Source: Armatimonadota bacterium (GTDB taxonomy: Bacteria; Armatimonadota; Hebobacteria; CAIYQO01). Taken from it: a stretch of DNA of 64,000 nt. The position numbers and the translations under genes were made by a program. Positions 1 through 64,000 of this stretch are shown one piece after another. The first letter of the stretch is position 1; the number at the start of each line of letters is the position of its first letter. A model generated the notes under the pieces. It was given only the letters and a program-made list of their open reading frames with translations, had not been told where the DNA came from and searched no databases. The DNA lies in assembly GCA_020060775.1 (NCBI GenBank), contig JAGUZN010000398.1, forward strand, positions 2,467-66,466. Direction: 5' to 3'.

Positions 1-449
1 TGACGGCGACCGTCAACAGTGTGGGCGCGGCCCTGGATGCTGTGAGCGGCTATCCTATGCCGGAAGGCGACCCGGTGCACAATGAAACGCGCGCACAAAC
101 GGCGCGGCTTGATATGCAGATGGAACTGCAGAACGTTCCCCCCGAGCGGATGCCTGAGGCGGTGCACCAGGCGGTGCGCGATGCCGTGCAGCAGGGTGAT
201 GCCGTGACGCTGAATCTTCTCAATGGCCCATGGTTGCGCCGATATTTGCGCTCGCGCGGCATGGGTGAAATGCAAATTCAATCCATTGCCGGCGTGGTTG
301 ATCGGGAACTGTTGCCGGCATTGCCGGATGCACAGCGGAAAGCGCGGTTGAAGCGCGAGAAGGTCAACACCACGCTTAACCATATTGGGCAATCATCGCA
401 GCAGTACGCGCGTCACAAACTCGAAGAGTTGCGCGGCATGAAAATTTAG
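1..449 (+). CDS. Hypothetical protein, 5'-truncated by the window start (frame open from position 3); part of the low-GC island
   Basis: The ORF-track ORF 21..449 continues in frame to the window edge with no stop. No recognisable motifs. Confidence 0.45.
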   Translation, partial: TATVNSVGAALDAVSGYPMPEGDPVHNETRAQTARLDMQMELQNVPPERMPEAVHQAVRDAVQQGDAVTLNLLNGPWLRRYLRSRGMGEMQIQSIAGVVDRELLPALPDAQRKARLKREKVNTTLNHIGQSSQQYARHKLEELRGMKI

Positions 450-528
450 CGGCTCGCGGCCACGAGATCAGCAAGGGGCGGGGCTGGCGAATCGACCCCC
501 ACCCCTCCCCCTTGCTGACATTTATAAC

Positions 529-858
529 ATGATCGGACAGTGTAGTTATGGCAATCGAGGTGATAAGGTGCTAACAACCATTCTAGAGCGCGAGCAGGAT
601 TTAATTGACGAGCTCGTGCACGGTGTAGAGCAGTGCCTGCATATGGTATTCAATAGCCCATGTTATAGCGTAGCAGAGAAGCGGCATAAAGCCTATGGTG
701 CAATTGATGAGATCGCGCGCAACATACAGGCAATCTATGCCAACAACGACAGTAACTATCCTGCAGACAGTGACAACATGGTGGCTGTGTCGGCAGCGAG
801 AGCGCTCGCGGATGCACGCATTGCTAGTCTGCGCGCTGGTGTGGCGTCTCGTCGGTAG
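529..858 (+). CDS. Hypothetical protein (island orphan, lower-GC)
   Basis: 109-aa ORF with the same orientation and tight spacing as the neighbouring island genes. About 48% GC. No known motifs. Confidence 0.35.
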   Translation: MIGQCSYGNRGDKVLTTILEREQDLIDELVHGVEQCLHMVFNSPCYSVAEKRHKAYGAIDEIARNIQAIYANNDSNYPADSDNMVAVSAARALADARIASLRAGVASRR

Positions 859-897
859 TCTATGGGCGAAAAGTGGGAGAGAGAGTAGTTTTTTGCT

Positions 898-2946
898 ATG
901 ACGGACATTGTACGAACCGCAAACGAATTTTATATTGGTGACCTACTCACCAATTACGCCTATCAAACGCAATTCGGCTATGCGATTACGGATATTCCTG
1001 CCGCCAAATTTGAAGAGAAATTGCGGTTTGATGAATATCAGAATGTAAATAACGTCTTCTATTTGCCTGCCATTAATGGCGTCGTATTGATGTTCGATTA
1101 CGAAGCGCAGAACATGCAATTGTCGCAGTTCACTGTTGCGCAAGGCGACTTCAATACTACCAAAATATCTGTTGAGCGCACGCCTGACTCAAATTATATT
1201 CACGCCTACAATGCGAGCGCAAACCATATTACGGATATTACTAGTAATTATTTATTGCCCGCCACTCCCTCATTTCATTTTCAATTCCATCGTATGCCCA
1301 TGACCCCCGCCAATATGGACCCGGCAGACCAAGAATGGCGCTTGTCATTTGGTGGGGGCTATACGTTAATGTGGAAGCGTATGCACGACGGCCCGGAATT
1401 GTACTATAACAATAAGCTTATATCGTCGTATATTGTGGACCTTGAGGATGCCGAAAAATACGCAACAGACTCGGCGTTGTATTGGAAAATATATAACCTT
1501 ATGGGTAGGCTATATATTATCTGTTCGGCTTTTCGTAACCCATGGATCATTGATGATATTGGCGAATTGCCCGCCGCCACATTCCGTGTACAGGGCGCGG
1601 GCGGGGAATATGCGTTTAATTTAACGCCGTATACTTTCGCCACAAGCGGCTATTTTGAAACCGATCTTGTCGAGCATATTTGGAATTATGATAGTGGCGA
1701 TTTAGTGGGAACAGTATTCCCAAGTTTGCCGAGCAATTGCACTGCAACGATCACCGTGGTGGAGGAAGTTGGTACTAGCAAACGCTATCGTGTGGCGTTG
1801 ACGGGGCCGGGCACCACCACGCCGGTTGTACAAGCATTTGAATATTTGTATATGCCGGAATTCTCCACGCCTTCGGCGGTCTGGAAAAATATTACCCCGT
1901 GGGTTTACAAGGACCAGGGCACCGAAACCATGCCCAAGGATTTATCCGCGCGGTCACTCTCAATCAATCTCGTACCAGACAAAATCATTAATGGGCAGAA
2001 TTTATGGGATTTCGTCGGCGGGCTGAACGGCCAATATGCCTTCAAATATAAAATTGGCTATCAATATGCGAATGGTAGTACGGATACCCAGGATAGGATG
2101 CAGGGCGTATTAACCGTTAACGATTACAAATTGGAAGTGAAAAAATTCGGAAGGCTCACATTGACTGCCGTGGATAAGTGGGAACGGTTGGCGGGCACTG
2201 CGCTTTTGTTCGCCCCGAATTTGACCGGCTTGCGCGTGGATGTGGCGATTGCGTTGATCGCCAAATGGGGCGGGATTCCAAGCACTCACATCGCGAGCGA
2301 AGCTATCAATATCTATATTGATGAGCCCGTCACGGATGCCACGCGCATTCCATGGCTTGCGGCGAACGGGACTAGTGCCGGGGATTTCATCCGCCAATTG
2401 GCGACCACGTATGGCGCTGTGGTGGAATTCGACGAGGACGGCGTTTTGCAAATCCGCAACGGCTACAATACAGCTTCGCAGGCGACATATCGATACGATG
2501 AGGGGGCGACACTGGATGAGGCGATTATCAGTGTCGAGGAGCACGAGGATACGCAGGGAGCAAAAAACATTGTCATGGTGGAGGGACAGACGGAAGGCGG
2601 GCGACCATTTTTTGCCACGGTCTACGATATTGAGAGTATTCAGACGAGTGGCGCGGGGGGCTTCCTTGGGCGTCCATCGGTGCATTACGAACGGAAGCCG
2701 GATTGTACGACGGCGGCGAGTGCCAGAGAAGCCGCTATTGCGATTTTCCGGGAAGTAAATCGCGGCTGGCCACGCCGGACAATACGCTCAAAAATTGGCG
2801 ATTTATGGAAAGCCTGGCCGAATCAATATATCACATTGATTAATACGGCTGGGCATGGCACGGAAGATGTATTGATCACAGAAATTACCGGCAAACTTGG
2901 GGCTGTGATTAACGAGCATACGGCAACCGGCGAAGTGCGGGGATAG
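898..2946 (+). CDS. Large orphan protein (682 aa), phage structural / tail- or host-specificity-like candidate
   Basis: Uninterrupted 2 kb ORF preceded by a GGGAGAGAGAG SD. Its GC content is much lower than the core genome. It sits in an island with an excisionase-family gene and an att-like tRNA fragment. No catalytic motifs recognised. Confidence 0.6.
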   Translation: MTDIVRTANEFYIGDLLTNYAYQTQFGYAITDIPAAKFEEKLRFDEYQNVNNVFYLPAINGVVLMFDYEAQNMQLSQFTVAQGDFNTTKISVERTPDSNYIHAYNASANHITDITSNYLLPATPSFHFQFHRMPMTPANMDPADQEWRLSFGGGYTLMWKRMHDGPELYYNNKLISSYIVDLEDAEKYATDSALYWKIYNLMGRLYIICSAFRNPWIIDDIGELPAATFRVQGAGGEYAFNLTPYTFATSGYFETDLVEHIWNYDSGDLVGTVFPSLPSNCTATITVVEEVGTSKRYRVALTGPGTTTPVVQAFEYLYMPEFSTPSAVWKNITPWVYKDQGTETMPKDLSARSLSINLVPDKIINGQNLWDFVGGLNGQYAFKYKIGYQYANGSTDTQDRMQGVLTVNDYKLEVKKFGRLTLTAVDKWERLAGTALLFAPNLTGLRVDVAIALIAKWGGIPSTHIASEAINIYIDEPVTDATRIPWLAANGTSAGDFIRQLATTYGAVVEFDEDGVLQIRNGYNTASQATYRYDEGATLDEAIISVEEHEDTQGAKNIVMVEGQTEGGRPFFATVYDIESIQTSGAGGFLGRPSVHYERKPDCTTAASAREAAIAIFREVNRGWPRRTIRSKIGDLWKAWPNQYITLINTAGHGTEDVLITEITGKLGAVINEHTATGEVRG

Positions 2947-3047
2947 TTGTTGCACAGTGGCGTCGTCGTCGGGGCGGGGCTGTCTACACCTCCAGCCTTT
3001 CGGTCTAGGTTGATCGACCCCGACGGCGGCCCTTACACCAGCAATAA

Positions 3048-3710
3048 ATGCCAATAGGGGATGGGAATATGCCACAATGCAAAACCTGCGTACACCCACA
3101 GCGGGAGGAGATCGAAAGCAAACTAGCATCCGGCATGAGCGCGGGCGCGGTGGCGCGGCAATATCCGGGGGTGACGCGCGCGCAGATCAAACATCATTAT
3201 GACGTACACGTCCGATTGATGCCTCCACCCGTGCAAACGACGGCGGCGAGCGAGCAGGATACTCCTGTTGCCGGCCTGGATGATTTACCCACCCCCTGCC
3301 CGGTATGCGTGCATCCCCGGCTGGAACTCATTGATGAATTATTGATAGCGGGATGCGGCCTTGTCGCGGTTGCTCAAGTCGCCGGTCGGGGCGTCACGGC
3401 GAAGCACCTGAGAAAACACCGGAGGGAGTGCCTGGCAGGTGAGCAGCCCCCGGTTGAAACAGTAAGTTATCACAAGAAGGCGCGCCTGCTGGCCGAGGTG
3501 ATCGAGCGGCTTGCCGGGCGCATGATCGAGCGCGAGCCCCGATTTTCTCTTTTCGATGCCATGGCGGCCTGTCGCCTGGCTGAGTCTGAATTACGCATAT
3601 TGGCGGTTGGGGAGGCGCGCGTTGGATACCCGCGGCGGCAGGATTTTCACCGGCAGGGAGGCGTGGTGTTGGGCGGGGATGACAGGTCATCGGTATATTC
3701 GATTTTCTAG
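3048..3710 (+). CDS. Duplicated CxxC zinc-ribbon + HTH-like module protein (putative DNA-binding regulator)
   Basis: Two internal repeats of about 45 aa. The first begins CKTCVHP and ends with a G-V-T-x-x-x-I-K-H-H stretch. The second begins CPVCVHP and ends with a G-V-T-x-x-x-L-R-K-H stretch. GC-rich, unlike its flanking genes. Confidence 0.5.
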   Translation: MPIGDGNMPQCKTCVHPQREEIESKLASGMSAGAVARQYPGVTRAQIKHHYDVHVRLMPPPVQTTAASEQDTPVAGLDDLPTPCPVCVHPRLELIDELLIAGCGLVAVAQVAGRGVTAKHLRKHRRECLAGEQPPVETVSYHKKARLLAEVIERLAGRMIEREPRFSLFDAMAACRLAESELRILAVGEARVGYPRRQDFHRQGGVVLGGDDRSSVYSIF

Positions 3711-3776
3711 GGGTTGACAAGGTATTTACGCTATGTTATGATACCTTTCGATAACTTATGTAAGCGAGAGGATGCC

Positions 3777-3956
3777 ATGTCAGACAACGACGTGATGACT
3801 TTTGAGGAGGCGATGAAGCTTCTCAAGGTGAGCAGCACCACACTCTACCGCATGGTAAACGACGGGAGAATACCGGCTCGTAAAATCGGGCGGCAATGGC
3901 GCTTCTCGCGCCGGGTGTTGATGGAGTGGCTAGAGAGTGGTGAAAGCCATGGGTAG
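3777..3956 (+). CDS. Excisionase-family helix-turn-helix DNA-binding protein (Xis/MerR-like, about 59 aa)
   Basis: Sequence MSDNDVMTFEEAMKLLKVSSTTLYRMVNDGRIPARKIGRQWRFSRRVLMEWL matches the excisionase/HTH_17 pattern (hydrophobic-S-x-x-T-hydrophobic-Y then G-x-hydrophobic-P-x-x-K-hydrophobic-G-x-x-W-R-F). The ORF-track TTG start at 3714 is probably too far upstream. Confidence 0.6.
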   Translation: MSDNDVMTFEEAMKLLKVSSTTLYRMVNDGRIPARKIGRQWRFSRRVLMEWLESGESHG

Positions 3957-4524
3957 TAGCTGTCCGCTCGATATGTCGCTAATCCCCGAGGTGTTCCGTG
4001 AAGGAGCGGAACAAGCATGGATGCAACGCGATGTCGCCCAAATACTATGCTACATTGACAACCTAGATTGCTTGGCCTTCGTGGTTGACAACCTTCGCTC
4101 CCTAAAAATAGCTGGCCTTTACGAAGAGGCACTACTAGACGCCTATTTTATTACCCGAGTGAATCACCACAGATGGGAGCTAGGTGCTTTACAAATGATA
4201 TTTGAGGTGGCAGACCGCAAGGTAATGCTCGGCCTTTGTGAAGACATTCCGACACCTCTACCCTGTACAATTTATCGTGGTGTATCCGGCAGGGGGCGCA
4301 ACCGACGGGTTAGAGGGTTGTCATGGACACTCGACTTTGAGCAAGCTAAGTGGTTTGCCACACGGTATAAAGAACTGCCTTCCCCTGCGGTGTATCAGTA
4401 CACTGTGAAGGATGATCGTTATATCTATGCATATAGCAATGATCGGCAAGAGCAGGAGGTGGTGTGTCTGTTGCCACGTCATGCGAAGCCAAAGTTGGTA
4501 TGGGGGACAGACTCGAAGAGATAA
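3937..4524 (+). CDS. Hypothetical protein (195 aa), AT-rich insert within the island
   Basis: ORF with about 48% GC flanked by about 60% GC ORFs. GTG start overlaps the excisionase stop. No confident family assignment. Confidence 0.45.
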   Translation: MVKAMGSSCPLDMSLIPEVFREGAEQAWMQRDVAQILCYIDNLDCLAFVVDNLRSLKIAGLYEEALLDAYFITRVNHHRWELGALQMIFEVADRKVMLGLCEDIPTPLPCTIYRGVSGRGRNRRVRGLSWTLDFEQAKWFATRYKELPSPAVYQYTVKDDRYIYAYSNDRQEQEVVCLLPRHAKPKLVWGTDSKR

Positions 4525-4604
4525 CCGAATAATACGCAGTAGGGGCAGGATGCTACCAACACCCCACCCCTGCGGCCACACTGACAACCAAAGGAGAAAA
4601 CAGC

Positions 4605-4907
4605 ATGACCGAGAACATTGTATCACGCACGAACCTGGACCGCGAACTCACGAACCGGCCCACAGCACCGGGCGACGAATGGCGGCGCGGCGTAGCCCTG
4701 GCGCTCACGGATGCACGGGATGAGATTCAAGACCTGATTAACATGGTCACACTTGAATCCACTGACCATGGTTCCGGCACGCGCGAGCACCCTGGGCGCA
4801 CGGACATTGGCGCATACTACAACGGGATAACCGTTGCCATCGGCCTGCTTGCCGAAGTGGCGAGCACGAAGTTTAATATTGTTGGGCCCCACAAGGGGAA
4901 TGACTAA
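4605..4907 (+). CDS. Hypothetical protein (100 aa)
   Basis: ATG preceded by an AAAGGAGAAAA SD at the right spacing. Co-directional island gene. Confidence 0.4.
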   Translation: MTENIVSRTNLDRELTNRPTAPGDEWRRGVALALTDARDEIQDLINMVTLESTDHGSGTREHPGRTDIGAYYNGITVAIGLLAEVASTKFNIVGPHKGND

Positions 4908-4957
4908 CGGCAATCCTGCCGCACGACCAAGGGGAGGGAGAATAGGACAAACTAGAG

Positions 4958-5263
4958 GTGACTAGTTGTATTACCAGTGAGCGCAGCGTCGTGTACGTGA
5001 TGCCTCCCCATATCGCGCGCCAATTCGATGCCCGTGTATTAGCGGATGAGGAATATTTCCAAACTCATGCTAATACATGGGCATTTTGTCGCCCGGTCGA
5101 ATTGTGCGACACCTGGCCCGCGTACCCCGTGGACCCGGAAGGCGTCATGGTGCGCGTTACGCAGTGGGCGGGCGGGCAATATCGGCGCGAGGTGTTCCGG
5201 CAAGGGGGCGGGGAGGTAGTCATGCGCCATATTGGTCATGGCGGGTGTTCTATGGTAGAGTGA
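4958..5263 (+). CDS. Hypothetical protein (101 aa)
   Basis: ORF following a GGGGAGGGAG SD. Start codon uncertain (GTG at 4958 or ATG about 5000). Confidence 0.35.
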   Translation: MTSCITSERSVVYVMPPHIARQFDARVLADEEYFQTHANTWAFCRPVELCDTWPAYPVDPEGVMVRVTQWAGGQYRREVFRQGGGEVVMRHIGHGGCSMVE

Positions 5264-5310
5264 CGCGGCAGGGATTCCCCTTCCCAAACTAGCGAAAGGT
5301 AGCCTATACC

Positions 5311-5490
5311 ATGCCGATTCAGTTTGCCTCAGACGAAGAGCGCGAGGATTTCTACCAGCGACAAATGCGCGTGATTCGACCATACGTAGATGAATTCATG
5401 GAAGATTTCCGCGCGGGCAAGGTGGATGAGAACTACCGGTTTTCCGAGCGAGAGCACGCGCAACCGAAACCGCCAACGCATGAGAAGTAG
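5311..5490 (+). CDS. Small hypothetical protein (59 aa, below the ORF-track cutoff)
   Basis: ATG at 5311 preceded by an AAAGGTAG SD. Encodes MPIQFASDEEREDFYQRQMRVIRPYVDEFMEDFRAGKVDENYRFSEREHAQPKPPTHEK and is co-directional with the island genes. Confidence 0.25.
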   Translation: MPIQFASDEEREDFYQRQMRVIRPYVDEFMEDFRAGKVDENYRFSEREHAQPKPPTHEK

Positions 5491-5539
5491 CCCCGGCGTG
5501 CGGTGGGTGAGCATTTAGCCCGCAGTGCTCCTAGCCCTC

Positions 5540-5568
5540 TTGACGCCTGTGTGTGCGTCTTGTAGAGT
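5540..5568 (+). promoter_or_regulatory. Sigma70-like promoter (TTGACG, 17 nt spacer, TAGAGT) reading into the repeat / tRNA-fragment region
   Basis: Hexamers with a 17-nt spacer read directly from the sequence. Confidence 0.3.
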
Positions 5569-5595
5569 AGCCCCGGAGGTTCGAGCGCGGCGAAA

Positions 5596-5693
5596 AATCG
5601 TTAGGTCTAAAGGGGTATCATCGACAATCGTTAGGTCTATTTGAGCGTGAAAATATGGTAGTGGTAGAGCAAACGGCTCATAATCGTTAGGTC
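5596..5693 (+). repeat. Three direct copies of AATCGTTAGGTC(T) (about 5596-5608, 5626-5638, 5682-5693); the third copy is the anticodon-stem/variable-loop segment of the tRNA fragment
   Basis: Exact 12-13 nt repeats spaced about 30 and 56 nt apart. Candidate integrase arm-type or duplicated core sites. Confidence 0.5.
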
Positions 5694-5721
5694 ACTGGTT
5701 CGAATCCAGTCGCTGCCACCA
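5660..5721 (+). tRNA. 3' fragment (D-loop to CCA) of an elongator-type tRNA-Met(CAU); no 5' acceptor strand or D-stem partner, so this is not a complete gene. Likely the attR core copy
   Basis: D-loop AGTGGTAGAGC. Anticodon arm AACGG-CTCATAA-TCGTT (U33, CAT, A37). Variable loop AGGTC. T-arm ACTGG-TTCGAAT-CCAGT. Acceptor 3' strand CGCTGCC-A-CCA. The complementary GGCAGCG is absent upstream. Confidence 0.55.
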
Positions 5722-5731
5722 CCCAGATTTT

Positions 5732-5764
5732 GCCCGGAGTCCGCGAGACTCCGGGCTTTTTATT
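5732..5764 (+). terminator. Rho-independent terminator (10-bp GC stem GCCCGGAGTC/GACTCCGGGC, 5-nt loop, TTTTTATT)
   Basis: Perfect inverted repeat followed by a T-run immediately after the tRNA fragment. Confidence 0.6.
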
Positions 5765-5785
5765 CAGCACCCCGGCCCGCTGCCG

Positions 5786-7507
5786 TTAGAGTTCGAGGAT
5801 GACAGGGATGACCATGGGACGGCGGCGCGTGCGTTCATACACAAACCGGTTGAGCGCGGTGCGCACGGCTGACTTGGCAGATTCCCAATCCGTGCTGCTG
5901 TCGACGCTCAGTTCACGCACAGTGTTCACGACCACCGTTTTCGCATCCTCAATAAGCGCTTCCGCTTCCTGTACGTAGACGAATCCCCGCGTAATGATAT
6001 CCGGACCGGCCACCACCTCGCCGGTTTGCGAGTCGATGCCGGCCACGGCGATGAGGATGCCATCCTGTGAGAGGTGTTTGCGGTCGCGCAGCACCACGGT
6101 GCCGATGTCCCCCACCCCCAGGCCATCGATCATCACGCGCCCGGCCTGCACCTGGCCAATGACCTGCGCGCCATCAGCGGTCATCTCCAGCACATCGCCG
6201 GAATGGAGTAAGTAGATGTGATCATCGGCATACCCCATGCTCTGCGCCAGATTGCGGAACTGTACGAGGTGTCGGAATTCGCCGTGCATGGGAATGAGGA
6301 ATTGCGGCGACGTGAGCGTGAGCATCATCTTCAACTCTTCTTCGTTCCCATGCCCCGACACGTGCACCTGATCGTGGCCCTGATAGATGACATTCGCGCC
6401 AGTGCGGAAGAGCTGGTTGATGGTGCGATACACAAGATCCTCATTCCCCGGGATCGGGGTGGCGGAAATGACCACGAGGTCGCCCTGACTGAGTTTGATG
6501 AACTTATGCTCGCCAGCTGACATCAGCCGCAACGCGGAGAGCGGTTCACCCTGGCTGCCGGTGGTGAGCACGGTGACCGCTTCAGGCGGATAGGATGCCA
6601 CCTGATCCGGCTCGATGAGGATATCCGGATAGGGAAGTTGGATGAACCCAAGCTGGCGTGCGACATCCATATTGCCGCGCATGCTGCGCCCGATCACACA
6701 GACACGGCGGTGGTTGCGCGCGGAAACATTCAGCACTTCCTGCATCCGGGCGATATTTGACGCAAAGCAGGCGACGATCACGCGTCCGGTAGCATCGGCA
6801 AATAATTCGTCGTAGCTTGCGGCCACTTCACGTTCAGACGGCACCCACCCGGCACGCTCGACATTAGTTACGTCGGTCATCAACGCCAGCACGCCGGTGG
6901 ACGCGGCATGCACGAGCTTATGCACCTCGGTGCGTTGCCCCAGCAGCGGTGTCTGATCGAACTTGAAATCGCCGGTGTGGACGACGCGTCCGGCCGGCGT
7001 GTCGATGATCATCCCCACCCCATCGGGAATGCTGTGCGTCACGCGGAAGAAAGCGATGGTGAACGGCCCCAACTCCAGTGTGGCATCGGGATCGATCTCA
7101 TGCAATTGCACCGGAGGGAGATACGGATGCTCGGCAAGCTTGTTGCGCACGAGTCCGAGTGTCAAACGCGTCCCCCACACCGGAAGATCCAGCTCATTGA
7201 GCACCCAGGGCAGCGCGCCGACGTGGTCTTCGTGACCATGGGTTAAGATGATGCCGTGCACGCGTTCCGCATTCTCGAGCAGAAACGTGATATCGGGGAT
7301 GACCAGGTCGATGCCCAGCATTTCCTGTTCGGGGAAGAGGAGTCCGCAGTCGATGACGATGATTTCACCGCCATACTCATACGCGAACATATTTTTCCCT
7401 ATTTCACCGATTCCCCCGAGTGGAATGAAGCGCAATGCCTCGGGATTCGTGGCAAAGGATGGTTTGGCATCCTGGGGCTCGACACCCTGACCAATCGGTT
7501 CTTCCAA
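5786..7507 (-). CDS. rnj: Ribonuclease J (metallo-beta-lactamase / beta-CASP family)
   Basis: HGHEDH zinc motif and beta-CASP region. Length and architecture are typical of RNase J. Confidence 0.9.
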   Translation of the reverse strand: MEEPIGQGVEPQDAKPSFATNPEALRFIPLGGIGEIGKNMFAYEYGGEIIVIDCGLLFPEQEMLGIDLVIPDITFLLENAERVHGIILTHGHEDHVGALPWVLNELDLPVWGTRLTLGLVRNKLAEHPYLPPVQLHEIDPDATLELGPFTIAFFRVTHSIPDGVGMIIDTPAGRVVHTGDFKFDQTPLLGQRTEVHKLVHAASTGVLALMTDVTNVERAGWVPSEREVAASYDELFADATGRVIVACFASNIARMQEVLNVSARNHRRVCVIGRSMRGNMDVARQLGFIQLPYPDILIEPDQVASYPPEAVTVLTTGSQGEPLSALRLMSAGEHKFIKLSQGDLVVISATPIPGNEDLVYRTINQLFRTGANVIYQGHDQVHVSGHGNEEELKMMLTLTSPQFLIPMHGEFRHLVQFRNLAQSMGYADDHIYLLHSGDVLEMTADGAQVIGQVQAGRVMIDGLGVGDIGTVVLRDRKHLSQDGILIAVAGIDSQTGEVVAGPDIITRGFVYVQEAEALIEDAKTVVVNTVRELSVDSSTDWESAKSAVRTALNRFVYERTRRRPMVIPVILEL

Positions 7508-7634
7508 TTTACACCTCGGTTACCGGATCATCCGGTTACATTGTTCATTTTAAATCAATATAGTAATTCGTGGCATCACCGCTCAATCCTTCACCGAGCG
7601 CAACTTCGTGCTTATACAGCGATGTTTTACCCCG

Positions 7635-7671
7635 TTGACAAGTGGCAGGGTGAGGGAAATTGCAGTATAAT
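7635..7671 (+). promoter_or_regulatory. Possible gatB promoter elements (TTGACA ... TATAAT) in the rnj-gatB divergent region
   Basis: Perfect hexamers, but the spacing is about 25 nt, which is too long for canonical sigma70. Low confidence. Confidence 0.2.
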
Positions 7672-7703
7672 GCAACGGATTTTGGACAGGGAAGGTACTC
7701 TGC

Positions 7704-9149
7704 ATGGCTGAATACGAACCGGTGATTGGATTTGAGATTCACGCTGAACTGGCGACACACTCAAAAATTTTTTGCGGATGCAGCACCGAGCCTGGTGCGC
7801 CGCCGAACACCCATACCTGCCCTATCTGCCTCGGGCTGCCCGGGGTGTTGCCCGTGTTGAATCGCACGGCGCTGGAGTACGGATTGAAGGTGGCGCTCGC
7901 CTGCCACTGTTCGGTGCCCAGCCCATCGATCTTCGAGCGGAAGAATTACTACTACCCCGACCTTCCGAAAAATTACCAGATTTCGCAAAAGCGTTCGCCC
8001 ATCGGTCTCGACGGCTGGTTTGAGTTCGAGGTGGACGGACAGCCAAAGCGTGTGAGTATTATCGACATTCACCTCGAGGAGGATGCCGGCAAACTGATTC
8101 ATCCGGAAGAACGCAGTGCGGCCGGGCAGAGCCTGGTGGATTTCAATCGGGCGGGTGTGCCGTTGCTGGAAATCGTCTCTGGCCCGGATTTACGCAGCAT
8201 CGCCGAGGCGGAAGCCTATATGGCAGGGATGCGGCAATTGCTGCTATATCTGGACGTCTCGCACGCACGTATGGAGCTGGGGCAAATCCGCTTTGAAGCG
8301 AACATTTCAGTGCGGCCCAAGGGATCGACCACCTTGGGCAAGCGCGTCGAGGTCAAGAATGTGAACTCGTTCCGCACAGTGACGCGGGCGATCGAATATG
8401 AGATCGACCGCCAGATCGAAGCCTATGAACAGGGTGAGCGCGTGCTGCAGGAAACGCGCTTGTGGGATGAGGCGCGCGGGATGACAGTGGCGATGCGCAG
8501 CAAAGAGGAATCGCATGACTATCGCTATTTCCCCGAGCCTGATCTGGTGCCCATGGTGTTCACCACGGAGTATCTGAACGGTTTGCTCGCGCAACAGCCA
8601 GAGTTGCCTGCTGCGCGCCGCACGCGATTTATCGAGCAGTTCGGATTGCCCGCATACGATGCGGCGATCCTGACCTCGGAGAAAGCTTTTGCCGACTTTA
8701 TCGATGCGGCGGTCGCATTGGGTGTTTCGCCGAAAGCCGTATCCAACTGGATGATGGGCGAGATGCTGCGCCTGTTGAATGAACGCGGCCTGGCGCCGGA
8801 AGCCATGCCGGTGCAACCGCGGCAATTGGTGGAACTCATCGCACTGGTTGAGGCTGGACGCATCAACACCACCCAGGCCAAGAAGGTGTTCGAAGAGATG
8901 TTCGAGACCGGGCGCGATGCGGAAGCGATCGTACAGGACCGCGGCTTTGCGCAGATCTCCGACACGTCCGCGCTGGAGGCGATTGTGGATGCTGTGCTTA
9001 CTGCCAATCCGGAGCCGGCAGCCCGTTATGCGGCGGGTGAGGACAAACCGTTAGGATTCCTGGTCGGCCAGGTCATGCGCGAATCACGCGGCCAGGCCAA
9101 TGCCCCGATGGTCAACGAGCTGTTACGCCGGCGTCTACGCGGCGAATAA
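7704..9149 (+). CDS. gatB: Asp-tRNA(Asn)/Glu-tRNA(Gln) amidotransferase subunit B
   Basis: N-terminus EPVIGFEIHAELATHSKIFCGC...CPICLGLPGVLP and a C-terminal GatB/YqeY-type domain. Confidence 0.95.
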   Translation: MAEYEPVIGFEIHAELATHSKIFCGCSTEPGAPPNTHTCPICLGLPGVLPVLNRTALEYGLKVALACHCSVPSPSIFERKNYYYPDLPKNYQISQKRSPIGLDGWFEFEVDGQPKRVSIIDIHLEEDAGKLIHPEERSAAGQSLVDFNRAGVPLLEIVSGPDLRSIAEAEAYMAGMRQLLLYLDVSHARMELGQIRFEANISVRPKGSTTLGKRVEVKNVNSFRTVTRAIEYEIDRQIEAYEQGERVLQETRLWDEARGMTVAMRSKEESHDYRYFPEPDLVPMVFTTEYLNGLLAQQPELPAARRTRFIEQFGLPAYDAAILTSEKAFADFIDAAVALGVSPKAVSNWMMGEMLRLLNERGLAPEAMPVQPRQLVELIALVEAGRINTTQAKKVFEEMFETGRDAEAIVQDRGFAQISDTSALEAIVDAVLTANPEPAARYAAGEDKPLGFLVGQVMRESRGQANAPMVNELLRRRLRGE

Positions 9150-9172
9150 GGACACACCTAGACGTACATGAT

Positions 9173-9212
9173 CACCGCCTGATGGACCATTATGGGCTTC
9201 CATCAGGCGGTG
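9173..9212. terminator. 13-bp perfect stem-loop (CACCGCCTGATGG/CCATCAGGCGGTG) between convergent gatB and gcvH; putative bidirectional terminator without a strong T-tract
   Basis: Inverted repeat read from the sequence. Confidence 0.4.
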
Positions 9213-9235
9213 AATGTTTACGGGCTGGGCTGCGC

Positions 9236-9622
9236 TCAGGCCAGTTTCGCCTGGTATTCGGCAGCGGTCTGCAGGCTATCGTACTCATCGGGGTTGGCCA
9301 TGTCGATTTTGACCATCCAGCCGGCGCCGTACGGATCTTCATTAATTTTTGCCGGTTCATCGATCAGCGCTTCATTCACTTCGACGACCTTGCCGCTCAC
9401 CGGCGTGTACAGGTCGGAAATGCTCTTCACGGATTCCACGCTGCCCATCACTTCTTCCGCGGCGAGTTCGTCATCGACCTGCGGCAGATCGACGTATACC
9501 ACTTCGCCGAGCTGATCCTGGGCGTAGTGGGTGATACCGATGGTCGCCACATTGCCATCTTTGCGCACCCACTGGTGGGTCTCGTTATATTTCACATCGT
9601 CAGGGTACATAAGCTCCTCCAC
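9236..9622 (-). CDS. gcvH: Glycine cleavage system H protein (lipoyl carrier)
   Basis: Lipoyl-lysine region ESVKSISDLYTPVSGKVVEVN. Length 128 aa. Confidence 0.9.
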   Translation of the reverse strand: MEELMYPDDVKYNETHQWVRKDGNVATIGITHYAQDQLGEVVYVDLPQVDDELAAEEVMGSVESVKSISDLYTPVSGKVVEVNEALIDEPAKINEDPYGAGWMVKIDMANPDEYDSLQTAAEYQAKLA

Positions 9623-9762
9623 TATGAAATTTGTGTTGCCGTACAGACTATCGGCCTCATGGCTGCTGCGGAGTGTTGCCTCGCGGCAGAGCCGGGATGC
9701 CGGACGCCCGTATCTTTTCTACAACACCTACCGCTAAATTCCCTCCTGCTCTTCCATAAAGA

Positions 9763-10245
9763 ATGCACACACGGTACAATACAGGCATGGAAAGATATAC
9801 GACCAGTCTCGATGTCCACATTTTCCAGCGTCAGGCGGGCCGCATGCTCTACCTGCTGCTGCACCGGGGACCGCAGAGCGGACATGCCGGCCAGTGGGAG
9901 GCCGCGTCCGGTCCCTTGGCCGAGCAGGACGATCTCATTGCCGCTGCCAAGCGCGTGGTCGCACTGGAAAGCGGGTTACAGCCCATGGCCCTCTATGCCC
10001 TGGATTACCTGCACAGCTATTTCGACCCACAGGACGGCCGCATCCATCTCGCGCCGGTCTTTGCCGCTGAAGTGGCGGAGGAGGCGGTGACCACCGCCAG
10101 CGACGTTGATGCCAGTCGCTGGGTGACTTACGATCAGGCCATGGAGATGTTGCGCCGACCCGGACATCGCAAGGGCTTGCAGCGCACGCACGAGGATGTG
10201 GTAAGCGCCGTGGACCGCGGTGGTCCCTTCCGCATTTCCCGCTGA
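9763..10245 (+). CDS. NUDIX-family hydrolase (probable)
   Basis: Size of about 155 aa and a Nudix-box-like segment (AAAKRVVALESGL). The start may instead be the second ATG at 9787. Confidence 0.55.
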   Translation: MHTRYNTGMERYTTSLDVHIFQRQAGRMLYLLLHRGPQSGHAGQWEAASGPLAEQDDLIAAAKRVVALESGLQPMALYALDYLHSYFDPQDGRIHLAPVFAAEVAEEAVTTASDVDASRWVTYDQAMEMLRRPGHRKGLQRTHEDVVSAVDRGGPFRISR

Positions 10246-10278
10246 CGGATCCCCCGCATTTTTACACAAGGATAGGGC

Positions 10279-11475
10279 ATGATCCGCTTTCCGCATATCA
10301 AGCCTGGAAACCCGTTAGCCAATCTGCTCACGACTGCGCACACTCCAACGGGTTACGCCCTGCAGGGTGTGGCGCGCGTCGGACGGCGCACAAAAAATCT
10401 CGTCCGACGACTGCGGCCGGGAGAAATCGCTGTCATTGATCATGCCGACCTCGATGGTCCGGCAGCCGAAGCGCTGGCGAATTGCCGCGTCGCCGCCGTA
10501 ATCAATGCCGCGGCCTCCATTACCGGGCGTTACCCCAACCGTGGCCCGCAGGTATTGCTTGACGCCGGCATCCCGGTGCTCGACTGCGCCGGTACGGCGA
10601 TCATGGATAATATTCCGGATGGCGAACTCATCAGTATTCACAACGATGCGATCTATTTCCAGGAAGATCAAATCGCTCGTGGACAGTGGATGACTCAGGA
10701 ACGCCTGGCCGCAGAACTACTGGCCGCACGGGACAATCTGGATATCGCCCTCCGCGATTTTGTCCGTAACACCCTTTCCTATGTTGAGGAGGAACGCGGC
10801 CTCCTTTTCGAGCATGTGCAGTTGCCGCCGTTCGCCATCGACTTGCAGGATCGTCCGGTGGTGATCGTCGTACGCGGCGAAGGCACGCGACAAGATCTAG
10901 CGGCCATTCACACGTATATCCGAGATCAACGCCCCGTGCTCATCGGGGTCGATGGGGGCGCTGATATCCTGCGCGAACTTGGCTACACCCCGGATATCAT
11001 CTTTGGCGACATGGACAGCATCAGCGATGCATCGCTGCAGTGTGGCGCCCAGGTCATTGTACACGCCTACCCGGATGGACGGTGTCCGGGCAAGGAGTGC
11101 CTGGATCGTCTCCAGGTTCCGTATGACATTCTTCCCGGGCGCGGTACCAGCGAAGATGTCATTATGCTGGCCGTCTACGAGAAAGGTGCGGAACTGCTGA
11201 TTGCGGTCGGCACGCATTTCAATCTTATCGACTTTCTGGATAAAACCCGGGGTGGCATGTCCAGCACCTTCCTCGTGCGCCTGCGCGTCGGTTCCCGCCT
11301 GGTCGACGCCAAGGGTGTGAACCGACTGTATCACGTCTCCTATCCCCTCCTCCACTTCTCGCTGATGGTCGCAGTGGCCCTGCTGGCGATCGGCACGATC
11401 TTCATGCTGTCGCCAGGGGTGCGTTCGCTCGTGCAGCTCCTGCTCATGCAGATCCAGCGTACTATTGGCTGGTAG
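10279..11475 (+). CDS. SteA-like protein (putative cytokinetic ring-associated, thiamin-pyrophosphokinase-like fold) with a C-terminal transmembrane helix
   Basis: Conserved SteA-type block ASITGRYPNRGPQVLLDAGIPVLD. A hydrophobic helix near the C-terminus. Confidence 0.55.
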   Translation: MIRFPHIKPGNPLANLLTTAHTPTGYALQGVARVGRRTKNLVRRLRPGEIAVIDHADLDGPAAEALANCRVAAVINAAASITGRYPNRGPQVLLDAGIPVLDCAGTAIMDNIPDGELISIHNDAIYFQEDQIARGQWMTQERLAAELLAARDNLDIALRDFVRNTLSYVEEERGLLFEHVQLPPFAIDLQDRPVVIVVRGEGTRQDLAAIHTYIRDQRPVLIGVDGGADILRELGYTPDIIFGDMDSISDASLQCGAQVIVHAYPDGRCPGKECLDRLQVPYDILPGRGTSEDVIMLAVYEKGAELLIAVGTHFNLIDFLDKTRGGMSSTFLVRLRVGSRLVDAKGVNRLYHVSYPLLHFSLMVAVALLAIGTIFMLSPGVRSLVQLLLMQIQRTIGW

Positions 11476-11604
11476 TCACCGTCGGAGACACACCAGCATA
11501 CCGCAGTTCGCTCTGCACACCAGCACGCTGAAGACCAATGCGCCTTGACAACTGGCGGGCCCTTGGGTAGCATGAGCCGGGATTTCCCCGTATCGGAGTG
11601 CAGA

Positions 11605-12435
11605 ATGTCGGCCTTGCCTTTTGAACTCATCTCTCTGGATCTCGACCTCACGTTCCTGGACACGCACCATCGGATCAGTCCGCGCAATCTGGCTGCCGTA
11701 CGCCAGTGTCACGCCCTGGGGGCGAAAGTCATAATTACTTCGGGGCGAATGTACCGGTGCACGTTGCCATACATCCACGAGTGCAACCTGCACGACACCC
11801 CAGCCATCACGTATAACGGCGCGTATATCAAGCAGGAGAATACCGGAGAGATCTTGCTTCACGAACATCTGGATATCAACGTGGCGCAGGAAGTGGTGGA
11901 ATTCTGTGCTCGCGAAGGCTTGAATCTCAACTATTATCTGGATGATCACCTGTACATCGATCAGCCCAATGCCTGGGCTGATTTGTATGCAGAGCGTACC
12001 GGTGCACCATTGAATGCGGTCGGAGACCTGCGCCAATTCGCCGACTGTGCGCCAACGAAAGTACTGATCGTGAACGAACCGTCGCGGATCGCCCGGTTGT
12101 TCGACGTCATGCGGGAATACTATGCCGGCCGGGCATACGTGACCATTTCGAACGCGGAGTATCTGGAATTCATGCCGATCGGCGTGGACAAAGGCAAGGC
12201 GCTGTCAATGGTGGCCGAGCACTTCGGCATTGCGCGAGAGAAGGTGATCGCCTTCGGGGATGCCGGCAACGATGTTCCGGTATTGCGTTGGGCGGGGGTT
12301 GGCGTGGCCATGGAAAACGCGGGCGAAGCCGCGAAAGCCGCAGCTGATCGTATCGCCCCGCGACATGACGAGGATGGCGTGGCCGTTGTGCTGGAAGCTT
12401 TATTCGGCTTTGTGTCAACTGCCAGCGTCTCCTAG
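11605..12435 (+). CDS. Cof-type HAD-IIB family hydrolase
   Basis: Motif I LISLDLDLTFLD and the C-terminal FGDAGNDVPVL motif. Start placed at the internal ATG 11605 rather than ORF-track 11545. Confidence 0.8.
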   Translation: MSALPFELISLDLDLTFLDTHHRISPRNLAAVRQCHALGAKVIITSGRMYRCTLPYIHECNLHDTPAITYNGAYIKQENTGEILLHEHLDINVAQEVVEFCAREGLNLNYYLDDHLYIDQPNAWADLYAERTGAPLNAVGDLRQFADCAPTKVLIVNEPSRIARLFDVMREYYAGRAYVTISNAEYLEFMPIGVDKGKALSMVAEHFGIAREKVIAFGDAGNDVPVLRWAGVGVAMENAGEAAKAAADRIAPRHDEDGVAVVLEALFGFVSTASVS

Positions 12436-12450
12436 ATTGCAGAGGCAGCC

Positions 12451-12735
12451 ATGATGGTGGTGGGCGTCGCCGAAATCGCCCTGGAGATTACCGATGCCAT
12501 GACGTTGAAGGATAAGCGTCAAGTGGTGCGCAGCCTGTTGGCACGCATCCGCAACAGCTTCAATGTCTCTGCTGCCGAAGTTGGCCAACTGAATGCCCAC
12601 CGGCAGACCACGCTGGGCATCGCCGGGGTCGCCAACGAGAAGGCCTACGTACACGGCATGCTGGAAAAGATTGTGGATTTGATCGAGCGTGACGGGCGTG
12701 TGTTGTTATTGGATTATTCAATTGAATTCGTCTAG
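12451..12735 (+). CDS. DUF503 (YlxP-like) protein
   Basis: 94-aa protein immediately upstream of rbfA, the conserved ylxP position. Confidence 0.7.
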   Translation: MMVVGVAEIALEITDAMTLKDKRQVVRSLLARIRNSFNVSAAEVGQLNAHRQTTLGIAGVANEKAYVHGMLEKIVDLIERDGRVLLLDYSIEFV

Positions 12736-12762
12736 ATGACATGCCACCTTGCAGGAGAACCC

Positions 12763-13137
12763 ATGGCTTCAACACGACAACAAAAAATGGCGCGTGTGCT
12801 GCGGGACGAGTTGAGCCGCATTATACGCGAAGAAGTGAATGACCCGCGATTGGGGCTGGTGTCGATCACCGGTGTCGATGTCGCTCCGGATATGAAATCG
12901 GCCCGCGTGTACGTGAGCGTATATGGCTCACAGGACGAACAGCAACAGTCACTGGACGTGCTGGTGCGGGCCAGCGGTTTCTTGCGCGGCGAGTTCGGAC
13001 GGCAGATCAACCTGCGGTATACCCCCCAGCTTTTTTTTGAACTGGATACGTCACTGGAACGCGGGGCACGTGTTGTCGAACTCTTGCATGAGATCGAGAA
13101 AGAGCAGCAGAAAGAACATCATGAAGATCAGGCCTGA
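12763..13137 (+). CDS. rbfA: Ribosome-binding factor A
   Basis: RVLRDELSRIIREEVNDPRLGLVSITGVDVAPDMKSARVYVSV. Start at ATG 12763. Confidence 0.85.
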   Translation: MASTRQQKMARVLRDELSRIIREEVNDPRLGLVSITGVDVAPDMKSARVYVSVYGSQDEQQQSLDVLVRASGFLRGEFGRQINLRYTPQLFFELDTSLERGARVVELLHEIEKEQQKEHHEDQA

Positions 13138-14095
13138 AGCCCAACATGTGGCGGATGAATTGCTGCGGTACCCTGCCTGCTTGATTGCCACACATGTCAA
13201 CCCCGAGGGGGATGCCATTGGCTCCCAACTGGCATTGGCGCTGGCATTGGAGCAACGCGGCATTATCGTCCATTGTTACGACCGGGACGGCGTCCCCGAT
13301 ACCTGTCGTTTCATGCCAACCTGGGAGCGCGTGCGCACGGTGGTGCCCTCCCCTGCCCCTCCGTTGGTCATCTACGTCGATGCCGACCGCCTGGAGCGAT
13401 GCGCCCTGTCCGTCGAGGAGTTGCCCGGTGCGCAATCGTTCGTGCGCATTGACCACCATCAGAGCACAGCGGTTGGCCCGGGCCTGTCATTGGTCGATAC
13501 CCATGCGGCGGCCGCCGGCGAGTTAGTGTTTGAAGTCCTCGCCGCTATGCAGGCGGACCTTACTCCGGAGATCGCCACCTGTTTGTTAGCAGCCTTGATG
13601 GTGGATACCGGGCGCTTCAGCTATGCCAGCACCACTCCGACGACGCACCATATTGCCGCGGAACTGCTGGCGGCGGGCGCTGACCGGGAAGCGATTGTCG
13701 ATTGGACGTGGGGGCGCGCCAGCCTATCGGCGCTCAAGCTGAAAGGGCTGGCGCTGTCGTCATTACAGGTCAGCGCAGATGGCCAGATCAGTTGGGCGGT
13801 GCTGCGGCAGCAAGATTTCGAGGCGGCATCCGCCTCCCCGGAAGACACCGAAGGGATTATCGACCAGGTGCGATGCGTGGCCGGTACGCGTGTTGCCGCT
13901 CTGTTTTCCGAAAAACATGGCGAGGTGCGCGTGAGTCTGCGGTCGCGCGGTAGGGTGAATGTGGCCGAACTGGCCTCCAGCTTCGGCGGCGGGGGGCATG
14001 CGCGCGCTGCCGGCATCACCTATAACGGCTCCATGGATGAAGCCGTTGCTGCTGTGCTGCAGGCTATTAAAGATGCGCTGGCACAGATCGCTTAA
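13121..14095 (+). CDS. nrnA: DHH-family phosphoesterase NrnA (bifunctional oligoribonuclease / pAp phosphatase)
   Basis: DHH motif (RIDHHQS) and a DHHA1-type C-terminus (GGGHARAAG). ATG 13121 overlaps the rbfA stop by 17 nt. Confidence 0.8.
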   Translation: MKIRPEAQHVADELLRYPACLIATHVNPEGDAIGSQLALALALEQRGIIVHCYDRDGVPDTCRFMPTWERVRTVVPSPAPPLVIYVDADRLERCALSVEELPGAQSFVRIDHHQSTAVGPGLSLVDTHAAAAGELVFEVLAAMQADLTPEIATCLLAALMVDTGRFSYASTTPTTHHIAAELLAAGADREAIVDWTWGRASLSALKLKGLALSSLQVSADGQISWAVLRQQDFEAASASPEDTEGIIDQVRCVAGTRVAALFSEKHGEVRVSLRSRGRVNVAELASSFGGGGHARAAGITYNGSMDEAVAAVLQAIKDALAQIA

Positions 14096-14150
14096 TGTCA
14101 GCAGGAATTGCTCCTTCCTTCGCTGAACAGTATCGTTACGGATATTACCA

Positions 14151-15245
14151 TTGGAGGACCTGCTGTTGACCTCGCGTGAACGTTTGCTCACCGCCATGCG
14201 CCGGGATACCCCGGACCGCATCCCGTATACTTTTGACGCCACGGCCGAATGCGCGCAGGCGCTCTGCCAACACCTGGGCTTGAGTGATGCGGCTGAAATT
14301 CCCGGCTACTTCGGCTGTGACCGCTTCAGCAATTTAACTCATCTCACCGGTGCGCCGCATATTCGCTGGAACCTGCCGACCGAAGGTCCGGATGGCACGC
14401 GCCTGACGATCTGGGGCACCCCGATGAAGTATGTGTCCTATTCGACGGGTGGCTACTGGGAATACGACACCCCTCCCCTCGCCCAGATGGATTCGGTCGC
14501 TGAGATCGATAGTTACGCCTGGCCGAACCCGGATCGCGTCACCTTCGCACCATTGCCCGCTGATGGCTCGTGGCGGACACGACATACTGAGGCGGTGTTC
14601 GGCGAGGGTAGCTTCATCGGGCCATTTGGGATCGCCTGGCAAGTGCGCGGCATGGAAAATTTGATGATGGACATGATCGCTGACCCCGCCATGGTCGACG
14701 CCATTGTGTCCCACATCGAGGCGTTCACGCTACCGTTGTTAGAACGCTGCTTGCAGACCTATGCCGGAGCGCTCGATTATGTCGGGTGCGGCGATGATTT
14801 CGGCACGCAGCTCGGTTTGTTGATCAGCCGTGAACATTTTCAGCGGTTCTTTGCCCCCAGTTTACAACGGCACTTCGCGCTGGCCAAATCATACGGCGTG
14901 ACCTGTTATCAACACTGTTGCGGTGCGATCGCCGAGATTATCCCGGATTTGATCGATTGCGGCATCGAGGTGCTCAATCCGATCCAGGTGACGGCAACCG
15001 GCATGGAGCCTGCCTGGTTGAAGCGGGAATTCGGCCAGCACCTGGCGTTTCACGGCGCCATCGATATCCAGCAAACATTGCCGACGGGAACGCCGGAGGA
15101 TGTGCGCCGTGAGGTGTGCGCGCGCATCGAGCAGTTGGGTCCGAATGGCTACATCCTCGCGCCGTCTCACTCCATGCAGGTGGATATTCCTCCTGAGAAT
15201 ATCGTCGCCATGTATGATGAAGTGCGGAACGCCGTGCCGGCATAA
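14151..15245 (+). CDS. Uroporphyrinogen-decarboxylase (URO-D) family protein (MtaA/CmuA-like methyltransferase or decarboxylase)
   Basis: URO-D-like TIM-barrel sequence features (LAPSHSMQVDIPPENIVAM C-terminus). Length 364 aa. Confidence 0.55.
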   Translation: MEDLLLTSRERLLTAMRRDTPDRIPYTFDATAECAQALCQHLGLSDAAEIPGYFGCDRFSNLTHLTGAPHIRWNLPTEGPDGTRLTIWGTPMKYVSYSTGGYWEYDTPPLAQMDSVAEIDSYAWPNPDRVTFAPLPADGSWRTRHTEAVFGEGSFIGPFGIAWQVRGMENLMMDMIADPAMVDAIVSHIEAFTLPLLERCLQTYAGALDYVGCGDDFGTQLGLLISREHFQRFFAPSLQRHFALAKSYGVTCYQHCCGAIAEIIPDLIDCGIEVLNPIQVTATGMEPAWLKREFGQHLAFHGAIDIQQTLPTGTPEDVRREVCARIEQLGPNGYILAPSHSMQVDIPPENIVAMYDEVRNAVPA

Positions 15246-15289
15246 CCGGCAGGGGTAGTCCGTTCCGCGTATTCGGGAGGCTGCAAGGG

Positions 15290-16729
15290 ATGGCCATGGA
15301 TATCCGCGATGTGTTAGCGAAGATTCCCCAGGGTGATGCGCTGCTGGCGGCGCGGCATGAGGTCGGCATTCACGCATGGATTGTGGGCGGGGCCGTGCGC
15401 GATCTGCTGCTACAGCGCACGCCATGCGACGTCGATGTCACCTGTGCGCAACCGGAAGCGCTGGCACGCACCTTCGCCGCGAAGCTGAATGCGCATGTGG
15501 TGCCTATGGATGTGGAGCGCGGCATCTGGCGCGTCGCGATTGCCCGCGCGGCCTACATGGATTTCTGCGCATTCCGCGATAGCGATATCGTGGGTGATCT
15601 CCGCGGTCGTGACTTTACCTTCAATGCCATTGCCCTGGAACTGCCGTCAGCGGATGCACCGGATTCTAAAGGCGTGCTCGACCCGTTCCATGGGATCGAG
15701 GACCTGGACGCCGGTGTGTTGCGCATGGTGGATCCACGCGCATTCGCCGATGATCCGGCGCGGGTGATGCGCGCTTTCCGTTTTCTCGCCGAGCTCCCCC
15801 TGACGATCGAAGAAGATACCTGGGACGCGCTGGTGGCGGTGGCGCCACGCCTGCTCGGCGTCGCACGGGAACGTGTGCTCGTGGAACTCTGGAAGCTATG
15901 CGCAGGCGCGCGCGCCGCCCATGCCATACAGCGCATGGATGAGGCGGGTGTCCTGGGCCGTCTTATCCCGAAAATCGAAGAGGCCAAAGGGGTCACCCAG
16001 AACGCCTACCATCACCTCGATGTCTGGCACCACCTGCTGCTGGCGGTCACCAACATGGCGCGCATACTGCACCACCCTGAAGAGGAGTTGCAGCAGTACG
16101 TCGGGGCATTCGGCCCGGTGCTGGATGACGCACATCGCCGCGCACGCCTGGTGTTCCTCGCGCTCATCCATGATATCGCCAAACCGGCCACACGTACGGT
16201 GAAAGCCGGGCGCGTACACTTCTACGGGCATGACGAGGTCGGGGCGCAGATGGTCGCGGATATTGCGCGACAGTTTGGCATGAGCAATGACGATACGCGG
16301 GCGCTCACAACGGTCGTGCGGCACCACTTGCGCCCGTTGTTTATGATGCAGTCCCTGCAGCGCGGGCAGTTATCCCGTAAGGCGATGGGTAAGTTCTACG
16401 ATGACGTCGGCCCGTACGCCCTGGAGGTGCTGTTATTAGCGATGGCGGATAAGATGGCCGGGCGTGGCCCGTTGGCGGAGCCGGACATCCAACGGCAGAT
16501 GCGCGACCTGTATGGCCAATTATTTACGTTCTATGACACGGTGTATCGTCTGATACAGGAGCACCCGCTGGTCACCGGCCATGATCTGATCGCGGAACTC
16601 GGCATCCCTCCGGGAAGCGAAGTAGGACGCCTGCTGCGTGAGATTCGTACACGGCAAGTGCTTGGGGCACTATCGACGCGCGATGAGGCGTTGCGCTGGG
16701 CTCGCCGCCAGCACAACCGCCAGTCATAA
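15290..16729 (+). CDS. cca: CCA-adding tRNA nucleotidyltransferase / poly(A) polymerase family with HD domain
   Basis: N-terminal GGAVRDLLL...DVDV head-domain motif and a downstream HD-domain region. Confidence 0.8.
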   Translation: MAMDIRDVLAKIPQGDALLAARHEVGIHAWIVGGAVRDLLLQRTPCDVDVTCAQPEALARTFAAKLNAHVVPMDVERGIWRVAIARAAYMDFCAFRDSDIVGDLRGRDFTFNAIALELPSADAPDSKGVLDPFHGIEDLDAGVLRMVDPRAFADDPARVMRAFRFLAELPLTIEEDTWDALVAVAPRLLGVARERVLVELWKLCAGARAAHAIQRMDEAGVLGRLIPKIEEAKGVTQNAYHHLDVWHHLLLAVTNMARILHHPEEELQQYVGAFGPVLDDAHRRARLVFLALIHDIAKPATRTVKAGRVHFYGHDEVGAQMVADIARQFGMSNDDTRALTTVVRHHLRPLFMMQSLQRGQLSRKAMGKFYDDVGPYALEVLLLAMADKMAGRGPLAEPDIQRQMRDLYGQLFTFYDTVYRLIQEHPLVTGHDLIAELGIPPGSEVGRLLREIRTRQVLGALSTRDEALRWARRQHNRQS

Positions 16730-16742
16730 TATACTGACGCCC

Positions 16743-17885
16743 TCATTTCTGCAGCGGACAGGATGCCCCCTCGGGGATCGGCACTTGATTGAGGTCGACG
16801 GGCACGCGCACACTGATGGCCGGTGCGTGCAGCGAATCCAATATGTCTTCCAGTGCGATATCCGCACGGCAGGTGTACTCGTCGGCCGCGCCATAGTAGA
16901 TGCGCACGACCTGGTCCTTCTCCACCCCCGTTGCCACCGCGCCGCAGGTAAAGACCACGTTGCCATAAAACCCGGTACGCTCATACTCCGTTTCCGGAAT
17001 GAGGAACGGGACATTCGACCGCGCCAGGATTTTCGACGGGTCGTCCAGGTCCAGCAGCACCGCCCCCAAACAGTAGCCCTGATCGGGATTGACGCCATGG
17101 TAAATCTCCAGCCAACCGTACTCCGTCTTGATGGGGACGGCGCCGGCGCCCAACCGTGTGCTGTCCCACATGCCCGGGCGCTTACCCATAAGCGGCACAT
17201 GGTGTCCCCAGTGCATCAAATCGGGCGAGTAGCCCATCCAAATCTGCTGGTTGCCCAGACCAGTCGTGGCCGGTCGATGCAGCATAATATACTCGTCGTG
17301 AATGCGTTCGGGGAAAATCACCACGTTCTTGTTCTCCGGCGGCAGGATGACACCGTGTTTCTGATAGTGTATAAAGTCGGTCGTTGAGGCGAGCGCCACA
17401 CTGATGCCGTAACGAGAGACAGCCGTGTAGTTGATGTACACGGTGTCTTCGACCTTCGTCATACGCGGATCTTCGATCCCATACTCTTCAAAGTACTCGG
17501 TCGGAAAAAGAGCGGGGACGTCGTCGATATGGAAGCGGAATCCATCTTTGCTGCGTGCCAAACGCAAGTGCGATAGCGAACTCAAGTAGATCTCATCCTG
17601 ATAGATCACGGCGCGCGGGTCAGTGATATCGAGTCCGGGAGTGTTCACATTGAAGCGGCGCACGGTGATGCGCGCTTCTCCGTCATGCCGCTCGACGATG
17701 GGCACGGCGATCTCGCCCTCCGGCACTTCTTTGGGCATCTCCGCCACACGGAGCAGAAGGAACGTCTCATCACCCCACATCACAGTTGCCGCGTTAAACG
17801 CACTCACCACCCTCATCTCGGACGATGAGGGTTTTACATGGATCGGCGAGATCAACGGGTTCATCTGCGCGCGTTCGATGCGCAT
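16743..17885 (-). CDS. Glycoside hydrolase family 130 (beta-mannoside phosphorylase family)
   Basis: GH130 blocks FNAATVMWGDETFLLLRVAE, YGIEDPRMTKVEDTVYINYTAVS and WLEIYHGV. Confidence 0.8.
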   Translation of the reverse strand: MRIERAQMNPLISPIHVKPSSSEMRVVSAFNAATVMWGDETFLLLRVAEMPKEVPEGEIAVPIVERHDGEARITVRRFNVNTPGLDITDPRAVIYQDEIYLSSLSHLRLARSKDGFRFHIDDVPALFPTEYFEEYGIEDPRMTKVEDTVYINYTAVSRYGISVALASTTDFIHYQKHGVILPPENKNVVIFPERIHDEYIMLHRPATTGLGNQQIWMGYSPDLMHWGHHVPLMGKRPGMWDSTRLGAGAVPIKTEYGWLEIYHGVNPDQGYCLGAVLLDLDDPSKILARSNVPFLIPETEYERTGFYGNVVFTCGAVATGVEKDQVVRIYYGAADEYTCRADIALEDILDSLHAPAISVRVPVDLNQVPIPEGASCPLQK

Positions 17886-18110
17886 GGCGACTCCTCTCTA
17901 CACTCCCAGGCAGCAGCCCTCCACTATCGTATCCGTAGTGCCTGTCTTAGCAGGTATACCCCCATTTCACACCCGGCACGGCGTGCTTACGCCGCACATG
18001 CCGCATTAACCGCACAGAATGTGACATGCCGAACCACAAACAGCGCATGCACGATATCTCGGAGAGATACCGCACACACGCTGTGTGGTCTTACTATCGC
18101 CTATGATTAA

Positions 18111-20111
18111 TTAACCGCGTTCAACAAACACGTACGGGAGGAGTTTGCGATAGCCGGCGCGGTTTCGCATCAGGGCAGTCATCAGGAAGCACCACCCTTC
18201 CGGGAGATAGCCTTCGTACCCTGTCGGATTCCCTTCCCAATCGTGGTGCTCGGCGCCAGTGCAATTAGTGACGTGCAGGCCGTTCTGTAGTTCTCCGGCC
18301 TCGGCGGCCTCCAGCATGGGGTTGAAAATCCAGTCAGCATCATCAGGCATGTCCATCACAAGCAGCCCCATGAGCAGGTACGACGTGAGCATCGTTTGCG
18401 TCGCACCGTTATACAATGCTTTCCCTCTGAAACTTAACTCGCCGGTGGGATCGTTGAAACGGGGCAGCCCCAGTTCATCGAACTCGATTGGCAACGCGCC
18501 GTGCGCAGTATCGGCTATGCCGCCGGTAAAGTCGACGGTGAACGCGGGTTGCATGAGGTCGAAGTCAGGCACGGGCAGCAGATTTACCGGCACCCCCCAG
18601 CGCCATCCCTCGGGCTTCATTTCGCGCAGGCGCGCCATGATGCGCCCGAGTATCTCCCGTCCGAGCGGTTTTTCGACCAGTCCGTACGCACACGCCAATC
18701 CGTTGACAAAGGGGAAGATATAGTCGTGCACTTTCCCGTCTTGACTCACCCACCCTGCCAGCACACCGGTCTCCGAGTTATAGAACGTCGGCACATACGC
18801 CTGCTTCAACCGGTCGGCCGCTCGCGAGAAGACGGCCGCGGCTTTCGTGTGTTCGAGCATCGTCAATAAATCCACCATGCAATGGTAGGCACGATAAGCG
18901 ATGGCATTGGTGATGGCGTTTTTATAACCGAAGTTGATGCTTTCCAGGTAGAAATCCGCACGGTCAGGATCGCGCAGGCTCCAGGCGTTGCCACTTTGGA
19001 TCGACTCGGCGATGCCATCCTGGTCCTGATCCCTCCGCAGGATGTACGCGGCGATGGTTTGCAGATGCCAGATATTGGCGCGCAGCCAGTCAAGGTCTTG
19101 CGTCATCTGGAGGTAATCCCACGCGGCGAGGATCACCATGGGATTGGTAAACAAGTAGAGATCGTGCTTCCCAAATGCAGCGATGTTGCCCAAACCCATC
19201 GCACGGTTCTGGAACCAGTCATCCAGGGTGCGGCGGACGAACAGGGCGAGATTGATGCCGGGCAGCGGTTCCGGGGTGTAGAGCATAGAATCGCTGTAAT
19301 AAGCGGTGCAGCAGATCGCTGGATTGCTCAATACATTGTTGGCGAGCATCATCGGTGTTTCGACATCATTCTCATCGGCGTTCGGCTGGAACTGGTTCAG
19401 CCATGGCCGGCGGATGCGCTGCCATAGCTGCTCGTCAATAGCATCCGGCTTTGTAATGGATTGCGGCGAAAAGCGTAATACCGAAGTATCGCCCTTTTCG
19501 TAAGGCTTCGCCGCACGGAGCGTCCAGACGAGGGTGTGACTGCCACGTTGCCCAGCGAGCGTGGAGTACCATGGCACCGACGCAAAGCGCTGTGACGGGG
19601 TGCGCTTGCCGATGATGGTCCGAGGCCCTTCATGCGGTAACACTTCGCCGTAGAGATGTCCGTGATCCGGTGCGACGAAGAGCCAGGGGGGCTGCAGCCG
19701 GGTATCATCCTCCACGGCGTGCGGGAGTACTGCAGTGGGGCAGTACTGCTGTGACAGGTTGAAGGCCAGCGTCAGGTCGTACACCGGAGCCCAGGCCTCC
19801 TGGCGTATCTCAAATAGCAGGCTATCACCCTCGGCTTTGATATCCCAATCGATCGTGCCGTAATCGATCTGATGGCGGATGCGGATATGTCCGTCATCGA
19901 GTTGCTCCACCGACCAGGAACGCAATGGCGCCGTGCTCTGCATCCATGATAGGCACAGGGGCTCGCGCAACAAGTTATGCACCTCACGACCGGTGCCCTC
20001 AGTATCGAGACCCAGGTGGATCACTGCCGGTTGGTCAGTGGCCATGCGAAGCAACCAGGCGCCGGTGCTCGCGCGGAGTTCCAGGTGATTGGATGTGACG
20101 GCCTGTGTCAT
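18111..20111 (-). CDS. Putative (alpha/alpha)6-barrel glycoside hydrolase-like protein (family unresolved)
   Basis: 666 aa with no signal peptide. Helix-rich repeats with aromatic or acidic motifs typical of (alpha/alpha)6 glycosidases. Weak evidence. Confidence 0.35.
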   Translation of the reverse strand: MTQAVTSNHLELRASTGAWLLRMATDQPAVIHLGLDTEGTGREVHNLLREPLCLSWMQSTAPLRSWSVEQLDDGHIRIRHQIDYGTIDWDIKAEGDSLLFEIRQEAWAPVYDLTLAFNLSQQYCPTAVLPHAVEDDTRLQPPWLFVAPDHGHLYGEVLPHEGPRTIIGKRTPSQRFASVPWYSTLAGQRGSHTLVWTLRAAKPYEKGDTSVLRFSPQSITKPDAIDEQLWQRIRRPWLNQFQPNADENDVETPMMLANNVLSNPAICCTAYYSDSMLYTPEPLPGINLALFVRRTLDDWFQNRAMGLGNIAAFGKHDLYLFTNPMVILAAWDYLQMTQDLDWLRANIWHLQTIAAYILRRDQDQDGIAESIQSGNAWSLRDPDRADFYLESINFGYKNAITNAIAYRAYHCMVDLLTMLEHTKAAAVFSRAADRLKQAYVPTFYNSETGVLAGWVSQDGKVHDYIFPFVNGLACAYGLVEKPLGREILGRIMARLREMKPEGWRWGVPVNLLPVPDFDLMQPAFTVDFTGGIADTAHGALPIEFDELGLPRFNDPTGELSFRGKALYNGATQTMLTSYLLMGLLVMDMPDDADWIFNPMLEAAEAGELQNGLHVTNCTGAEHHDWEGNPTGYEGYLPEGWCFLMTALMRNRAGYRKLLPYVFVERG

Positions 20112-20203
20112 CGTATCGTCCTCCTAAAGGTTACTTTTATCGCGGGGAAATTCACCGGAGCGTCGAAGCAGTCTGCGCCCCGGGATCAACAGCATATACA
20201 GAA

Positions 20204-21115
20204 CTATACGGCAGCCGTATCTAATGCATAGGTGCGCCGGAACTGCCTGATTGCCTCGACGAAAAGCTCGGGCTCGTCGATGAACGGGAAGTGTCGTGAA
20301 CGCGGGATTACGCGCATTTCACAGGTGGGGATGCGGCGCGCCATGCCGCCCAAGCATTCGAGAGGGGTGGAGATATCATGCTGGCCGGCAAGGATGAGCG
20401 TCGGGCAGCGAACTTCGCCGAGGCGGGCGAAGATATCCGCGGTTACTGCGAGTTCGTCGCCGAAGTTATTGGGCACCAGATGGGTGAAGTCTGTACGGGC
20501 AAAGACGCTGTAGACCTCCTCCCGTTTCTCCGGCCAATGGTAGATGATGGACGGCGCCTGGATTTTCACCGTTTCCCGGAAACTCTCATTCGCGGTGATC
20601 TGCCCGGAGTTATGGCGATCGTAGACTTTCTGCACTTCCGGCGCGATGTTGAGGCGCTCCATCTCTTCGTTGAAAAATTCCGACCACCACTCTCGTAAAA
20701 TCTTGGGATAGCCGGTGGCGCCGGCGACCAGATACAGCTCGCGTACGCGGTGAGGGTAGTGCAGGGCGAAGTACTGCGCCAGGCACGAACCAAAGGAATG
20801 ACCGAGCAAGGCGACGTTCTCCACGCCCAGGTGGACGATCAGGTTTTCAATGTCTTGCGCCATGCCGGGATAACTGATGTGTGTGCTATCCGGTACGGGT
20901 TTGCTTTTTCCGCTCCCCCGCTCGTCAACATACGCCATGTTGAATTCATCGGCCAATGGTGAGAGGTAGGGAAAGAAATAATCGCCGGAATTGCCCTTGC
21001 CTCCATGGAGGCATATGAACACCGGGCCTGCACCCTCGGTCTGATAGTGGAGGTCCATGTCCACCGAATAGTAGTAGCAACTCTGCATTGTTCGCTCCTC
21101 AAGGTGTGTGTACAT
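20204..21115 (-). CDS. Alpha/beta hydrolase, proline iminopeptidase-like (S33 family)
   Basis: HGGKGNSG, DERGSGKS and the nucleophile elbow GHSFG. Confidence 0.75.
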   Translation of the reverse strand: MYTHLEERTMQSCYYYSVDMDLHYQTEGAGPVFICLHGGKGNSGDYFFPYLSPLADEFNMAYVDERGSGKSKPVPDSTHISYPGMAQDIENLIVHLGVENVALLGHSFGSCLAQYFALHYPHRVRELYLVAGATGYPKILREWWSEFFNEEMERLNIAPEVQKVYDRHNSGQITANESFRETVKIQAPSIIYHWPEKREEVYSVFARTDFTHLVPNNFGDELAVTADIFARLGEVRCPTLILAGQHDISTPLECLGGMARRIPTCEMRVIPRSRHFPFIDEPELFVEAIRQFRRTYALDTAAV

Positions 21116-21121
21116 GTATTC

Positions 21122-22186
21122 TTACGCCCGTACTGGATCAGGGAGATCGGCAATGATATGTCGGGCGAATCCGCTCACGCAGGGCCGATAACCGCTCACC
21201 CAGAAGTCACCCGTTGCCGGGCAGGCAATGGTGGCGGATTGCAGGCCATCATGACACCAGCCGCCCTCGCTCTGCTCTTCTTGCAGGTAGGCGGCCATCC
21301 ATTCCATGGTCGAGTGGCCATGCGCGTCATGCAAACGTGCCGCGACTTTCTTTGCCGTGCGCATGCCCCCTTCCCAATCATGGGCAATGCCTTCATCGAT
21401 GAGCGCTTTGATCAACTCGGGAGATTCGAAGGTGCCGCCGGTGAGCACGCCCCGTTCATCCGGGTGACGCATGGCATGCAATGCACCACAGGGCTCCAGT
21501 GCGACAACCCGACCGCTGGGGTCGGCAATCATGAAAACGCTGGCGCATTCGAATCCCAGGATAATATCGACTGCTTCATCGATGGTGGTGGCATACTGCA
21601 ACGCTTTACGTTCGGCGAAAAAGCCGCGCGCATAGAGGGCAAAAGAGAAGTCGTGCGTGCCCGGCCGGAAGCGCGTGCCGGCAAACGATGAGGCTTGCCC
21701 GATAGCCACGCCCGCTTTATTCATGCCGCGTACGGCATAGGGCATGCCCGCCCAGGTCACGATGTAGCTCGGTATGCCGTGATGCGGGATGATCGTTTCC
21801 AGCAAGTAATAAGGCGGACTATCCTCCAATACACCGGCGATAATCGCGCCCCGTTCAGGATCATTGCAGGCCATGTTGTAGCACGCGAGCGTGGCCGGGT
21901 GCGTTTTCGACAGGGCATTCCAGCAGCGGAAGACATAGGCATACATGTCATCATCGCTGATGCCAGCGGCTTTGCCGGTGGAGAGCACTTCGTCGATGAT
22001 CTCCGGCCAGCGTCGCGACATATCCTCGGCCATCCCCCGCCCGTAGGCGTGCGCGTCTTCCTGGGTGAAGAGGTGCGTGTGTTCGCGGACCCAGTGTTCG
22101 AGCGACATCTGGATGACGTATTTCAATTGCTCGCCGCGCTGACGGCCGATGTCGGCATGCGAACCGGTGAATTGCAGTTCAACCAT
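21122..22186 (-). CDS. C45-family (acyl-CoA:6-APA acyltransferase-like) Ntn-hydrolase superfamily protein
   Basis: N-terminal L-x-F-x-G-S-x-x-x-I-G-x-Q-x-G-E pattern and a size typical of the AAT/C45 family. Moderate confidence. Confidence 0.4.
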   Translation of the reverse strand: MVELQFTGSHADIGRQRGEQLKYVIQMSLEHWVREHTHLFTQEDAHAYGRGMAEDMSRRWPEIIDEVLSTGKAAGISDDDMYAYVFRCWNALSKTHPATLACYNMACNDPERGAIIAGVLEDSPPYYLLETIIPHHGIPSYIVTWAGMPYAVRGMNKAGVAIGQASSFAGTRFRPGTHDFSFALYARGFFAERKALQYATTIDEAVDIILGFECASVFMIADPSGRVVALEPCGALHAMRHPDERGVLTGGTFESPELIKALIDEGIAHDWEGGMRTAKKVAARLHDAHGHSTMEWMAAYLQEEQSEGGWCHDGLQSATIACPATGDFWVSGYRPCVSGFARHIIADLPDPVRA

Positions 22187-22188
22187 GG

Positions 22189-24102
22189 TTAGTATTCCTC
22201 AACAAGCTCATGTTGCATGACCCATTGCAGATCATGGTCTAATAATGTGGCCTCAGTAGGACATCCTTCATCCGTCCATCCCATCATGCGGTAATAGGTC
22301 ACAATGTTACGGTGAAAGGTTTCATGATTGAGCACATCGCCAACGCATGGTCCCGAGACGATCGGTTCTTCAAAGAAGCGAGCGGGCAAGGTGTCATCGG
22401 CTGCGGTGAGTCCCTCGCGCATGTTGTACCAGCGCATGAGATGGTTGCGCCGTTCACCGATGCGCATGATCTCATAGTCGCTGGTCTGCCAGCCGGTCAC
22501 CGCCGCCAGCATGCGGGCCATTTCGGGCAGTGACAAGATGCGCGTGGGGGCGATGGCGAAGATACACAAATCCAGCGCATCGGCAGCGGACCAGAGGTTA
22601 TTCAACGCTTTGAAGTAGCGGACTTTGTCTGCACCCTGGTATCCCATGGGGATGCGCCGGGTGACGCCGATGGTGCGCGAGAGGTTCAGCGTGTGATCCC
22701 AGCCGACAGTGGTATCGAAATCCCAATCATGCTCGCAGATATCGTAGCGCGGCCCGATCGGGGCAACGGCATAGCCCATGGCCAGATTGGTTTGACTGCG
22801 CGGCTCGAAGCAGACCATCTCCAGCCCTTTGACATGCATAGCGTAGCGTTGGGCTCCACGGCTAATCTGCGCGGCGGCACGTTTCGTGCCTTCGGCCAGT
22901 ACATCGCCGAGACCGCGCCGGTACACAATATCCAGCAGCAGGCGCTCGGCTCCGGCTGTATCACCAAAATGCACAGGTGTGCCATCCCCTTCGGTCAGGA
23001 TGCCCTGCGCGTAAAGTTCCATGGCGAATGAGATGGTGAAGCCCAGCGACGTGGGATCCAGGCCGTACTGGTTGGCCAGATTGTTGGCGCGGAGAATCCA
23101 GTCGAGGTTGACGATGCCCAGATTCGGTCCCATCGCGCCGGTGACTTCCTGATGGATGCCGCTGGCGCGCGGGTCGAGGTCTTCCCCGTTCAGCGGGTGC
23201 ATATATTTGATGCAGTTATTGGGGCATCCCGGGCAGCAGCCGTCGCCGCTGTAGCGCTGCAGGAATTCTTTCGCTTTGAATTTTTCCGTTCCCTCGATCA
23301 TCGGGCAAGCGTAATTGTTGACATCCAGTGCAGCATCCAGTCCATGCAGGTACAACCAGCAGGAGAACCCGGGAGCCTCCTGTTGCCAGCGGCTGAGATC
23401 GTTGCCGGCAATGCGTTGTGTGAACGATTCCGTGAGCGTCGATACTGTGTCGGCATCGGCCAATGCAGGACGGTCGCCCTCGCGAATGACGATCGCCTTC
23501 ACCCGTTTAGCGCCCATGACAGCCCCCATGCCCATGCGCGCCGCCTGATACGTACGTTCCGACACGATGGAGGCAAAGCGCACGCGCGCTTCTCCGGCGG
23601 GACCAATAGCGGCGACATGGACATCGTTGCCAAGGAGTGCTTCCAGGTGATCGGTTGTCTCTCCGACGGTCAACCCCCAGAGGTCATCTGCGGGAAGAAA
23701 CTCCACCCTCCCTTCCCCGATGACCACCGCAACTGGCTCGGTGGACTCGCCGGTGAGGATGATGGCATCCGCACCACTGGCCTTCAAGGCCACGCCCCAC
23801 GGACCTTCGCAACGCGTCTCACCAATGCCACCGGTGAGCGGGCTTTTGGCTGCCACGGTGAAGCGCGGCAACCCCGCCCCGGGATGGCCTGCCACGACCG
23901 AAGAAGTGAACACCAGCAGGTTCTCCGGCCCGAGCGGATCGATGCCCGGCCGCGTGCGTTCGAGCAGCAGGGCAGTGGCCAGCAAGCCGCCGCCGGCATA
24001 GTGGCGAAAGAACGCCTCCGGCCGTTGTTCGAACTTGAACGTCTGCGTTGTCAAATCGATCCACAGCAGTGTTCCCCAATATCCGCATGTCGTAAGATCC
24101 AT
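22189..24102 (-). CDS. Tungsten-containing aldehyde:ferredoxin oxidoreductase (AOR family)
   Basis: AOR N-terminal domain (WIDLTTQTFKFE...YAGGGLLAT), a D-x-x-G-L-C-type segment (DALDLC) and length 637 aa. Confidence 0.8.
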   Translation of the reverse strand: MDLTTCGYWGTLLWIDLTTQTFKFEQRPEAFFRHYAGGGLLATALLLERTRPGIDPLGPENLLVFTSSVVAGHPGAGLPRFTVAAKSPLTGGIGETRCEGPWGVALKASGADAIILTGESTEPVAVVIGEGRVEFLPADDLWGLTVGETTDHLEALLGNDVHVAAIGPAGEARVRFASIVSERTYQAARMGMGAVMGAKRVKAIVIREGDRPALADADTVSTLTESFTQRIAGNDLSRWQQEAPGFSCWLYLHGLDAALDVNNYACPMIEGTEKFKAKEFLQRYSGDGCCPGCPNNCIKYMHPLNGEDLDPRASGIHQEVTGAMGPNLGIVNLDWILRANNLANQYGLDPTSLGFTISFAMELYAQGILTEGDGTPVHFGDTAGAERLLLDIVYRRGLGDVLAEGTKRAAAQISRGAQRYAMHVKGLEMVCFEPRSQTNLAMGYAVAPIGPRYDICEHDWDFDTTVGWDHTLNLSRTIGVTRRIPMGYQGADKVRYFKALNNLWSAADALDLCIFAIAPTRILSLPEMARMLAAVTGWQTSDYEIMRIGERRNHLMRWYNMREGLTAADDTLPARFFEEPIVSGPCVGDVLNHETFHRNIVTYYRMMGWTDEGCPTEATLLDHDLQWVMQHELVEEY

Positions 24103-24239
24103 AGTGCTCCTCGGTGTTCAGTAGCGAGCTAACGATGCTGTTGCCTTGTCAACCAGACTTAGCTTCGGCTATTTTCGTTAGCCGTTGATGATCCCCTGCA
24201 AGAAAGCGCGGAAAAGTACTACCTATTTAACCCTGTTAC

Positions 24240-27200
24240 TCAGGGTGTCAGCAGCAAAGCGCGGAACGAGCGCTTGGGCACGGTGATCTGTGCCACACCA
24301 TTGCGCATGGTAAAGCTCGCCGCCTGCAGGTTGACTGTGATGTAGGGCGGCTCGGGATCACCCGCATTGGCGTACCATCCCGGAGGACCTTGCCAGGAGA
24401 AGTTGCTGATGCGGAACAGGTCGATCAGCGTACTGTTCGCCAGTTTCTGGAAGCCCAGCTTACCGAGGTTGGGCTTCAGCGTGAGGGTGACATCCTGGTC
24501 CGAGTTATTCATCGGCACGAGCACCAACCAGCCGTCATTGCTCTCGCCTAACTCGCGAAGAGTCTGTTTCACTTCTTCACCTACAATGAAATTGCGGTAA
24601 GTGGTGATGCGGTCTTGCTGGCGCATTTCCGGCACGATGGGCACTGGTAGGCCGGACGGGCGGTAGTAGACCGAGCAGACGATCTGCTCGGGTGCCCCAC
24701 CCTCGACGGTCAGTGCATCGCCTAACTGCCAGTAGCCGAGGAAACGCACGTGATCGTCCCAGCGCATCATGCGGCAGACTTCCTGCATCCACATCCAGGC
24801 TAACTGCAGATCGTTGCCGCCGATCTGCCACATGTCGTGGATCATCCCCAACCCGGCGACATGCTCGTAATCCGACCAGCGTGGCAAATCCCATTCACCA
24901 TGCTGCCCATCCTTCGGCGGCGTGAGCATACGTCCATACCACCCTGCCCGCAACTCGGGCGTGTCACCATAGGCGGAAGCCATCTCGGTAAGAAAACTCG
25001 ATTCATGTCCCCATAGCCAGGGCGTGAGCCAGATGCGGCAGGTATGCATGTCCAGTATGCGGTAGTAGTTCTTCTCAGGCGTTCCGCGTAATGGTCCAAT
25101 CAGCCCTTCGCCCAACCAGTTTTCGTCACAGAAGGGGACAATCACGGGATTAGGCCCCCAATCGTGGAAACGCACCCAGCCATCCTTGGGATCTGCGGCT
25201 TTAATGAGATTGTAGATGCGCTCGTAATGCCGGCGAGTCGCCAGCATGGTGCCGGTTTCGCGCAAGATCCCCTGGTCATCGATATACCCGCACCCATGCG
25301 CCAGATTTTTGCAATGGGGATTTCCCATGCAGTCGAAGTAGATTGCACGTTGCGGATAGTTCTTGATGAACTGATCCAGCAACCAGATCTGCAGGTCGCT
25401 GGCTGAAGAATTGTGGCAGGCCGGGCCCCAGGCAGTGCTGTTGGGGTCAGGCTTGGCGAGGTCGGATGGGATATTCCGCCACTCACGCCACCACTCTGCA
25501 TATTCGGGCGAGCCTATCCACTGGTATGGACCGAAAGCGTACCAGCAAGTAATGGGCCCATCGGGACGGTTCATCGTACGGGCCATGTGCTCGTAATCTT
25601 CCGGCTTGCCGGTGGGCTTGGGGTAGTTCGGCGTAGCGTAGGTGTAATCCCCCGCCGTGTAGCTGATGCCGCGATACAAACTGAGCGTCCGCCGATCTGT
25701 TCTCACGGGCTTAGAGGGCGTAGCCGTCCAACCGAAACTGAGAGAGCGCGGTTTGGCAAGTTGCACCGGTTTTTGGATCACTTTGAGCTTGATCGTCACT
25801 TCATCCGGTCCAGGGACCATTTCTGCGGGATGCGTCCCGGCCAGTTCCCATCCGCGTTGGTCATCCCAAAAATAGCTGAACCCACCCTGTTCATTGCCGA
25901 ACCAATAGGTGCCATAGACCGTTTCGATCGCCTTATCGCCGATGGGGCTCATGCCGGCCATATTCTTCATCGTGACCGTCTTCCGGTCCAGCGGAATTTC
26001 CACAGTGAGCGCATCCACCTGGTCGCCGGAAAGGGTCAGGGTCATATAAGTGAGCCCATCGAATTCGATCCATCCGTTAATGCGGATCTGCAGGTTGCCA
26101 TCCTGGGCGGTGGACACCCAGCTTGCCTTGCGTCGCGTGTGTTCAGTAAGCTTCATCGACCCGGCGGTGATGACCTTCTCTTCACCGTTATGCGTGAGGC
26201 GAAGGCGTACCGGTCCCGCGAACAGGGACTGTCCGTTCGTCACGATCTGTCGCGGGAAGAGCAATTGCGGATCACACGTAATATCCTTCAACAGCAACTT
26301 CACCGTGTTCCCATTAACCTGCACATCTGTCCAGGGGATGGGCGGACCATCGATGACGCCTGCCGTATTGTGGTACCACTCCGGCAGCGGTTCCTTTTCA
26401 AAGGGCTGCCGATCTTCACTTACCACGTCCTTGCCGCGGAAGAGGCGCGCGCATATCTCGTACTTCCCCACCGGGAGCGATTTTGTCTCGAATGCGACAG
26501 TTTCCGCAGGGTCATCGAATGCTTGAATCTCATGTGTTTCGAGCGTTTTGCCTTCCTTGTTTAGCGTAACAACGGCGTGCAACTCAGCAGGACGGAGGGG
26601 TTTCACGGTGACCTCCAACTTACCCCACCCGGGATAATTCACCAACTCCATCACTGAAGGCGCCACGAAGACGAAGGGCAACGAACGGTTGAGGATACCG
26701 TTGCCCTCGGGGTCGAGTATTTCAACGACTAATCCGATATCGCCCGGTTGCTCCAGGCGATAGGGCACGGCAAAGGTATGCAATCCCTTCTCGACCGTGA
26801 TGGTCGCCTCCTTTTCAAAGGATTGACCGAACCCCTGGGCTTTGAGCTTCACCGTGTATGCACCGGCCGGCCCGATGATGCTGCCATACACCGTCAGTTC
26901 GCCATTGGCGGCATCCCCGAGACTGGCGACCGATGCGCTGGCCGATGGGCGGAGGGACAACTTGCCCGGGGAAGGTTGGCTGCGTTCATCCGCACACAAA
27001 GCATTTTGCGATGAGGAAAAGAGCTTCCAGGAGCGGAGCACATTGAAATCCACCGTGTCGCCCACCGTCACGCCGATCTCTTTCAGCGGGATAGCGGCTT
27101 CAATGATCCAGGCATTGAAATCCGCGTGACTTGACCAGACAATCTGTTGGGCGTTCCAAGTGCGATCGAAGTCACGGCTATCCACCAGCGTATTGCTCGC

Positions 27201-28391
27201 ATTGAAGATAAAGCGATAGGTGCGGCCATCCTTGCTGCCGATGTTGAACTGCACGTAATCATCGCCATGGATATCCGCGTCACGGGGCAGAGCGCGGGTG
27301 AGGAATTGCCCCTGCGGATACCAGATGTGCGTCGGGTCTTTGCTGATGATGTCGTGCACCGGGGAATAAAATGCCAGGTACAGGTTGTCGGCATCGCAGG
27401 TGGCGTAGACTACGCCGGGGTCGAAGTAATCCACCACCCCGACCTGCCGCTCGATGAACGCGCCATGGCCGGGGATATGTTTCCACTCTGCCAGATTGCC
27501 ATCAGGTTTGACTGGCATACCGACCACCGGAGCCACAAAATTATGCCCGGCGTAGGCACGCTCGGGCTTGGTGACTAACTTATCGGGGATATTGCCGACC
27601 TGCTGCTTGGTCGTCGTATGTCCCCGCTCAAACAGCGCACGGATTTCTTCATCCGCCAGCGGACGCCTGAAGATTTGCACTTCGTCGATGACGGCATCAT
27701 CTTCGAATTCCTTCTTCTGGAAGTCTAACCAGGTCATCCCTTCCGCGGCCACTTCGAATTTCTCGGGCGTGGGATGAATGACGCCGCACTCGGGGGTAAC
27801 GCTCATCAGGTGCCCGTTGTAATAGGCGCGCGCTTCATCCTTCTGCCAGGTCAACGCAAAGTGGATCCAGGGGTTCTGTTTGAAGTCCGCGTCGTAGAAG
27901 TATCCTCCCTTCTGGCTGTAGTGATATTGGTGATGCATATACTGGTTGCGCACGATTTGCAGCGGCCACATGCGGAAGAAGGGGTGGGCCATATTATGTG
28001 AGTTCGGCAGCCCTTTAATCCAGAATGCCACCGTACCGGAATCGCCGAAGAGGTTATTTTTCTCGCCGTACATCTCGTCGCAGGCGCGCGGGCCGCCCTT
28101 ATAACCCGTGTAGTAGGCAATCCCGCTCTTCTTGCCGCCGAACAGATAGGCCTTGCCAATGATCCCTTCGACGATACGTTGTTCCAACTGCTCTGGCATC
28201 TCGGCGGGATCGGCCGAGCCGCGCGCTAACTCGGGATACACGCCATCCTCGAAGGAGAGATAAAAAAGAAGGTCGGATGAGTCGAGTGCGTGTGTGGGAG
28301 GAGAGGCTAGCATGATGCAGGCAGTGAACAACAGGTATAGACAGGCAGCGCTCATCATACCACACCAATGGTACAGTTTCATGGGTATCAC
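24240..28391 (-). CDS. Giant secreted protein (1383 aa): signal peptide, LamG/ConA-like jelly-roll, CBM-like and TIM-barrel-like regions; putative glycan-active enzyme
   Basis: Hydrophobic N-terminal signal-like segment. LamG-like region SFEDG...TVAFWIKG. A Cys/Trp-rich central region. Confidence 0.55.
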   Translation of the reverse strand: MIPMKLYHWCGMMSAACLYLLFTACIMLASPPTHALDSSDLLFYLSFEDGVYPELARGSADPAEMPEQLEQRIVEGIIGKAYLFGGKKSGIAYYTGYKGGPRACDEMYGEKNNLFGDSGTVAFWIKGLPNSHNMAHPFFRMWPLQIVRNQYMHHQYHYSQKGGYFYDADFKQNPWIHFALTWQKDEARAYYNGHLMSVTPECGVIHPTPEKFEVAAEGMTWLDFQKKEFEDDAVIDEVQIFRRPLADEEIRALFERGHTTTKQQVGNIPDKLVTKPERAYAGHNFVAPVVGMPVKPDGNLAEWKHIPGHGAFIERQVGVVDYFDPGVVYATCDADNLYLAFYSPVHDIISKDPTHIWYPQGQFLTRALPRDADIHGDDYVQFNIGSKDGRTYRFIFNASNTLVDSRDFDRTWNAQQIVWSSHADFNAWIIEAAIPLKEIGVTVGDTVDFNVLRSWKLFSSSQNALCADERSQPSPGKLSLRPSASASVASLGDAANGELTVYGSIIGPAGAYTVKLKAQGFGQSFEKEATITVEKGLHTFAVPYRLEQPGDIGLVVEILDPEGNGILNRSLPFVFVAPSVMELVNYPGWGKLEVTVKPLRPAELHAVVTLNKEGKTLETHEIQAFDDPAETVAFETKSLPVGKYEICARLFRGKDVVSEDRQPFEKEPLPEWYHNTAGVIDGPPIPWTDVQVNGNTVKLLLKDITCDPQLLFPRQIVTNGQSLFAGPVRLRLTHNGEEKVITAGSMKLTEHTRRKASWVSTAQDGNLQIRINGWIEFDGLTYMTLTLSGDQVDALTVEIPLDRKTVTMKNMAGMSPIGDKAIETVYGTYWFGNEQGGFSYFWDDQRGWELAGTHPAEMVPGPDEVTIKLKVIQKPVQLAKPRSLSFGWTATPSKPVRTDRRTLSLYRGISYTAGDYTYATPNYPKPTGKPEDYEHMARTMNRPDGPITCWYAFGPYQWIGSPEYAEWWREWRNIPSDLAKPDPNSTAWGPACHNSSASDLQIWLLDQFIKNYPQRAIYFDCMGNPHCKNLAHGCGYIDDQGILRETGTMLATRRHYERIYNLIKAADPKDGWVRFHDWGPNPVIVPFCDENWLGEGLIGPLRGTPEKNYYRILDMHTCRIWLTPWLWGHESSFLTEMASAYGDTPELRAGWYGRMLTPPKDGQHGEWDLPRWSDYEHVAGLGMIHDMWQIGGNDLQLAWMWMQEVCRMMRWDDHVRFLGYWQLGDALTVEGGAPEQIVCSVYYRPSGLPVPIVPEMRQQDRITTYRNFIVGEEVKQTLRELGESNDGWLVLVPMNNSDQDVTLTLKPNLGKLGFQKLANSTLIDLFRISNFSWQGPPGWYANAGDPEPPYITVNLQAASFTMRNGVAQITVPKRSFRALLLTP

Positions 28392-28607
28392 CTCTGAATC
28401 AGGAATACATCCGGGAAATGGAGCGACACAGCACGTCCGTTGTTGTGGTGGGGCCTGGATATTGTACGATTACTAGCTTAGTATGCCTGGTCCTGCACGT
28501 CAATAGGTTAGGGACTGCATATCACCGGTACTGGTCACTGATCGGTGGACATTTTCAGCATGAAAGCGTTCTTGTTACAGCAGATCTGTGAGATTTTGTA
28601 TTTTTAT

Positions 28608-28619
28608 GTTCGTACGAAC
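28608..28619. promoter_or_regulatory. Perfect 12-bp palindrome GTTCGTACGAAC in the divergent promoter region; candidate operator
   Basis: Exact dyad read from the sequence, about 70 nt upstream of the 28690 start, near a TTGTAT -35-like hexamer. Confidence 0.3.
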
Positions 28620-28689
28620 CCTTACTATGCAGGAGGTTGTTCCGTCATGGTGAAATAGATATGGTGAATCACCTTGTTGGAGGTCTCCC

Positions 28690-30123
28690 ATGAATACTGG
28701 CCTGGCTTCGGTAAAGCTGGGGTACGTCCCGATACGTAAATTTGTCTTCAGCCAGCAGGATGCCGCACGCTACAAGCAGCTTGTCGAGGAACGACTTTCC
28801 GCGTGGGGGGTGCAGTTCGTCAACATTGATGGACTGACGGACGACGGGATGCTCTATCGCCACGAGGATTTGCCGGGCGTAGTGGAGCATTTGCGTCGCG
28901 AGCAGGTTGATGCCCTCTTCTGCCCGCACTGCAACTTCGGCACGGAGGATGTCGCGGCACTGCTGGGCAAAGAAATGCAACTCCCCTACCTGTTATGGGG
29001 ACCGCGCGATGAGATGCCGCTACCGGACGGCACGCGCTTGCGCGATACGCAATGCGGCCTCTTTGCGACCAGCCGAATTCTACGCCGGCTGAACGTCCCG
29101 TTCACTTATATTCCGAATTGCCGCATTGATGATCCGATCTTTGAGCGTGGCGTACGCTCCTTCATCCAGGTCGCCTCGGTAGTCAAAGCTTTCCGCCGCT
29201 TGCGCATCGGGCAGGTGGGCCAGCGCATCGATTTCTTCTGGACGGTGATGGTCAACGAGGCGGAATTGCTGGAACGATTCGGCATCGAGCTCTTCCAGAT
29301 CTACGCCACGGAATTAGTAAAGCGTATCCGGCAACTGGTCGATTCTCCGACGACGGAGCTGATCGAACTTGTGCGAAAATGGCGGTCGCAGGTTGCGTTC
29401 GAACATTTATCCGATGAGCAGATCAACGCCATCGCCGCGTTAAAACTAGTACTGGGCGAATACGTCGCACAGCACCAGCTCTCCGGCATTGCACTGCAGT
29501 GCTTCCCGCTGCTGCAGGAAGCCTTCAACATCTACCCCTGCTTTGCGAACAGCATGTTAACTATGGAGGGAATACCCGTCACCTGTGAGACGGATATCCA
29601 TGGGGTGATTTCCTCTACGCTGTTGCAGGCTGCCGCGCTGTACGAATCGCCGACCTATTTTGCCGATCTCACTATTCGGCATCCCGAGAATGATAACGCC
29701 GAATTACTCTGGCACTGCGGCCCCTATCCATTAAGCCTAGCCGATGACAGCACGTCGCCCAAAGTAGGAAGCCACTTCATCCTTCCCGGCGGCGCCGCGG
29801 GAGTATGCCACTGGCAAATTCGCAAGGGCGATGTGACGATTGCACGCTTTGACGTCGACCGTGGACAGTATCTGTTGGGCTTCGGCGAGGGGCGCGGCAC
29901 AAGCGGCCCGGAGACCGTGGGGTGCTACCAGTGGCTCGAGGTGGCGGATTGGTTGCGTTGGGAACGCAAATTGATTCGCGGGCCCTACATCCACCATGTG
30001 GCCGGCGTACACGGCCATCTCGCCGCGGTGTTGCACGAGGCATGCCGTTACTTGCCGGGAGTGACGCCGGATCCCTTTGATGAGAATGACCGCGAACTGG
30101 AGGAGTTCTGGTATCGACTGTAG
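28690..30123 (+). CDS. L-fucose / L-arabinose isomerase family protein (FucI-like, about 477 aa)
   Basis: Size and sequence features of the short FucI-like isomerase family. GGAGG SD. Context of deoxyhexose genes. Confidence 0.45.
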   Translation: MNTGLASVKLGYVPIRKFVFSQQDAARYKQLVEERLSAWGVQFVNIDGLTDDGMLYRHEDLPGVVEHLRREQVDALFCPHCNFGTEDVAALLGKEMQLPYLLWGPRDEMPLPDGTRLRDTQCGLFATSRILRRLNVPFTYIPNCRIDDPIFERGVRSFIQVASVVKAFRRLRIGQVGQRIDFFWTVMVNEAELLERFGIELFQIYATELVKRIRQLVDSPTTELIELVRKWRSQVAFEHLSDEQINAIAALKLVLGEYVAQHQLSGIALQCFPLLQEAFNIYPCFANSMLTMEGIPVTCETDIHGVISSTLLQAAALYESPTYFADLTIRHPENDNAELLWHCGPYPLSLADDSTSPKVGSHFILPGGAAGVCHWQIRKGDVTIARFDVDRGQYLLGFGEGRGTSGPETVGCYQWLEVADWLRWERKLIRGPYIHHVAGVHGHLAAVLHEACRYLPGVTPDPFDENDRELEEFWYRL

Positions 30124-30134
30124 GATCGTGAAAT

Positions 30135-30166
30135 ACACCGCGCCGGCAGTGATGCCGGTGCGGTGT
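30135..30166. terminator. 14-bp stem-loop (ACACCGCGCCGGCA / TGCCGGTGCGGTGT) between the convergent FucI-like gene and the DeoR gene
   Basis: Inverted repeat with one G-U pair, placed immediately after both stop codons. Confidence 0.4.
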
Positions 30167-30169
30167 AGA

Positions 30170-30934
30170 TTATTCCGCTATAATGAGATTGACGCCCTTA
30201 TCTTTCAGTTTTTCCCTGTCTTCTTCGCTGAGGTAGGCATCGGTGACCAGGGTGTGCACTTGCTGCAGCGTGGCATACCGCACGAATGCCCGGCGGGTGA
30301 ATTTCACACTCTCAGCGACAATGACGATTTTGCTCGCAATTTCCATCATAGCCTGCTCGAGGCTGGAGATGTGCAAATCGATGGAGTAAAAGCCATCATC
30401 AGCGCTGGCTCCGTCGCACCCCATGAATAAGGTATCGACATGGAAATCCTTGACGATGCTTTCCGTGAGCGGGCCATAGAGACTGGGGTGATCTTTCCGC
30501 AGAAAGCCCCCCAGGATAAGCACATTGACCGGGGTACGGTAGAGTTCCTGCGCGACGCACAAACTCGTCGTAGCGACGGTCAGGCTCGCGTCATGCGGCA
30601 AATGACGGGCAACCTCGAGCGCGGTGGAGCCCGCCTCAATCATGATCGTTTGCCCCGACTCCACCAGTTGGGCGGCGGCTCTGCCGATGCCGACCTTCAA
30701 TGGCGACGGCTCGTTGGTCGGGAAAGCGCTTTGTAGGAAACGCATTTTGCCGGCAGCTACGCCTCCGCCGTGCGTGCGCACCAGAAACCCCTTGTCCGAC
30801 AGCGTGGAGAGATCACGCCGAATGGTCATCTCTGACACGCTGAAGTGGCTGGCGAGTTTGGCGACGTTGACGCGCTGTTCATCGCGCAGCAAGTCGAGAA
30901 TGGCTGATTGGCGAGCATTCAACACCATAGTCAC
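30170..30934 (-). CDS. DeoR/GlpR-family transcriptional regulator
   Basis: N-terminal HTH (RQSAILDLLRDEQRVNVAKLASHFSVSEMTIRRDL) plus a DeoR C-terminal sugar-phosphate-binding domain. Confidence 0.85.
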   Translation of the reverse strand: MTMVLNARQSAILDLLRDEQRVNVAKLASHFSVSEMTIRRDLSTLSDKGFLVRTHGGGVAAGKMRFLQSAFPTNEPSPLKVGIGRAAAQLVESGQTIMIEAGSTALEVARHLPHDASLTVATTSLCVAQELYRTPVNVLILGGFLRKDHPSLYGPLTESIVKDFHVDTLFMGCDGASADDGFYSIDLHISSLEQAMMEIASKIVIVAESVKFTRRAFVRYATLQQVHTLVTDAYLSEEDREKLKDKGVNLIIAE

Positions 30935-31141
30935 ATTTCCTCACGGAGCAATTGAAATTGTCACGTTCGTTCTGTGTCGTTGTGCACAAGTATACTCATC
31001 ATGCGGAGAAATGCCAAGTCTGCCCCGTTGATTTCCCCGTATCGTGTGCGGACAGACCGCTTGACAACCGGGATGTGAATATGTTTATATTAACTACCAT
31101 TCGAACACTAACAAACATGTCCATAGCAGGAGGTTGCACGA

Positions 31142-32509
31142 ATGCCAATGACTTCACTCTCCTGGGCTACGGTTGATCTCGCTACTGTGCCCCACATAGT
31201 TACTGATGCGGTTCCGGGCCCGAATTCCCAGGCCTACAATGCGCGCGGCATGCGCCATATGATCGGATACTCCAGCCAGGTCACGCTCTGCCCGGTGGTA
31301 TTTGAGAAGGGCCACGGCGTGACACTCACCGATGTCGACGGCAACGTATACATTGATTTCTCCAGCGGTATTTACGTGACCACTCTTGGACATTGCCACC
31401 CCCGCGTCAGCGAAGCCGTCGCAAAACATGCCAATACCCTGATGAATTGCCATGACTTCAACACGCCCATTAAAGTTGAGCTGTTGGAGAAACTGGCCGC
31501 TATTCAGCCCTGGGACCTCACTGGCATGCAGCTGTACGACAGCGGCACCACGGCAGTGGAGGCTGGCTTACGCGTCTGCCGTGCAGCCACCGGGAGACAG
31601 GAATTCATCTCCTGCTTTATGGACTTTCATGGGAAGAGCGGCCACGCGGTGAGTTGCGGGATGATCAATTCCACCAATGGGCCGGGGCGCGCGCAGGGAT
31701 TCTACATGGTGCCTCGCCCTTATCCTTACCGCCCGATGTTCACCAAGGCGGACGGCGCGATCGATACCGATGCCTACCTGGCGTTCTACGATGAGTTCAT
31801 CAATTGTGCGACTACCGGTAACATCGCCGCCTTCGTGCTTGAACCGATTCAGGGGTGGGCCGGGTCGATCATCCCGCCGGATGACTTCTTCCCGAAGTTA
31901 CGCAAGTTCTGTGATGATCGCGGCATTCTGCTCATGGTAGATGAAGTGCTGACCAGCATGGGGCGCACGGGCAAGTATTTCTGCATGGAGCACTGGGATA
32001 CCCGCCCCGACGTAGTGACCGTGGGCAAGGGATTCGGTAACGGCTTCCCGGTGACCGGCATGCTGGTATCCGAACGCTACAAGGACAGCATCAACAAAAT
32101 CTCCGCCTCCACCAGTTATGGCGGCAATCCGATGGCCTGTGCAGCAGCGTTGGCGAGCATCGAGGCGATGGAGCAGGAAGGACTGCTGGAACATGCCCTG
32201 CGCTTGGGCGACTATTTCATGGCGCGCATGCGCGCCATGCAGGAGGCCCACCCCATCATCGGTGAAGTGCGCGGTGTCGGCTGTCTGTTGGGCATCGAAC
32301 TGGTCAAAGATCGCACGACCAAAGAACCCTTTGCCGAGGCCGGAAAACTGGTGTATCAGCGGGCATTCCAGAAGGGTCTGGCCTGGGTGCCTGCCGGGCA
32401 TATCCTGCGCATGTCGCCGCCGATTGTCATGGAACTCGAGATCGCTGCCAAGGGGATGGACATCATCGAAGAGTCTATCACCGAGGTTGAACGCGAGTAC
32501 GGCTACTGA
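31142..32509 (+). CDS. Class-III PLP-dependent aminotransferase
   Basis: LMVDEVLTSMGRTGKYFCMEHWDTRPDVVTVGKGFGNG (PLP-lysine region). 455 aa. Confidence 0.85.
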   Translation: MPMTSLSWATVDLATVPHIVTDAVPGPNSQAYNARGMRHMIGYSSQVTLCPVVFEKGHGVTLTDVDGNVYIDFSSGIYVTTLGHCHPRVSEAVAKHANTLMNCHDFNTPIKVELLEKLAAIQPWDLTGMQLYDSGTTAVEAGLRVCRAATGRQEFISCFMDFHGKSGHAVSCGMINSTNGPGRAQGFYMVPRPYPYRPMFTKADGAIDTDAYLAFYDEFINCATTGNIAAFVLEPIQGWAGSIIPPDDFFPKLRKFCDDRGILLMVDEVLTSMGRTGKYFCMEHWDTRPDVVTVGKGFGNGFPVTGMLVSERYKDSINKISASTSYGGNPMACAAALASIEAMEQEGLLEHALRLGDYFMARMRAMQEAHPIIGEVRGVGCLLGIELVKDRTTKEPFAEAGKLVYQRAFQKGLAWVPAGHILRMSPPIVMELEIAAKGMDIIEESITEVEREYGY

Positions 32510-32597
32510 TCGCTATCGCGTCCCTGCACCGATCGGGGTATACTTGGGGTGTGCAGTGCAGTTGCTGCGCACCCCGCAGTTCGAAAGAGCATCGCGC

Positions 32598-34094
32598 ATG
32601 TCCTGCTGCTACCTGACCTTTGACATAGGCACTACCGCATTAAAGACGGCGCTGGTCGATGACCAGGGTCAACTGCAGGCATTGCATGTCGAAGAGTACG
32701 CCCTGCTCACGCCACGTCCCGACTGGGCCGAGATGTCCCCCGAGCGGTACTGGCAGGCGGCAGTCACCGGGGCGCGCGCCGTGTTCTCACAGACACACCT
32801 CTCGCCCACCTCGCTTGCCGCGATCGGCTTTAGTTCACAGGGGCAGACTTTTGTCCCGGTGGGACCGAACGGCGAAGCGTTGGCTAACGCCATTGTATGG
32901 GTGGATAACCGCGCGCAGGCCATTGCTGATGCCTGGGAAACCTCCTGGCTCTCCCGCGAGGAGTTCCGGCAGAGCAGTGGATACCCCTTCATTCCCGCCG
33001 GATTAACGCTGTTCAAACTGGCCTGGCTCGCGCAGCATACACCGGAAGCGCATCGCGCCCGCGCGTTCCTGCAGCTTCCTGATTACCTCATCTACCGTAT
33101 GACCGGTGAAATGGCGACCGATCGGATCATTGCCCATTTCAGCGGTCTGTACGACCTGCGCACTGGAGACTGGTCGCCGCGTTTGTTGGAGGCCGCCGGC
33201 ATTACCACCACACAGTTGCCGCGCATCCTCGAGCCAGGCACGGTTGCCGGCGCCGTGCATGCGGATGCGGCGGAAGCGTTGGGCATTCCATGCGGGACAC
33301 CGGTATGCGTGGGTTGCAACGACCAGTTGGCCGGCGCATTGGGGGCCGGTAATATCCGCCCCGGCCAGGCATCGGAAACAACCGGCACCGCGCTGGCGTT
33401 GGTCGTGACGACCGAGACTTTACTCGATGACACCCGTTTCTGTGTGGGCCGCCATCCTGTGCCGGGCATATCATATGCGATGGCGTTCGGCATTACTTCG
33501 GCTATTGTGCTCAAGTGGTTGCGCGATCTCTGCGCACCGCGTGAGGAATATGCCCATTTTCTCGCCGGTGTTGATGCTGTCCCGCCCGGGTGCGATGGGC
33601 TGACGATGTTGCCGCATTTTGCCGGCACCGCCTGCCCCACCTTTAACCCTGACGCGCGCGGCGTCTTCGCTGGATTGACGCTGGGGCACACGCAAGCGCA
33701 CCTCGCGCGCGCAGTAATGGAAGCATGCGCCTGCATGCTGTATGAATGTCTGGAGGCCGTGCTCGATCACGGCAGGCCATTGCAGAGTATACGTTCTCTC
33801 GGTGGGGCGGCGCGTAGCGATACCTGGCTGCAAATCAAAGCGGACCTGCTCGGTATTCCGGTCGAACGGCCGCAATGTGCCGATGCCGCATCGCTGGGTG
33901 CGGCGATGATGGCCGCAACCGGCACCGGACAGTTTGCGACATTAGTTGATGCGTGCGATGCCTGGTATCACCCGTGCCGGGTCTTTGCCCCCCGCGCGGA
34001 GATTACGGCCATCTACCGCGATGTGTACCAACAGTACCGGCAACTCTATCAACGCCTGTATGGCGAGACGCTTCCCGTACCGGCGCATCAGTAA
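32598..34094 (+). CDS. FGGY-family carbohydrate kinase (rhamnulokinase / xylulokinase-like)
   Basis: N-terminal LTFDIGTTALKTALVD. The ORF-track ORF 32118.. overlaps the aminotransferase, so the start was set at ATG 32598. Confidence 0.8.
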   Translation: MSCCYLTFDIGTTALKTALVDDQGQLQALHVEEYALLTPRPDWAEMSPERYWQAAVTGARAVFSQTHLSPTSLAAIGFSSQGQTFVPVGPNGEALANAIVWVDNRAQAIADAWETSWLSREEFRQSSGYPFIPAGLTLFKLAWLAQHTPEAHRARAFLQLPDYLIYRMTGEMATDRIIAHFSGLYDLRTGDWSPRLLEAAGITTTQLPRILEPGTVAGAVHADAAEALGIPCGTPVCVGCNDQLAGALGAGNIRPGQASETTGTALALVVTTETLLDDTRFCVGRHPVPGISYAMAFGITSAIVLKWLRDLCAPREEYAHFLAGVDAVPPGCDGLTMLPHFAGTACPTFNPDARGVFAGLTLGHTQAHLARAVMEACACMLYECLEAVLDHGRPLQSIRSLGGAARSDTWLQIKADLLGIPVERPQCADAASLGAAMMAATGTGQFATLVDACDAWYHPCRVFAPRAEITAIYRDVYQQYRQLYQRLYGETLPVPAHQ

Positions 34095-34104
34095 GGAGAC
34101 ACTC

Positions 34105-35262
34105 ATGGATACCCTTGGCGTTGGCATTATCGGCTTCGGCTTTATCGGCAAAGTCCACACTTACGGCTACCGCAATATCCCGCTGTTTTACGACCCCATG
34201 CCCGTACGCACGAAGTTAGTCGGCGTGGCGGACGTTGCCCCCGGACGTGCTCAGCAAGCCGCCCTGGACAACGGTTTTGAGTTCGGTACCGATGACTGGC
34301 GCGAACTCATCGACCGTGACGATATCCACATCATCGATATCTGCTCACCGAATAGCCAGCACCTGGAACAAATCCTTGCCGCTCTAGCAGCCGGCAAGCA
34401 TGTCTATTGTGAGAAGCCGCTGGTAGTTGGTGATGAGGAAGCTCGAAAAGTCGCTGCTGCGCTGGACAGTTATCGCGGCACCGGCCAAATGACCTTCCAG
34501 TACCGCTTCTTCCCCGCCACCTTACGCGCCAAGCAGTTGATCGATGAAGGCTTCCTCGGGAATGTGATCAGCTTCCGCGCCGGATTCTTGCATTCGGGTA
34601 GTGTGGATGCCAGCAAACCGATGGGCTGGAAGCAGATGAAATCCGAATGTGGCGGCGTGCTGCAGGACCTGGGATCGCACATCATCGATTTGATGGAGCA
34701 CCTCGTTGGACCGTTCGACCGTATCTCTGCGCAAACGAATATCTTGTACCCATTCCGCCCGAATAGCAAGGGGGAAATGATACCGGTGGAAGCGGACGAT
34801 CATGCGCTGATGATGATGCGCTTGCCCAATGGCGCCATGGGGACCATTGAGGCCTCCAAGATCGCCACCGGGGCAGAAGATGAGTTGTTCTTCGAGATCC
34901 ACGGCGATCAAGGCGCCCTGCGCTACCGGCAGATGGATACGAATTATCTGGAAGCTTACGATATGCGCGAATCGGAGCACCCGATCGGTGGTCAGCGCGG
35001 CTGGCGCAAGATCGCAACAGTCAACCGCTATGAGAAACCGGCCAGTGGCTTCCCCACTCCGAAGTTCAGCGTGGGCTGGATGCGCGCGCATATGCACTGC
35101 CAGTATACCTTTTTGAATGCGATCGCCACCGGACAACCTGCCGAGCCCTCGCTGCAGTGGGGGCTGCACCTGCGGGAAATACTCAGTGTCGCCGAGGTTT
35201 CTGCGGAAACAGGGCAATGGATGACCCTTCCGCAGCGGACGCTCGCGTCTTCATCTACGTGA
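34105..35262 (+). CDS. Gfo/Idh/MocA-family NAD(P)-dependent oxidoreductase
   Basis: Rossmann motif GVGIIGFGFIGKVH. AAGGAGAC SD 8 nt upstream of ATG 34105. Confidence 0.8.
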   Translation: MDTLGVGIIGFGFIGKVHTYGYRNIPLFYDPMPVRTKLVGVADVAPGRAQQAALDNGFEFGTDDWRELIDRDDIHIIDICSPNSQHLEQILAALAAGKHVYCEKPLVVGDEEARKVAAALDSYRGTGQMTFQYRFFPATLRAKQLIDEGFLGNVISFRAGFLHSGSVDASKPMGWKQMKSECGGVLQDLGSHIIDLMEHLVGPFDRISAQTNILYPFRPNSKGEMIPVEADDHALMMMRLPNGAMGTIEASKIATGAEDELFFEIHGDQGALRYRQMDTNYLEAYDMRESEHPIGGQRGWRKIATVNRYEKPASGFPTPKFSVGWMRAHMHCQYTFLNAIATGQPAEPSLQWGLHLREILSVAEVSAETGQWMTLPQRTLASSST

Positions 35263-35344
35263 TAGCTTGTAAGGCTTCCCTGATTTGTTCATTATATTGT
35301 ATGATATTAACAGTATAGTGATCAAACGAAGGAGAATCCTCTCG

Positions 35345-36670
35345 ATGCAGCACTTTGTGAAAAGAGTAGCAATAACGTTCATCTGGGGGATGATGCTACT
35401 GCTCGCCTTGACTCAGCCCTCCCATGGTGCGCAGAAACTCGACGCACCCAAAGAGGTTGCATTCACGGCAGCCGTGGATGGATCCACTCAACTGTACATG
35501 GAGATGTTGCCCGCCGGGTTCGACCAGGAGCAAGAGCACCATGTATTGATCGCGCTGCACGGGCACGGTGCGAACCGCCATCAGTATGCGTCCGATACGC
35601 GCGATGAGTGCCGGGCAGCCCGTGATATGGCCGCGAAGTACGACATGATCTTCATCTCCCCGGATTACCGGGCGTCGACGTCCTGGATGGGGCCAACGGC
35701 TGAAGCGGATCTGGTGCAGATCATCAGTGACTTGCGGAACAAGTATCGGGTCGGGAAGATTTTCCTGGTGGGCGCATCCATGGGGGGGGCATCCGCATTG
35801 ACCTTCGCTGCCCTGCATCCGGAGTTAATTGCCGGAGTTGCCAGCCAAAATGGCACCGCCAATCACTTGGAGTACGCCAACTTCCAGGATGCCATCAGTG
35901 CCTCGTATGGTGGCCGCAAGCAACAAATACCCGAGGAATATAAGAAGCGCAGCGCCGAATACTGGCCCGAGCGTTTCACCATGCCGGTGGCGATTGCCGC
36001 CGGAGGTGCAGACACGCTGGTACCCGCGGCGAGTGTTGTACGGTTGGCGAATATCCTCAATCAACTTGGCCGAAAGGTACTGTTGATTTATCGTGAACAG
36101 GGTGGGCACAGCACCGATTACGTCGATACCACGGCAACGCTGGAATACGTCATCTGCACGGCGCTGAACCTCCCATTGCACCATGCGGGAGCCATCGCAC
36201 AGGCCGGGGGGGTCTTCTTTGGCGGACAACGCCCAAGTATCACGGATGCCGGCGGCAAGGTTGATTTAGGGTTGAAGGTCACGGCGACGACAACCGGTGT
36301 GATTACCGCAGTCTATTTCTTCAAAGCGCAGGGCGAGGTCGAGAACTCCCATACTCTGCGAATCTGGGATGCACAGGGGCAGTGCGTGCTTTCACATGTC
36401 ACACAAGAAGAGACGGGCGGAGGCTGGCAGCGCGCCGTCCTCCCCACCCCATTCGCCGTGAAGGCCGACGACGTCTACACGATCTCCTACACCGCCCAGT
36501 CACATTACCCGGCCCACCCCGGCGCATTTGCTGCGCCGATTGTCAGGGAGGGAATCACAGCGTTTGCCGGCACGTACAGTTTTGAGGAGTTCGGCAAAGC
36601 GATGCCGGTGAAGACCCATCAGCAGATGTCGTACGGCATTGACATCGAGTATACCGCAACACATCCCTAG
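35345..36670 (+). CDS. Secreted alpha/beta hydrolase (esterase/peptidase-like) with a C-terminal DUF4082-like beta-sandwich domain
   Basis: Signal peptide (MQHFVKRVAITFIWGMMLLLALTQPSHGA). GASMGG nucleophile elbow. C-terminal VYFFKAQGE...HTLRIWDAQG resembles DUF4082. Confidence 0.6.
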   Translation: MQHFVKRVAITFIWGMMLLLALTQPSHGAQKLDAPKEVAFTAAVDGSTQLYMEMLPAGFDQEQEHHVLIALHGHGANRHQYASDTRDECRAARDMAAKYDMIFISPDYRASTSWMGPTAEADLVQIISDLRNKYRVGKIFLVGASMGGASALTFAALHPELIAGVASQNGTANHLEYANFQDAISASYGGRKQQIPEEYKKRSAEYWPERFTMPVAIAAGGADTLVPAASVVRLANILNQLGRKVLLIYREQGGHSTDYVDTTATLEYVICTALNLPLHHAGAIAQAGGVFFGGQRPSITDAGGKVDLGLKVTATTTGVITAVYFFKAQGEVENSHTLRIWDAQGQCVLSHVTQEETGGGWQRAVLPTPFAVKADDVYTISYTAQSHYPAHPGAFAAPIVREGITAFAGTYSFEEFGKAMPVKTHQQMSYGIDIEYTATHP

Positions 36671-36681
36671 AGGAGCACGAT

Positions 36682-37485
36682 ATGTCCTATCAGTTTCGCG
36701 ATCAGTCCTGGCCGATGCTCAAAGAGCACCTGGAAAAGGATTCGCTGTTAATTCTCCCCATCGGCACCACGGAGGAGCACGGGTTGCACCTGCCGGTGGA
36801 TACCGATGCGCGCATCGCCGAGGCCTACGGGCACAGCCTGGCCCAGGCGCTGGCGCCGGAAATTCCCGTGTTGCTGCTGGATACCATCCGCTACGGTTAT
36901 TCCATGCAGATCATGCGCCAGTGGCCGGGCACGATTGTGGTCCGCAGCCGGGTATTCATGGACATGGTCTTCGATGTCTGCCGTTCAGTGCTGGATATGG
37001 GCTTCACCAAGCTTGCCCTGCTCGACTGCCACGGCCACCATTCCGGGCCATTGAACACCATCTCCCGCGAGTTATGCGATGCCTGTGATAAGGCGATTGC
37101 CATCATCAGCCCGGCCGCGCTCTCGCGCGATGAGTATGTTGCCATTCGCAAGTCAAAGCAAGGCGGCAGCATCCATGCGGGCGAATGGGAAACTTCGCTC
37201 ATTCTACACATCAGCCCGGAAGTGGTGGATATGTCGAAGGCGACGGATATGGATATCATGCGCTACCACTCCGAATTTGTGGCGGGTGACGGTTTTTCAG
37301 GACGCCAGCGCGTGGTCTGGTCTACCTGGTATCTGCAATCCAGCACTACCGGTGCATACGGCGATCCAACGGTGGCGACCGCCGAGACCGGCAAACTGAT
37401 CCTGGATGCCGCCACCGCCAACGGTACACGATTCTTGCGAGAGTTCTGGCAGAAAAAGGATATGGTCACACTGGCTGGCCTCTAA
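36682..37485 (+). CDS. Creatininase-family amidohydrolase
   Basis: LLILPIGTTEEHGLHLPVDTD metal-binding N-terminal motif. 267 aa. Confidence 0.75.
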   Translation: MSYQFRDQSWPMLKEHLEKDSLLILPIGTTEEHGLHLPVDTDARIAEAYGHSLAQALAPEIPVLLLDTIRYGYSMQIMRQWPGTIVVRSRVFMDMVFDVCRSVLDMGFTKLALLDCHGHHSGPLNTISRELCDACDKAIAIISPAALSRDEYVAIRKSKQGGSIHAGEWETSLILHISPEVVDMSKATDMDIMRYHSEFVAGDGFSGRQRVVWSTWYLQSSTTGAYGDPTVATAETGKLILDAATANGTRFLREFWQKKDMVTLAGL

Positions 37486-37498
37486 AGGGCTTGCATTA

Positions 37499-37526
37499 TG
37501 GTGGGAGGGCGATCGCTCTCCCACCA
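37499..37526. promoter_or_regulatory. 28-bp near-perfect palindrome TGGTGGGAGGGCGATCGCTCTCCCACCA (one mismatch) directly after the creatininase-family stop
   Basis: Read from the sequence. Contains a GCGATCGC core. No flanking T-tract. Confidence 0.35.
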
Positions 37527-37552
37527 AATTTGAAAATAACCTATAAAATAGA

Positions 37553-37581
37553 TTGACCCCACCGGAGACCCGTGCTACCAT
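37553..37581 (+). promoter_or_regulatory. Sigma70-like promoter (TTGACC, 17 nt spacer, TACCAT) upstream of the GH95-like gene
   Basis: Hexamers and spacing read from the sequence. Confidence 0.3.
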
Positions 37582-37721
37582 GCGCACGTTGGCCTGGCCG
37601 TCTTTCGTCAATGGACACCCCTCCTTGGTGATTGACCGCCTCCAACACCGTACCACAGAACAACACTGCTTCTCCCCCTGCCGGGGAACACACACCCACC
37701 ACTGCCGTGGAGGAACCTCGA

Positions 37722-40220
37722 ATGGCACATGAGACCCTCACCGATCCCTGGATACGTTCCGACGAGCTTGGCATACTATCGTCAGATGTCAACCAGGTGC
37801 TCTCTGACCGGTGGAATCGCTTCACCATGGACCCCCTCACCTATCTGGAGGCGCATCACCACCTTCAGTACGATGATCCGCAAGCCCGCTGGGTGAACGG
37901 ATTGCCGATGGGCAATGGCGATCTGGGCGTTATGATGTACGGGCCGCCCGACGCGACGACATTCTGTTTCGGCAAAACCGATCTATGGGATTACACGCCC
38001 TTCGGCGAATCATCCTTTCCGTCGGTCGAGTTTCCGGAGTTCCGCCGCATTCTCGCCGAACAGGATGCGGAAGCATTCGATGACCTATGCAATCACAGTA
38101 AAGATCGCTCATTCCAACAGATTACCGCCAAGCATGGCGGGTTACTCCGCTTCGAGCTCTTCCCGAACGCGCTGGCCATGAGTTTCAAGCAACGCCTCTC
38201 GCTCGCTCACGCGGAGACCGTCCAATCATGGATCCCGATCGGCGATCGTAAAGCGAGTGAACGCGGGTTCGAAAATGTTGGCAGCACCGTGACCGTCACC
38301 TCGTTTGTGCATGCGGCACGCAACGTTTTCGTCGCGCATATTGCACCTGATGCAGGTGTACGCTGGCACACGGATTTGCACTTCTCACTCTGGCGGTATC
38401 ATGATACGGACATGGCCGCACCTGAACACCAGATCGAGGGCAATCGTTTTTGGGTGCAGCAAGAATTACCTGGCGGTGTGCAACTGGTACTGATGGGCGT
38501 CTTTGATGCGGATGGACTATGCCTGGAAACGCACGGCGGAAAGATCCACGGTTCAGGCCTCTCTTCCCGGCACGAAGTGACCTGCTACGTCACGCTAGTG
38601 ACCAGCAAAGATTGCGACGATCCGCTGGCACAGGCGCATGCCAATCTGGATGATGCACTGGCCGCTGGCTTCGATCACCTGCGCGCCACGCACCGGCAGT
38701 GGTGGCAGAATTTTTGGCAGCGGGGCTATATCAGCACACCATGGAGATCGGTCGAGTGGAGCTGGTATTATGCCCTCTATCTCCAAGCATCCATTTGCCG
38801 GCCCGGGCGCATGAGCCCCGGGTTGCAAGGCAACTGGGTGATGGAGAATTATCCGGCGTGGAATGCGGATTTCCACAACAACATCAATATGCAGATCCTC
38901 TATTGGGGACAGTATGCAGCCAATCGCCTGGAACTGGGCGAACCCTTTTACCGCCTGTTCTGGGATGTGCTGCCGCGAGTAACGGCCGATACGGAAAAGT
39001 ACTTCGGCATGCGCGGCGCGCGTTTCCCCATCTCCATGGGGCCAGATGGCGCGGAAACGTGCCCCGGTCCGCTGCTGTCCACCTACATCGGCGCCAGCGG
39101 ATGGCTCGCCCAGCACTACTGGTGGCATTACCAGTACAGCGGTGATCGGGAATTCTTGCGCCAGTACGCTTATCCAATGCTGAAGGCATGCGCCCTCTTC
39201 TACGAGGATTACCTGCAAGAGGATGCGGATGGCAAGTTATCTGCCTTTCCAACCATCTTCATGGAGGTGGACATTGGGCGCGTTGACGGCGCTGGCCGCG
39301 ATTCCAGCTGGGATTTGCCGGTCATCATTCGCACCTTCCAGATGGCGACGGAGGCTGCGTGCGCATTGGGCATCGATGCGGAGGAGCAGGGGCGTTGGAC
39401 ACAAATCCTGGAACATATTTCACCCATTCCGGCTGACGAGGATGGCGTATGGTTGGAGTTCGCCGACAAAGGTGGACTATGGCATCACTGGGACTGGCCA
39501 CGTTTCATGCCTATCTTCCCGATGGAGTTAGTCGGTGAGGATAGCGGGCCTGAGCTGTTACGCCAACAAGCCCGAGCCACGATTGAAGAGTATTTTCAGT
39601 ATCGTGGTGAGAAGGCTGGCAAGTCAGGAACTTTCCCGGGGGTAATGATGTCCGTGGCGTTTGCCCGCATGGGCGATGCCGAGCGCGCCATGGCGGCTGC
39701 ACACTCGGTGCGCGAAGATTTGAGCCCCTCTGGATTCGTCACTGGACACGACGCGTACTATATCCAGGTCGATGCGCCTCCTGGCATGAACGTTATGCTC
39801 AGTGAGATGCTGCTGCAAAGCTTCGACGGCGTGCTGCGCGTGTTCCCTGCCACCCCACCCTCGAATGAACCGGTACGGTTCCATTCGCTGCGGGCGCAGG
39901 GCGGTTTCCTGGTCACCGCCGAACGCCGTGAGCACCTCACACAGTACGTCATCGTGCAGAGCCTGTTCGGCAACACGCTGCGCCTACGCAATCCGTTCGT
40001 CAACGAACCGGATCGCGGTGTACAGGTCAAGGTGTATGAGTTGACCAACGAAACCTCGCTCAACACCGTCACCGAGCAGTCGCGTACGCGAACGTATCTC
40101 GATCATATCTACCTGCCCGGTAATGTGATCGAGTTCCCCACCAAGGCGGGATGCACATATTTGATCAGCAAGGAAATCCCCTGGATCAGCACCATCCCCA
40201 TCCAATCGGTGATGCCGTAA
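37722..40220 (+). CDS. Glycoside hydrolase family 95-like (alpha-L-fucosidase / alpha-L-galactosidase type)
   Basis: N-terminal block GLPMGNGDLGVMMYGPPDATTFCFGKTDLWDY matches the GH95 ALPxGNGxLGAM...NEDTLW signature. About 830 aa. GGAGGAAC SD before ATG 37722. Confidence 0.55.
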   Translation: MAHETLTDPWIRSDELGILSSDVNQVLSDRWNRFTMDPLTYLEAHHHLQYDDPQARWVNGLPMGNGDLGVMMYGPPDATTFCFGKTDLWDYTPFGESSFPSVEFPEFRRILAEQDAEAFDDLCNHSKDRSFQQITAKHGGLLRFELFPNALAMSFKQRLSLAHAETVQSWIPIGDRKASERGFENVGSTVTVTSFVHAARNVFVAHIAPDAGVRWHTDLHFSLWRYHDTDMAAPEHQIEGNRFWVQQELPGGVQLVLMGVFDADGLCLETHGGKIHGSGLSSRHEVTCYVTLVTSKDCDDPLAQAHANLDDALAAGFDHLRATHRQWWQNFWQRGYISTPWRSVEWSWYYALYLQASICRPGRMSPGLQGNWVMENYPAWNADFHNNINMQILYWGQYAANRLELGEPFYRLFWDVLPRVTADTEKYFGMRGARFPISMGPDGAETCPGPLLSTYIGASGWLAQHYWWHYQYSGDREFLRQYAYPMLKACALFYEDYLQEDADGKLSAFPTIFMEVDIGRVDGAGRDSSWDLPVIIRTFQMATEAACALGIDAEEQGRWTQILEHISPIPADEDGVWLEFADKGGLWHHWDWPRFMPIFPMELVGEDSGPELLRQQARATIEEYFQYRGEKAGKSGTFPGVMMSVAFARMGDAERAMAAAHSVREDLSPSGFVTGHDAYYIQVDAPPGMNVMLSEMLLQSFDGVLRVFPATPPSNEPVRFHSLRAQGGFLVTAERREHLTQYVIVQSLFGNTLRLRNPFVNEPDRGVQVKVYELTNETSLNTVTEQSRTRTYLDHIYLPGNVIEFPTKAGCTYLISKEIPWISTIPIQSVMP

Positions 40221-40281
40221 CATGGTGGTGAAGTCACACCGGAGCTGGCGTGCGCCAGCTCCGGTGTACCGATTCTGTCTG

Positions 40282-41490
40282 TTACGATGCGTTCTTACCG
40301 GCCACTTGGCGAAAGACCTCGGCATAGGCGGCTCCAACCTGGGGCCAGAGCAACGTTTGGCCATACTCCCAGTTTCTTCCGGCCATCGTCGCTCTCAGTT
40401 CCGGGTTGTCCAGTATCGTCAGCACGGCTTCGGCCAGGCCCTCTGCGTCAGCAGGCGGCACAAGAATGCCACGCCCATCATCCAGCAGATATCGCGCATG
40501 CAGGTACGGGGTAGACACCACGGGACACCCGCAGCCGATGGCATAGGCCAGTGTTCCGCTGGTCACCTGCTCCATGTTCAAATATGGCGTCACATAAATA
40601 TCGGATGCCAGCAGGTAATCAATAATGGACGCCTTCGTTTGATAGCCGTCCACAAAGCGCACGTGGTTCCCGACTCCGAGGTCCTCCGCCATCGTCTGCA
40701 GCATATGCCGGTACGCTTCCCCCTCTTTCTGGCGCATGGCCGGGTGCGTCTGCCCGATGATATAATAGAAGGCATCAGCATATTGCCCAACTATATGTGG
40801 CATTGCCCCGATCATATACTCCAGGCCTTTCGAGCGATTGAGCAATCCGAATGTGGACATGACGGTTTGTCCGTTCAGCCCAAGAACGGCCTTGCTCTCT
40901 TCTCCCGGTGCACGATGCGGCACCGGTGCACCATGATGGATAATATAGATTTTCGCCTCTTCACCGACGCCGTACGTCTGTTTTAAGATATCCCTTGCCA
41001 GGCCATTCATGGTCACAATGCCCTGTACACGATCAGCAATTTCACGTTGGACTCGCAACATAGTCGGTTCGGGATGCTGCAACAGCGTATGGAAAGTAAC
41101 GACAACCGGTATCTGCAGCGCATCCAATAAACGCAACACAAAGTCGGCATTATCACCCCCGTAAATGCCAAACTCGTGCTGCACGGAAATCACATCGGGA
41201 CGCAAACTATTCAGCAACCGTGCGGTGCGTTCATAATGTATTGGATCATCATCCTGAATCGTATCAATCACCCGCATATCATAAGAGAAATGTTCGCCCT
41301 CGCTCTCCATAGCGACTACGCGGCTGGCCACATCGGCTTGCTCAACCGCGCGAATCACATCATCCGTGTATGTCGCAATGCCGCACTCGCGCGGGACATA
41401 ACTGCTCACAAATACAGTGCGCACCGGCCCGGACTGTGACGAGTGCTGTATCATTCGCTTCATACGCTCTCCTTTCCCCGTTGTCAGCAA
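40282..41490 (-). CDS. Family 4 glycosyltransferase (GT4, GT-B fold)
   Basis: C-terminal E-x7-E-type region (YVTPYLNMEQVTSGTLAYAIGCGCPVVST...DDGRGILV). Confidence 0.8.
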   Translation of the reverse strand: MLTTGKGERMKRMIQHSSQSGPVRTVFVSSYVPRECGIATYTDDVIRAVEQADVASRVVAMESEGEHFSYDMRVIDTIQDDDPIHYERTARLLNSLRPDVISVQHEFGIYGGDNADFVLRLLDALQIPVVVTFHTLLQHPEPTMLRVQREIADRVQGIVTMNGLARDILKQTYGVGEEAKIYIIHHGAPVPHRAPGEESKAVLGLNGQTVMSTFGLLNRSKGLEYMIGAMPHIVGQYADAFYYIIGQTHPAMRQKEGEAYRHMLQTMAEDLGVGNHVRFVDGYQTKASIIDYLLASDIYVTPYLNMEQVTSGTLAYAIGCGCPVVSTPYLHARYLLDDGRGILVPPADAEGLAEAVLTILDNPELRATMAGRNWEYGQTLLWPQVGAAYAEVFRQVAGKNAS

Positions 41491-41694
41491 TGACGACCGG
41501 GGTGCTGAGTATCATGCCCGCTCCCGCGAAGGTAATCATTTTGTGAAGCGAACACCCGTGTCCTGCCGGGAATATTGACAGAATGCCCCAGCGTATTTCA
41601 CTGCACGATTAAGGATTCGCGTGCAGGTCGCCGATGATAGAGATGAGAGAATTCTCAACGCAATCACATGCGCCCATAGCAAAGGGGATCATCC

Positions 41695-42432
41695 ATGGTA
41701 GTCGATGCCGATATCCTGCGCCATTTTGCCATGCCGGATCTCGTACGGCCGATCATTGAAGCCGAATACTCAGGCGTCCGCGAAGCCTTGCAGCACGGAA
41801 AAACGCGCGAAGCCATTATTGAGATTGCTGAACGCGCCATCACGCTCACCGAGGCCAGTCTGCAGCGCGTGACGGAACTCGTGCAATCGGATACGCCGTT
41901 GGCCTGCCGTGCGGGCTGTTCATATTGCTGCCGTCACCTTGTGGTCGGCACCAGCGCGCCGGAAGTGTTCATCATCGCGCTGTATCTTACCAGTCCGCAT
42001 GCCGCGGTACCGTTGCCGGTGATCTGGCAACGCCTGGAAGAGCACGTATCGAAAACGCGCGGGGTCGTCAACCGCGACCGCGGCGGGGTGCGCATGGAAT
42101 GTCCCTTTTTGATCGAACATCAGTGCAGCATCTATCCCGTTCGGCCTCTGCTCTGCCGCGGATATAATTCGTATTCAATAGAAGAGTGTCGCGAACATCA
42201 CGACAGGTATCCCGAAGAGACAAAAGTGAGCAAGTGCGTGCCCTACTTCGAACTGCCGAAAGCGGTAGATACCGGCATGCGCATGGCGTTGGTGGAACTC
42301 GGATTGGGCGGTGCGGCCCCACTGGAATTGGTGGCGGCGGTTCGCATTGCGTTGCGCACGCCGGAGAACATGGATCGGTGGTTGGCTGGAGAGCCAATCT
42401 TCAAAGTCGCAGAGCTAAGCCTGGTAGCGTAG
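41695..42432 (+). CDS. YkgJ-family (UPF0153) CxxCxxCC zinc/iron-chelating protein
   Basis: ACRAGCSYCCRH plus a second Cys cluster (ECPFLIEHQCSIYPVRPLLCRGY). Confidence 0.7.
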   Translation: MVVDADILRHFAMPDLVRPIIEAEYSGVREALQHGKTREAIIEIAERAITLTEASLQRVTELVQSDTPLACRAGCSYCCRHLVVGTSAPEVFIIALYLTSPHAAVPLPVIWQRLEEHVSKTRGVVNRDRGGVRMECPFLIEHQCSIYPVRPLLCRGYNSYSIEECREHHDRYPEETKVSKCVPYFELPKAVDTGMRMALVELGLGGAAPLELVAAVRIALRTPENMDRWLAGEPIFKVAELSLVA

Positions 42433-42447
42433 GAGTCGCATATAGAC

Positions 42448-42490
42448 ACACAGACACCGCTGTCGAAGGGACTGCGGTGTCTGTGTTATC
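42448..42490. terminator. 13-bp stem-loop (ACACAGACACCGC / GCGGTGTCTGTGT) followed by TTAT; bidirectional terminator between ykgJ-like gene and rhaA
   Basis: Inverted repeat read from the sequence between the two convergent stop codons. Confidence 0.45.
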
Positions 42491-42510
42491 AGGAACTGGC
42501 GACTGGCGTA

Positions 42511-43776
42511 TTACACGCGCGCCAGACTGCGCTCGTACTGGCGGACATCGTTCAGCCAGGCCATGCCCACAGGCACGTCCTGCTGCAGGCAGTAGTATTC
42601 CCATACGGCGCTGAACGGGAGGGTTTTCAATTCTTCCAGCAGCGCAAGCCGGCCGGTGAAGTCGCCGGTCGACTCCAGTTCGCGCAGTGTGTCCGCGGGT
42701 TCCAGCAGGGCAATGAGTAGAGCCTTGACCATGCAGCGCGCGCCGATCACCCAGGCCGCTACACGGTTGATGCTGGCATCGAAGTAGTCGAGGCCGATAT
42801 GCACGCGCTCCAGGAAGCCGCCGCGGACGATCTCCTCCGCGATGGCGCGCAGATCGTCGGAGAGGATGACGACATGGTCGCTGTCCCAGCGGACGCCGCG
42901 GCTCACATGGAGCAACACCTCATCGACAAAGAGCAGTGACGAGGAGATTTTATCGGCAATCGTTTCGGTCGGATGGTAGTGGCCGGCATCGAGGCACAGG
43001 AGCTTGCCCTTGCGCATCGCATAACCCAGATAGAACTCATGCGAACCAGCGACATACGATTCCGAACCGATGCCAAAGAGTTTGCTCTCCACCGCATCGA
43101 GCAGAAATCGGGCGTCGATCTCTTCGGCAAAAATGGCATCGAGCGATTGCGTCAGCAACTCTCGCGGGGTCTTGCGATCGTATGGGATATCCTTATACCC
43201 GTCAGGGATCCAGACATTGGTCACGCAGGGTGTGCCAAGCACACGCCCGAACGCTTCGCCGATCTTGCGGCAGGCGATGCCGTGATTGACCCAGAACGTG
43301 CGGGTCGCCTCATCTCGACTGGTGAGGGTAAAACCATCACTGGCCAGCGGATGCGAGAAGAAAGAACCGTTAAAGTCCAGCCCGTGATTGTGCGCCTTCG
43401 CCCAGTCCATCCAGTTGGCGAAGTGCTCGGGAAGCAACTGATCGCGGTCGACTTTGACGCCGCCCGTTTCCGCGTAAATGGAATGGAGGTTGACGCGGTG
43501 CGTGCCGGGAATGAGGCTGAACGCTTTATCGAGGTCGGCGCGCAACTCGTCGGCGGTACGAGCCTTGCCGGGGTAGTTGCCGGTGGCCTGAATGCCGCCG
43601 CCGGATAATCCGTCGCTATTCTCAAAACCACCCACATCGTCACCCTGCCAGCAATGCAGTGAGATCGCGATGGTGTTGACAGTATTTAATGCCTGTTCCG
43701 TATCCACGCCGAGTTCGGCATACCGTTCACGCGCTAAGGCGTAGGCTTGTTCAATAGACGCATTGATAGACATCAT
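42511..43776 (-). CDS. rhaA: L-rhamnose isomerase
   Basis: Strong RhaA blocks: [15 protein letters not shown] and [23 protein letters not shown]. 421 aa. Confidence 0.9.
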
Positions 43777-43870
43777 TCATCCTCCCGTAACGGATAGCAT
43801 CTTCGCCGCAGATCGCACCGTTCCCTGCCCATTCATTCAGATCGTCAGCAGCATGACGGTTCTTGCGTAC

Positions 43871-44704
43871 CTACTGAGGTGTTTTGAGGAGGGTGCAGGC
43901 GGCGACGAATTCCTGGCGGGCAAGTGTTAGGGGATCCTTATCCGTGCCTTCGGGGAGGAACTCGAGCATCGCCCACCCTGTATAACCTGTTTCGTCGAGA
44001 TGTGGTCTCCATGCGCGGTAATCGATCACTCCTTCCGTCAACGGAGCGCGGGTGAATTGCCCTTCAGTCGGAGTATAGTTCTGGAGATGCATATGGTCGC
44101 TCAACGGAAGCAGCGCCTGCAGGTCTTCACCCATTCTCGTACGGTAATGCTCCATGGGCCAGGGCAAGGGGACCTGATAGTTGAGATGAACGCAGGGGTG
44201 CTGCACACGTTCGATGAGCTGGCGTGCGGGTGCTGTTTCATCGGTAAGTGTGCCGGCATGACGTTCCACCACCAGCCGCAGTTGGCACTGTGCTGCCAGG
44301 TCACCCCATAGCCGCAAGGCGCTGATGACGCGGTCCCAAACGTCAGGGGTGGCCTCATGGCTCCACTGGTTGCCGGCCCACACGCGCATGCGACTGATGC
44401 CCAGGTCCTGCATGCGCGCAAAGGTATCCCCCACCCGCTCGGGCCCCCACTCGTCCACACCGGCGACGAGATAAGAGCCGTATGCCGGAATGGCGAGGTT
44501 CAGCGCTTCGGCGCGGGCACGCACACGAGCAACCTCGGTTGCCGAAGCATCAGCGGGGAGGTGCTCACGGCCCCAGAGTTCAACGCCACCTGTTCCTGTT
44601 TCCGCACAAACCGCTAACGCTTCATCCACCGGCATGGCGGCAAATGAGATCGTGCAAATGCCGACATCAACCATCCACTTTGCCTTTCCGTTTACGACAA
44701 CCAA
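43871..44704 (-). CDS. Sugar phosphate isomerase/epimerase (xylose-isomerase-like TIM barrel)
   Basis: N-terminal VGICTISF...GVELW pattern and the size typical of the AP-endonuclease-2 / xylose isomerase-like TIM family. Confidence 0.7.
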   Translation of the reverse strand: MVVVNGKAKWMVDVGICTISFAAMPVDEALAVCAETGTGGVELWGREHLPADASATEVARVRARAEALNLAIPAYGSYLVAGVDEWGPERVGDTFARMQDLGISRMRVWAGNQWSHEATPDVWDRVISALRLWGDLAAQCQLRLVVERHAGTLTDETAPARQLIERVQHPCVHLNYQVPLPWPMEHYRTRMGEDLQALLPLSDHMHLQNYTPTEGQFTRAPLTEGVIDYRAWRPHLDETGYTGWAMLEFLPEGTDKDPLTLARQEFVAACTLLKTPQ

Positions 44705-44707
44705 TTC

Positions 44708-45826
44708 TTATGCGAGCACTTCGCCCCAGATGTGGGGGTTTTGTTCGCGGCAGACTTCCAGGATCCGAATCGTTTCGCGTACGCTTTCGGGCGTGATGAT
44801 GAGGGGTTCAGCGTGACGGATAGCGGCGGCGACATTCGGGAAGAACTCCGGAGTTCCCGTCTGATCATCCGGCATCAGCGCTTCTTCACGCCAGGGCAGT
44901 TGATCATCGTTATCGTAGCGACGTTGCTGCGCCGGTCCATCCTGCAGAACAATCGGTGGAGCCGCAGTAGGATCGAAGTATTTCACGCGCAGCTGGTTCT
45001 CTTTATCGACGGTGAGGCTGCCGCAAGTGCCTACCACGATCCATCGCGTTTCCGGAATGATCGCCCGGCAGTTCGAGACTTCGACGTCGATCACGGTGCC
45101 GTTCTCACATTTCAACAAGGCTTTGAAGTGATCATCCGCATCCCCCGGGGTTACGGTGGTCTGCATATCGCTGAAAATCGCGGTCACGGGGCTGGCCGCC
45201 ACTTGCAGGCACTGATCGATGACGTGTGATCCCCAGACGTTATGCATGCCTCCGCCACGAGCACGTTTCATCACCCAATCGTTGCGGCGAAAGAACCCCG
45301 CGTGCGTCATGCGTATTTCTACCAGGCGACCGAGCATGCCAGAGTGGATAATCCGGCGGATGGTGCGGAAGACGGGACAGAAGCGGTACGGGTGGTAGGA
45401 AGTCAGCACCAGTCCTCGTTCACGTGCCAGAGTAATCAGTGCATCCGCTTCGGCGACACTCTGGCACATCGGTTTGTCAATGACCACATGCAACCCGTGC
45501 TGCAGGCACAGCAGACCTTCCGGGCCATGTCCACCGCTGGGCGTGGCAATAATCGCCAGTTCCGCATCAGATCTACCCAGTGCTTCTTCCAGGGTGGCGT
45601 AGGCCGGGCAGCCGATCACCACTTCCGCTTCACGTTGTCGCTCAGGCACCGGCTCAACAACACCGACGATGCGATACGCCGGGTTCGACTGAATAGCGGG
45701 ACGATGAATATCCCAGCCCGCGCGACCCAGGCCGGCGATGAGGGTGCGAATTGGGGCAGATTCTGTTGTCATATTAAGACCATCCTCGTATAGCATCCAG
45801 GTAGAACCAGGGGTAAACGCTCGCAA
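44708..45826 (-). CDS. Gfo/Idh/MocA-family oxidoreductase
   Basis: IRTLIAGLGRAGWDIH Rossmann N-terminus and the consensus C-terminal domain. Confidence 0.8.
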   Translation of the reverse strand: MRAFTPGSTWMLYEDGLNMTTESAPIRTLIAGLGRAGWDIHRPAIQSNPAYRIVGVVEPVPERQREAEVVIGCPAYATLEEALGRSDAELAIIATPSGGHGPEGLLCLQHGLHVVIDKPMCQSVAEADALITLARERGLVLTSYHPYRFCPVFRTIRRIIHSGMLGRLVEIRMTHAGFFRRNDWVMKRARGGGMHNVWGSHVIDQCLQVAASPVTAIFSDMQTTVTPGDADDHFKALLKCENGTVIDVEVSNCRAIIPETRWIVVGTCGSLTVDKENQLRVKYFDPTAAPPIVLQDGPAQQRRYDNDDQLPWREEALMPDDQTGTPEFFPNVAAAIRHAEPLIITPESVRETIRILEVCREQNPHIWGEVLA

Positions 45827-45859
45827 ACGATGTTCAGGCTACTTCGCGCTCCGCACACC

Positions 45860-48325
45860 TTATTCGACATATAGAGCAGAGGCATGTATGTCATGCGGCG
45901 AAGCCAGATCAAGCGCTTGTTTATTATACCAAGCAGATACGATCGGAGCCTCCGGGTAGGGCATGATGCATGGCGTCAACGATGCAGGCCCACGCAGCTC
46001 CAGGAGCAGCCCTTGATCGCCTCGCCGCCACTGTACATGAATCGGACCCGCGGGTGTCGGCACCTCGCCAGCTGCCTCGAAAAAGCGGTCGGGATAGGGG
46101 CTGACGCGGAAACGTGAGAAGCCGGGGTCAAGTGGGCGTATGCCAAGCACCCAGGCTTTGTAATAGTAGACCGGCAAGGCGCTCCAACCGTGGCAGAGGC
46201 TGCCGGCGCCGGCGCCGAAGTCGCTGGCGCCGCGTACCGTCTCCCAGAAACTGGTCGCACCGGCGAGCACCATCGGTTCCCAGTAGCGGGCGATATCCCG
46301 CGCCATGACGGCGCGCAGTTGCGGCCCCATCTGTTCAAAGGCCAGCGCCTGGTAGAGCAAGGTGTAAAGGGTGATCGGCCATAGTTGCCTTCCGAGCAAA
46401 GTATCAACCTGGTCTAGGATTTTGTCGGCAGGCACCAGATGTTCATTCAGTGCGAGGATCTGGATATACTCCGCATAATGGTACGGGCGGCCGTTATCCC
46501 AGTACGAAGCCAATATCCCTTCATCTTCGTCCCAGAAGGTGGCCATGATCGCCTTGCCGAGTGCAGTACGTTGTTGTCGCACGACCGCTGCCCGCCCGGG
46601 CTCTTCCATCATTTCCAGCAGCCAGGCGTACTTGCCGAGTGTCTCGTGGAAGAGTAGATTGTAGGCAGCATCCCGCCGCGTTCCGTACGTGATGTCGGGA
46701 CATTCGCCTGCCAGCCCATCCATCCAGTCGTACAGGTACCACATCCCCTCTCCCTCCGGGGGAAGATAGAGTTCAGTTCCGCGATCAAAACGTGCGGAGT
46801 ACGAATCCAGCATGGCCTGCATTTGTACGAGGTAGTGGTTAACCAGGATAGCATCGCCGCTGAAGAGGTAATGCTCGGCCAGGGCGGTGATCCACTGCAG
46901 GCTATACGTGGGAATATTCACCGGCACGCGCGCCGGCGCACACAACTCGAGGAGGTAATCATCGCGCAGGCTGCGACCCAGCAGGTCATATGACGTTGCT
47001 GCGAAATCGTAGTTGCCAAACGCATAGTAACCATACAGCGCCTGATTGCGCCCATCGCCGGCATAGAGCGCCTGCTCACGCCACGGGCAATCTTCGTAAT
47101 GCTCGTGCATGCACAGACGCAGTGTGCGCTCACCCACGGCATATACGCGATTGGCCAGCGAATCATTAGATAAGAACGGCGCCACAGCAGATGCAGGATA
47201 ATGTACGGGCTTCAAGCCGATGTAGCGAATGGTGACCGGTTGTGAAAAATTGGATATATGCACCTGCAAGTAGCGCGCACCCAGGCGACGGAAGGGCATG
47301 GTATACCGATTTCGCCCATCTGCGCAAATAAAGCAGTCGGCGAAATTGCGGCCTTCGATCACCATACGGACCCGCCCGTCATCGAGGTGTTCACCGTGAG
47401 CGATTTCAAGTATGGTTCCGGCGGGCGCATCGATATCGAACGTCAGGAATCCGGTTTCCTCCTCGCCGAGATCAAGGAGAAGGAAGCGACCGGTGGCGCC
47501 TTCGTCCGGCGGCAGCAACTCAGCGGCGCGCGAATCAGCGGTGGTCAACGCATCACCAGGCTGGGGGATCATGTACTGGTATAACGGTGACGCTTCCTGC
47601 TGAAACGCAAAGACTTCCCGTTGGCGTCGCGTAACCAGGGCATCCCGCGCCATGATCTCCGCCACGGCGCCGTCCTCGCCTGCGCGCAGAAAGTCACCCT
47701 GGCACACCAGCGTAACGGCGCGTTCCGGATGCACCGTACAGGGTGGAAGCGGGCGTGGCAGCACCTCGCGCCAATAGCCGTCTACTGGCCCAGCGATCAC
47801 ACGCGCGGGTGGCCAGCCGGTATCATCATAGGCACGGGTGATCCAGGCATCGTCCTGTCGCGCATCATATTCGATCGTATACGCCAGTTGCACAGTGACC
47901 ACGGGCATGTCACCACTGCGATAAGCCGGTGAGCGGCGCGCACGCCAGCTATGATCGCTGACAACCGACTGTCCGTCGATGTGCAAGGCGACGAGCAGCC
48001 CGGGTTGGCCGGCCTGGTAGGTGCTGAAATCGCGCCCACGGTAGTACGCCAGCACGGCGACGACATTCTCGCCGGTGCGCAGCGCACGGGTGATATTCAC
48101 TTCGGTATAGGTTTTGCGTTCAGCGAAATCGCTGAACTGTCCCTGGCTCAACGCAGAACCGTTGACATACAGGACATAATCCGAATCTACGCTGATGTAG
48201 CACACCGCCTGGCTTGGCTTACGATCAAGCGTGATCGTTTTCCGAAAGCAGGCATACTGGTTCGGTAGCGCTGCCGTGTCATCCGTCCAAATCCATTTGG
48301 CTTTCTCGAACATCTCACGATCCAC
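45860..48325 (-). CDS. Alpha-L-rhamnosidase (GH78)
   Basis: Bacterial GH78 N-terminal block AKWIWTDDT...YACFRKTITL...YISVDSDYVLYVNG. Length about 820 aa. Confidence 0.75.
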   Translation of the reverse strand: MDREMFEKAKWIWTDDTAALPNQYACFRKTITLDRKPSQAVCYISVDSDYVLYVNGSALSQGQFSDFAERKTYTEVNITRALRTGENVVAVLAYYRGRDFSTYQAGQPGLLVALHIDGQSVVSDHSWRARRSPAYRSGDMPVVTVQLAYTIEYDARQDDAWITRAYDDTGWPPARVIAGPVDGYWREVLPRPLPPCTVHPERAVTLVCQGDFLRAGEDGAVAEIMARDALVTRRQREVFAFQQEASPLYQYMIPQPGDALTTADSRAAELLPPDEGATGRFLLLDLGEEETGFLTFDIDAPAGTILEIAHGEHLDDGRVRMVIEGRNFADCFICADGRNRYTMPFRRLGARYLQVHISNFSQPVTIRYIGLKPVHYPASAVAPFLSNDSLANRVYAVGERTLRLCMHEHYEDCPWREQALYAGDGRNQALYGYYAFGNYDFAATSYDLLGRSLRDDYLLELCAPARVPVNIPTYSLQWITALAEHYLFSGDAILVNHYLVQMQAMLDSYSARFDRGTELYLPPEGEGMWYLYDWMDGLAGECPDITYGTRRDAAYNLLFHETLGKYAWLLEMMEEPGRAAVVRQQRTALGKAIMATFWDEDEGILASYWDNGRPYHYAEYIQILALNEHLVPADKILDQVDTLLGRQLWPITLYTLLYQALAFEQMGPQLRAVMARDIARYWEPMVLAGATSFWETVRGASDFGAGAGSLCHGWSALPVYYYKAWVLGIRPLDPGFSRFRVSPYPDRFFEAAGEVPTPAGPIHVQWRRGDQGLLLELRGPASLTPCIMPYPEAPIVSAWYNKQALDLASPHDIHASALYVE

Positions 48326-48364
48326 CAGAGTGATCCCTTTCTACGACATACGTTGCTTCACTGA

Positions 48365-51300
48365 TTACTGGGTGCGTTCGCGGATGACCCAGCCATCCTT
48401 GACCTTTTCCAGCAGCATGTTGACCTGTCCCCAGGCGGGGAAATCAAGCACCATCTGCAGGGTCACCTGATTCGGCTTCCCTTCCACCGGCTTGATCGCA
48501 AGATCATGGTAGCGAATGCCGAGAAACTCCCCATAGCGGAAGAATTGCTCGTACATGGCGAGTGCGCCCGCCTTGCTGCCGCCAACGCCTTTATACAAAT
48601 CGTGGTGCAACAGGCCCATCTGTGCCAGCGATTTGTCGCCGATGGCGCGGTCGAAGAGTTCAACCAGGCGTTCGGGGCTGTTCGCCATTTCCGGGGCATG
48701 CGTATCCGTCCGCTTTGGCTGGTGTTCTGTAAACTGCGTCGCATTGCTGATCGGTTTAGCCGTGGCATCGATCAAGCGCACATCCGCCCCCGTGGCGAGC
48801 AGAAGGTAGCGTCCATCCCCACTGAGCACGATCTCATTCATCGAGGGCTGTACTCGCCAACATCCATCATGCCGCCAGCGCAGCTTACCGGTCAGATCGA
48901 ACACCTCCACCACATCACGGTAGCGCCACATGGTGCGCGGAGCATAGTTAAAAAGTTCACGCGCCACCACCACGCCGCCGCCCTGCGGGAGGAAGCGGAC
49001 ATCCGTCACATAGGATGACTTGTCGATGCTCTCCCATAACTTCTCACCACTGGCGGAGAGGAGGTGGAACACGCCGTCACAGGTGCCGGCGGCGACATAC
49101 TTGCCGTCAGGTGAGACATCGACGGTGCGCACGTTGCGCCCGACGTACGGTTTCGCGATGACCTTGTTTTCGCCGTCCAGAATGTGCACGAGGTTATTGG
49201 CGGCCACCCACAGCGACCCATCGGATGTCGCAGCGCAATCCGCCTGCGGCCACCCTGACGCGCCAATAGCAAGGCGTTTGCCTTCGGGGGAAACGCGGAA
49301 CGTTTGCACATGGCTCTGCACGATGGCCCCGCCATCGGCCAGCGGCGCCAGTCGTAAGGCGTAGAACCCGGCGGGGAATTCCCAGAGTTTGTTACCATCG
49401 GGCGACAGGCGAGTCAACTTGCCGCTCCATTCGCAGATGCCGACCCCCTGATCGGAGAAGGTTTCCATACCAAAGATCGTGCGGCCGAACTTATAACGCC
49501 AGAGCTCTTTACCCTCAAGGTCGTAGCAAAGCACATGGGAGTCTTCATACCCCACCCCTTTGACCGTACCGAGGTTGGCGGTGACATATAGGCGCGATGC
49601 ATCGGGGGAGAAGCGGACGTAGAAGACGCGACCAGGGTAATTCTGCTCCCAGAGCAAACGTCCCTGGGCATCAAGGAGGCGGGCCGCGTTCTGCACGCCG
49701 ACGGCAATCATCCGAGCGTCGGCGGTCATATCGATCGCATGCGGCATGGTTCCCAGCGGTAATGACCACTTGCCGGGCGTCATCGATGCCGAAGGCACGC
49801 CAGCGACAATCGCCTGGCCCTTAGCCGTGAAGCAGTAGGAGATGCCTTCGCCACAGGGCTGCACCGGCGCGCAGACGAAGATATCATCCGGCTTTGGCAC
49901 ATCAGGTAGGGTCGTGGTGAACTGCCGCGGGCTCTTCGGCGAGAGGGCACGCTGCAGACGCACGCTGCCGTCCGCTGCGATTTGTCGCACCATCACTGCC
50001 CGTGCCAGCGCATCAGTCGTGATGGTGAGCTGTTTTCCTTTTACGTTAATGGATACGCCGGCCTGCTCGACGTCATGAAGGACAGCTTCAAGTACCGGGG
50101 CATCTGGCTGGGGATCGCGCAACACGGTGACGGCAGGAGCTGATGGGCCATTCACCTGCAGATCGTAATACAGCTCGATGCTGCGCCGCTGACCCGCCGG
50201 GATCGGGGTGGCCGTCTGCACGCCCAGGCGGGAGTTGCCAGTAAGGGCGATGCGCCGAACGCGCCATTGGACCTGCTTGCCTTCTTTACCGGGGAGGAGC
50301 ACCGTCTGTAAGCGGACACCCCAGCTGCCGGTGAAGGATTTGTCGGGGAAGCGCTTTGAAAAGATCTCTTCGATGTTGACGTAGAAGCGTTGCCAACCGT
50401 CATCCAATTGTTCGTGTACCCTTACCTCGTTCAGGCGAATGCTGCCGCCTTCGTCACGGCGTCCATCACCATCCCAGTCGAAGTCGGTAAGCACGGCGAT
50501 ATAGGCCGGGTATGGAAATTCAGAAAGGTCTGCTTCGATCACCAATGTCGACCATTGCGCGGGAATCCATGCCTCGCCATCCCAGGGATGTGCCTTGGGG
50601 AAGCTGAGGTAGAAGTAATGGAGATTCTTCGCATGCTGCCCTGACAGGGTGAGAATGCCCTGCTGGTGGGAGACGCTAGAGAGTTCTGTGGTAGGATGAG
50701 ACAACCCCTCGTCGTCCAGAAATGATTCATACTCTTTCACCCAGGGTAGTGAGAACGGAATAGGGGTCGCTTTGCCGTTCACTACTTCGACGGCTCGCAG
50801 CGAACGTTCATCAATGAACCGGTCGCCCGGGAGTTTCACCGGCACGGCGCACTGCTGGACGGCCTGCCCGGTGGTATTCGTCACGACGATGCGCTGGCGG
50901 AAGGCGCACTCCGGCACATGCCAGGCGCTGCGCGGTTGCCGTTGGGCCTCGCTGAGCGCCGTGACGCGAGCATCATCCGCAGGGGTGAAGGTAGGCACGA
51001 CCTGCTGCCAGGCCTGACGCAGTCGTTCGCCATCAGCGGGATCGCCGACGAGCAGCACAGCGGCGGAGTGCAACTGGGGCAGTACGAACTCGTACTGCGT
51101 GCCTCCCACACAGCGTATAGGCAATTCCTCGACACCCGCGAATTGGTCCACGAGGAAGAGGGACTTCGTCGTGATGAACTCGGGGAGATCTACACGGACC
51201 GTCTGGTTATAGAGCACCTGCTGGGTGAATACAGGCCGCGCTTGCTTGTACACGTCATGCGGGGAACGGTGATCGACCAGGATTACGAGCGCGCGGTCGG

Positions 51301-52792
51301 TGCCGCTGACCAACGTATTGACCTCGATGCCGGCCGTGTTGATCTTACACTTCAGCGGGCAACTGACGGCAATGTAGGACTTGAGCACCTGCAGCAAACC
51401 GGAGACGCGCCCTACGCGATCCCACTCGACAGGATTGGCCACCGCGCCCGGCATATAGAAATCCTGGAACCCGCGCTCCGCATCGTGACCACCGCCACGG
51501 GCATAACCCTGCTCCCACAGATTGAAGTAGGTAAACCACTGGATGTTCTTCGCGCCATGGGCCACCCCCTCGAGCGCTTCATGCAATTGTACTTCCAGCG
51601 GATACCACCACTCATCTCTGCCGATGCCTTCCTTACGGCCCCACGCGGTTTGCGGCAAGTACCAGATCGGTTTGGGCCAGGTGAGGAAGAGCGAAAGATC
51701 TTGCTCCAGGTTACCGTGGTGCGTCATATGGATATCGGCCATATCAGCGTAGATCATGTTCTCTACATAGCCGGTGTACTGCACCATGATCGGCGTATCC
51801 GCTTTCTTCTTCCAGGCGTCGACAATGCGGTCGCGTACAGACATGGTAGGCACGCGGCCGCCAATGGGCTCGTCCTGAAAATTCCGAAAGCCGGGGATAT
51901 CGAGGTCGATATTATGGCGCTTGATATCATCATTGTCGGCCTCATGGCCATAACCCCACAAGGTCACGCCGAAGCGTGCAGGGAACGCACGCAGGCTGCC
52001 GATGGTGTGTTGCCCACTCCGTGCGGACATTTGGAATACGAGTTCCTGCCCTGGTTTGGCCGTAAAGGGCAGCGTGATAGTGATGGGCGCCACGTCCCCC
52101 GGCATCAGCGTGGTTTTCGGCAGTACCGCTTTCACCGGTTGCCCATTCACCAGCACGCCGCCGTCATCGGCCAGCGTGATTGCGCCTTTGCCGCCATTCG
52201 CCGCATAGATGATGGCGCGAGACAGATCATCCGAAAAACCGATAAAGGGCATCCACAGCGTCGACGCCTCCATTGGCACCGTGTAGGAGAGCGTTTGCCC
52301 GTCCTGCGTGGTGAGGTCGACTTTGACCGGCTTATCGCCAAGCGGTGCGAGGTCGGCAAAACGGATGCCAAACGACGCGACTTCTCCGGGCGGAATGGGA
52401 TTCGGCCACAGAATCCACCATTGGGTGTCAGGCACGTAACGCGCGATGGGGACTTTGGGGAAGTTCTCGAAAGCCACGCCGTTGACGGCAACATTCTTGA
52501 CCTCAATGGGATGTGCGCTGGTATTGCGCAGGTAGATGCGGATGCGCCCACCGGCGTCAGCGCGCTGCTCCCAGATGAGTTGCGTTGTCTTCGCGCCATA
52601 GAAATCGCCTTCGCGTATCAAGCGCGACCCGATCATGACTAATGATCCTTGCTGGGCATCTGCTGGAACGGCCAGCATCACCCAACTGCACACGACCACT
52701 AGCAGGAGCAACTGCACTCGCATCGGCATCATCCTCTTGAGATGGGTTGTATCAAAATTACTGGATAGATCTTTCATCCTCTTAGAAGCCAA
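48365..52792 (-). CDS. Giant secreted protein (1475 aa): signal peptide, TIM-barrel GH-like central region, beta-propeller-like repeats, NTF2-like C-terminal domain
   Basis: TTG start; the signal peptide begins at MPMRVQLLLLVVVCSWVMLAVPADA. Repeated D/G-rich blade-like segments and a C-terminal NTF2/SnoaL-like segment. Confidence 0.55.
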   Translation of the reverse strand: MASKRMKDLSSNFDTTHLKRMMPMRVQLLLLVVVCSWVMLAVPADAQQGSLVMIGSRLIREGDFYGAKTTQLIWEQRADAGGRIRIYLRNTSAHPIEVKNVAVNGVAFENFPKVPIARYVPDTQWWILWPNPIPPGEVASFGIRFADLAPLGDKPVKVDLTTQDGQTLSYTVPMEASTLWMPFIGFSDDLSRAIIYAANGGKGAITLADDGGVLVNGQPVKAVLPKTTLMPGDVAPITITLPFTAKPGQELVFQMSARSGQHTIGSLRAFPARFGVTLWGYGHEADNDDIKRHNIDLDIPGFRNFQDEPIGGRVPTMSVRDRIVDAWKKKADTPIMVQYTGYVENMIYADMADIHMTHHGNLEQDLSLFLTWPKPIWYLPQTAWGRKEGIGRDEWWYPLEVQLHEALEGVAHGAKNIQWFTYFNLWEQGYARGGGHDAERGFQDFYMPGAVANPVEWDRVGRVSGLLQVLKSYIAVSCPLKCKINTAGIEVNTLVSGTDRALVILVDHRSPHDVYKQARPVFTQQVLYNQTVRVDLPEFITTKSLFLVDQFAGVEELPIRCVGGTQYEFVLPQLHSAAVLLVGDPADGERLRQAWQQVVPTFTPADDARVTALSEAQRQPRSAWHVPECAFRQRIVVTNTTGQAVQQCAVPVKLPGDRFIDERSLRAVEVVNGKATPIPFSLPWVKEYESFLDDEGLSHPTTELSSVSHQQGILTLSGQHAKNLHYFYLSFPKAHPWDGEAWIPAQWSTLVIEADLSEFPYPAYIAVLTDFDWDGDGRRDEGGSIRLNEVRVHEQLDDGWQRFYVNIEEIFSKRFPDKSFTGSWGVRLQTVLLPGKEGKQVQWRVRRIALTGNSRLGVQTATPIPAGQRRSIELYYDLQVNGPSAPAVTVLRDPQPDAPVLEAVLHDVEQAGVSINVKGKQLTITTDALARAVMVRQIAADGSVRLQRALSPKSPRQFTTTLPDVPKPDDIFVCAPVQPCGEGISYCFTAKGQAIVAGVPSASMTPGKWSLPLGTMPHAIDMTADARMIAVGVQNAARLLDAQGRLLWEQNYPGRVFYVRFSPDASRLYVTANLGTVKGVGYEDSHVLCYDLEGKELWRYKFGRTIFGMETFSDQGVGICEWSGKLTRLSPDGNKLWEFPAGFYALRLAPLADGGAIVQSHVQTFRVSPEGKRLAIGASGWPQADCAATSDGSLWVAANNLVHILDGENKVIAKPYVGRNVRTVDVSPDGKYVAAGTCDGVFHLLSASGEKLWESIDKSSYVTDVRFLPQGGGVVVARELFNYAPRTMWRYRDVVEVFDLTGKLRWRHDGCWRVQPSMNEIVLSGDGRYLLLATGADVRLIDATAKPISNATQFTEHQPKRTDTHAPEMANSPERLVELFDRAIGDKSLAQMGLLHHDLYKGVGGSKAGALAMYEQFFRYGEFLGIRYHDLAIKPVEGKPNQVTLQMVLDFPAWGQVNMLLEKVKDGWVIRERTQ

Positions 52793-52825
52793 TCAGGGGT
52801 GAAAATGTGAAATTCTCGCATGACC

Positions 52826-52853
52826 GAAGCCCGGGGAACACTCCCCGGGCTTC
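52826..52853 (-). terminator. 12-bp GC-rich hairpin (GAAGCCCGGGGA-ACAC-TCCCCGGGCTTC) between the 1710-aa and 1475-aa genes
   Basis: Perfect inverted repeat in an 85-nt intergenic gap. Confidence 0.4.
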
Positions 52854-52877
52854 CGATGGTTCGAGGTATGTCCGGAT

Positions 52878-55800
52878 CTATAGCGCGGAGATGGTATGCT
52901 TCCCCTGTGGCAAGACGATGGCTCGGTAGGCAGGCATGCCCTCAATGGGCATACTCGTGACGGCTTTGCCATTCACCCGTACTTGCTCTTGTTCCGCCGG
53001 AATCCACATGGTGCCGGCACCCTGCACACTCAGGCCATTCTTCGTGGATGACACGATGAGATCCGGCTTGAACCGCTTGCTTAGATGATCGACGACCTGA
53101 TCCAGATAGCGGTTGTTATCCGGCTGTACAAGGATCGGCGTCATCCCCTGGCGCGAGATGGTGCCGGACATCTCGAGAAAATATTGATGTGCGCTATTGT
53201 CGCAATGTGCGGTGTAGCGATTGTTCAGAAACTCCTCGGAGGCAAAGGCATATATTGCACCTTCCCCAACAGTCGTGCGTACTGCTAATGGTTTACCGTG
53301 CGCCGTCAGGATCGGTTCTGCCCACTCGGTGAACACGCCGGCATGATACCAGAGCTTTGCGACATCTTTCATACAACCCAATTTATCGACGAGCCAGTCC
53401 TGCGAAGGGGATTTCATGCTGCCCATGTGATAGACATACAGATCGTTCGAAAGATCGGCATGAACCCGTTCGGCTGACAGTGCGATGTGATACCGCGCCA
53501 ACAAGGCGTTAAGATGAAGGCAAGCCGCGGCATCCTGCGCTGGATAGGCCACGAGCAAAGTCCCACCCTGCATCAGCCAGTCGTGCAGCGCTGACACCTC
53601 CGCCGTCGTGAACGGCTTGCCGGCATCCATGCCGGGCAGCACCAGCAGATCGACATCGGCCAGTGCCTCGCGCGTCCACGGAGTTGTCAAGCTGTCACAA
53701 CGCACCTGGTGACGGCCGAAGGCGGTGAAGAGGCGCGAGTACCCATTCAGCATGTGGTCGGACCACGAACGTGCGGCAGGTGATCGGTGCTGTCCGCGGT
53801 CGCCGGGTTTGAGCAGTTGCGCTGTCGTCTTCGGCGAGTGCATGACATCCAGCGCCACCCTGGGCAATGATGCGGCGGGCAGTACGACATGGAAATCCTT
53901 GATCGGTTCCGCCCGGCGTGGTGCGAGGATGGGCGACGTCTGCTGGGCTTCGCCGGTAGGCGCCGGCGTCAGGGATCTATCCAGCCAGCTTTCGTAACGC
54001 TGCGCCAACGTTTCGGTATATAGCTTCACGAGTTGTGGATAATTCTCGAGGCGCACGTTCTCCGACGGACAGGTCACCTGTGCCGGGATGCAGGCGAGCC
54101 CCGCCTCCTCGGCCAGCGCGATCATGCCAGCGCGTGCGTCATACCAGACACGGCGATCCCAGCGCCCATCGTTGTCGAAATCGCAAAGGGCGGTGTCGAA
54201 GACTCCGGTGTTTGCCTGATCGAAGTAGGCCTCGTGAGGCGCGCTTACCGCGCGGGCGAAGTCCACATCATGAATCCATTGAGCAAAATCAAAGCCCAGT
54301 GCCCAATAGCAGTCCTTGCGCCATTGGTTCACGGCCACGTCATCGCGCATGCCGATACGCCATCCCCACTGTGCGCCGCGCAGGTGATTGAAGCCGGTCA
54401 GCGGGCTGCGATAGATATGCCAGTCGGTCATGCTGCCGATCTGCTGGTCGTAGCGGAGCCACGGGCGCTCATTCGGCTCGAATATCTGCATGGCCTCGGG
54501 ATTAAGATCGCCGTTGGGACTCCAGACGGCAGCAACACAATCCCATTTCGCCTGCAGTGACCAGTCCCAGGCGGAGACGCGCTCGGTGGATTTGCCATGC
54601 TTGTCGAGAGCCGGGTACGCTTTGCCATCCCAATCATGGGCAATATATTGGCCCATGGTATCGTACATATTGCCATGCGGGTCCTTGAAGACGCCGGGTT
54701 CGGGCGGATACTGCGGGCAACGTCGTATGCCCTCATGCGAGGTGAGAAAGACTTTGGGCGCGAGGTGCAGGTCGAAGCTGCGTCCGTGGTTGCCGGGCGG
54801 GAAAGGTGTGTTGGGGCGACCGCCGTTATCATTATCCATGTCGTAGACCATGCGATTACTCAAGTATCCATGGTGTTCCGTGCCCATGACGGCCGCCGGG
54901 CTCATCACATGCACCTCGGGCGCGGGGTCGCCATCCAGATTCAGGTCGGACTGCGGGTTATCGAACCAGTGCGGCTGCTTCCATGCGCCGTTCTCATCCT
55001 GATAGATGCGCGAGCACCAGGTCATGACCGCGGCCGGGCATTGGTAATGAGGTCCGGCCGTCGCAAAATAGGCGCCGGAGAGCGGATTGTATACCGGCCC
55101 GTTGATGACCCCGATGTCAGCATAATTGATATTCGGTCCGTAAGCGACCGGCCAGATGCCCTCCCAGTTGAGATCCCAGTCGCCGTCGCCATCGATATCG
55201 AGGGCTGTATACATATGGGGCATGCCGTACTGCTCAATCGCCTTGCGTTCCTCCTCCATGGCGGCAGCAAGCGATTGCTGATAGGTCACTTGCTGTCCAA
55301 ATCGTTGCTGGAAGCGATCGCGATCGTTCATGCCGCCGTAGAAGACGTCGCCGGTGACGAAGATGCCGTCTTGCGTCTGATCGTGGAGGACGATGGGAGC
55401 GATGCGCCCTTCATCAGATGCCAGATCGATCACGCCATCGTAAAAGAAGCCCTCATTGTCCAGGTAGATTTCACACTGCACCGCCCGTGTCGCCGGTGTT
55501 GCCGGAGTGAACTGGAAGATGCTCTGATAGGAGCCATCGGAATCGGTGTCAATATACCAGCGGTCGGCGATCAGATCGGGACCATTGGCATTGGCATCGT
55601 GACAGTAGAAGCTCTCGGGACAGCCGTCGCCGGTGAGGTCGGCGCGATAGACGTAGGTATCGGGCCGCAATGGCATCATCAGCTTGAGTTCGCTGCGCGC
55701 AACGACCAGCTTGCGCCCCTCATCGGGGTCGAGCATCGCGGCAAAGAGCGTGATCCCGCGTTGCCGTTGATGGTAGAGCATCGGATCATGCCACATATTA

Positions 55801-58010
55801 ATCCGCCGTGCAGAATACGGGCTGAGATTATTGCGACCGACGTACTCTTGCCGATAATAGGGTCCCGTGATGCACAATTCATCACCGGCAGGGGCTTGCC
55901 GCCGCCAGCTCACGCGGATATCATCGTCGGTGAGTGGTCGCCTGGCCTGCCGAGCCTCCTGCACCGTTGCCGGCGGATAATCCTTGCCGAACGCCATGCG
56001 GGGCATCGCCGATGATGGAGCAGCCCAGAGCTGGGCTGCTGGCGTCCCATAGGCGATCCAGTCATGCACGCCGAAGAGGTCGGCCGTGCCCCGCCACTCG
56101 GCGCATCCAGAAGGATACGCTCCCCACATATTATCCCACTTGGCTACCCAGAGATCAGCCTTGATCTCTGCGCTGTACTCAGCCGGGTGTTCCACGCGCC
56201 AAAAGGGGGACTGTTGATAGAGCCAGTAGCGTCGTAATGCGTTCCCCTGCCCCACGTCAACGACGCAGATGTGCCTTCCCAGGAACGCGACGCGCGGCGC
56301 TCCCTCCTCTGCCGGTGCCAATTCACCTGTCGTCAGCATATTGCCGTCGGGCAAGCGCACTTCTCGCAAACCGGATGCATCAAAGATCCAACTCTGCTTG
56401 TCAGTACGTTGGATGATCAAACGTCCGACGCCGGGGATGGCAACAAAGCCGGGGACGACCTTACTGTTCCCGTCGCGCAAGGTCACCGTCTGGGCGCGCA
56501 TCGGGGGCACATTGAGCGGAAAGACGACGGTATGACGTCCAGGGACACTTTCCCATACGTCGGCGGCAATTGTGTTTCCGCCGGCCTCAACCTGAACGCC
56601 CTGCCCAGGCTTCACTGAGTAGCCATAGTCTTCCAGCTCGACCTGCACGGGCATGAGCGAGCGAGCAGATGCGCTGTTGAGCACGACCGCTTTGGCGGTG
56701 GTCAACGCCTGCAGTGCCGGACGCCTGCGCGTTTCCAGCGCGCCAAGACGGACGTCCAGACGATTACGCACAGCCAGAACCTGCTCGACGGCTGCAAGAT
56801 CAGCGGCAAATTGTTCAGCCGTCGAAGCATCATCAGCAGCCGCCGCACCGGCTCCGGCAAGTAAGAAGGTATACGATCGTTTGCCGATGCCTGCGAGTTC
56901 CCACCCGCGCACGGCTCCTGCGGTATACTCCTTCACCCCTTCACCGCGCAGTAACTTTACGGCAAGGCCGATGCCGGGATCATTTTCTGCCGCTTTAGGG
57001 TTCGTCGCTTTCGCCGGCTTCCATTGGGCCAACCAGCCGGGAGCGGTGACTGGTGTGGCGTCTTTCAATGCCGTCATTCCGAGCTGCAGTTTCCACGGTT
57101 GCTCGTCCGCCGGCATGACGGTGAGCGTTTGCAGGATGAACGGATCACCGGCACAGGCAGTGAACTCCTGAGTGACGAGAAACGGCGTCGGCTCGGGTTT
57201 GCGAGCAGGCGCGACTGCAGTCACCTTCGGCAACAGCGGGTCGAGCAGGCGCTGCGGCCAGGTGGATTGGTACCCCTGCGGGGCTGGTCGCGATGACCAG
57301 GTGAGCATGAGGCGCGACACGGCAGGGCCTTTATGTGCCCAGGCATCCTGCAATGCCAGGGTGACTTTGGGCGTGGTGACGATGAATCCGCCTAGCCCCA
57401 TGTCGGCGCGCGTAAAGAGGTGGCGGTCACCGAGCGGCAACCGGTTATTGTGACCAGTCACCAGTGCCAGTGCCATCTCGGGAGTCGACTTGGACCAGAC
57501 ATTGATGCTGGTGCCCGTGGTCTCCAGGGTCAGACGATCTGTTTCAATACCGGGAAAACGATTCCAGTTTTCAGCTTCAGCGCCGTGCATGGCGTGGCTT
57601 TTCCGCACAAAGCTGGCCGGCGCAGCACGATCGCTGTGCCAGTAGAGGTAAACGGTTTTGGTTTCGTTAGCTTTCAGGGGCACCTGGAAGTCCACAACCC
57701 AGGCCGTCGGTGATGTCCACTGGACAGCGCTAGGCAACAGAGCGCCGCCGGAGACCGGTGCCGGTCCCTCTGCCGGTTTCCTTGCCGGATCGACGACCAT
57801 GAGCGATGTCGGATTACAGGAAGGCGCTATGGCGAGCAAGGTTTCTGAGGTGAGGCATACAGGAGCATAATGGTCAACGGACATGCGATCGGCGACAATC
57901 ACGGCCAGGCGACAGTCGGGTTGCTGTGCGTTGCTGAACCAGGTATCGGCTGCGACGACATGTGCATGAAGGATAAGAGTTAATATACTGAAGAACAGAT
58001 ACTTCTGCAT
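52878..58010 (-). CDS. Giant secreted protein (1710 aa) with multiple DxDxDG calcium-loop (FG-GAP/VCBS-like) repeats and a C-terminal GATase1-like/DUF4350-like domain plus terminal beta-sandwich
   Basis: Signal peptide MQKYLFFSILTLILHAHVVAAD. Repeats DTDSDGSY, DIDGDGDWD and DFDNDGRWD. C-terminal block DLLVLPGMDAGKPFTTAEVSALHDWLMQGGTLLVAY. Confidence 0.6.
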   Translation of the reverse strand: MQKYLFFSILTLILHAHVVAADTWFSNAQQPDCRLAVIVADRMSVDHYAPVCLTSETLLAIAPSCNPTSLMVVDPARKPAEGPAPVSGGALLPSAVQWTSPTAWVVDFQVPLKANETKTVYLYWHSDRAAPASFVRKSHAMHGAEAENWNRFPGIETDRLTLETTGTSINVWSKSTPEMALALVTGHNNRLPLGDRHLFTRADMGLGGFIVTTPKVTLALQDAWAHKGPAVSRLMLTWSSRPAPQGYQSTWPQRLLDPLLPKVTAVAPARKPEPTPFLVTQEFTACAGDPFILQTLTVMPADEQPWKLQLGMTALKDATPVTAPGWLAQWKPAKATNPKAAENDPGIGLAVKLLRGEGVKEYTAGAVRGWELAGIGKRSYTFLLAGAGAAAADDASTAEQFAADLAAVEQVLAVRNRLDVRLGALETRRRPALQALTTAKAVVLNSASARSLMPVQVELEDYGYSVKPGQGVQVEAGGNTIAADVWESVPGRHTVVFPLNVPPMRAQTVTLRDGNSKVVPGFVAIPGVGRLIIQRTDKQSWIFDASGLREVRLPDGNMLTTGELAPAEEGAPRVAFLGRHICVVDVGQGNALRRYWLYQQSPFWRVEHPAEYSAEIKADLWVAKWDNMWGAYPSGCAEWRGTADLFGVHDWIAYGTPAAQLWAAPSSAMPRMAFGKDYPPATVQEARQARRPLTDDDIRVSWRRQAPAGDELCITGPYYRQEYVGRNNLSPYSARRINMWHDPMLYHQRQRGITLFAAMLDPDEGRKLVVARSELKLMMPLRPDTYVYRADLTGDGCPESFYCHDANANGPDLIADRWYIDTDSDGSYQSIFQFTPATPATRAVQCEIYLDNEGFFYDGVIDLASDEGRIAPIVLHDQTQDGIFVTGDVFYGGMNDRDRFQQRFGQQVTYQQSLAAAMEEERKAIEQYGMPHMYTALDIDGDGDWDLNWEGIWPVAYGPNINYADIGVINGPVYNPLSGAYFATAGPHYQCPAAVMTWCSRIYQDENGAWKQPHWFDNPQSDLNLDGDPAPEVHVMSPAAVMGTEHHGYLSNRMVYDMDNDNGGRPNTPFPPGNHGRSFDLHLAPKVFLTSHEGIRRCPQYPPEPGVFKDPHGNMYDTMGQYIAHDWDGKAYPALDKHGKSTERVSAWDWSLQAKWDCVAAVWSPNGDLNPEAMQIFEPNERPWLRYDQQIGSMTDWHIYRSPLTGFNHLRGAQWGWRIGMRDDVAVNQWRKDCYWALGFDFAQWIHDVDFARAVSAPHEAYFDQANTGVFDTALCDFDNDGRWDRRVWYDARAGMIALAEEAGLACIPAQVTCPSENVRLENYPQLVKLYTETLAQRYESWLDRSLTPAPTGEAQQTSPILAPRRAEPIKDFHVVLPAASLPRVALDVMHSPKTTAQLLKPGDRGQHRSPAARSWSDHMLNGYSRLFTAFGRHQVRCDSLTTPWTREALADVDLLVLPGMDAGKPFTTAEVSALHDWLMQGGTLLVAYPAQDAAACLHLNALLARYHIALSAERVHADLSNDLYVYHMGSMKSPSQDWLVDKLGCMKDVAKLWYHAGVFTEWAEPILTAHGKPLAVRTTVGEGAIYAFASEEFLNNRYTAHCDNSAHQYFLEMSGTISRQGMTPILVQPDNNRYLDQVVDHLSKRFKPDLIVSSTKNGLSVQGAGTMWIPAEQEQVRVNGKAVTSMPIEGMPAYRAIVLPQGKHTISAL

Positions 58011-58030
58011 CCGGCAACTCCTTTACCAAT

Positions 58031-59053
58031 CTAGAGACCGGCAGCCTTAACGGTGTCTGCGGCTTCGGAGAGTAGCGTGTTGGCCGTTTTCATATCGCTA
58101 GCCAGGTAGGCGAGGCGGGCACGGTCAACAAGGTCAAAACACCGCGCCCAGGCCAGCATATCCGTGGCTTTCGTTCTCGCAGCGGCGATGCGGTGCTCGA
58201 GGGTGTCCAAAGTGTGCGCCAATGGGGCTGCCGTTGAATGAACCGTAACGTTCACCCAAGGCAATATCATTGCGGCTGGATCGGTCACTCCATAGAGCTT
58301 GATGTAATCGACCTCCACCCACTCGTTACTGCCGCGCACCGCGCCACGCCCATAATGTTCGGGATCATCCACGCGCTCAGAACCATAGAAGTGCAGTTGC
58401 CAGTTGAACTGCCCATCAGCGGGATTGATACCTGCCAGCTTTGCGAGATCGAAGGTCACGATCTCGAAGTCCTCACAACGGACCGGCAACTTCACCTCAT
58501 GCGTACCGCCGTCAATCGAGTTCCGCGTGGAGCCGTATTTCAGGAGAAGCTTTACAGCGCCGATAGGGGTCGTGTTGCGCAGGCGCATTTCAAGGATGTG
58601 CGCTCCTGCCGGTCCATAGGTGTTCCCGCTATGCATGACGGAAGAGGGATTCATGTACTCGAGACGCGCAGCGCGAATGCCCTTTTCGACAATGTGGCCA
58701 CGGAATCCGGAGCCGAGGCCGAACACATCCGCTTTTTGCTGATTGTAGGTCGAGACGATGCCGACGGCACCGACCGGCAGCTCCTCGACCGCGGTAAGGG
58801 CGATGACATTGTCTCCCTTGTCCAGTGCCACTGCCCGCGAAAACTTGCCATCTTCCTCTGCCTGGAAGACGCCCTGTGGCCGTTCATTCACCGTCACTGC
58901 GATTGTGGCAAAAGGGGATGCCGTACCGGTGAGCGTGATCACCGGTACGGGAGATGTGGCATCGACAGGATTCACCGTCAGCGGCGGCGTTGCAGCAGCA
59001 GCAAGTGCTGTAACCGTCCAGGCGAACAGCGCGAGGATGATGACTGTACGCAT
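58031..59053 (-). CDS. Secreted hypothetical protein (340 aa) with an Ig-like N-terminal domain
   Basis: Signal peptide MRTVIILALFAWTVTALAAAA. 20-nt gap to the downstream giant gene. Confidence 0.5.
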   Translation of the reverse strand: MRTVIILALFAWTVTALAAAATPPLTVNPVDATSPVPVITLTGTASPFATIAVTVNERPQGVFQAEEDGKFSRAVALDKGDNVIALTAVEELPVGAVGIVSTYNQQKADVFGLGSGFRGHIVEKGIRAARLEYMNPSSVMHSGNTYGPAGAHILEMRLRNTTPIGAVKLLLKYGSTRNSIDGGTHEVKLPVRCEDFEIVTFDLAKLAGINPADGQFNWQLHFYGSERVDDPEHYGRGAVRGSNEWVEVDYIKLYGVTDPAAMILPWVNVTVHSTAAPLAHTLDTLEHRIAAARTKATDMLAWARCFDLVDRARLAYLASDMKTANTLLSEAADTVKAAGL

Positions 59054-59067
59054 GGCGAGCCTCCCTT

Positions 59068-60669
59068 TTACGGTACAACACAGCGCTCAAGTCGTCGTAC
59101 GGCTTCACGATAGTGCTCTTCAGCCTGCACGTACTGCTGCTCGGCAACGGCCTGATCGCCCTGGCGCAAACGATGCGCGGCGATGCGCAGATCACTCTCC
59201 TGTGCAAGGACATCTTTCCCACGCTCTTTCATCGAACGCGTGGCAGCAGCAAGTGTCTCGTATTGCTTTCGCAGGTTGGCTTGCTGCGTTACGACCGCTC
59301 TCACACGCATGTGATCAACGCGCACAGGGTGGCGGGAGACGCCCGTCTTTCCATTAGCGGTGAGTCGAAACTCCAGCGAGTATACACCATCAGCGCACGT
59401 GGATAAGGATAAGCGTTCGCTGCGGCAGACCGCAGTACCCGGCTTGAGATTGCCGAAGGAAACAGGCAAAGCGCTCACGGTCTTCCCCTGCGCATCAACG
59501 ATGGCCAATTCTCCACTCACCCCCTGCCGTGCAGCATCGCTACCGACCCCCACTTCGATAGCAAGGGTGTCACTCGAGGCATGCAATTCGGCGGGAGGCA
59601 ACAGGTATCCGGCGATCATGTCGGCGACGAAATGTACTTCAGGCAGCCCGTCAACCACAAAATAGGTTTCTTCGAATGCCAGGCTTTCGCCAGGAGCGGC
59701 GTACTTGGTGTGACTCAACGCCTCGGCGTTGTAGTAGGTGAAGTTGGGCAACTCGACATGTTCAATCAACTGGTCGAGATACCAGTGCCCCATGTTCTGG
59801 CTGGGCCAAAAGCCGAGGGCTGCCGTCGTCTGGGGATCGCACACGCGGATCCAGGCTTTTCGCTCGATGGGATCGGTAATCGCTGCCCACCCGGCTTTCG
59901 GGCTCACGCTATGCCAGGTTTCCTCGCCAATGATGTAGGGGTAGCGGAAGAGGGAACCATCTGCCTTGAGGCCGAAAAAGAGGTCCGTCTCATCTGTTGT
60001 CTTCCCAACCTCAACTGTCGGGTGATTGAATATCCGCAACGTTTTCGGGTATTGCCCCACATTCGTCTGCTTGACATGAATGGTAAGACTGGTGGAGCCA
60101 GGGCGGATGGTGCAGCGACGTACGAGATTCACGTTGCCGCATGTCACCGTGCCGATGATGGATTGCGCCGCTGTGCTCTTCTCAACCGTGCAGTCATACC
60201 GCTGAAGGTAGAATGGTTCGCCCCAGAACGACTTGTAGCCGAGATCGCAGAAGCCGCCCCAGTCGACCCAGACGGTACTGCGCAAGTTCAGGTTCTCTTT
60301 GACAAACTTGAAGTAGTTGTCGCCGGTACTGTTCAGGCGGTAAATGAGAATGCTGCCCCCGATATCGGGCGCAAGCCCGACCTCCACTTGATCGTTCTTG
60401 ATGAAAAGTAACGGTGTGTCTTTCACCACCCACTGCGCGGCGCGTACCTTGGGATGCGCATATGGCGCAACATTGGTGAGTTCTACGGGCACTTCCATGG
60501 TGGCGATATCCGGGCGGCGTTTCGCATCGTAGGGTTGGTCCCCCACGTAGACCGGTCCATCGTTCGCCTGGATATCGTAGGTCTTCGGTGCGGCAACTGC
60601 TGGAAGGCAGATGGAAATAGCGCATCCCGCGATCACCAGAAGACATGAAACTATGCGAAATATACTCAT
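59068..60669 (-). CDS. Secreted hypothetical protein (533 aa)
   Basis: Signal peptide/lipobox-like MSIFRIVSCLLVIAGCAIS. Helical TPR-like C-terminus. 14-nt gap to the next gene. Confidence 0.5.
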   Translation of the reverse strand: MSIFRIVSCLLVIAGCAISICLPAVAAPKTYDIQANDGPVYVGDQPYDAKRRPDIATMEVPVELTNVAPYAHPKVRAAQWVVKDTPLLFIKNDQVEVGLAPDIGGSILIYRLNSTGDNYFKFVKENLNLRSTVWVDWGGFCDLGYKSFWGEPFYLQRYDCTVEKSTAAQSIIGTVTCGNVNLVRRCTIRPGSTSLTIHVKQTNVGQYPKTLRIFNHPTVEVGKTTDETDLFFGLKADGSLFRYPYIIGEETWHSVSPKAGWAAITDPIERKAWIRVCDPQTTAALGFWPSQNMGHWYLDQLIEHVELPNFTYYNAEALSHTKYAAPGESLAFEETYFVVDGLPEVHFVADMIAGYLLPPAELHASSDTLAIEVGVGSDAARQGVSGELAIVDAQGKTVSALPVSFGNLKPGTAVCRSERLSLSTCADGVYSLEFRLTANGKTGVSRHPVRVDHMRVRAVVTQQANLRKQYETLAAATRSMKERGKDVLAQESDLRIAAHRLRQGDQAVAEQQYVQAEEHYREAVRRLERCVVP

Positions 60670-60680
60670 GTGACACTCCT

Positions 60681-63600
60681 TTACCAGGCGATTTCCAGGC
60701 GGTGGCTCCCGCCAGGCAAGCTGAGCACACCTGGCGCGTTAAGGGCAACTGGACGGCCATTTACTTTGACGTGCATGCCGTGAATGGCCGGCAGGCGGAC
60801 TGTGCCGCCACGCCCGGAGAGTTCAATGGTACAGGCGCTGCGGCCGGCAACGACGGCGTGTACCTTCGGCACTCCCGTGTTGGCGATCAGGCGGTCGGCC
60901 AGTCGCTGCAGCATCAGGCGGTTTTCGGTGTATGAACCATCGTTGAACGTCGGGAAGCAGAGGTACTTATTGATCCCAAAGCTGGCAGCACAGACGATGA
61001 TTTCGCCCTTGCCCACTTGCTGAAAACCAATGATCGGCTGCGTATCATAGGCCAGCCAGGCTTTCGCATCACGATCGAGGGATAGTGTTGCGCCGACGAA
61101 GCTGAGGTACTTGACATCCTGCAGCACGGCAGGGTCGTCGCTGGAGAAGTGCGTAACGCGATTCCAGGCGGCGGGGTAGCGCATGTCGCGGATGGTATTC
61201 TCGCCGTAATGCGGCTGACGCCAGCGCTCGGTCCGTTTCTCCAATACCGTATCGGTGAAGCGTATGCCGTAGCGACCGATGAGGTCGTTCAGCAGTAATC
61301 GTTCATCGTCGCCTTCCGTGGGGTTCAGCACCAGCAGGCGGCCGCCATTATGCAGCCACGCATCGAGCACGGCCGCTTCATGCTGGGTGAGCATGCGATC
61401 GAAACGAGCGATCACCAATGCTTGCAGCGGGGCGAGTGACTCATGGGTGAACGGCTTGTCGAGCGTCACCAGTGTGCATCGTCGTTGCGAGAACTCCCCG
61501 CCGAGACGGAGCAATCCACTCGGTCCAAAGTCCGTCCAATCGTATTTGCCGGCCTCGCCGTGGTAGGTATCCACGCCGACTTTGGGCAACCACTCCGGGG
61601 ATAACGTCACATAACAGGCTGGAGCTTCACCTTCGTAAGTCGGCTGTCCCGCGCTGTTCACTTGGACTGCTGACACCATGGGATCGTGCTTGTATCCCTT
61701 GCGATACATTTCCGAAATCGCTTTATAGTTCTCCAGTAGGAACGATTGGTCGGTGAAAGAGATTGTTTGCGACCAGGCGGTGAGACCATCGGCATGCACC
61801 AGTTCGAGCAATCCCTTCTGGACATCACAGGCGAGCACCCGGTCGATCAGGCCATCATTGCTCTCGTCGTACAGATAAGTATCGAAGTAGTCGTCCGCAT
61901 CGGTGTCCCAGGCGCACAGGAAGAGCCCGCCCCACAGGCGCAAGCGATACGGGTCGGCATACAGGTCGCCATTGAGTAAGTTGGCGCAATTGTATGGCGC
62001 CAGGAGGTTGTCACGGAAGTTATTGCTCTGCGCCCAATCGATGGTGGTGCCCGCCCAGGAGGCCGGGGCATTGACATGGCTGAACGCCGCGCCCTTGAAA
62101 TGGTGCGCCCCCATCAGTGGCGAGTAGTAGATGGTAATCGGCTCGCCATGCGCCTTGGGTTTGAGGCGCGGCTCCCAGCGGCGGGAGAGGCCAAAGCTCA
62201 ACGCCCACGGCTCCATGCCTTCGTCCGCCGGCTCACCCAGCACATCTTCGGCCTCGAAGATGCCGAGCAGCTTGGGATACCAGTGGACTGCAATACCCTT
62301 CCATGGGGCATGGGAATGCATCTCCCAGGTCTGATGCTTGGGCAAGTAGCGCCAGGTGATCTTCTTGCCATCCCAATCGGGCGGCACTTCCCAGTTGCGC
62401 AGCTTGATCTCGTGCCCCCACTTATCCTTGAGCGTGAACATGTTGCAGAAGCGGAAGCAATCGCCGTTGTCGTTGTAGTCCTGAATTTCACGGCCGGTCT
62501 GGAACTGGATATCCCAGCTATAGTGGCCGTTTAATTCCACATCGCTTTTCTTATCGAGGTTGGCCATGACGAAGCGATTCCAGCGCAGCCCGACCAGATC
62601 ACGATAGTTCCCCCAGTTCTCGCCGGTCATACGCACTTTCGCTTCGGGCGCACGGGTCGTTTCTTCGAAGTTAAAGCTCAACTGGCTTTCGCCCTCTTCG
62701 CCCCAATGCCCCCGGTAGGCGCGCGTATCGCCGGTGGAGCCCCAGGAGACGCCGGTGCCGCGCTGTTGGATATACCACTCGGGCCCGCGGCCAGCCATGA
62801 CGGCCTTCCAGGGATTAAACATCAGCGAGTGACCGATAGGACGGTCCTCCAGATCGAAATAGATATAATGCCCCATGGCGTTGATATCGCTGTCGCCATC
62901 GCCGTCCAGATCATAGGCCGAGGTTCGGGTGTGCCACTCCCGCTTGAGGAAGGGATCGATGAAGATATCGCTTGGCGCAGGTTCCAGATGGCCCATGAAG
63001 AAGCGATCTTGCTGCAGGAAGCCACCGGTGAATAACGGACCATCGAAGTATCGTCCGTCGCGGTTCCAGTCCTCCAACAGCAGGCGGGGTTCACGGAGAT
63101 CCTCGTCGCGAAGCACGCCCTTGTTATTGCCGGGCAGATACGCCAGCACATGATGCGGCTGGCACTGCAGGCGACAGGTGCGCGTGCCATCCTGATAGAA
63201 AGTGAAGTGGTCGGAGCGCAGGTCGATGCCGTTGTCGTTGGCATCTTCGGCCTCAATGCGATACGTTTTGCCATCGTACCCCTGCACCTCGGCAGTGTTG
63301 TCCTGGAAGGCCAGGAGCGGCATCGAAGTCCGATAGTGCTGTTCAGCTTCGTCAACCGAGCGGATGGGCGCGAGATCCAGGACGACTTCACCGGTGGAGG
63401 GAAGCGGACTGGTGACGGTCGCCCTGGTAAAATCCAGCGTATCCGCTGCATCCCACGCCGCATTTTTCACCCAGAGTCCAAGTTGGCGCTGATTATCGAC
63501 GTACGCGAACCACTCGCGCGGGGCGGTCAGCTTGCGCACGGTATCGTACATGCCGCGAAAGATCCAGCGGCCATCACCGGTAATCTGACAGGCGCGCAAA

Positions 63601-63977
63601 CCGGTGGCGTGACTGCTGACATAGATTTCCGAGTTGGGCGTGGGGCGCTGTAACACAACGGCTTTTTTTGAGTAGACGCGCATGCGTCCATCACGCCATA
63701 CCAGGTAAAATGCTGACGGCGAAGCCACCACGGTGCAGACAGCGCTCTGCTGTTCAACGCGATACGCCTCCGCTTTGCCGGCGATATTCACCGGTAGTGT
63801 TTCCCCGCGCAACTGGTAAGCGATGCCATTTTGGCCAAACGTAAGCGTACCATCCTCAATGCTGACAGAGATTAGACCACCACTCTCGCTGACCACCATC
63901 GGCGATACAGCAGCAGCGGGGATAGTACCCCTCCTGTTCGCGTAAGGGCGAGGCTTTCTGGGATTCGGTATCCGCAT
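60681..63977 (-). CDS. Giant protein (at least 1098 aa) paralogous at its C-terminus to the 1710-aa protein; DxDxDG repeats; reading frame still open at the window edge (N-terminus possibly outside the window)
   Basis: C-terminal block ALVIARFDRMLTQHEAAVLDAWLHNGGRLLVLN aligns with the 1710-aa protein. DLDGDGDSD loop. No in-frame stop between 63977 and 64000. Confidence 0.55.
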   Translation of the reverse strand: MRIPNPRKPRPYANRRGTIPAAAVSPMVVSESGGLISVSIEDGTLTFGQNGIAYQLRGETLPVNIAGKAEAYRVEQQSAVCTVVASPSAFYLVWRDGRMRVYSKKAVVLQRPTPNSEIYVSSHATGLRACQITGDGRWIFRGMYDTVRKLTAPREWFAYVDNQRQLGLWVKNAAWDAADTLDFTRATVTSPLPSTGEVVLDLAPIRSVDEAEQHYRTSMPLLAFQDNTAEVQGYDGKTYRIEAEDANDNGIDLRSDHFTFYQDGTRTCRLQCQPHHVLAYLPGNNKGVLRDEDLREPRLLLEDWNRDGRYFDGPLFTGGFLQQDRFFMGHLEPAPSDIFIDPFLKREWHTRTSAYDLDGDGDSDINAMGHYIYFDLEDRPIGHSLMFNPWKAVMAGRGPEWYIQQRGTGVSWGSTGDTRAYRGHWGEEGESQLSFNFEETTRAPEAKVRMTGENWGNYRDLVGLRWNRFVMANLDKKSDVELNGHYSWDIQFQTGREIQDYNDNGDCFRFCNMFTLKDKWGHEIKLRNWEVPPDWDGKKITWRYLPKHQTWEMHSHAPWKGIAVHWYPKLLGIFEAEDVLGEPADEGMEPWALSFGLSRRWEPRLKPKAHGEPITIYYSPLMGAHHFKGAAFSHVNAPASWAGTTIDWAQSNNFRDNLLAPYNCANLLNGDLYADPYRLRLWGGLFLCAWDTDADDYFDTYLYDESNDGLIDRVLACDVQKGLLELVHADGLTAWSQTISFTDQSFLLENYKAISEMYRKGYKHDPMVSAVQVNSAGQPTYEGEAPACYVTLSPEWLPKVGVDTYHGEAGKYDWTDFGPSGLLRLGGEFSQRRCTLVTLDKPFTHESLAPLQALVIARFDRMLTQHEAAVLDAWLHNGGRLLVLNPTEGDDERLLLNDLIGRYGIRFTDTVLEKRTERWRQPHYGENTIRDMRYPAAWNRVTHFSSDDPAVLQDVKYLSFVGATLSLDRDAKAWLAYDTQPIIGFQQVGKGEIIVCAASFGINKYLCFPTFNDGSYTENRLMLQRLADRLIANTGVPKVHAVVAGRSACTIELSGRGGTVRLPAIHGMHVKVNGRPVALNAPGVLSLPGGSHRLEIAW

Positions 63978-64000
63978 CTCGGCTGTTGCTGGTACAATGG

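Follow-up and report, generated by a model that had tools for sequence, protein, structure and literature searches.

The window analysed here is a 64,000-nucleotide stretch from an Armatimonadota bacterium. It comes from a source contig of 85,837 bp, of which at most 21.8 kb lies beyond the 64-kb window. Nine co-directional ORFs on the plus strand, separated by short gaps, tile positions 3–5490 at its left end. These ORFs and one promoter-like site are as follows:

3–449, plus strand: ORF1, GC 0.594, without a family match, its frame open to the left window edge
529–858, plus strand: ORF2, 109 aa, without a family match
898–2946, plus strand: tail/baseplate hub protein, 682 aa (PHROG, PDB profile, AF2/Foldseek, BFVD and gene context)
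3048–3710, plus strand: ORFan with two tandem CxxCVHP...HTH-like repeats (internal repeat)
3714–3742, plus strand: sigma-70-like promoter read from the sequence, near-consensus TTGACA-17-TATGAT with TG
3777–3956, plus strand: excisionase-family HTH protein, listed as ORF 3714–3956 with TTG at 3714 (HTH_17, TIGR01764, PHROGs)
3937–4524, plus strand: phrog_4776 family protein (PHROG match; 15 homologues)
4605–4907, plus strand: ORF of 100 aa, without a match
4958–5263, plus strand: ORF of 101 aa, without a match
5311–5490, plus strand: ORF of 59 aa, without a match

The nine ORFs are closely packed and all intact: none is frameshifted or interrupted by a stop. As ORF1 runs open to the left end of the window, it may encode the C-terminal part of a longer protein, and position 21 is no more than a minimum start. 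No Phage_integrase match was obtained for any of the nine ORFs, and no capsid, portal, terminase or lysis genes were found in the visible 5.7 kb, although genes of these kinds may be located upstream. An earlier note on this DNA had described the block as holding only co-directional orphan ORFs. The ORFs are co-directional and most are orphans, but the hub (195 family representatives) and ORF 3937–4524 are not. The atypical, alternating GC content proposed in the same note was confirmed: positions 1–5659 have a GC of 0.535 and individual ORFs form a mosaic of 0.49–0.60, compared with 0.584 in the core. The note had also suggested tetranucleotide z-scores in sliding windows. In 2-kb windows starting at 1–4001, the tetranucleotide distance to the core gave z = 7.4, 10.5, 3.1, 3.1 and 4.6, whereas none of the 57 core windows exceeded 2.5.

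The 682-aa protein, which had been called phage-structural-like, is a tail hub of the gp27/Mu gp44 type. Among phage-structure HMMs it matches phrog_1887 ‘tail protein’ (E 2.5e-10), as do 16 of 53 members of its family, and one family member matches phrog_177 ‘baseplate hub’; the same check on ORF1 (21–449) gave no family match. Searched against the PDB, the family profile hits 3d37_A, ‘Tail protein, 43 kDa’, over residues 384–645. AlphaFold2 produced a model with pLDDT 93.1 and pTM 0.89, for which Foldseek returned a best E of 2e-15 against the PDB and TM scores of 0.72 to 3d37_A, 8fqc_C1 and 9rku_Af (phage/eCIS hubs). Over its full length, the model scored TM 0.70–0.74 to Caudovirales proteins in BFVD. 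The C-terminal ~370 aa adopt the gp27/Mu gp44/VgrG-type hub fold and resemble gp27, Mu gp44 (phage protein D) and VgrG (3d37, 3cdd, 8fqc_C1) at TM 0.65–0.72, with a profile match that is weak but significant (E 1.4e-5). The protein differs from that family in its extra ~300 N-terminal residues, a lectin/CBM-like beta-sandwich, and sequence identity is 11–15%. No Pfam or NCBIfam model recognises it, and no relatives were found in INPHARED or IMG/VR. Homologues of the hub sit in phage structural modules, beside fibre genes, an endolysin gene and a P22-type coat gene.

Downstream of the hub, the tandem CxxC/HTH protein noticed earlier does contain an internal CxxCVHP...HTH duplication (34% identity, BLASTP E 1e-7). 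Family models gave only weak HTH matches to this ORF (3048–3710), and a search of 5.8e9 proteins found no homologue except itself. We annotate its product as a putative DNA-binding regulator. The promoter-like site at 3714–3742 closely precedes the start codon that the excisionase-family gene probably uses, which is more likely to be the ATG at 3777, behind a GAGAGGA ribosome-binding site, than the TTG at 3714. The family assignment proposed for this gene held up well, with matches to HTH_17 (1.7e-19), to TIGR01764 ‘excise’ (56.7 bits, cutoff 28.8) and to excisionase PHROGs. Winged-helix domains of this excisionase type are also found in non-excisionase regulators (MAD1 and AlpA-like matches), and the role predicted for ORF 3777–3956 is that of a recombination directionality factor or a regulator. 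For ORF 3937–4524, the source's gene call is a 183-aa product starting at 3973. Its family has invariant YRG, SWT and RxExE motifs, and phrog_4776 homologues lie in the neighbourhood of phage replication/terminase genes and in an element that carries an integrase.

The ORFs are followed by a junction with the bacterial core:

5491–5659, plus strand: non-coding element-side arm of the junction (P arm of attR), assigned from sequence and without homology to relatives
5596–5609, plus strand: 14-mer AATCGTTAGGTCTA, copy 1 of an exact repeat
5626–5639, plus strand: 14-mer AATCGTTAGGTCTA, copy 2, 30 bp after copy 1
5660–5721, plus strand: tRNA(CAU) 3' fragment, the att identity block at attR (identity to the tRNAs of loci L085–L091)
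5732–5756, plus strand: intrinsic terminator of the original tRNA gene (10-bp stem with 8 GC pairs, T-run)
5786–7507, minus strand: RNase J, the first core gene right of the junction (Pfam RNase_J_b_CASP 4.8e-45, RNase_J_C 2e-33)

The fragment at 5660–5721 comprises the last 62 nt of a tRNA(CAU) gene, from D-loop A14 to CCA, and lacks positions 1–13 of the intact tRNA. The intact gene is 75 nt long in relatives and is present in all seven of the metagenomic loci that we compared (L085–L091). The fragment is identical to the L085 gene at 62/62 positions and to those of the other six loci (L086–L091) at 60/62 (96.8%). It has the same direct orientation as the target tRNA gene, which is the orientation used as a criterion by Islander. 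The match to the intact tRNA begins at 5660, and no homology to the relatives was found left of that position. ARAGORN called no tRNA at 5660–5721 and no tRNA gene in the whole 64-kb window, and no second copy of the fragment was found within it. The terminator at 5732–5756 is homologous to the one that follows the intact tRNA in L086 (86% over the 5660–5761 alignment). The right island boundary is fixed to the base, with 5659/5660 on the element side and 5721 as the end of the identity block, and the Rfam tRNA match at the junction marks a scar, not a gene.

A partial tRNA-Met copy with its own terminator had been reported at this position. The fragment is real, its coordinates are exact and the terminator is there, but “Met” is a call from the anticodon alone, as given by ARAGORN. 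The nearest annotated phage tRNAs are tRNA-Ile(CAU), at 87–92%, whereas among E. coli genes tRNA-Met comes closest (79%). Judged by these similarities, the isotype may be elongator Met or Ile2. Initiator identity was rejected because of the G1–C72 pair.

Comparison with relatives shows what the site looks like without the block. In L086 and L087, the intact tRNA is followed by a terminator and RNase J in the same orientation as in the window, and the window's RNase J shares 79% and 73% amino acid identity, respectively, with theirs. Core genes lie directly upstream of the intact tRNA in L085, L086, L088 and L091. They encode a DUF1361 protein, a metallophosphoesterase, ThiD and a methyltransferase, and none of the four is found in the window. 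None of the island ORFs, for which syntenic orthologs in related genomes would have counted against the earlier proposal, is present in these four loci or in L087. Since relatives have the intact tRNA beside RNase J and, upstream of it, core genes that the window lacks, the block is an insertion at the tRNA. In L089–L091, the intact tRNA is separated by 1.1 kb from a fragment to its right that begins at C13, and a 66-nt block is duplicated beside the intact gene. Their C13 and the window's A14 represent the same boundary. The 1.1-kb insert is an independent small element and a complete version of the architecture predicted for the window.

We conclude that positions 1–5721 are very probably the right-hand (attR) end of a tailed-phage-derived element integrated in the tRNA(CAU) gene beside RNase J. 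The displaced fragment, the empty site in relatives, the foreign composition, the hub and excisionase-family genes, the phage-linked phrog_4776 gene and the L089–L091 architecture all bear out the earlier reading of the block as the attR side of a tRNA-integrated element. On this reading, the tRNA sequence between position 14, in the D-loop, and CCA would also have been present in the element's attP. Site-specific recombination with the chromosomal tRNA gene, with strand exchange most likely in the anticodon loop that the identity block spans, would have rebuilt an intact tRNA at the left junction, outside the window, and left the original 3' 62 nt and the host terminator at the right junction. 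The tyrosine integrase gene would then be expected at the left junction, and both it and attL are predicted to lie upstream of the window.

Regenerated tDNA and a displaced fragment are known to mark the ends of islands (Hudson, Lau & Williams 2015, PMC4383910). Of 3919 Islander islands, 3760 show a 3' fragment and 2083 use sites centred on the anticodon (PMC4383910). The window resembles this anticodon-centred ‘A’ class (PMC4383910; Williams 2002) in its displaced, direct-orientation 3' tDNA fragment at the end, in an identity block that begins before the anticodon stem and continues to the 3' end, in cargo of foreign composition and in a site that is empty in relatives. It differs in that only one end is visible here, with the integrase and regenerated tDNA expected beyond the window, and in that the arm contains a 12-nt core segment in two additional, exact copies.

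Those copies are part of the 14-mer AATCGTTAGGTCTA, the first 12 nt of which equal tRNA positions 37–48. The part of the att core that each AATCGTTAGGTCTA copy repeats is its 3' half-site (anticodon stem and variable loop). The two copies lie in unrelated flanking sequence, and at copy 1 the similarity to the tRNA reaches further 5', over 20 nt (17/20). We suggest only tentatively, from this resemblance, that the recombinase domain reading the core might also use the copies as accessory binding sites; that they bind protein at all is putative. Such an arrangement would be comparable to DR1/DR2 of integron attI or the third FRT element. The lambda attR (P arm–core–B') also has short direct repeats in the element-side arm next to the core, and lambda, with its Xis/Int arm sites, likewise has an excisionase-family gene within the element. 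However, in lambda the arm-type and core-type sites have different sequences, whereas the window's repeats duplicate the 3' half-site of the core. Nor is the lambda site located in a tRNA gene, and the excisionase-like gene here lies near attR without a visible int beside it, unlike in lambda. If the suggestion is true, this would be an attP whose ‘arm’ sites copy a core half-site, and it would belong to a phage lineage without sequenced relatives.

It is quite conceivable, though short of an even chance, that the prophage has decayed and is defective, with its late genes, and possibly integrase and attL, deleted, and with its right end, the attR scar and some right-arm genes, left stranded as the block. 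An element of that kind would no longer be able to excise or form particles. Three of three phage loci examined (L081, L083 and L084) have the hub homologue followed by a 70–79 aa ORF, a 383–628 aa, large structural protein and then fibre or lysis/endolysin genes. The window's hub gene leads directly into regulator-like ORFs, the CxxC-HTH ORF coming next, and the hub is the only gene common to the block and those phages. The element may therefore be rearranged or defective, and this gene order suggests late-gene loss or rearrangement. The mosaic GC fits decay as well, as does the 1.1-kb remnant at the same tRNA site in L089–L091, which indicates that decay at this site occurs in the lineage. 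However, the intactness and tight packing of the nine ORFs and the undamaged att identity block argue against decay, gene orders vary among phages, and fibre and lysis genes could lie upstream. Loss of this kind is a variant of the main explanation and not an alternative to integration at the tRNA.

We regard it as unlikely that the insertion destroyed the tRNA without rebuilding it, leaving no intact left copy, either because the common core is short, as it is in tRNA-dependent lysogeny, or through a non-integrase insertion or rearrangement. The left junction lies beyond the window, the 64-kb window has no tRNA gene, and such systems exist: in tRNA-dependent lysogeny, the phage integrates at an attB overlapping a tRNA gene, as in the window, with a core of ~10 bp, does not rebuild the tRNA and carries a replacement tRNA (Guerrero-Bustamante & Hatfull 2024, PMC10865867). 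In contrast to that short core, the attR fragment here is 62 nt long and its A14 boundary matches the truly duplicated 66-nt block (C13) beside the intact tRNA in L089–L091, which means that the tRNA gene could be rebuilt by a block this long. The position of the boundary, 13 nt upstream of the anticodon stem, also fits an attP block that spans an anticodon-loop crossover site (PMC4383910), and the visible part of the element shows no phage tRNA.

There is little likelihood that the block is a non-viral contractile-injection or tailocin-type locus, or another island that borrowed a hub gene. The best PDB fold matches do include eCIS and T6SS VgrG hubs, and neither capsid nor terminase is visible in the window. 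However, sequence homologues of the hub adjoin an endolysin gene and a P22-type coat gene, its PHROG and BFVD matches are Caudovirales tail proteins, the junction is of the att type and the block encodes an excisionase-family protein.

Finally, 5657–5721 is most improbably a functional D-arm-less tRNA or tRNA-like RNA gene: the Rfam tRNA model scores 31.3 bits over its full length (gathering score 29), GGUAGUG pairs 7/7 with the 3' acceptor strand, a promoter-like site (5540–5568) and the terminator flank it and the fold z-score is -4.2, but ARAGORN rejects it, the 5' strand of the D stem is absent and the cloverleaf incomplete, homology to the intact tRNA starts only at 5660, the promoter match is 9/12 and 90 nt away, and the pseudo-acceptor is D-loop AGUG plus three unrelated bases (an estimated chance of roughly 1 in 30 given the tRNA's sequence), where the true acceptor strand in relatives is GGCAGCG.

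Integration at the tRNA(CAU) gene remains our preferred explanation. The junction is of an ordinary, well-understood genomic island kind that leaves current understanding unchallenged, and the main use of the result is in annotation. The previously unannotated family of the 682-aa protein can now be named as tail hubs, and the tRNA(CAU) gene adjoining RNase J emerges as a site of repeated integration in a bacterial lineage that is poorly sampled.

Nine ORFs, all on the plus strand, tile window positions 3–5490 with short gaps, and the reading frame of the first (ORF1) is open to the left edge of the window. The block they form (1–5659) has a GC content of 0.535, against 0.584 in the rest of the window, and individual ORFs range from 0.49 (the gene for a 682-aa protein at 898–2946, and 3937–4524) to 0.60 (21–449 and 3048–3710). 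In 2-kb windows starting at 1, 1001, 2001, 3001 and 4001, tetranucleotide distance to the core profile gave z = 7.4, 10.5, 3.1, 3.1 and 4.6, and none of the 57 core windows exceeded 2.5. These sliding-window values establish that the mosaic low-GC island described in an earlier note is real and ends where that note placed it. Just past the ORF1 stop codon, an inverted repeat at 468–518 (20-nt arms, 85% complementary, 11-nt loop) could act between ORF1 and ORF2 (529–858) as a terminator or as an operator. The right-hand boundary of the block is organized as follows.

5491–5659, non-coding stretch of 169 nt between the last island ORF and the tRNA-like sequence (element-side arm)
5732–5756, strong intrinsic terminator 3' of the tRNA piece (T-run; 10-bp stem containing 8 GC pairs)
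5786–7507, minus strand, RNase J (Pfam)
7704–9149, GatB (Pfam)

The gap from the terminator to the RNase J stop codon is just 30 nt. When the 44-nt 3' part of the tRNA piece was used to scan JGI metagenome contigs, we obtained seven loci (L085–L091), each with an intact 75-nt tRNA with anticodon CAU, GGCAGCGTAGCTCAG[C/T]GG[C/T]AGAGCAAACGGCTCATAATCGTTAGGTCACTGGTTCGAATCCAGTCGCTGCCACCA. Window 5660–5721 corresponds to the stretch between A14 of the D-loop and the terminal CCA, and is identical to the L085 tRNA at 62/62 positions and to the tRNAs of the other loci at 60/62. Homology to the intact tRNA loci begins at 5660; further left there is none. The window therefore holds a 3' tRNA fragment, with exactly the coordinates first proposed for it.

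ARAGORN found no tRNA anywhere within the 64-kb window, whereas the Rfam tRNA model scored 5657–5718 at 31.3 bits (gathering score 29). This "full-length" Rfam alignment is an artefact of a fortuitous 7-bp pseudo-acceptor stem, in which the D-loop AGUG and an unrelated GGU pair 7/7 (two G-U) with the 3' acceptor strand. In the intact tRNA the 5' acceptor strand reads GGCAGCG, and the window lacks the 5' half of the D stem. Annotation pipelines based on Rfam/Infernal could call this scar a tRNA or pseudo-tRNA. We considered whether 5657–5721 might be a tRNA complete except for a deleted D arm, since GGTAGTG is GGCAGCG with two transitions. We rejected it in favor of a fragment starting at A14 because 5660–5670 (AGTGGTAGAGC) matches the L085 D-loop exactly and because a second element, in L089, shares this boundary (C13 in L089–L091, one base off the A14 of the window).

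The fragment had been called tRNA-Met. The CAU anticodon agrees with this, and ARAGORN assigns Met from the anticodon alone, but the isotype is ambiguous: the closest annotated phage tRNAs are tRNA-Ile(CAU) (87–92%), while in E. coli the nearest gene codes for elongator tRNA-Met (79%). Matches of the whole-block DNA in INPHARED were only to phage tRNA genes, over 5660–5721. The G1–C72 pair rules out an initiator tRNA.

The related loci also show what the site looks like when it is empty. L086 has the intact tRNA, a homologous terminator and RNase J (79% amino acid identity) in that order, with the same relative orientation as in the window, and is 86% identical to window 5660–5761 (tRNA piece and terminator). 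L087 has the same arrangement (RNase J, 73%). An RHH-PIN toxin-antitoxin pair lies between the tRNA and RNase J in L086 (5670–6310) and L087 (648–1279); the window is without it. On the 5' side of the intact tRNA, L085, L086, L088 and L091 share a conserved core set consisting of a DUF1361 membrane protein, a metallophosphoesterase, ThiD and, on contigs that extend far enough, a methyltransferase. The window contains none of this set, and those four loci gave no match to any of the nine island ORFs. Orthologs of the island ORFs at syntenic positions in relatives, which the earlier note had named as evidence against an island, were thus sought and not found. With the core genes absent from the window and the island ORFs absent from the relatives, the block is an insertion that separates those core genes from the 3' part of the tRNA. 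This comparison uses metagenome loci found with the tRNA block, not the RNase J relatives in GTDB genomes, which have at most 53% identity among the matches listed and no tRNA adjoining RNase J.

Three of the loci (L089, L090 and L091) have a second, partial tRNA copy 1.1 kb downstream of the intact tRNA(CAU) (573–1757 in L089). The partial copy spans C13 to CCA plus two bases (GC), and the interval between it and the intact tRNA holds genes for an RHH antitoxin and a HicB-like protein. This is a small remnant element, bounded on the left by the intact tRNA and on the right by the displaced fragment. The architecture of a tRNA-integrated element predicted for the window is thus seen complete here rather than in the window itself. 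The remnant shows that the tRNA(CAU) gene is a recurrent integration site in this lineage, and that elements at the site carry an identity block from the D-loop to the 3' end.

The 682-aa protein matched phrog_1887, "tail protein" (E 2.5e-10). A word-indexed search found only three homologs, and a profile search of 1.84e9 representatives found a 195-member family, whose profile matched the Mu gp44-like 43-kDa tail protein 3d37_A in the PDB (E 1.4e-5). An initial AlphaFold (AF2) model built on 4 sequences was of low quality (pLDDT 52.8), and its fold matches were taken only as a lead; a second, from 53 sequences, reached pLDDT 93.1 and pTM 0.89. Foldseek searches of the PDB matched phage and contractile-injection-system baseplate hubs (best E 2e-15), with TM 0.72 to 3d37_A, 8fqc_C1 and 9rku_Af over ~370 columns, and the N-terminal ~300 residues resembled lectin/CBM66 beta-sandwiches. 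In BFVD, uncultured Caudovirales proteins matched over the full length at TM 0.70–0.74, and many matches were named "tail protein", "protein D" or "Mu gpP". Sequence homologs belong to phage late modules: in L081 the neighbors are a P22-type coat gene and a CBM-bearing fibre gene, and in L083 a Peptidase_M15 endolysin gene lies downstream. The protein, at first described only as phage-structural-like, is a tail hub protein.

Relatives of the element were found in neither INPHARED, where the hub protein had no match, nor IMG/VR, where searches for the hub (protein and alignment), the tRNA block and the paired 14-mers described below were all negative. The hub homologs in L081, L083 and L084 are followed by an overlapping ORF of 70–79 aa and then a protein of 383–628 aa (running off the contig end in L084), with fibre or lysis genes beyond this large structural protein. 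In the window, a gap of 100 bp separates the hub gene from an ORFan regulator, and regulator-like genes come directly 3'. Because of this difference from the homolog contexts, the late module looks truncated or rearranged, and the element may be defective or rearranged.

Two regulator-like genes expected from the initial reading were also recovered. ORF 3048–3710 carries two tandem CxxCVHP...HTH-like repeats and has no homolog besides itself. ORF 3714–3956 encodes an excisionase-family HTH protein (HTH_17, 1.7e-19; TIGR01764, 56.7 bits, cutoff 28.8). Its true start is probably ATG 3777, giving a 59-aa protein. A near-consensus sigma-70-type promoter (TTGACA-17-TATGAT, extended -10 TG) lies at 3714–3742, inside the listed start of this ORF. 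The sole match of the block to PADLOC defence models was the HTH of MAD1. ORF 3937–4524 (starting at 3973 in the source gene call) belongs to the phrog_4776 family, with 15 homologs in phage or satellite contexts (L092 and L094 among them); one homolog lies in an element terminating in an integrase gene fragment beside host genes. YRG, SWT and RxExE motifs are invariant across 14 homologs over ~60 residues and follow the R-S-E pattern of mono-ADP-ribosyltransferases. We did not adopt that identity, which comes from the motifs alone, with no Pfam or PDB sequence match. The remaining island ORFs, including 21–449, had no match in family searches such as PADLOC.

The element-side arm contains identical 14-mers (AATCGTTAGGTCTA) at 5596–5609 and 5626–5639, 30 bp apart, with unrelated flanks and spacers. 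The first 12 nt of each equal tRNA positions 37–48, the 3' half-site of the core (core copy 5682–5695), so that the window holds three exact 12-mers where 0.11 are expected. Around the first copy, similarity to the tRNA extends over 20 nt (17/20) and reaches the anticodon stem-loop. Scars of earlier integrations or a tandem duplication could be proposed as the origin of the 14-mers, but we disfavor both because the copies share an end base and two extra bases (TA) foreign to the tRNA, and their 16-nt spacers are unrelated. The 14-mers look like selected protein-binding sites, putatively for the integrase or the directionality factor, and may be accessory recombinase or excisionase sites.

The best-supported reading is the standard scheme of phage integration, in which we infer the integrase and attL. 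A temperate phage or derivative, with an attP carrying tRNA positions 14–76, would have integrated by recombination at the chromosomal tRNA(CAU) gene. The left junction, outside the window, would hold the rebuilt intact tRNA gene, and the integrase is expected there; the right junction would retain the original 3' 62 nt and the host terminator. The source contig measures 85,837 bp, which leaves 21.8 kb at most beyond the window. The crossover would most likely lie in the anticodon loop, as the entire anticodon stem-loop falls within the identity block. Regenerated tDNAs and displaced fragments delimit island ends in Islander: a 3' fragment is present in 3760 of its 3919 islands, and the sites are anticodon-centred in 2083 (PMC4383910). 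Use of the displaced tRNA fragment as an end marker for the block follows the principle formalised there. The interpretation offered in the earlier note is supported: a phage-derived island sits in a tRNA gene, and the block is its attR junction, an ordinary one of a well-known kind, here in a poorly sampled lineage.

Follow-up and report, generated by a model that had tools for sequence, protein, structure and literature searches.

Tyrosine integrases are said to fall into tRNA sublocation classes, as set out by Williams in 2002. When islands and prophages target tRNA genes, a regenerated target and a displaced fragment mark the ends of the element, and islands and prophages of this tDNA-targeted kind have been gathered in the Islander catalogue (PMC4383910). 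The heterobivalent Int model is summarised elsewhere (PMC2951348), together with the case of KplE1, in which Int and the recombination directionality factor (RDF) TorI, through their binding, control a promoter that overlaps att. Finally, it is known that gene fragments left behind by such integration can be mistaken for tRNAs (van der Gulik et al. 2023, PMC9897764).

The DNA considered here, referred to as the window, is a stretch of 64 kb from a metagenome-assembled genome (MAG) of the Armatimonadota. The region around its position 5660 is explained, with a probability of roughly 0.87, as the attR site (P arm, identity block and B' arm) of a prophage, or of a prophage remnant, in an Armatimonadota tRNA(CAU) gene. 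The locus resembles the Islander-type elements (PMC4383910) in that a tRNA gene is split; in these elements, a copy of the 3' part of the gene, brought in by the element, restores the gene at one end, and the displaced native 3' piece, in direct repeat, lies at the other and retains its downstream flank. This pattern is matched exactly by the 62-nt fragment together with the native terminator and the phage-derived flank. The locus departs from this set in three respects: a single end of the element can be seen; the identity block, from the D-loop to the CCA, is a long one, many integrases requiring no more than the sequence from the anticodon loop or the T loop onward; and the host phylum is barely represented among the characterised cases. 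The arms of lambda, L5 and KplE1 also offer close parallels, namely short direct repeats located in the phage arm within about 150 bp of the core and an excisionase-family gene encoded near the att site. There is even a promoter-like site, as in the KplE1 promoter that overlaps att, but here the match is at chance level. On the other hand, the arm-type and RDF sites of these three systems differ from the core, whereas a 14-mer at the present locus copies 12 nt of the identity block, and, unlike in these systems, no int gene stands beside xis in the visible part of the element. Like the cases of van der Gulik et al. 2023 (PMC9897764), the fragment is a partial tRNA that scores barely above the threshold of a covariance model, here in a bacterial MAG and with no difference of substance. 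The junction is an ordinary one, and the core-copying 14-mers are its sole mildly unusual element.

The tRNA(CAU) fragment and its intact relatives

The fragment lies on the forward strand at 5660–5721 and forms the att identity block. It is identical at 62 of 62 positions to positions 14–75, CCA included, of the intact tRNA(CAU) gene in L086, a relative, and what is missing is the first 13 nt, that is, the 5' acceptor strand and the 5' strand of the D stem. The CUCAUAA anticodon loop, the T arm and the CGCTGCC-A-CCA end are all in place, as a sequence-only reading of this DNA had described them; the same reading had proposed a 3' tRNA fragment of about 60 nt devoid of the 5' acceptor strand and of the D-stem partner, and the comparison with the relative bears this out. 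Beyond A14 in the 5' direction, no resemblance to the intact genes is left, whether to their conserved GGCAGCGTAGCTC or to their TTGACA-17-TATACT promoter. Within positions 1–5770, the tRNA piece at 5660–5721 is the only DNA with similarity to deposited phages. When viral contigs were scanned with a 34-mer of the tRNA, the matches were all intact jumbo-phage tRNAs, and an attP was not among them.

Relatives with an RNase J about 80% identical to that of the window carry the intact 75-nt tRNA(CAU), GGCAGCGTAGCTCAG(C/T)GG(T/C)AGAGC...CCA, near the RNase J gene and in the same relative orientation. Divided into its structural elements, the intact gene reads GGCAGCG-TA-GCTC-AG(C/T)GG(T/C)A-GAGC-A-AACGG-CTCATAA-TCGTT-AGGTC-ACTGG-TTCGAAT-CCAGT-CGCTGCC-A-CCA. 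Its promoter, a conserved TTGACA-17-TATACT, is located about 20 nt upstream of the 5' end of the tRNA, and the genes that precede the tRNA encode Phos_pyr_kin, Metallophos and methyltransferase proteins. Two of the relatives (L085 and L087) have a hairpin terminator shortly 3' of the CCA. A metagenome scan with the 3' 47-mer of the tRNA identified seven loci. The matches listed by a scan of genome contigs with RNase J were of no more than 53% identity, and among them five loci examined for the gene (L001, L003, L005, L068 and L075) had no tRNA.

The DNA that directly follows the CCA is wholly different among relatives: the terminator is kept in L085 and L087 and is absent in L084, where CsgG and aroA are found, as well as in L086 and L088. 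L085 has, between the tRNA and RNase J, an ORF of 338 aa without any family match. This variation suggests that the 3' side of tRNA(CAU) has been turned over repeatedly. In L084, a contig of 432 kb, the genes for GatB and for EPSP synthase are each split in two adjacent called genes (8350–9793 and 11709–13021), which are probably frameshift errors of the assembly rather than real pseudogenes.

The sequence-only reading had named the fragment tRNA-Met(CAU). Met is insecure: the best annotated phage matches to the fragment are tRNA-Ile, its best match in Escherichia coli is elongator tRNA-Met, and ARAGORN labels every CAU anticodon as Met. As between Met and Ile2, these results contradict each other. 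The gene encodes a tRNA(CAU) without initiator features, since it has a G1–C72 pair and an AACGG/UCGUU anticodon stem.

The two flanks of the junction

To the right of the fragment, the chromosome is native. An intrinsic terminator, that of the tRNA gene itself and now on the B' side of attR, occupies 5732–5756 on the forward strand, with a 10-bp stem containing eight G–C pairs followed by TTTTTATT; the prediction of a strong terminator at this place was correct. This 3' flank (CCAGATTT, the GCCCGG hairpin and TTTTTATT) is homologous to the terminators that follow the intact tRNA in L085 and in L087, and also to the one behind the tRNA fragment of L090. The first native gene to the right of the junction encodes RNase J (5786–7507, reverse strand; Pfam domains RNase_J_b_CASP, RNase_J_C and Lactamase_B), with orthologues of 75–81% identity in the Armatimonadota. 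Core genes make up the right flank, which besides RNase J includes GatB, the CCA-adding enzyme and genes of carbohydrate and amino-acid metabolism, and the synteny of GatB and RNase J is kept in L084. The GC content also differs between the two sides, being 0.51–0.55 to the left of the feature vs 0.58–0.60 to the right. Farther to the right, the window contains four large ORFs (1,098–1,710 aa), all on the reverse strand, at 24240–28391, 48365–52792, 52878–58010 and 60681–63977; the first of these has GH123_N and Laminin_G_3 domains. The four products are probably secreted glycan-degrading or surface proteins, which fits the Armatimonadota.

The left flank belongs to a prophage. The window starts inside this element, of which 5.5 kb are visible, and most of the ORFs in this part are small and without family match. 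A structural gene at 898–2946 (forward strand) encodes a tail-protein-like product of 682 aa that matches the PHROG family phrog_1887, 'tail protein' (E = 2.5e-10), and a homologue with 39% identity, P0122, is found in the phage structural block of L093, downstream of a P22-type coat gene. An excisionase-family gene with a helix-turn-helix (HTH) domain, a candidate for the RDF, is located on the forward strand at 3714–3956, 1.7 kb from the tRNA fragment. Its product matches Pfam HTH_17 (PF12728, E = 1.7e-19), the NCBIfam family TIGR01764, 'excisionase family DNA-binding protein' (E = 2.3e-15), and several excisionase families of PHROG (best E = 3.9e-13), and the true start of the gene is probably an internal ATG. 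The same HTH protein reaches 49 bits, against a cutoff of 80, with the NCBIfam model NF047737 (MADS system HTH protein MAD1), a match that most likely reflects the common HTH_17 fold. The final ORF of the prophage, of 59 aa, appears in the ORF list at 5311–5490 (forward strand) and gives no family match above threshold.

No integrase homologue is detectable within the 64-kb window, including the visible 5.5 kb of the element, and the element may be a decayed remnant rather than an excisable prophage. Scans of viral contigs with a 195-aa phage protein and with the 682-aa protein gave no matches. The loci that encode homologues of these two proteins (L093–L100) are mosaic elements with differing ends; they carry integrases without a counterpart in the window, and tRNA junctions were absent from all of them. 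A related element sharing this phage arm was not found.

Three of the seven loci from the 47-mer scan (L090, L091 and L092), which represent another lineage, show an insertion in the same tRNA gene. Each has an intact tRNA, then 1.05 kb of foreign DNA, then a tRNA fragment that begins at C13/A14, and then the native terminator. This insertion is an event independent of the one in the window and uses the same boundary of the identity block, and the fact that two different inserts share one fragment boundary points to elements whose attP carries tRNA positions 14–76. The insert, located at 648–1693 of L090 and the same in L091 and L092, encodes a HicB-like antitoxin and a HicA-like ORF that is truncated at the fragment, as well as a small ribbon-helix-helix-like ORF on the opposite strand, these genes having been read by eye from the sequence. 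It looks like the decayed remnant of an island, retained with its toxin–antitoxin genes.

An attR site in a tRNA gene is recognised, among other marks, by a fragment that is the 3' part, without the 5' part, of a tRNA of the host lineage, by mobile DNA 5' and native chromosome 3' of that fragment, and by the use of the same target and boundary in an independent event. All three are found here, and the earlier proposal of an att-like setting at an island boundary stands. The right boundary of the prophage is at 5659/5660. The native 3' flank has been retained, while the gene has lost its own promoter and its initial 13 nt to phage DNA, and this is the configuration expected of a displaced tDNA fragment (PMC4383910).

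On the established model of tDNA integration, recombination between an attP site and the chromosomal tRNA gene would have been the work of a site-specific integrase, in all likelihood one of the tyrosine recombinases, and positions 14 to 76 of the tRNA would have been present in copy on this attP. At the distant left end of the prophage, the promoter of the gene and its initial 13 nt would now be followed by the copy that the phage brought in, so that attL holds an intact tRNA, and the original 3' 62 nt, with their own terminator, would have been displaced to the right end, beside RNase J. Both the intact tRNA and the integrase are then expected beyond the left edge of the window.

Repeats in the phage arm

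The 12-mer AATCGTTAGGTC, located within the tRNA block at 5682–5693, where it comprises the 3' strand of the anticodon stem and the variable loop, recurs exactly and on the same forward strand at 5596–5607 and 5626–5637. There is no further match in the 64 kb, even when one mismatch is allowed; 0.11 occurrences are expected by chance, and none of 100 shuffles reached three copies. The two upstream copies, which the sequence-only reading had already pointed out, are identical to each other across 14 nt (AATCGTTAGGTCTA; 5596–5609 and 5626–5639). They lie in direct orientation, 30 bp apart and 21–64 bp upstream of the identity block. The DNA that flanks them has no significant similarity to the tRNA or between the copies (local alignment, p = 0.6–1.0). 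The exception is a CGGC upstream of copy 1, which is in register with the 5' strand of the tRNA anticodon stem (17 of 20 positions, 85%) and hints at descent from a duplicate of the tRNA rather than at a site selected purely by a protein. Both copies end at GGTC|TA, and neither is followed by a T arm or an acceptor strand. Extra copies of the 12-mer are absent from the loci of the relatives.

Where exact, sharp-edged repeats occur in otherwise unrelated DNA beside a recombination core, and an excisionase gene is close at hand, the simplest reading is that proteins bind to them. The 14-mers, short motifs repeated near the core beyond chance as is expected of arm sites, are best read as candidate binding sites of the integrase or of the excisionase, that is, Int arm-type or Xis/RDF sites of the P arm. 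Xis and arm-type Int sites of lambda and L5 are placed at a position comparable to that of the 14-mers. As the 14-mers reproduce 12 nt of the core, the same protein might also touch the core beside the crossover in the anticodon loop. There is another exact direct repeat in the phage arm, the 11-mer AGTAGCCCCGG, with copies on the forward strand at 5486–5496, overlapping the stop codon of the 59-aa ORF, and at 5566–5576, 80 nt away and following a –10-like hexamer; this may be another protein-binding motif. In the proposed mechanism, the 14-mers at 5596 and 5626, and possibly the 11-mers at 5486 and 5566, would be bound by Int, by the excisionase or by both in order to assemble the excision complex, and the third copy of the 12-mer would mark the core contact of the same protein next to the anticodon-loop crossover.

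The alternative that survives best leaves the junction as attR and changes only the meaning of the repeats: the 14-mers would be nonfunctional leftovers of short duplications, of gene conversion or of earlier tandem integrations, the 'footprints' that the sequence-only reading had offered as one of its options. This is an unlikely origin, though not a negligible one. The 12-mer is, after all, derived from the tRNA, the CGGC of copy 1 extends the resemblance to a 20-nt family, and tRNA(CAU) is a recurrent target, which makes serial integrations plausible. Genuine footprints, however, should reach the end of the tRNA, and the two copies stop far short of it; identity at 14 of 14 positions between such dissimilar flanks is not expected of neutral decay; and the relatives, with no extra copies, give no sign of the process. 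Treating the copies themselves as decayed tRNA fragments was likewise rejected for want of a significant alignment of flanks and tRNA, the CGGC of copy 1 being the one suggestive feature.

Other readings and significance

Far less probable is that site-specific integration played no part, and that a deletion or rearrangement in situ cut the tRNA gene short to leave a plain pseudogene beside foreign DNA. Neither an integrase nor an attL is seen in the window, and a TTGACG...GCCT...GTG pattern in the arm faintly resembles the tRNA promoter of the relatives, TTGACACGCCTCGTG. Its spacing and sequence are out of register with the conserved TTGACA-17-TATACT, though, and the candidate promoter at 5540–5568 was rejected as the native tRNA promoter on the same ground. 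The breakpoint, moreover, coincides with that of the independent fragment of L090–L092, which is accompanied by an intact direct-repeat copy, and the DNA upstream consists of phage genes, including the excisionase gene, instead of the Phos_pyr_kin, Metallophos and methyltransferase genes of the relatives. A CAU tRNA present in a single copy would be essential, so that its loss in situ without a regenerated copy is unlikely.

The attR reading has also to account for a marginal tRNA call. ARAGORN finds no tRNA in the whole 64-kb window. The Rfam tRNA model (RF00005), by contrast, aligns end to end with 5657–5718 at 31.3 bits, just above its gathering score of 29 bits, with the D arm deleted and GGUAGUG paired with CGCUGCC as an acceptor stem of 7 bp. 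A full-length, correctly folded tRNA would have spoken against the fragment proposed by the sequence-only reading, and none is present: the alignment at 5657–5718 has neither the complete cloverleaf nor the score of a canonical tRNA, the intact orthologues reaching 70–73 bits. A control fragment at the att site of a relative (L090, 1696–1754), which lies downstream of an unrelated, truncated HicA-like ORF, is likewise aligned end to end and scores 29.5 bits; the marginal match is an artefact, since this unrelated fragment scores alike. The reason for the pairing is simple, as the D-loop of the intact tRNA, GGYAGAG, on its own already pairs at six of seven positions with the 3' strand of the acceptor stem, and the 7/7 pairing in the window requires just three bases from outside the tRNA, GGT. 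The predicted transcript as a whole is no more stable than its shuffles (z = –0.35). The scores of the intact genes, the L090 control, the pairing of the D-loop and this z value together indicate that the cloverleaf is fortuitous and that the region is a 5'-truncated piece of a tRNA; a functional D-armless tRNA, raised as a candidate by the end-to-end alignment, was rejected on the strength of the L090 control and the pairing analysis. In assigning a D-armless tRNA here, Rfam falls into an annotation trap that has been described before (PMC9897764). As to its practical side, RF00005 passes two 3' fragments (31.3 and 29.5 bits, vs 29) by letting the 3' acceptor strand pair with the D-loop region, and automated annotation would label both 5657–5718 of the window and 1696–1754 of L090 as tRNA genes.

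The 'good promoter' of the sequence-only reading is present as a sequence, TTGACG-17-TAGAGT, on the forward strand of the phage arm at 5540–5568, yet it is not supported beyond chance, because it matches the consensus at 9 of 12 positions and one such site was found in the region where 0.7 are expected from shuffles. Should this putative promoter be real, it would belong to phage DNA reading outward across the att site. The start of the putative transcript (CCCGGAGGTTCG), at 5572–5583, shows 83% complementarity to the terminator 3' arm at 5744–5755, and is thus a near-copy, within the phage arm, of the terminator 5' arm. Such complementarity could be due to chance, to an anti-terminator-like pairing or to a relic of an older junction.

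These observations bear on the suggestion that the region is transcribed as a small RNA, which finds no statistical support. In one speculative and very improbable form, a phage-arm RNA of about 180 nt, started at the promoter-like site and carrying two mimics of the anticodon stem and variable loop and a D-armless, CCA-ended tRNA(CAU)-like domain, could be a decoy or competitor that engages a factor of the host which binds tRNA(CAU), for instance TilS, MetRS or an anticodon nuclease. In a milder variant, the integrase would recognise 'arm' and core sites alike through one DNA-binding specificity, and this would account for repeats that copy the core. The weakest of the alternatives is a functional non-canonical RNA in general, either a D-armless tRNA-like molecule or a phage small RNA of about 180 nt that decoys a tRNA-binding enzyme or nuclease: it can appeal to the end-to-end Rfam alignment with its 7-bp acceptor stem, to the promoter-like site and strong terminator on either side, and to the fact that an acceptor/T-arm minihelix is in principle a substrate of RNase P and of the CCA-enzyme, but the like match of the L090 fragment, the fortuitous pairing, the much higher scores of the orthologues and the empty ARAGORN result, the unremarkable stability, the chance-level promoter, a terminator that is simply the native one of the tRNA gene and an architecture conserved at no other locus leave it hardly any credibility.

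Read as attR, the region has several uses. It sets the right boundary of the prophage in this Armatimonadota MAG, and it flags a tRNA fragment that passes the Rfam threshold and is prone to be mis-annotated as a tRNA gene. It also shows that, in a little-studied phylum, integration has repeatedly targeted a tRNA(CAU) gene located near RNase J. If the 14-mers are true Int or Xis sites, the locus would provide a ready set of att and binding sites for a new integrase, in a phylum without genetic tools.

Follow-up and report, generated by a model that had tools for sequence, protein, structure and literature searches.

This study asked what function is served by five large co-directional genes within the 64,000-nt stretch of DNA analysed here (the window), which a preliminary description had called a five-gene cassette and a candidate novel extracellular glycan-processing machine. 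The answer that we moderately favour is that the cluster encodes a lineage-restricted, secreted, PUL-analogous system of uncharacterised families that degrades a polysaccharide and feeds a cytoplasmic GH78/rhamnose pathway.

The ORF coordinates agreed with the layout described earlier: all five ORFs lie on the minus strand with intergenic gaps of 11, 14, and 20 nt and then 85 nt, the last of which holds a hairpin (Table 1). The genes are named here by the length of their products, and their families are referred to as types A to E. The public gene call for g1475 begins at the downstream ATG and gives 1452 aa, and the gap from g1710 is then 154 nt. As had been noted, the N-terminus of g1098 lies outside the window, which holds residues 103-1200 of the 1200-aa protein P0168; the N-terminus of P0168, MFTRGLLWSLVRLAVITFGACWGGGALAQ, carries a signal peptide. 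Signal-peptide-like N-termini were also seen in g533, g340, g1710, and g1475, as described previously, and all five products are predicted to be secreted. The hairpin folds at -33 kcal/mol (z = -3.9), and none of 200 shuffled sequences was equally stable. The absence of a T-tract or U-tract, together with the absence of a call in the terminator scan, ruled it out as a canonical intrinsic terminator; it may act as an attenuator or an mRNA stabiliser.

Table 1. Coordinates of the cluster genes, their domains, and the neighbouring genes in the window.
Feature	Position (nt)	Strand	Remarks
g1098 (A-type)	60681..63977	-	1098 aa inside window
Central Ca-loop domain, g1098	61608..63275	-	window-ORF aa ~235-790
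GIFT/GATase1-like (DUF4350-type) alpha/beta domain, g1098	60873..61595	-	
C-terminal small beta-sandwich, g1098	60684..60872	-	VNG...LP.G.H motif; high-confidence strands in AF2 model
g533 (B-type)	59068..60669	-	533 aa
g533 core	59620-60408	-	aa ~88-350; resembles galactose-mutarotase-like DUF5107/DUF4380
g340 (C-type)	58031..59053	-	340 aa
g340 Ig-like domain	58784-58972	-	aa 28-90, after signal peptide
g1710 (D-type)	52878..58010	-	1710 aa
g1710 DUF4861-like head	56721-57938	-	aa ~25-430
g1710 A module, complete	52881-56696	-	aa ~439-1710
g1710 GIFT domain	53196-53747	-	within A module
Hairpin	52826..52853	-	12-bp GC-rich stem, GAAGCCCGGGGA-gugu-UCCCCGGGCUUC; 25 nt past g1710 stop codon
g1475 (E-type)	48365..52792	-	1475 aa counted from TTG; likely start ATG 52723
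g1475 compact (beta/alpha)8 GH-like barrel	51353-51991	-	aa ~268-480
g1475 WD40/PQQ-type propeller	48683-49675	-	aa ~1040-1370
g1475 tail, ~95 aa	48368-48640	-	
GH78 alpha-L-rhamnosidase	45860..48325	-	39 nt downstream of g1475, co-directional
GFO/IDH/MocA oxidoreductase	44708-45826		after GH78
Xylose-isomerase-like TIM barrel (AP_endonuc_2-type)	43871-44704		after oxidoreductase
RhaA	42511-43776		after xylose-isomerase-like barrel

The earlier statement that none of these proteins can be assigned with confidence to a characterised CAZy family was supported. Pfam and NCBIfam scans returned no family above threshold for any of the five, and PDB sequence searches found relatives for only two parts, the GIFT domain of the module shared by g1098 and g1710 (the A module) and the propeller of g1475. 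Searches of the PDB with g1710, g533, the B family, and the family of a sixth protein found in relatives (type F, described below) yielded nothing useful beyond GATase1-like matches. The folds that could be recognised are ones that occur in carbohydrate-active enzymes.

The similarity between g1098 and g1710 had been described as a homologous C-terminal domain of about 300 aa. The quoted blocks do align, and the homology extends over the whole module of about 1100 aa: the two proteins are paralogues across it, with a BLASTP E value of 2e-27 over 764 columns, well below the limit of 1e-3 set beforehand. A profile-profile comparison by hhalign placed A columns 25-1156 on D columns 388-1609 (E = 1e-116, 1061 columns). 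The module consists, in order, of N-terminal beta-sandwiches, a Ca-loop domain, a GIFT/GATase1-like domain, and a beta-sandwich, and g1098 represents the short form of its family. The family is rare. When 1.84 billion representative proteins were searched by HMMER with the paralogue profile, 142 matched at E<=1e-3 and 43 at E<=1e-30, and we put the size of the family at about 40-70 representatives. A word-indexed homologue search retrieved only g1710 itself and, for the A family, two proteins, and the full HMMER scan was thus needed; a genome-contig search with the two-paralogue profile gave no match, and a second genome-contig search found one MAG. We found no characterisation of the family in the literature on DUF4350, DUF5107, DUF4380, and the GIFT domain.

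The strongest recognisable feature of the A module is the GIFT domain, which has a flavodoxin-like GATase1-type fold and sequence similarity to IFT52/GldG; the best Pfam match of g1098 is ABC_transp_aux (GldG type), and g1710 matches DUF4350 at 2.8e-5. The predicted combination of a GATase1/DUF4350-like domain and a beta-sandwich was borne out, and in the AF2 model of g1098 (pLDDT 74, pTM 0.66) the two domains aligned by Foldseek to domains B and C of GH42/GH164/GH35 (E ~ 2e-8). The GIFT domain has no conserved Cys or His and no catalytic triad, and a catalytic glutamine amidotransferase was rejected.

The central Ca-loop domain had no Pfam relative and no PDB sequence relative, and it matched no known fold; its modelled fold is provisional, the AF2 confidence there being low to moderate (pLDDT 30-80). 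Its motifs (DWNRDG..GG, DLDGDGDSD, DWDGK, YYSPLMG..H.KGA, and D.D.D.YFDTYLYDE.NDG) occupy columns that are invariant across 25 family members and also across the long forms, and the family alignments contain invariant E, R, and D residues alongside these polar motifs. The DxDxDG-type loops number four in g1098, five in g1710, and one or two in g1475, and two of them are conserved family-wide. The loops had been described as FG-GAP/VCBS-like; the loops were confirmed, and FG-GAP/VCBS repeats were not found. FG-GAP_3 matched g1710 at E = 0.12 over 14 residues, one of 25 A members (9.5e-5), and two of nine D members (0.032). The A-module loops would bind Ca.

The product of g533 comprises a signal peptide, a core of about 260 aa, an Ig-like region, and a C-terminal helical tail that was seen by eye. 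The protein itself had no Pfam match; in an alignment of nine B-family members, DUF5107 was matched by five (best E = 7e-4) and DUF4380 by four (best E = 1e-3), all below threshold. Comparison of the B family with the A and E families by hhalign revealed no relationship, and g533-type proteins are therefore not A or E domains that became detached. The head of g1710 may likewise be galactose-mutarotase-like. P0028, which is homologous to g1710 along its full length (alignment from residue 3, 27% identity, E = 3e-130), matches DUF4861 (PF16153) at aa 43-411 (E = 3e-47), as do six of nine members of the long-form (D) family in their own right, and g1710 itself has no PF16153 match at E<=0.5; the head is thus assigned as a diverged DUF4861-like domain by transitive homology only. 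In g340, Pfam gave a sub-threshold Glucodextran_B match (E = 1.3e-5); judged by eye, the middle of the protein looks like a CBM-type beta-sandwich and its end like a helical tail. The sole homologue found is a 368-aa ORF in L011, lying between B and D as it does here (34% identity, E = 1e-39).

In g1475, a signal peptide and Ig-like beta-sandwiches precede the barrel; beta-sandwich/CBM-like domains, which contain one DxDxDG loop, come next, and the propeller and a small tail complete the protein. A GH-like TIM-barrel core and a propeller had been proposed earlier, and both were supported. The barrel contains three invariant Asp residues (D286, D307, and D353) and an aromatic platform. The propeller is of the WD40/PQQ type, matching the 'Cake' designs (E = 2.5e-25) and the PQQ protein 3hxj (9e-12) in the PDB, and the E-family profile matched the WD40 protein 2ymu at 8e-50; its Pfam matches all fell under the gathering scores. 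For the proposed NTF2-like end, one weak sub-threshold SnoaL_3 match (E = 0.0045) appeared in one of three homologues and none in the tail of g1475 itself. This tail is confined to g1475, P0012, and P0013. E homologues have added CBM_4_9, Laminin_G_3, CHB_HEX_C_1, and Fn3_assoc domains.

The cluster is a recurrent unit in other uncultured bacteria, gene fusions included. An A-type gene adjoins a B-type gene in every related locus with enough flanking sequence (L005, L008, L009, L010, L011, and L012/L015), and the two are fused in at least six proteins (L001, L013, P0031, P0067, P0085, and P0087); the pair is kept across proteins of only 22-29% identity. The metagenome contig L011 carries the order F-A-B-C-D with tight spacing, repeating the 1098-533-340-1710 order of the window. 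The F protein, of about 1035 aa with GATase1_like and GH42M domains, recurs in relatives and is missing from the window. E-type genes or paralogues stand beside the A-B pair in about five loci (L001, L005, L009, and L012/L015), and one further locus has the C-D (340/1710) pair. Most loci with the A-B pair also have an F or E barrel protein; L008 has A-B and no detectable E or F within 10 kb, and E homologues also stand alone among housekeeping genes (L002-L004). The universal core is the A-type and the 533-type protein, and the cassette described earlier is not fixed in its five members.

The flanks of the window are catabolic, comprising GH78, GFO/MocA, the AP_endonuc_2-type barrel, RhaA, GH95, an FGGY kinase, DeoR, and GH130. 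The neighbouring GH78 contains four Pfam domains above threshold (Bac_rhamnosid_N, concanavalin-like, six-hairpin, and C-terminal), and its N-terminus, MDREMFEKAKWIW, has no hydrophobic leader and no signal peptide. Other loci are flanked by GH78 (distant, near the cluster), AraC, ketohexokinase, and GFO (L010), by GH140, GFO, and AP_endonuc_2 (L008), or by LacI (L001). In L005, the neighbours of the A-B pair and of an E homologue are biosynthetic genes (GT2, GT4, and polysaccharide deacetylase) and beta-helix genes. Related loci carry DUF1559/prepilin-type genes, a typical feature of Planctomycetota-Verrucomicrobiota-type genomes. Next to the cluster, neither a transporter nor a dedicated regulator was identified.

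On the reading that we favour, the A module would always work with a galactose-mutarotase-like partner, supplied in trans by g533 for g1098 and by the fused DUF4861-like head for g1710. These pairs would bind and probably cleave an extracellular Ca-associated polysaccharide, probably an acidic one containing rhamnose, with g340 as a putative Ig/CBM-type accessory protein. The g1475 protein would act as a glycosidase through its small barrel, the conserved Asp residues and aromatic platform forming the candidate active site, and its propeller and sandwich domains would hold the polymer. After import of the oligosaccharides, the cytoplasmic GH78 would trim them and so free rhamnose for the RhaA/kinase pathway, whose genes lie nearby. 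The substrate is suggested by the adjacency to GH78/RhaA and by a DUF4861 phenotype in a distant organism. The cluster had been said to be a 'machine' that 'feeds directly into GH78-rhaA'; the immediate, co-directional position of GH78 was confirmed, and the putative complex and its hand-over to GH78 are proposed from that adjacency.

That the genes might be unrelated large secreted proteins, brought together by chance in a glycan-rich region, appears highly improbable: the locus-to-locus variation, the solitary E homologues, and the strong hairpin between g1710 and g1475 would fit it, but the tight spacing, the conservation and fusion of A with B, the A-B-C-D order of L011, and the recurrence of E-type genes beside A-B argue for a functional unit. 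Such a unit might instead build or modify the envelope or an exopolysaccharide, remodelling the cell's own surface polymer. GIFT-domain proteins serve secretion or glycosylation complexes (GldG in gliding motility, OST48/WBP1 in the oligosaccharyltransferase), and the prominence of the GIFT domain, the GldG-type Pfam match of g1098, and the flanks of L005 agree with such a role. We nevertheless regard it as unlikely; in most loci the neighbours are catabolic and the regulators respond to sugars, the part of the window that was scanned has neither an ABC transporter partner nor a glycosyltransferase, flippase, or polymerase, and the GIFT and sandwich domains resemble domains B and C of GH42/GH164/GH35 at least as well. 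The features that argue for a unit, the leader peptides on all five products, the module shared by A and D, the catabolic flanks, and the domains added to E homologues favour degradation, whereas the low-confidence model of the central A domain (the best candidate for a new activity) and its lack of a fold match, the variable membership, the solitary E homologues, the biosynthetic flanks of L005, and the lack of an adjoining transporter or regulator argue against it.

Within a degradative system, the division of labour could differ. The A and D modules, their mutarotase-like partners, and g340 might be non-enzymatic, SGBP-like binders or scaffolds that present the polymer to E-type and, elsewhere, F-type enzymes. 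The domains that can be recognised in A, B, C, and D all belong to kinds that are usually non-catalytic (GIFT without a conserved Cys or His, beta-sandwich, mutarotase-like, or Ig-like), the helical tails of B and C could mediate assembly, and barrel proteins accompany A-B in most loci; we nonetheless think this rather doubtful, given a central domain of about 550 aa whose sharply conserved polar motifs (Y-Y-S-P...H-x-K-G-A; invariant E, R, and D) suit an active site better than a lectin, the A-B pair of L008, and the heavy investment for binding alone that two different A modules in one operon would represent. A further proposal, tentative and less likely than not, is that the Ca-loop domain, with its conserved motifs YYSP-x4-H-x-K/R-G-A, DWDGK, and D-x-D-x-D-G-Y-F-D-T-Y-L-Y-D, is the catalytic domain of a new CAZyme family, perhaps a Ca-dependent polysaccharide lyase or a new-fold hydrolase, which would need its mutarotase-like partner in cis (a DUF4861 head or a fused B) or in trans (g533), and that the g1475 barrel represents a second new GH family.

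Because the core domain of the A module has no known relative, new carbohydrate-active enzyme families may be found in the cluster. If the proposal is correct, two or three such families (the A-module central domain, the g1475 barrel, and the F protein of relatives) would come from uncultured bacteria whose glycan-degrading capacity annotation largely misses; large secreted proteins annotated without a function are common in such genomes. To our knowledge, DUF4861, DUF4380, DUF5107, and bacterial GIFT domains have no biochemical role at present, and the cluster offers them a testable functional context. The rule that an A module goes with a mutarotase-like partner (in trans, N-fused, or C-fused) provides a concrete experimental handle, and no existing concept is overturned.

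Compared with known systems, the cluster is similar to Bacteroidota PULs in that co-directional genes for secreted glycan-binding or glycan-cleaving proteins are co-localised with downstream sugar catabolism; it differs in that no SusC/SusD pair and no hybrid two-component regulator turned up when the window's large ORFs were scanned against Pfam, and in that its components belong to unnamed families. The DxDxDG-type Ca loops and the rhamnose-related context are shared with PL11 (YesW/YesX) and with FG-GAP/VCBS propellers. The PL11/YesW-like propeller that had been suggested was not found, no eight-bladed propeller having matched PL11 models or structures, and the loops are isolated motifs rather than repeats. 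Neither did the g1475 barrel show the suggested similarity to GH114, or to other small barrels of the GH114/GH135/GH166 type (Ega3, Sph3, and PelA-type). The suggested GH42 likeness applied in part. GH42/GH164/GH35 enzymes combine a barrel A, a GATase1-like trimerisation domain B, and a beta-sandwich C, and g1098 possesses the B+C-like pair; no cluster protein matched the Glyco_hydro_42 catalytic-domain model in Pfam, barrel and B+C-like domains lie in separate proteins here, and in the A module a Ca-loop beta-rich domain replaces the barrel; identity to these enzymes is only 11-15%. Known GIFT proteins (IFT52, GldG/ABC_transp_aux, and OST48/WBP1; DUF4350) are subunits of transport or glycosylation complexes, whereas the GIFT domain of the cluster lies inside secreted proteins of about 1100-1700 aa with mutarotase-like and Ca-loop domains, in catabolic neighbourhoods. 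The DUF4861 proteins, such as BT3233 of B. thetaiotaomicron, are, like the D family, secreted and galactose-mutarotase-like, and growth on glycosaminoglycans depends on BT3233 (PMC8121099). In g1710, DUF4861 has diverged below Pfam detection; the BT3233-type proteins are stand-alone Bacteroides proteins of about 400 aa, whereas the D family carries DUF4861 fused to the A module.

The organization of the cassette was examined by ORF calling and RNA folding. Five co-directional minus-strand ORFs spanning 48365-63977 encode g1098, g533, g340, g1710, and g1475 (types A to E, respectively), with gaps of 11, 14, and 20 nt between the first four and a hairpin preceding the last, so that the close spacing reported in the preliminary description was borne out. 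The hairpin lacks a T-tract and was not called by a terminator scan. The public call of g1475 is 1452 aa long, matching an ATG at 52723 with AAGAGGA upstream. Signal peptides had been described on all cassette proteins except g1098, the N-terminus of which is missing from the window; its full-length counterpart, P0168 (1200 aa), carries a clear signal peptide, and all five products are therefore predicted to be exported. The N-terminus of g533 (60620-60669, minus strand) combines a lipobox-like IAGC (Cys16) with a signal-peptidase-I-type site (AVAA/P); Cys16 is not kept in the L008 orthologue, and the JGI start for g533 is 11 codons shorter (522 aa). The GC content of the cassette (0.58-0.61) falls inside the range for the rest of the window, and a compositional sign of recent transfer is thus absent.

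None of the five proteins exceeded the Pfam or NCBIfam thresholds. Below threshold, g1098 and g1710 matched DUF4350, ABC_transp_aux, and IFT52_GIFT close to their C-termini, g340 matched Glucodextran_B over an Ig-like stretch, and g1475 matched WD40/PQQ-type propeller blades. In sequence searches of the PDB, g1475 matched through its propeller alone, the best match of g1710 was not significant (E = 0.22), and g533 had no match at all.

Coordinates of features in the window and in related loci (L-numbers)
Feature	Coordinates	Strand	Remarks
g1098	60681-63977	-	ORF, runs off window
g533	59068-60669	-	ORF
g340	58031-59053	-	ORF
g1710	52878-58010	-	ORF
g1475	48365-52792	-	ORF
Hairpin	52826-52853		Fourth gap; 12 bp, GC-rich; -33 kcal/mol, z = -3.9
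GFO/IDH/MocA and xylose-isomerase-like (AP_endonuc_2) genes	43871-45826	-	Window
Same	L008:7469-10914; L010:2677-5771
FGGY kinase, 658 aa	32118-34094	+	ORF
Class-III aminotransferase	31142-32509	+	ORF
Giant protein, 1383 aa	24240-28391	-	Only Laminin_G_3 domain and partial GH123_N match
Aldehyde:ferredoxin oxidoreductase, tungsten-type	22189-24102	-	AFOR_N and AFOR_C, E = 1e-63 to 1e-87
666-aa protein	18111-20111	-	GH78 six-hairpin match marginally below cut-off, E = 3e-5
GH130 phosphorylase	16743-17885	-	Adjoins 666-aa protein
URO-D-like (uroporphyrinogen decarboxylase family)	14151-15245	+	Window
Same	L009:17134-18234	-
Same	L010:5891-7000	+
tRNA call	5657-5718	+	Rfam 31.3 bits, gathering score 29, E = 0.014
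F	L001:18598-21705	-
F	L009:13942-17073; L010:16438-19515; L013:5-1918; L015:10125-12959; L011:1-471	+
Second g1475-like subfamily	L007:10273-14133; L009:1001-4894	-
Same	L015:6034-10062	+

The preliminary description had proposed that g1098 and g1710 share a C-terminal domain of about 300 aa. BLASTP supported the homology (g1098 aa 235-908 against g1710 aa 795-1512, E = 2e-27), but the proposed extent was too small. When the short-form (A-type, 25 sequences) and long-form (D-type, 9 sequences) families were compared profile to profile, short-form columns 25-1156 aligned with long-form columns 388-1609 (E = 1e-116). Because nearly the whole short form aligns, g1710 consists of an N-terminal head followed by a complete A module. 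The AlphaFold2 model of g1098, based on 25 family sequences (pLDDT 74), contains N-terminal beta-sandwiches, a central region of ~550 aa modeled with low to moderate confidence, and a high-confidence alpha/beta domain followed by a beta-sandwich. By Foldseek, the C-terminal ~400 residues resemble domains B+C of GH42, GH164, and GH35 enzymes (E ~ 2e-8), and the A-family profile matched IFT52 in sequence (E = 1.9e-8). An amidotransferase role for this GIFT domain was rejected because an invariant Cys or His is absent. The sharpest family motifs (DWNRDG...GG, DLDGDGDxD, DWDGK, YYSPLMGxxHxKGA, and DxDxDGYFDTYLYDxxNDG) lie in the central domain, which had no detectable relatives in Pfam or the PDB and may bind Ca through its loops. 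When all 1.84 billion representatives were scanned by HMMER using the paralogue profile, 142 matched at E<=1e-3, of which 66 passed E<=1e-10 and 43 passed E<=1e-30. Many weak matches were confined to the GIFT region, as judged by matched profile positions; strong members were mostly ~1160 aa (short) or 1550-1750 aa (long), and most began with a hydrophobic leader and contained several DxDxDG loops.

The strongest result of the analysis concerns the neighborhood of g533-type (B) genes. A B-type gene directly adjoins an A-type gene in L005, L008, L009, L010, L011, and L012/L015, the L008 pair being 58% identical to g1098 and 55% to g533, and A carries B as a C-terminal fusion in L001 and L013 and in the representative proteins P0031, P0067, P0085, and P0087. 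No Pfam match was found for g533 itself; within its family alignment (n = 9), DUF5107 was matched by five members and DUF4380 by four (E ~ 1e-3), both of which are galactose-mutarotase-like by Pfam clan. DUF4861, an uncharacterised family that is likewise galactose-mutarotase-like, forms the head in six of the nine long-form members, including P0028 (E = 3e-47), a full-length homologue of g1710 (E = 3e-130); in g1710, the head has diverged below detection. B. thetaiotaomicron requires its DUF4861 member, BT3233, to grow on glycosaminoglycans (PMC8121099). Together, the B adjacency, the fusions, and the DUF4861 head suggest that the A module is always accompanied by a mutarotase-like domain, whether in trans, fused N-terminally, or fused C-terminally. 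So far as the searched literature goes, this rule is new.

The sole homologue found for g340 is a 368-aa ORF in L011 (34% identity, E = 1e-39). It is bordered on one side by a B-type gene and on the other by the beginning of a D-type gene, which shares 44% identity with g1710 over its first 150 residues. An independent metagenome contig thus repeats the window order A-B-C-D, preceded there by an F-type gene. That the cassette genes are neighbors by chance is effectively excluded by this order and by the A-B fusions. F, a secreted protein of ~1035 aa that combines a GATase1_like domain at its N-terminus with a GH42M domain, occurs together with A-B in six loci (L001, L009, L010, L011, L013, and L015), and its copies share 30-56% identity with one another. 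No F gene was found within the window; F lies immediately upstream of A in L011 and L013, and such a gene may therefore sit just beyond position 64000.

We identified about 15 full-length homologues of g1475 (31-43% identity). In the AlphaFold2 model of aa 24-1041 (pLDDT 79, pTM 0.79), Ig-like sandwiches are accompanied by a compact alpha/beta barrel (model residues ~245-460) and by additional sandwich domains. In an 18-sequence alignment that included distant paralogues from L007, L009, and L015, barrel residues R268, D286, D307, D353, W396, W419, F420, and W457 were invariant, and Y378 and R462 were kept in 17 sequences. Such a signature, rich in Asp and lined by aromatic residues, would be consistent with a glycosidase. 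The propeller is WD40/PQQ-like, and that of the L015 copy exceeded the threshold for the lambda-carrageenase propeller model. The barrel and propeller described earlier were thus recovered; the supposed NTF2-like end corresponds to a ~95-aa tail confined to g1475, P0012, and P0013, with one weak SnoaL_3 match. Neighbors of A-B in L001, L005, L009, and L012/L015 include E-type genes or paralogues, which in L002-L004 stand alone among housekeeping genes. A second g1475-like subfamily (~1290-1340 aa) occurs beside A-B clusters; its members in L007 and L009 share 36% identity with each other and ~22-24% with g1475 in the barrel region.

A leaderless GH78 rhamnosidase gene lies 39 nt downstream of the cassette, followed by genes for a GFO/IDH/MocA oxidoreductase, a xylose-isomerase-like barrel, and RhaA. 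The window also encodes a weak second GH78-like protein, GH95, GH130, a GH123_N-like 1383-aa protein (another candidate glycosidase with little annotation, encoded outside the cassette), an FGGY kinase, DeoR, and several GFO/MocA oxidoreductases, and rhamnose- and mannose-related functions are spread across its entire length. The aldehyde:ferredoxin oxidoreductase gene, located among glycoside hydrolase genes, suggests an anaerobic host, and the gene content is consistent with a glycan specialist that ferments sugars and is probably anaerobic. The ORFs of the FGGY kinase and of the preceding aminotransferase share an overlap of ~390 nt. Because the Pfam match of the kinase begins at residue 165, its translation probably starts well downstream of the listed ATG. 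ARAGORN detected no tRNA anywhere in the window, and the Rfam call may be a false positive or may mark a tRNA that is degenerate or unusual.

Genes for LacI or AraC regulators, GH78, GH140, ketohexokinase, and GFO/AP_endonuc_2 proteins are present in related loci, the exception being L005, with GT2, GT4, and deacetylase neighbors. The GFO/IDH/MocA and AP_endonuc_2 genes recur directly beside the A-B pair; the copies in the window and in L008 showed no orthology. The two gene types are also paired in pathways of oxidative 3-keto-glycoside cleavage. L009 and L010 each have a URO-D-like gene next to the A-B cluster, and the window copy lies about 35 kb away. DUF1559/prepilin-type genes, typical of Planctomycetota-Verrucomicrobiota-like genomes, occur in L001, L008, and L015; none was found in the window.

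The most economical reading is that the cassette is an extracellular polysaccharide-degrading cluster made of unnamed families. Two A modules, each with one mutarotase-like partner, would act with g340 as an Ig/CBM-like accessory protein and g1475 as a barrel-plus-propeller glycosidase, possibly as a complex, and the putative, perhaps rhamnose-containing, products would enter a cytoplasmic GH78/rhamnose pathway. Two rival readings are that types A to D serve a non-catalytic role in capture or as a scaffold, and that the cluster remodels the envelope or EPS. Under the degradative reading, the cluster is a good enzyme-discovery target, although it is rare, lineage-restricted, and conceptually unsurprising. 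Neither the A-module core domain nor the g1475 barrel has a named Pfam or NCBIfam family or a solved relative, and membership of a very recent CAZy family is possible. As a co-localised secreted glycan-degrading toolkit, the system is of a familiar type; its parts are unfamiliar.
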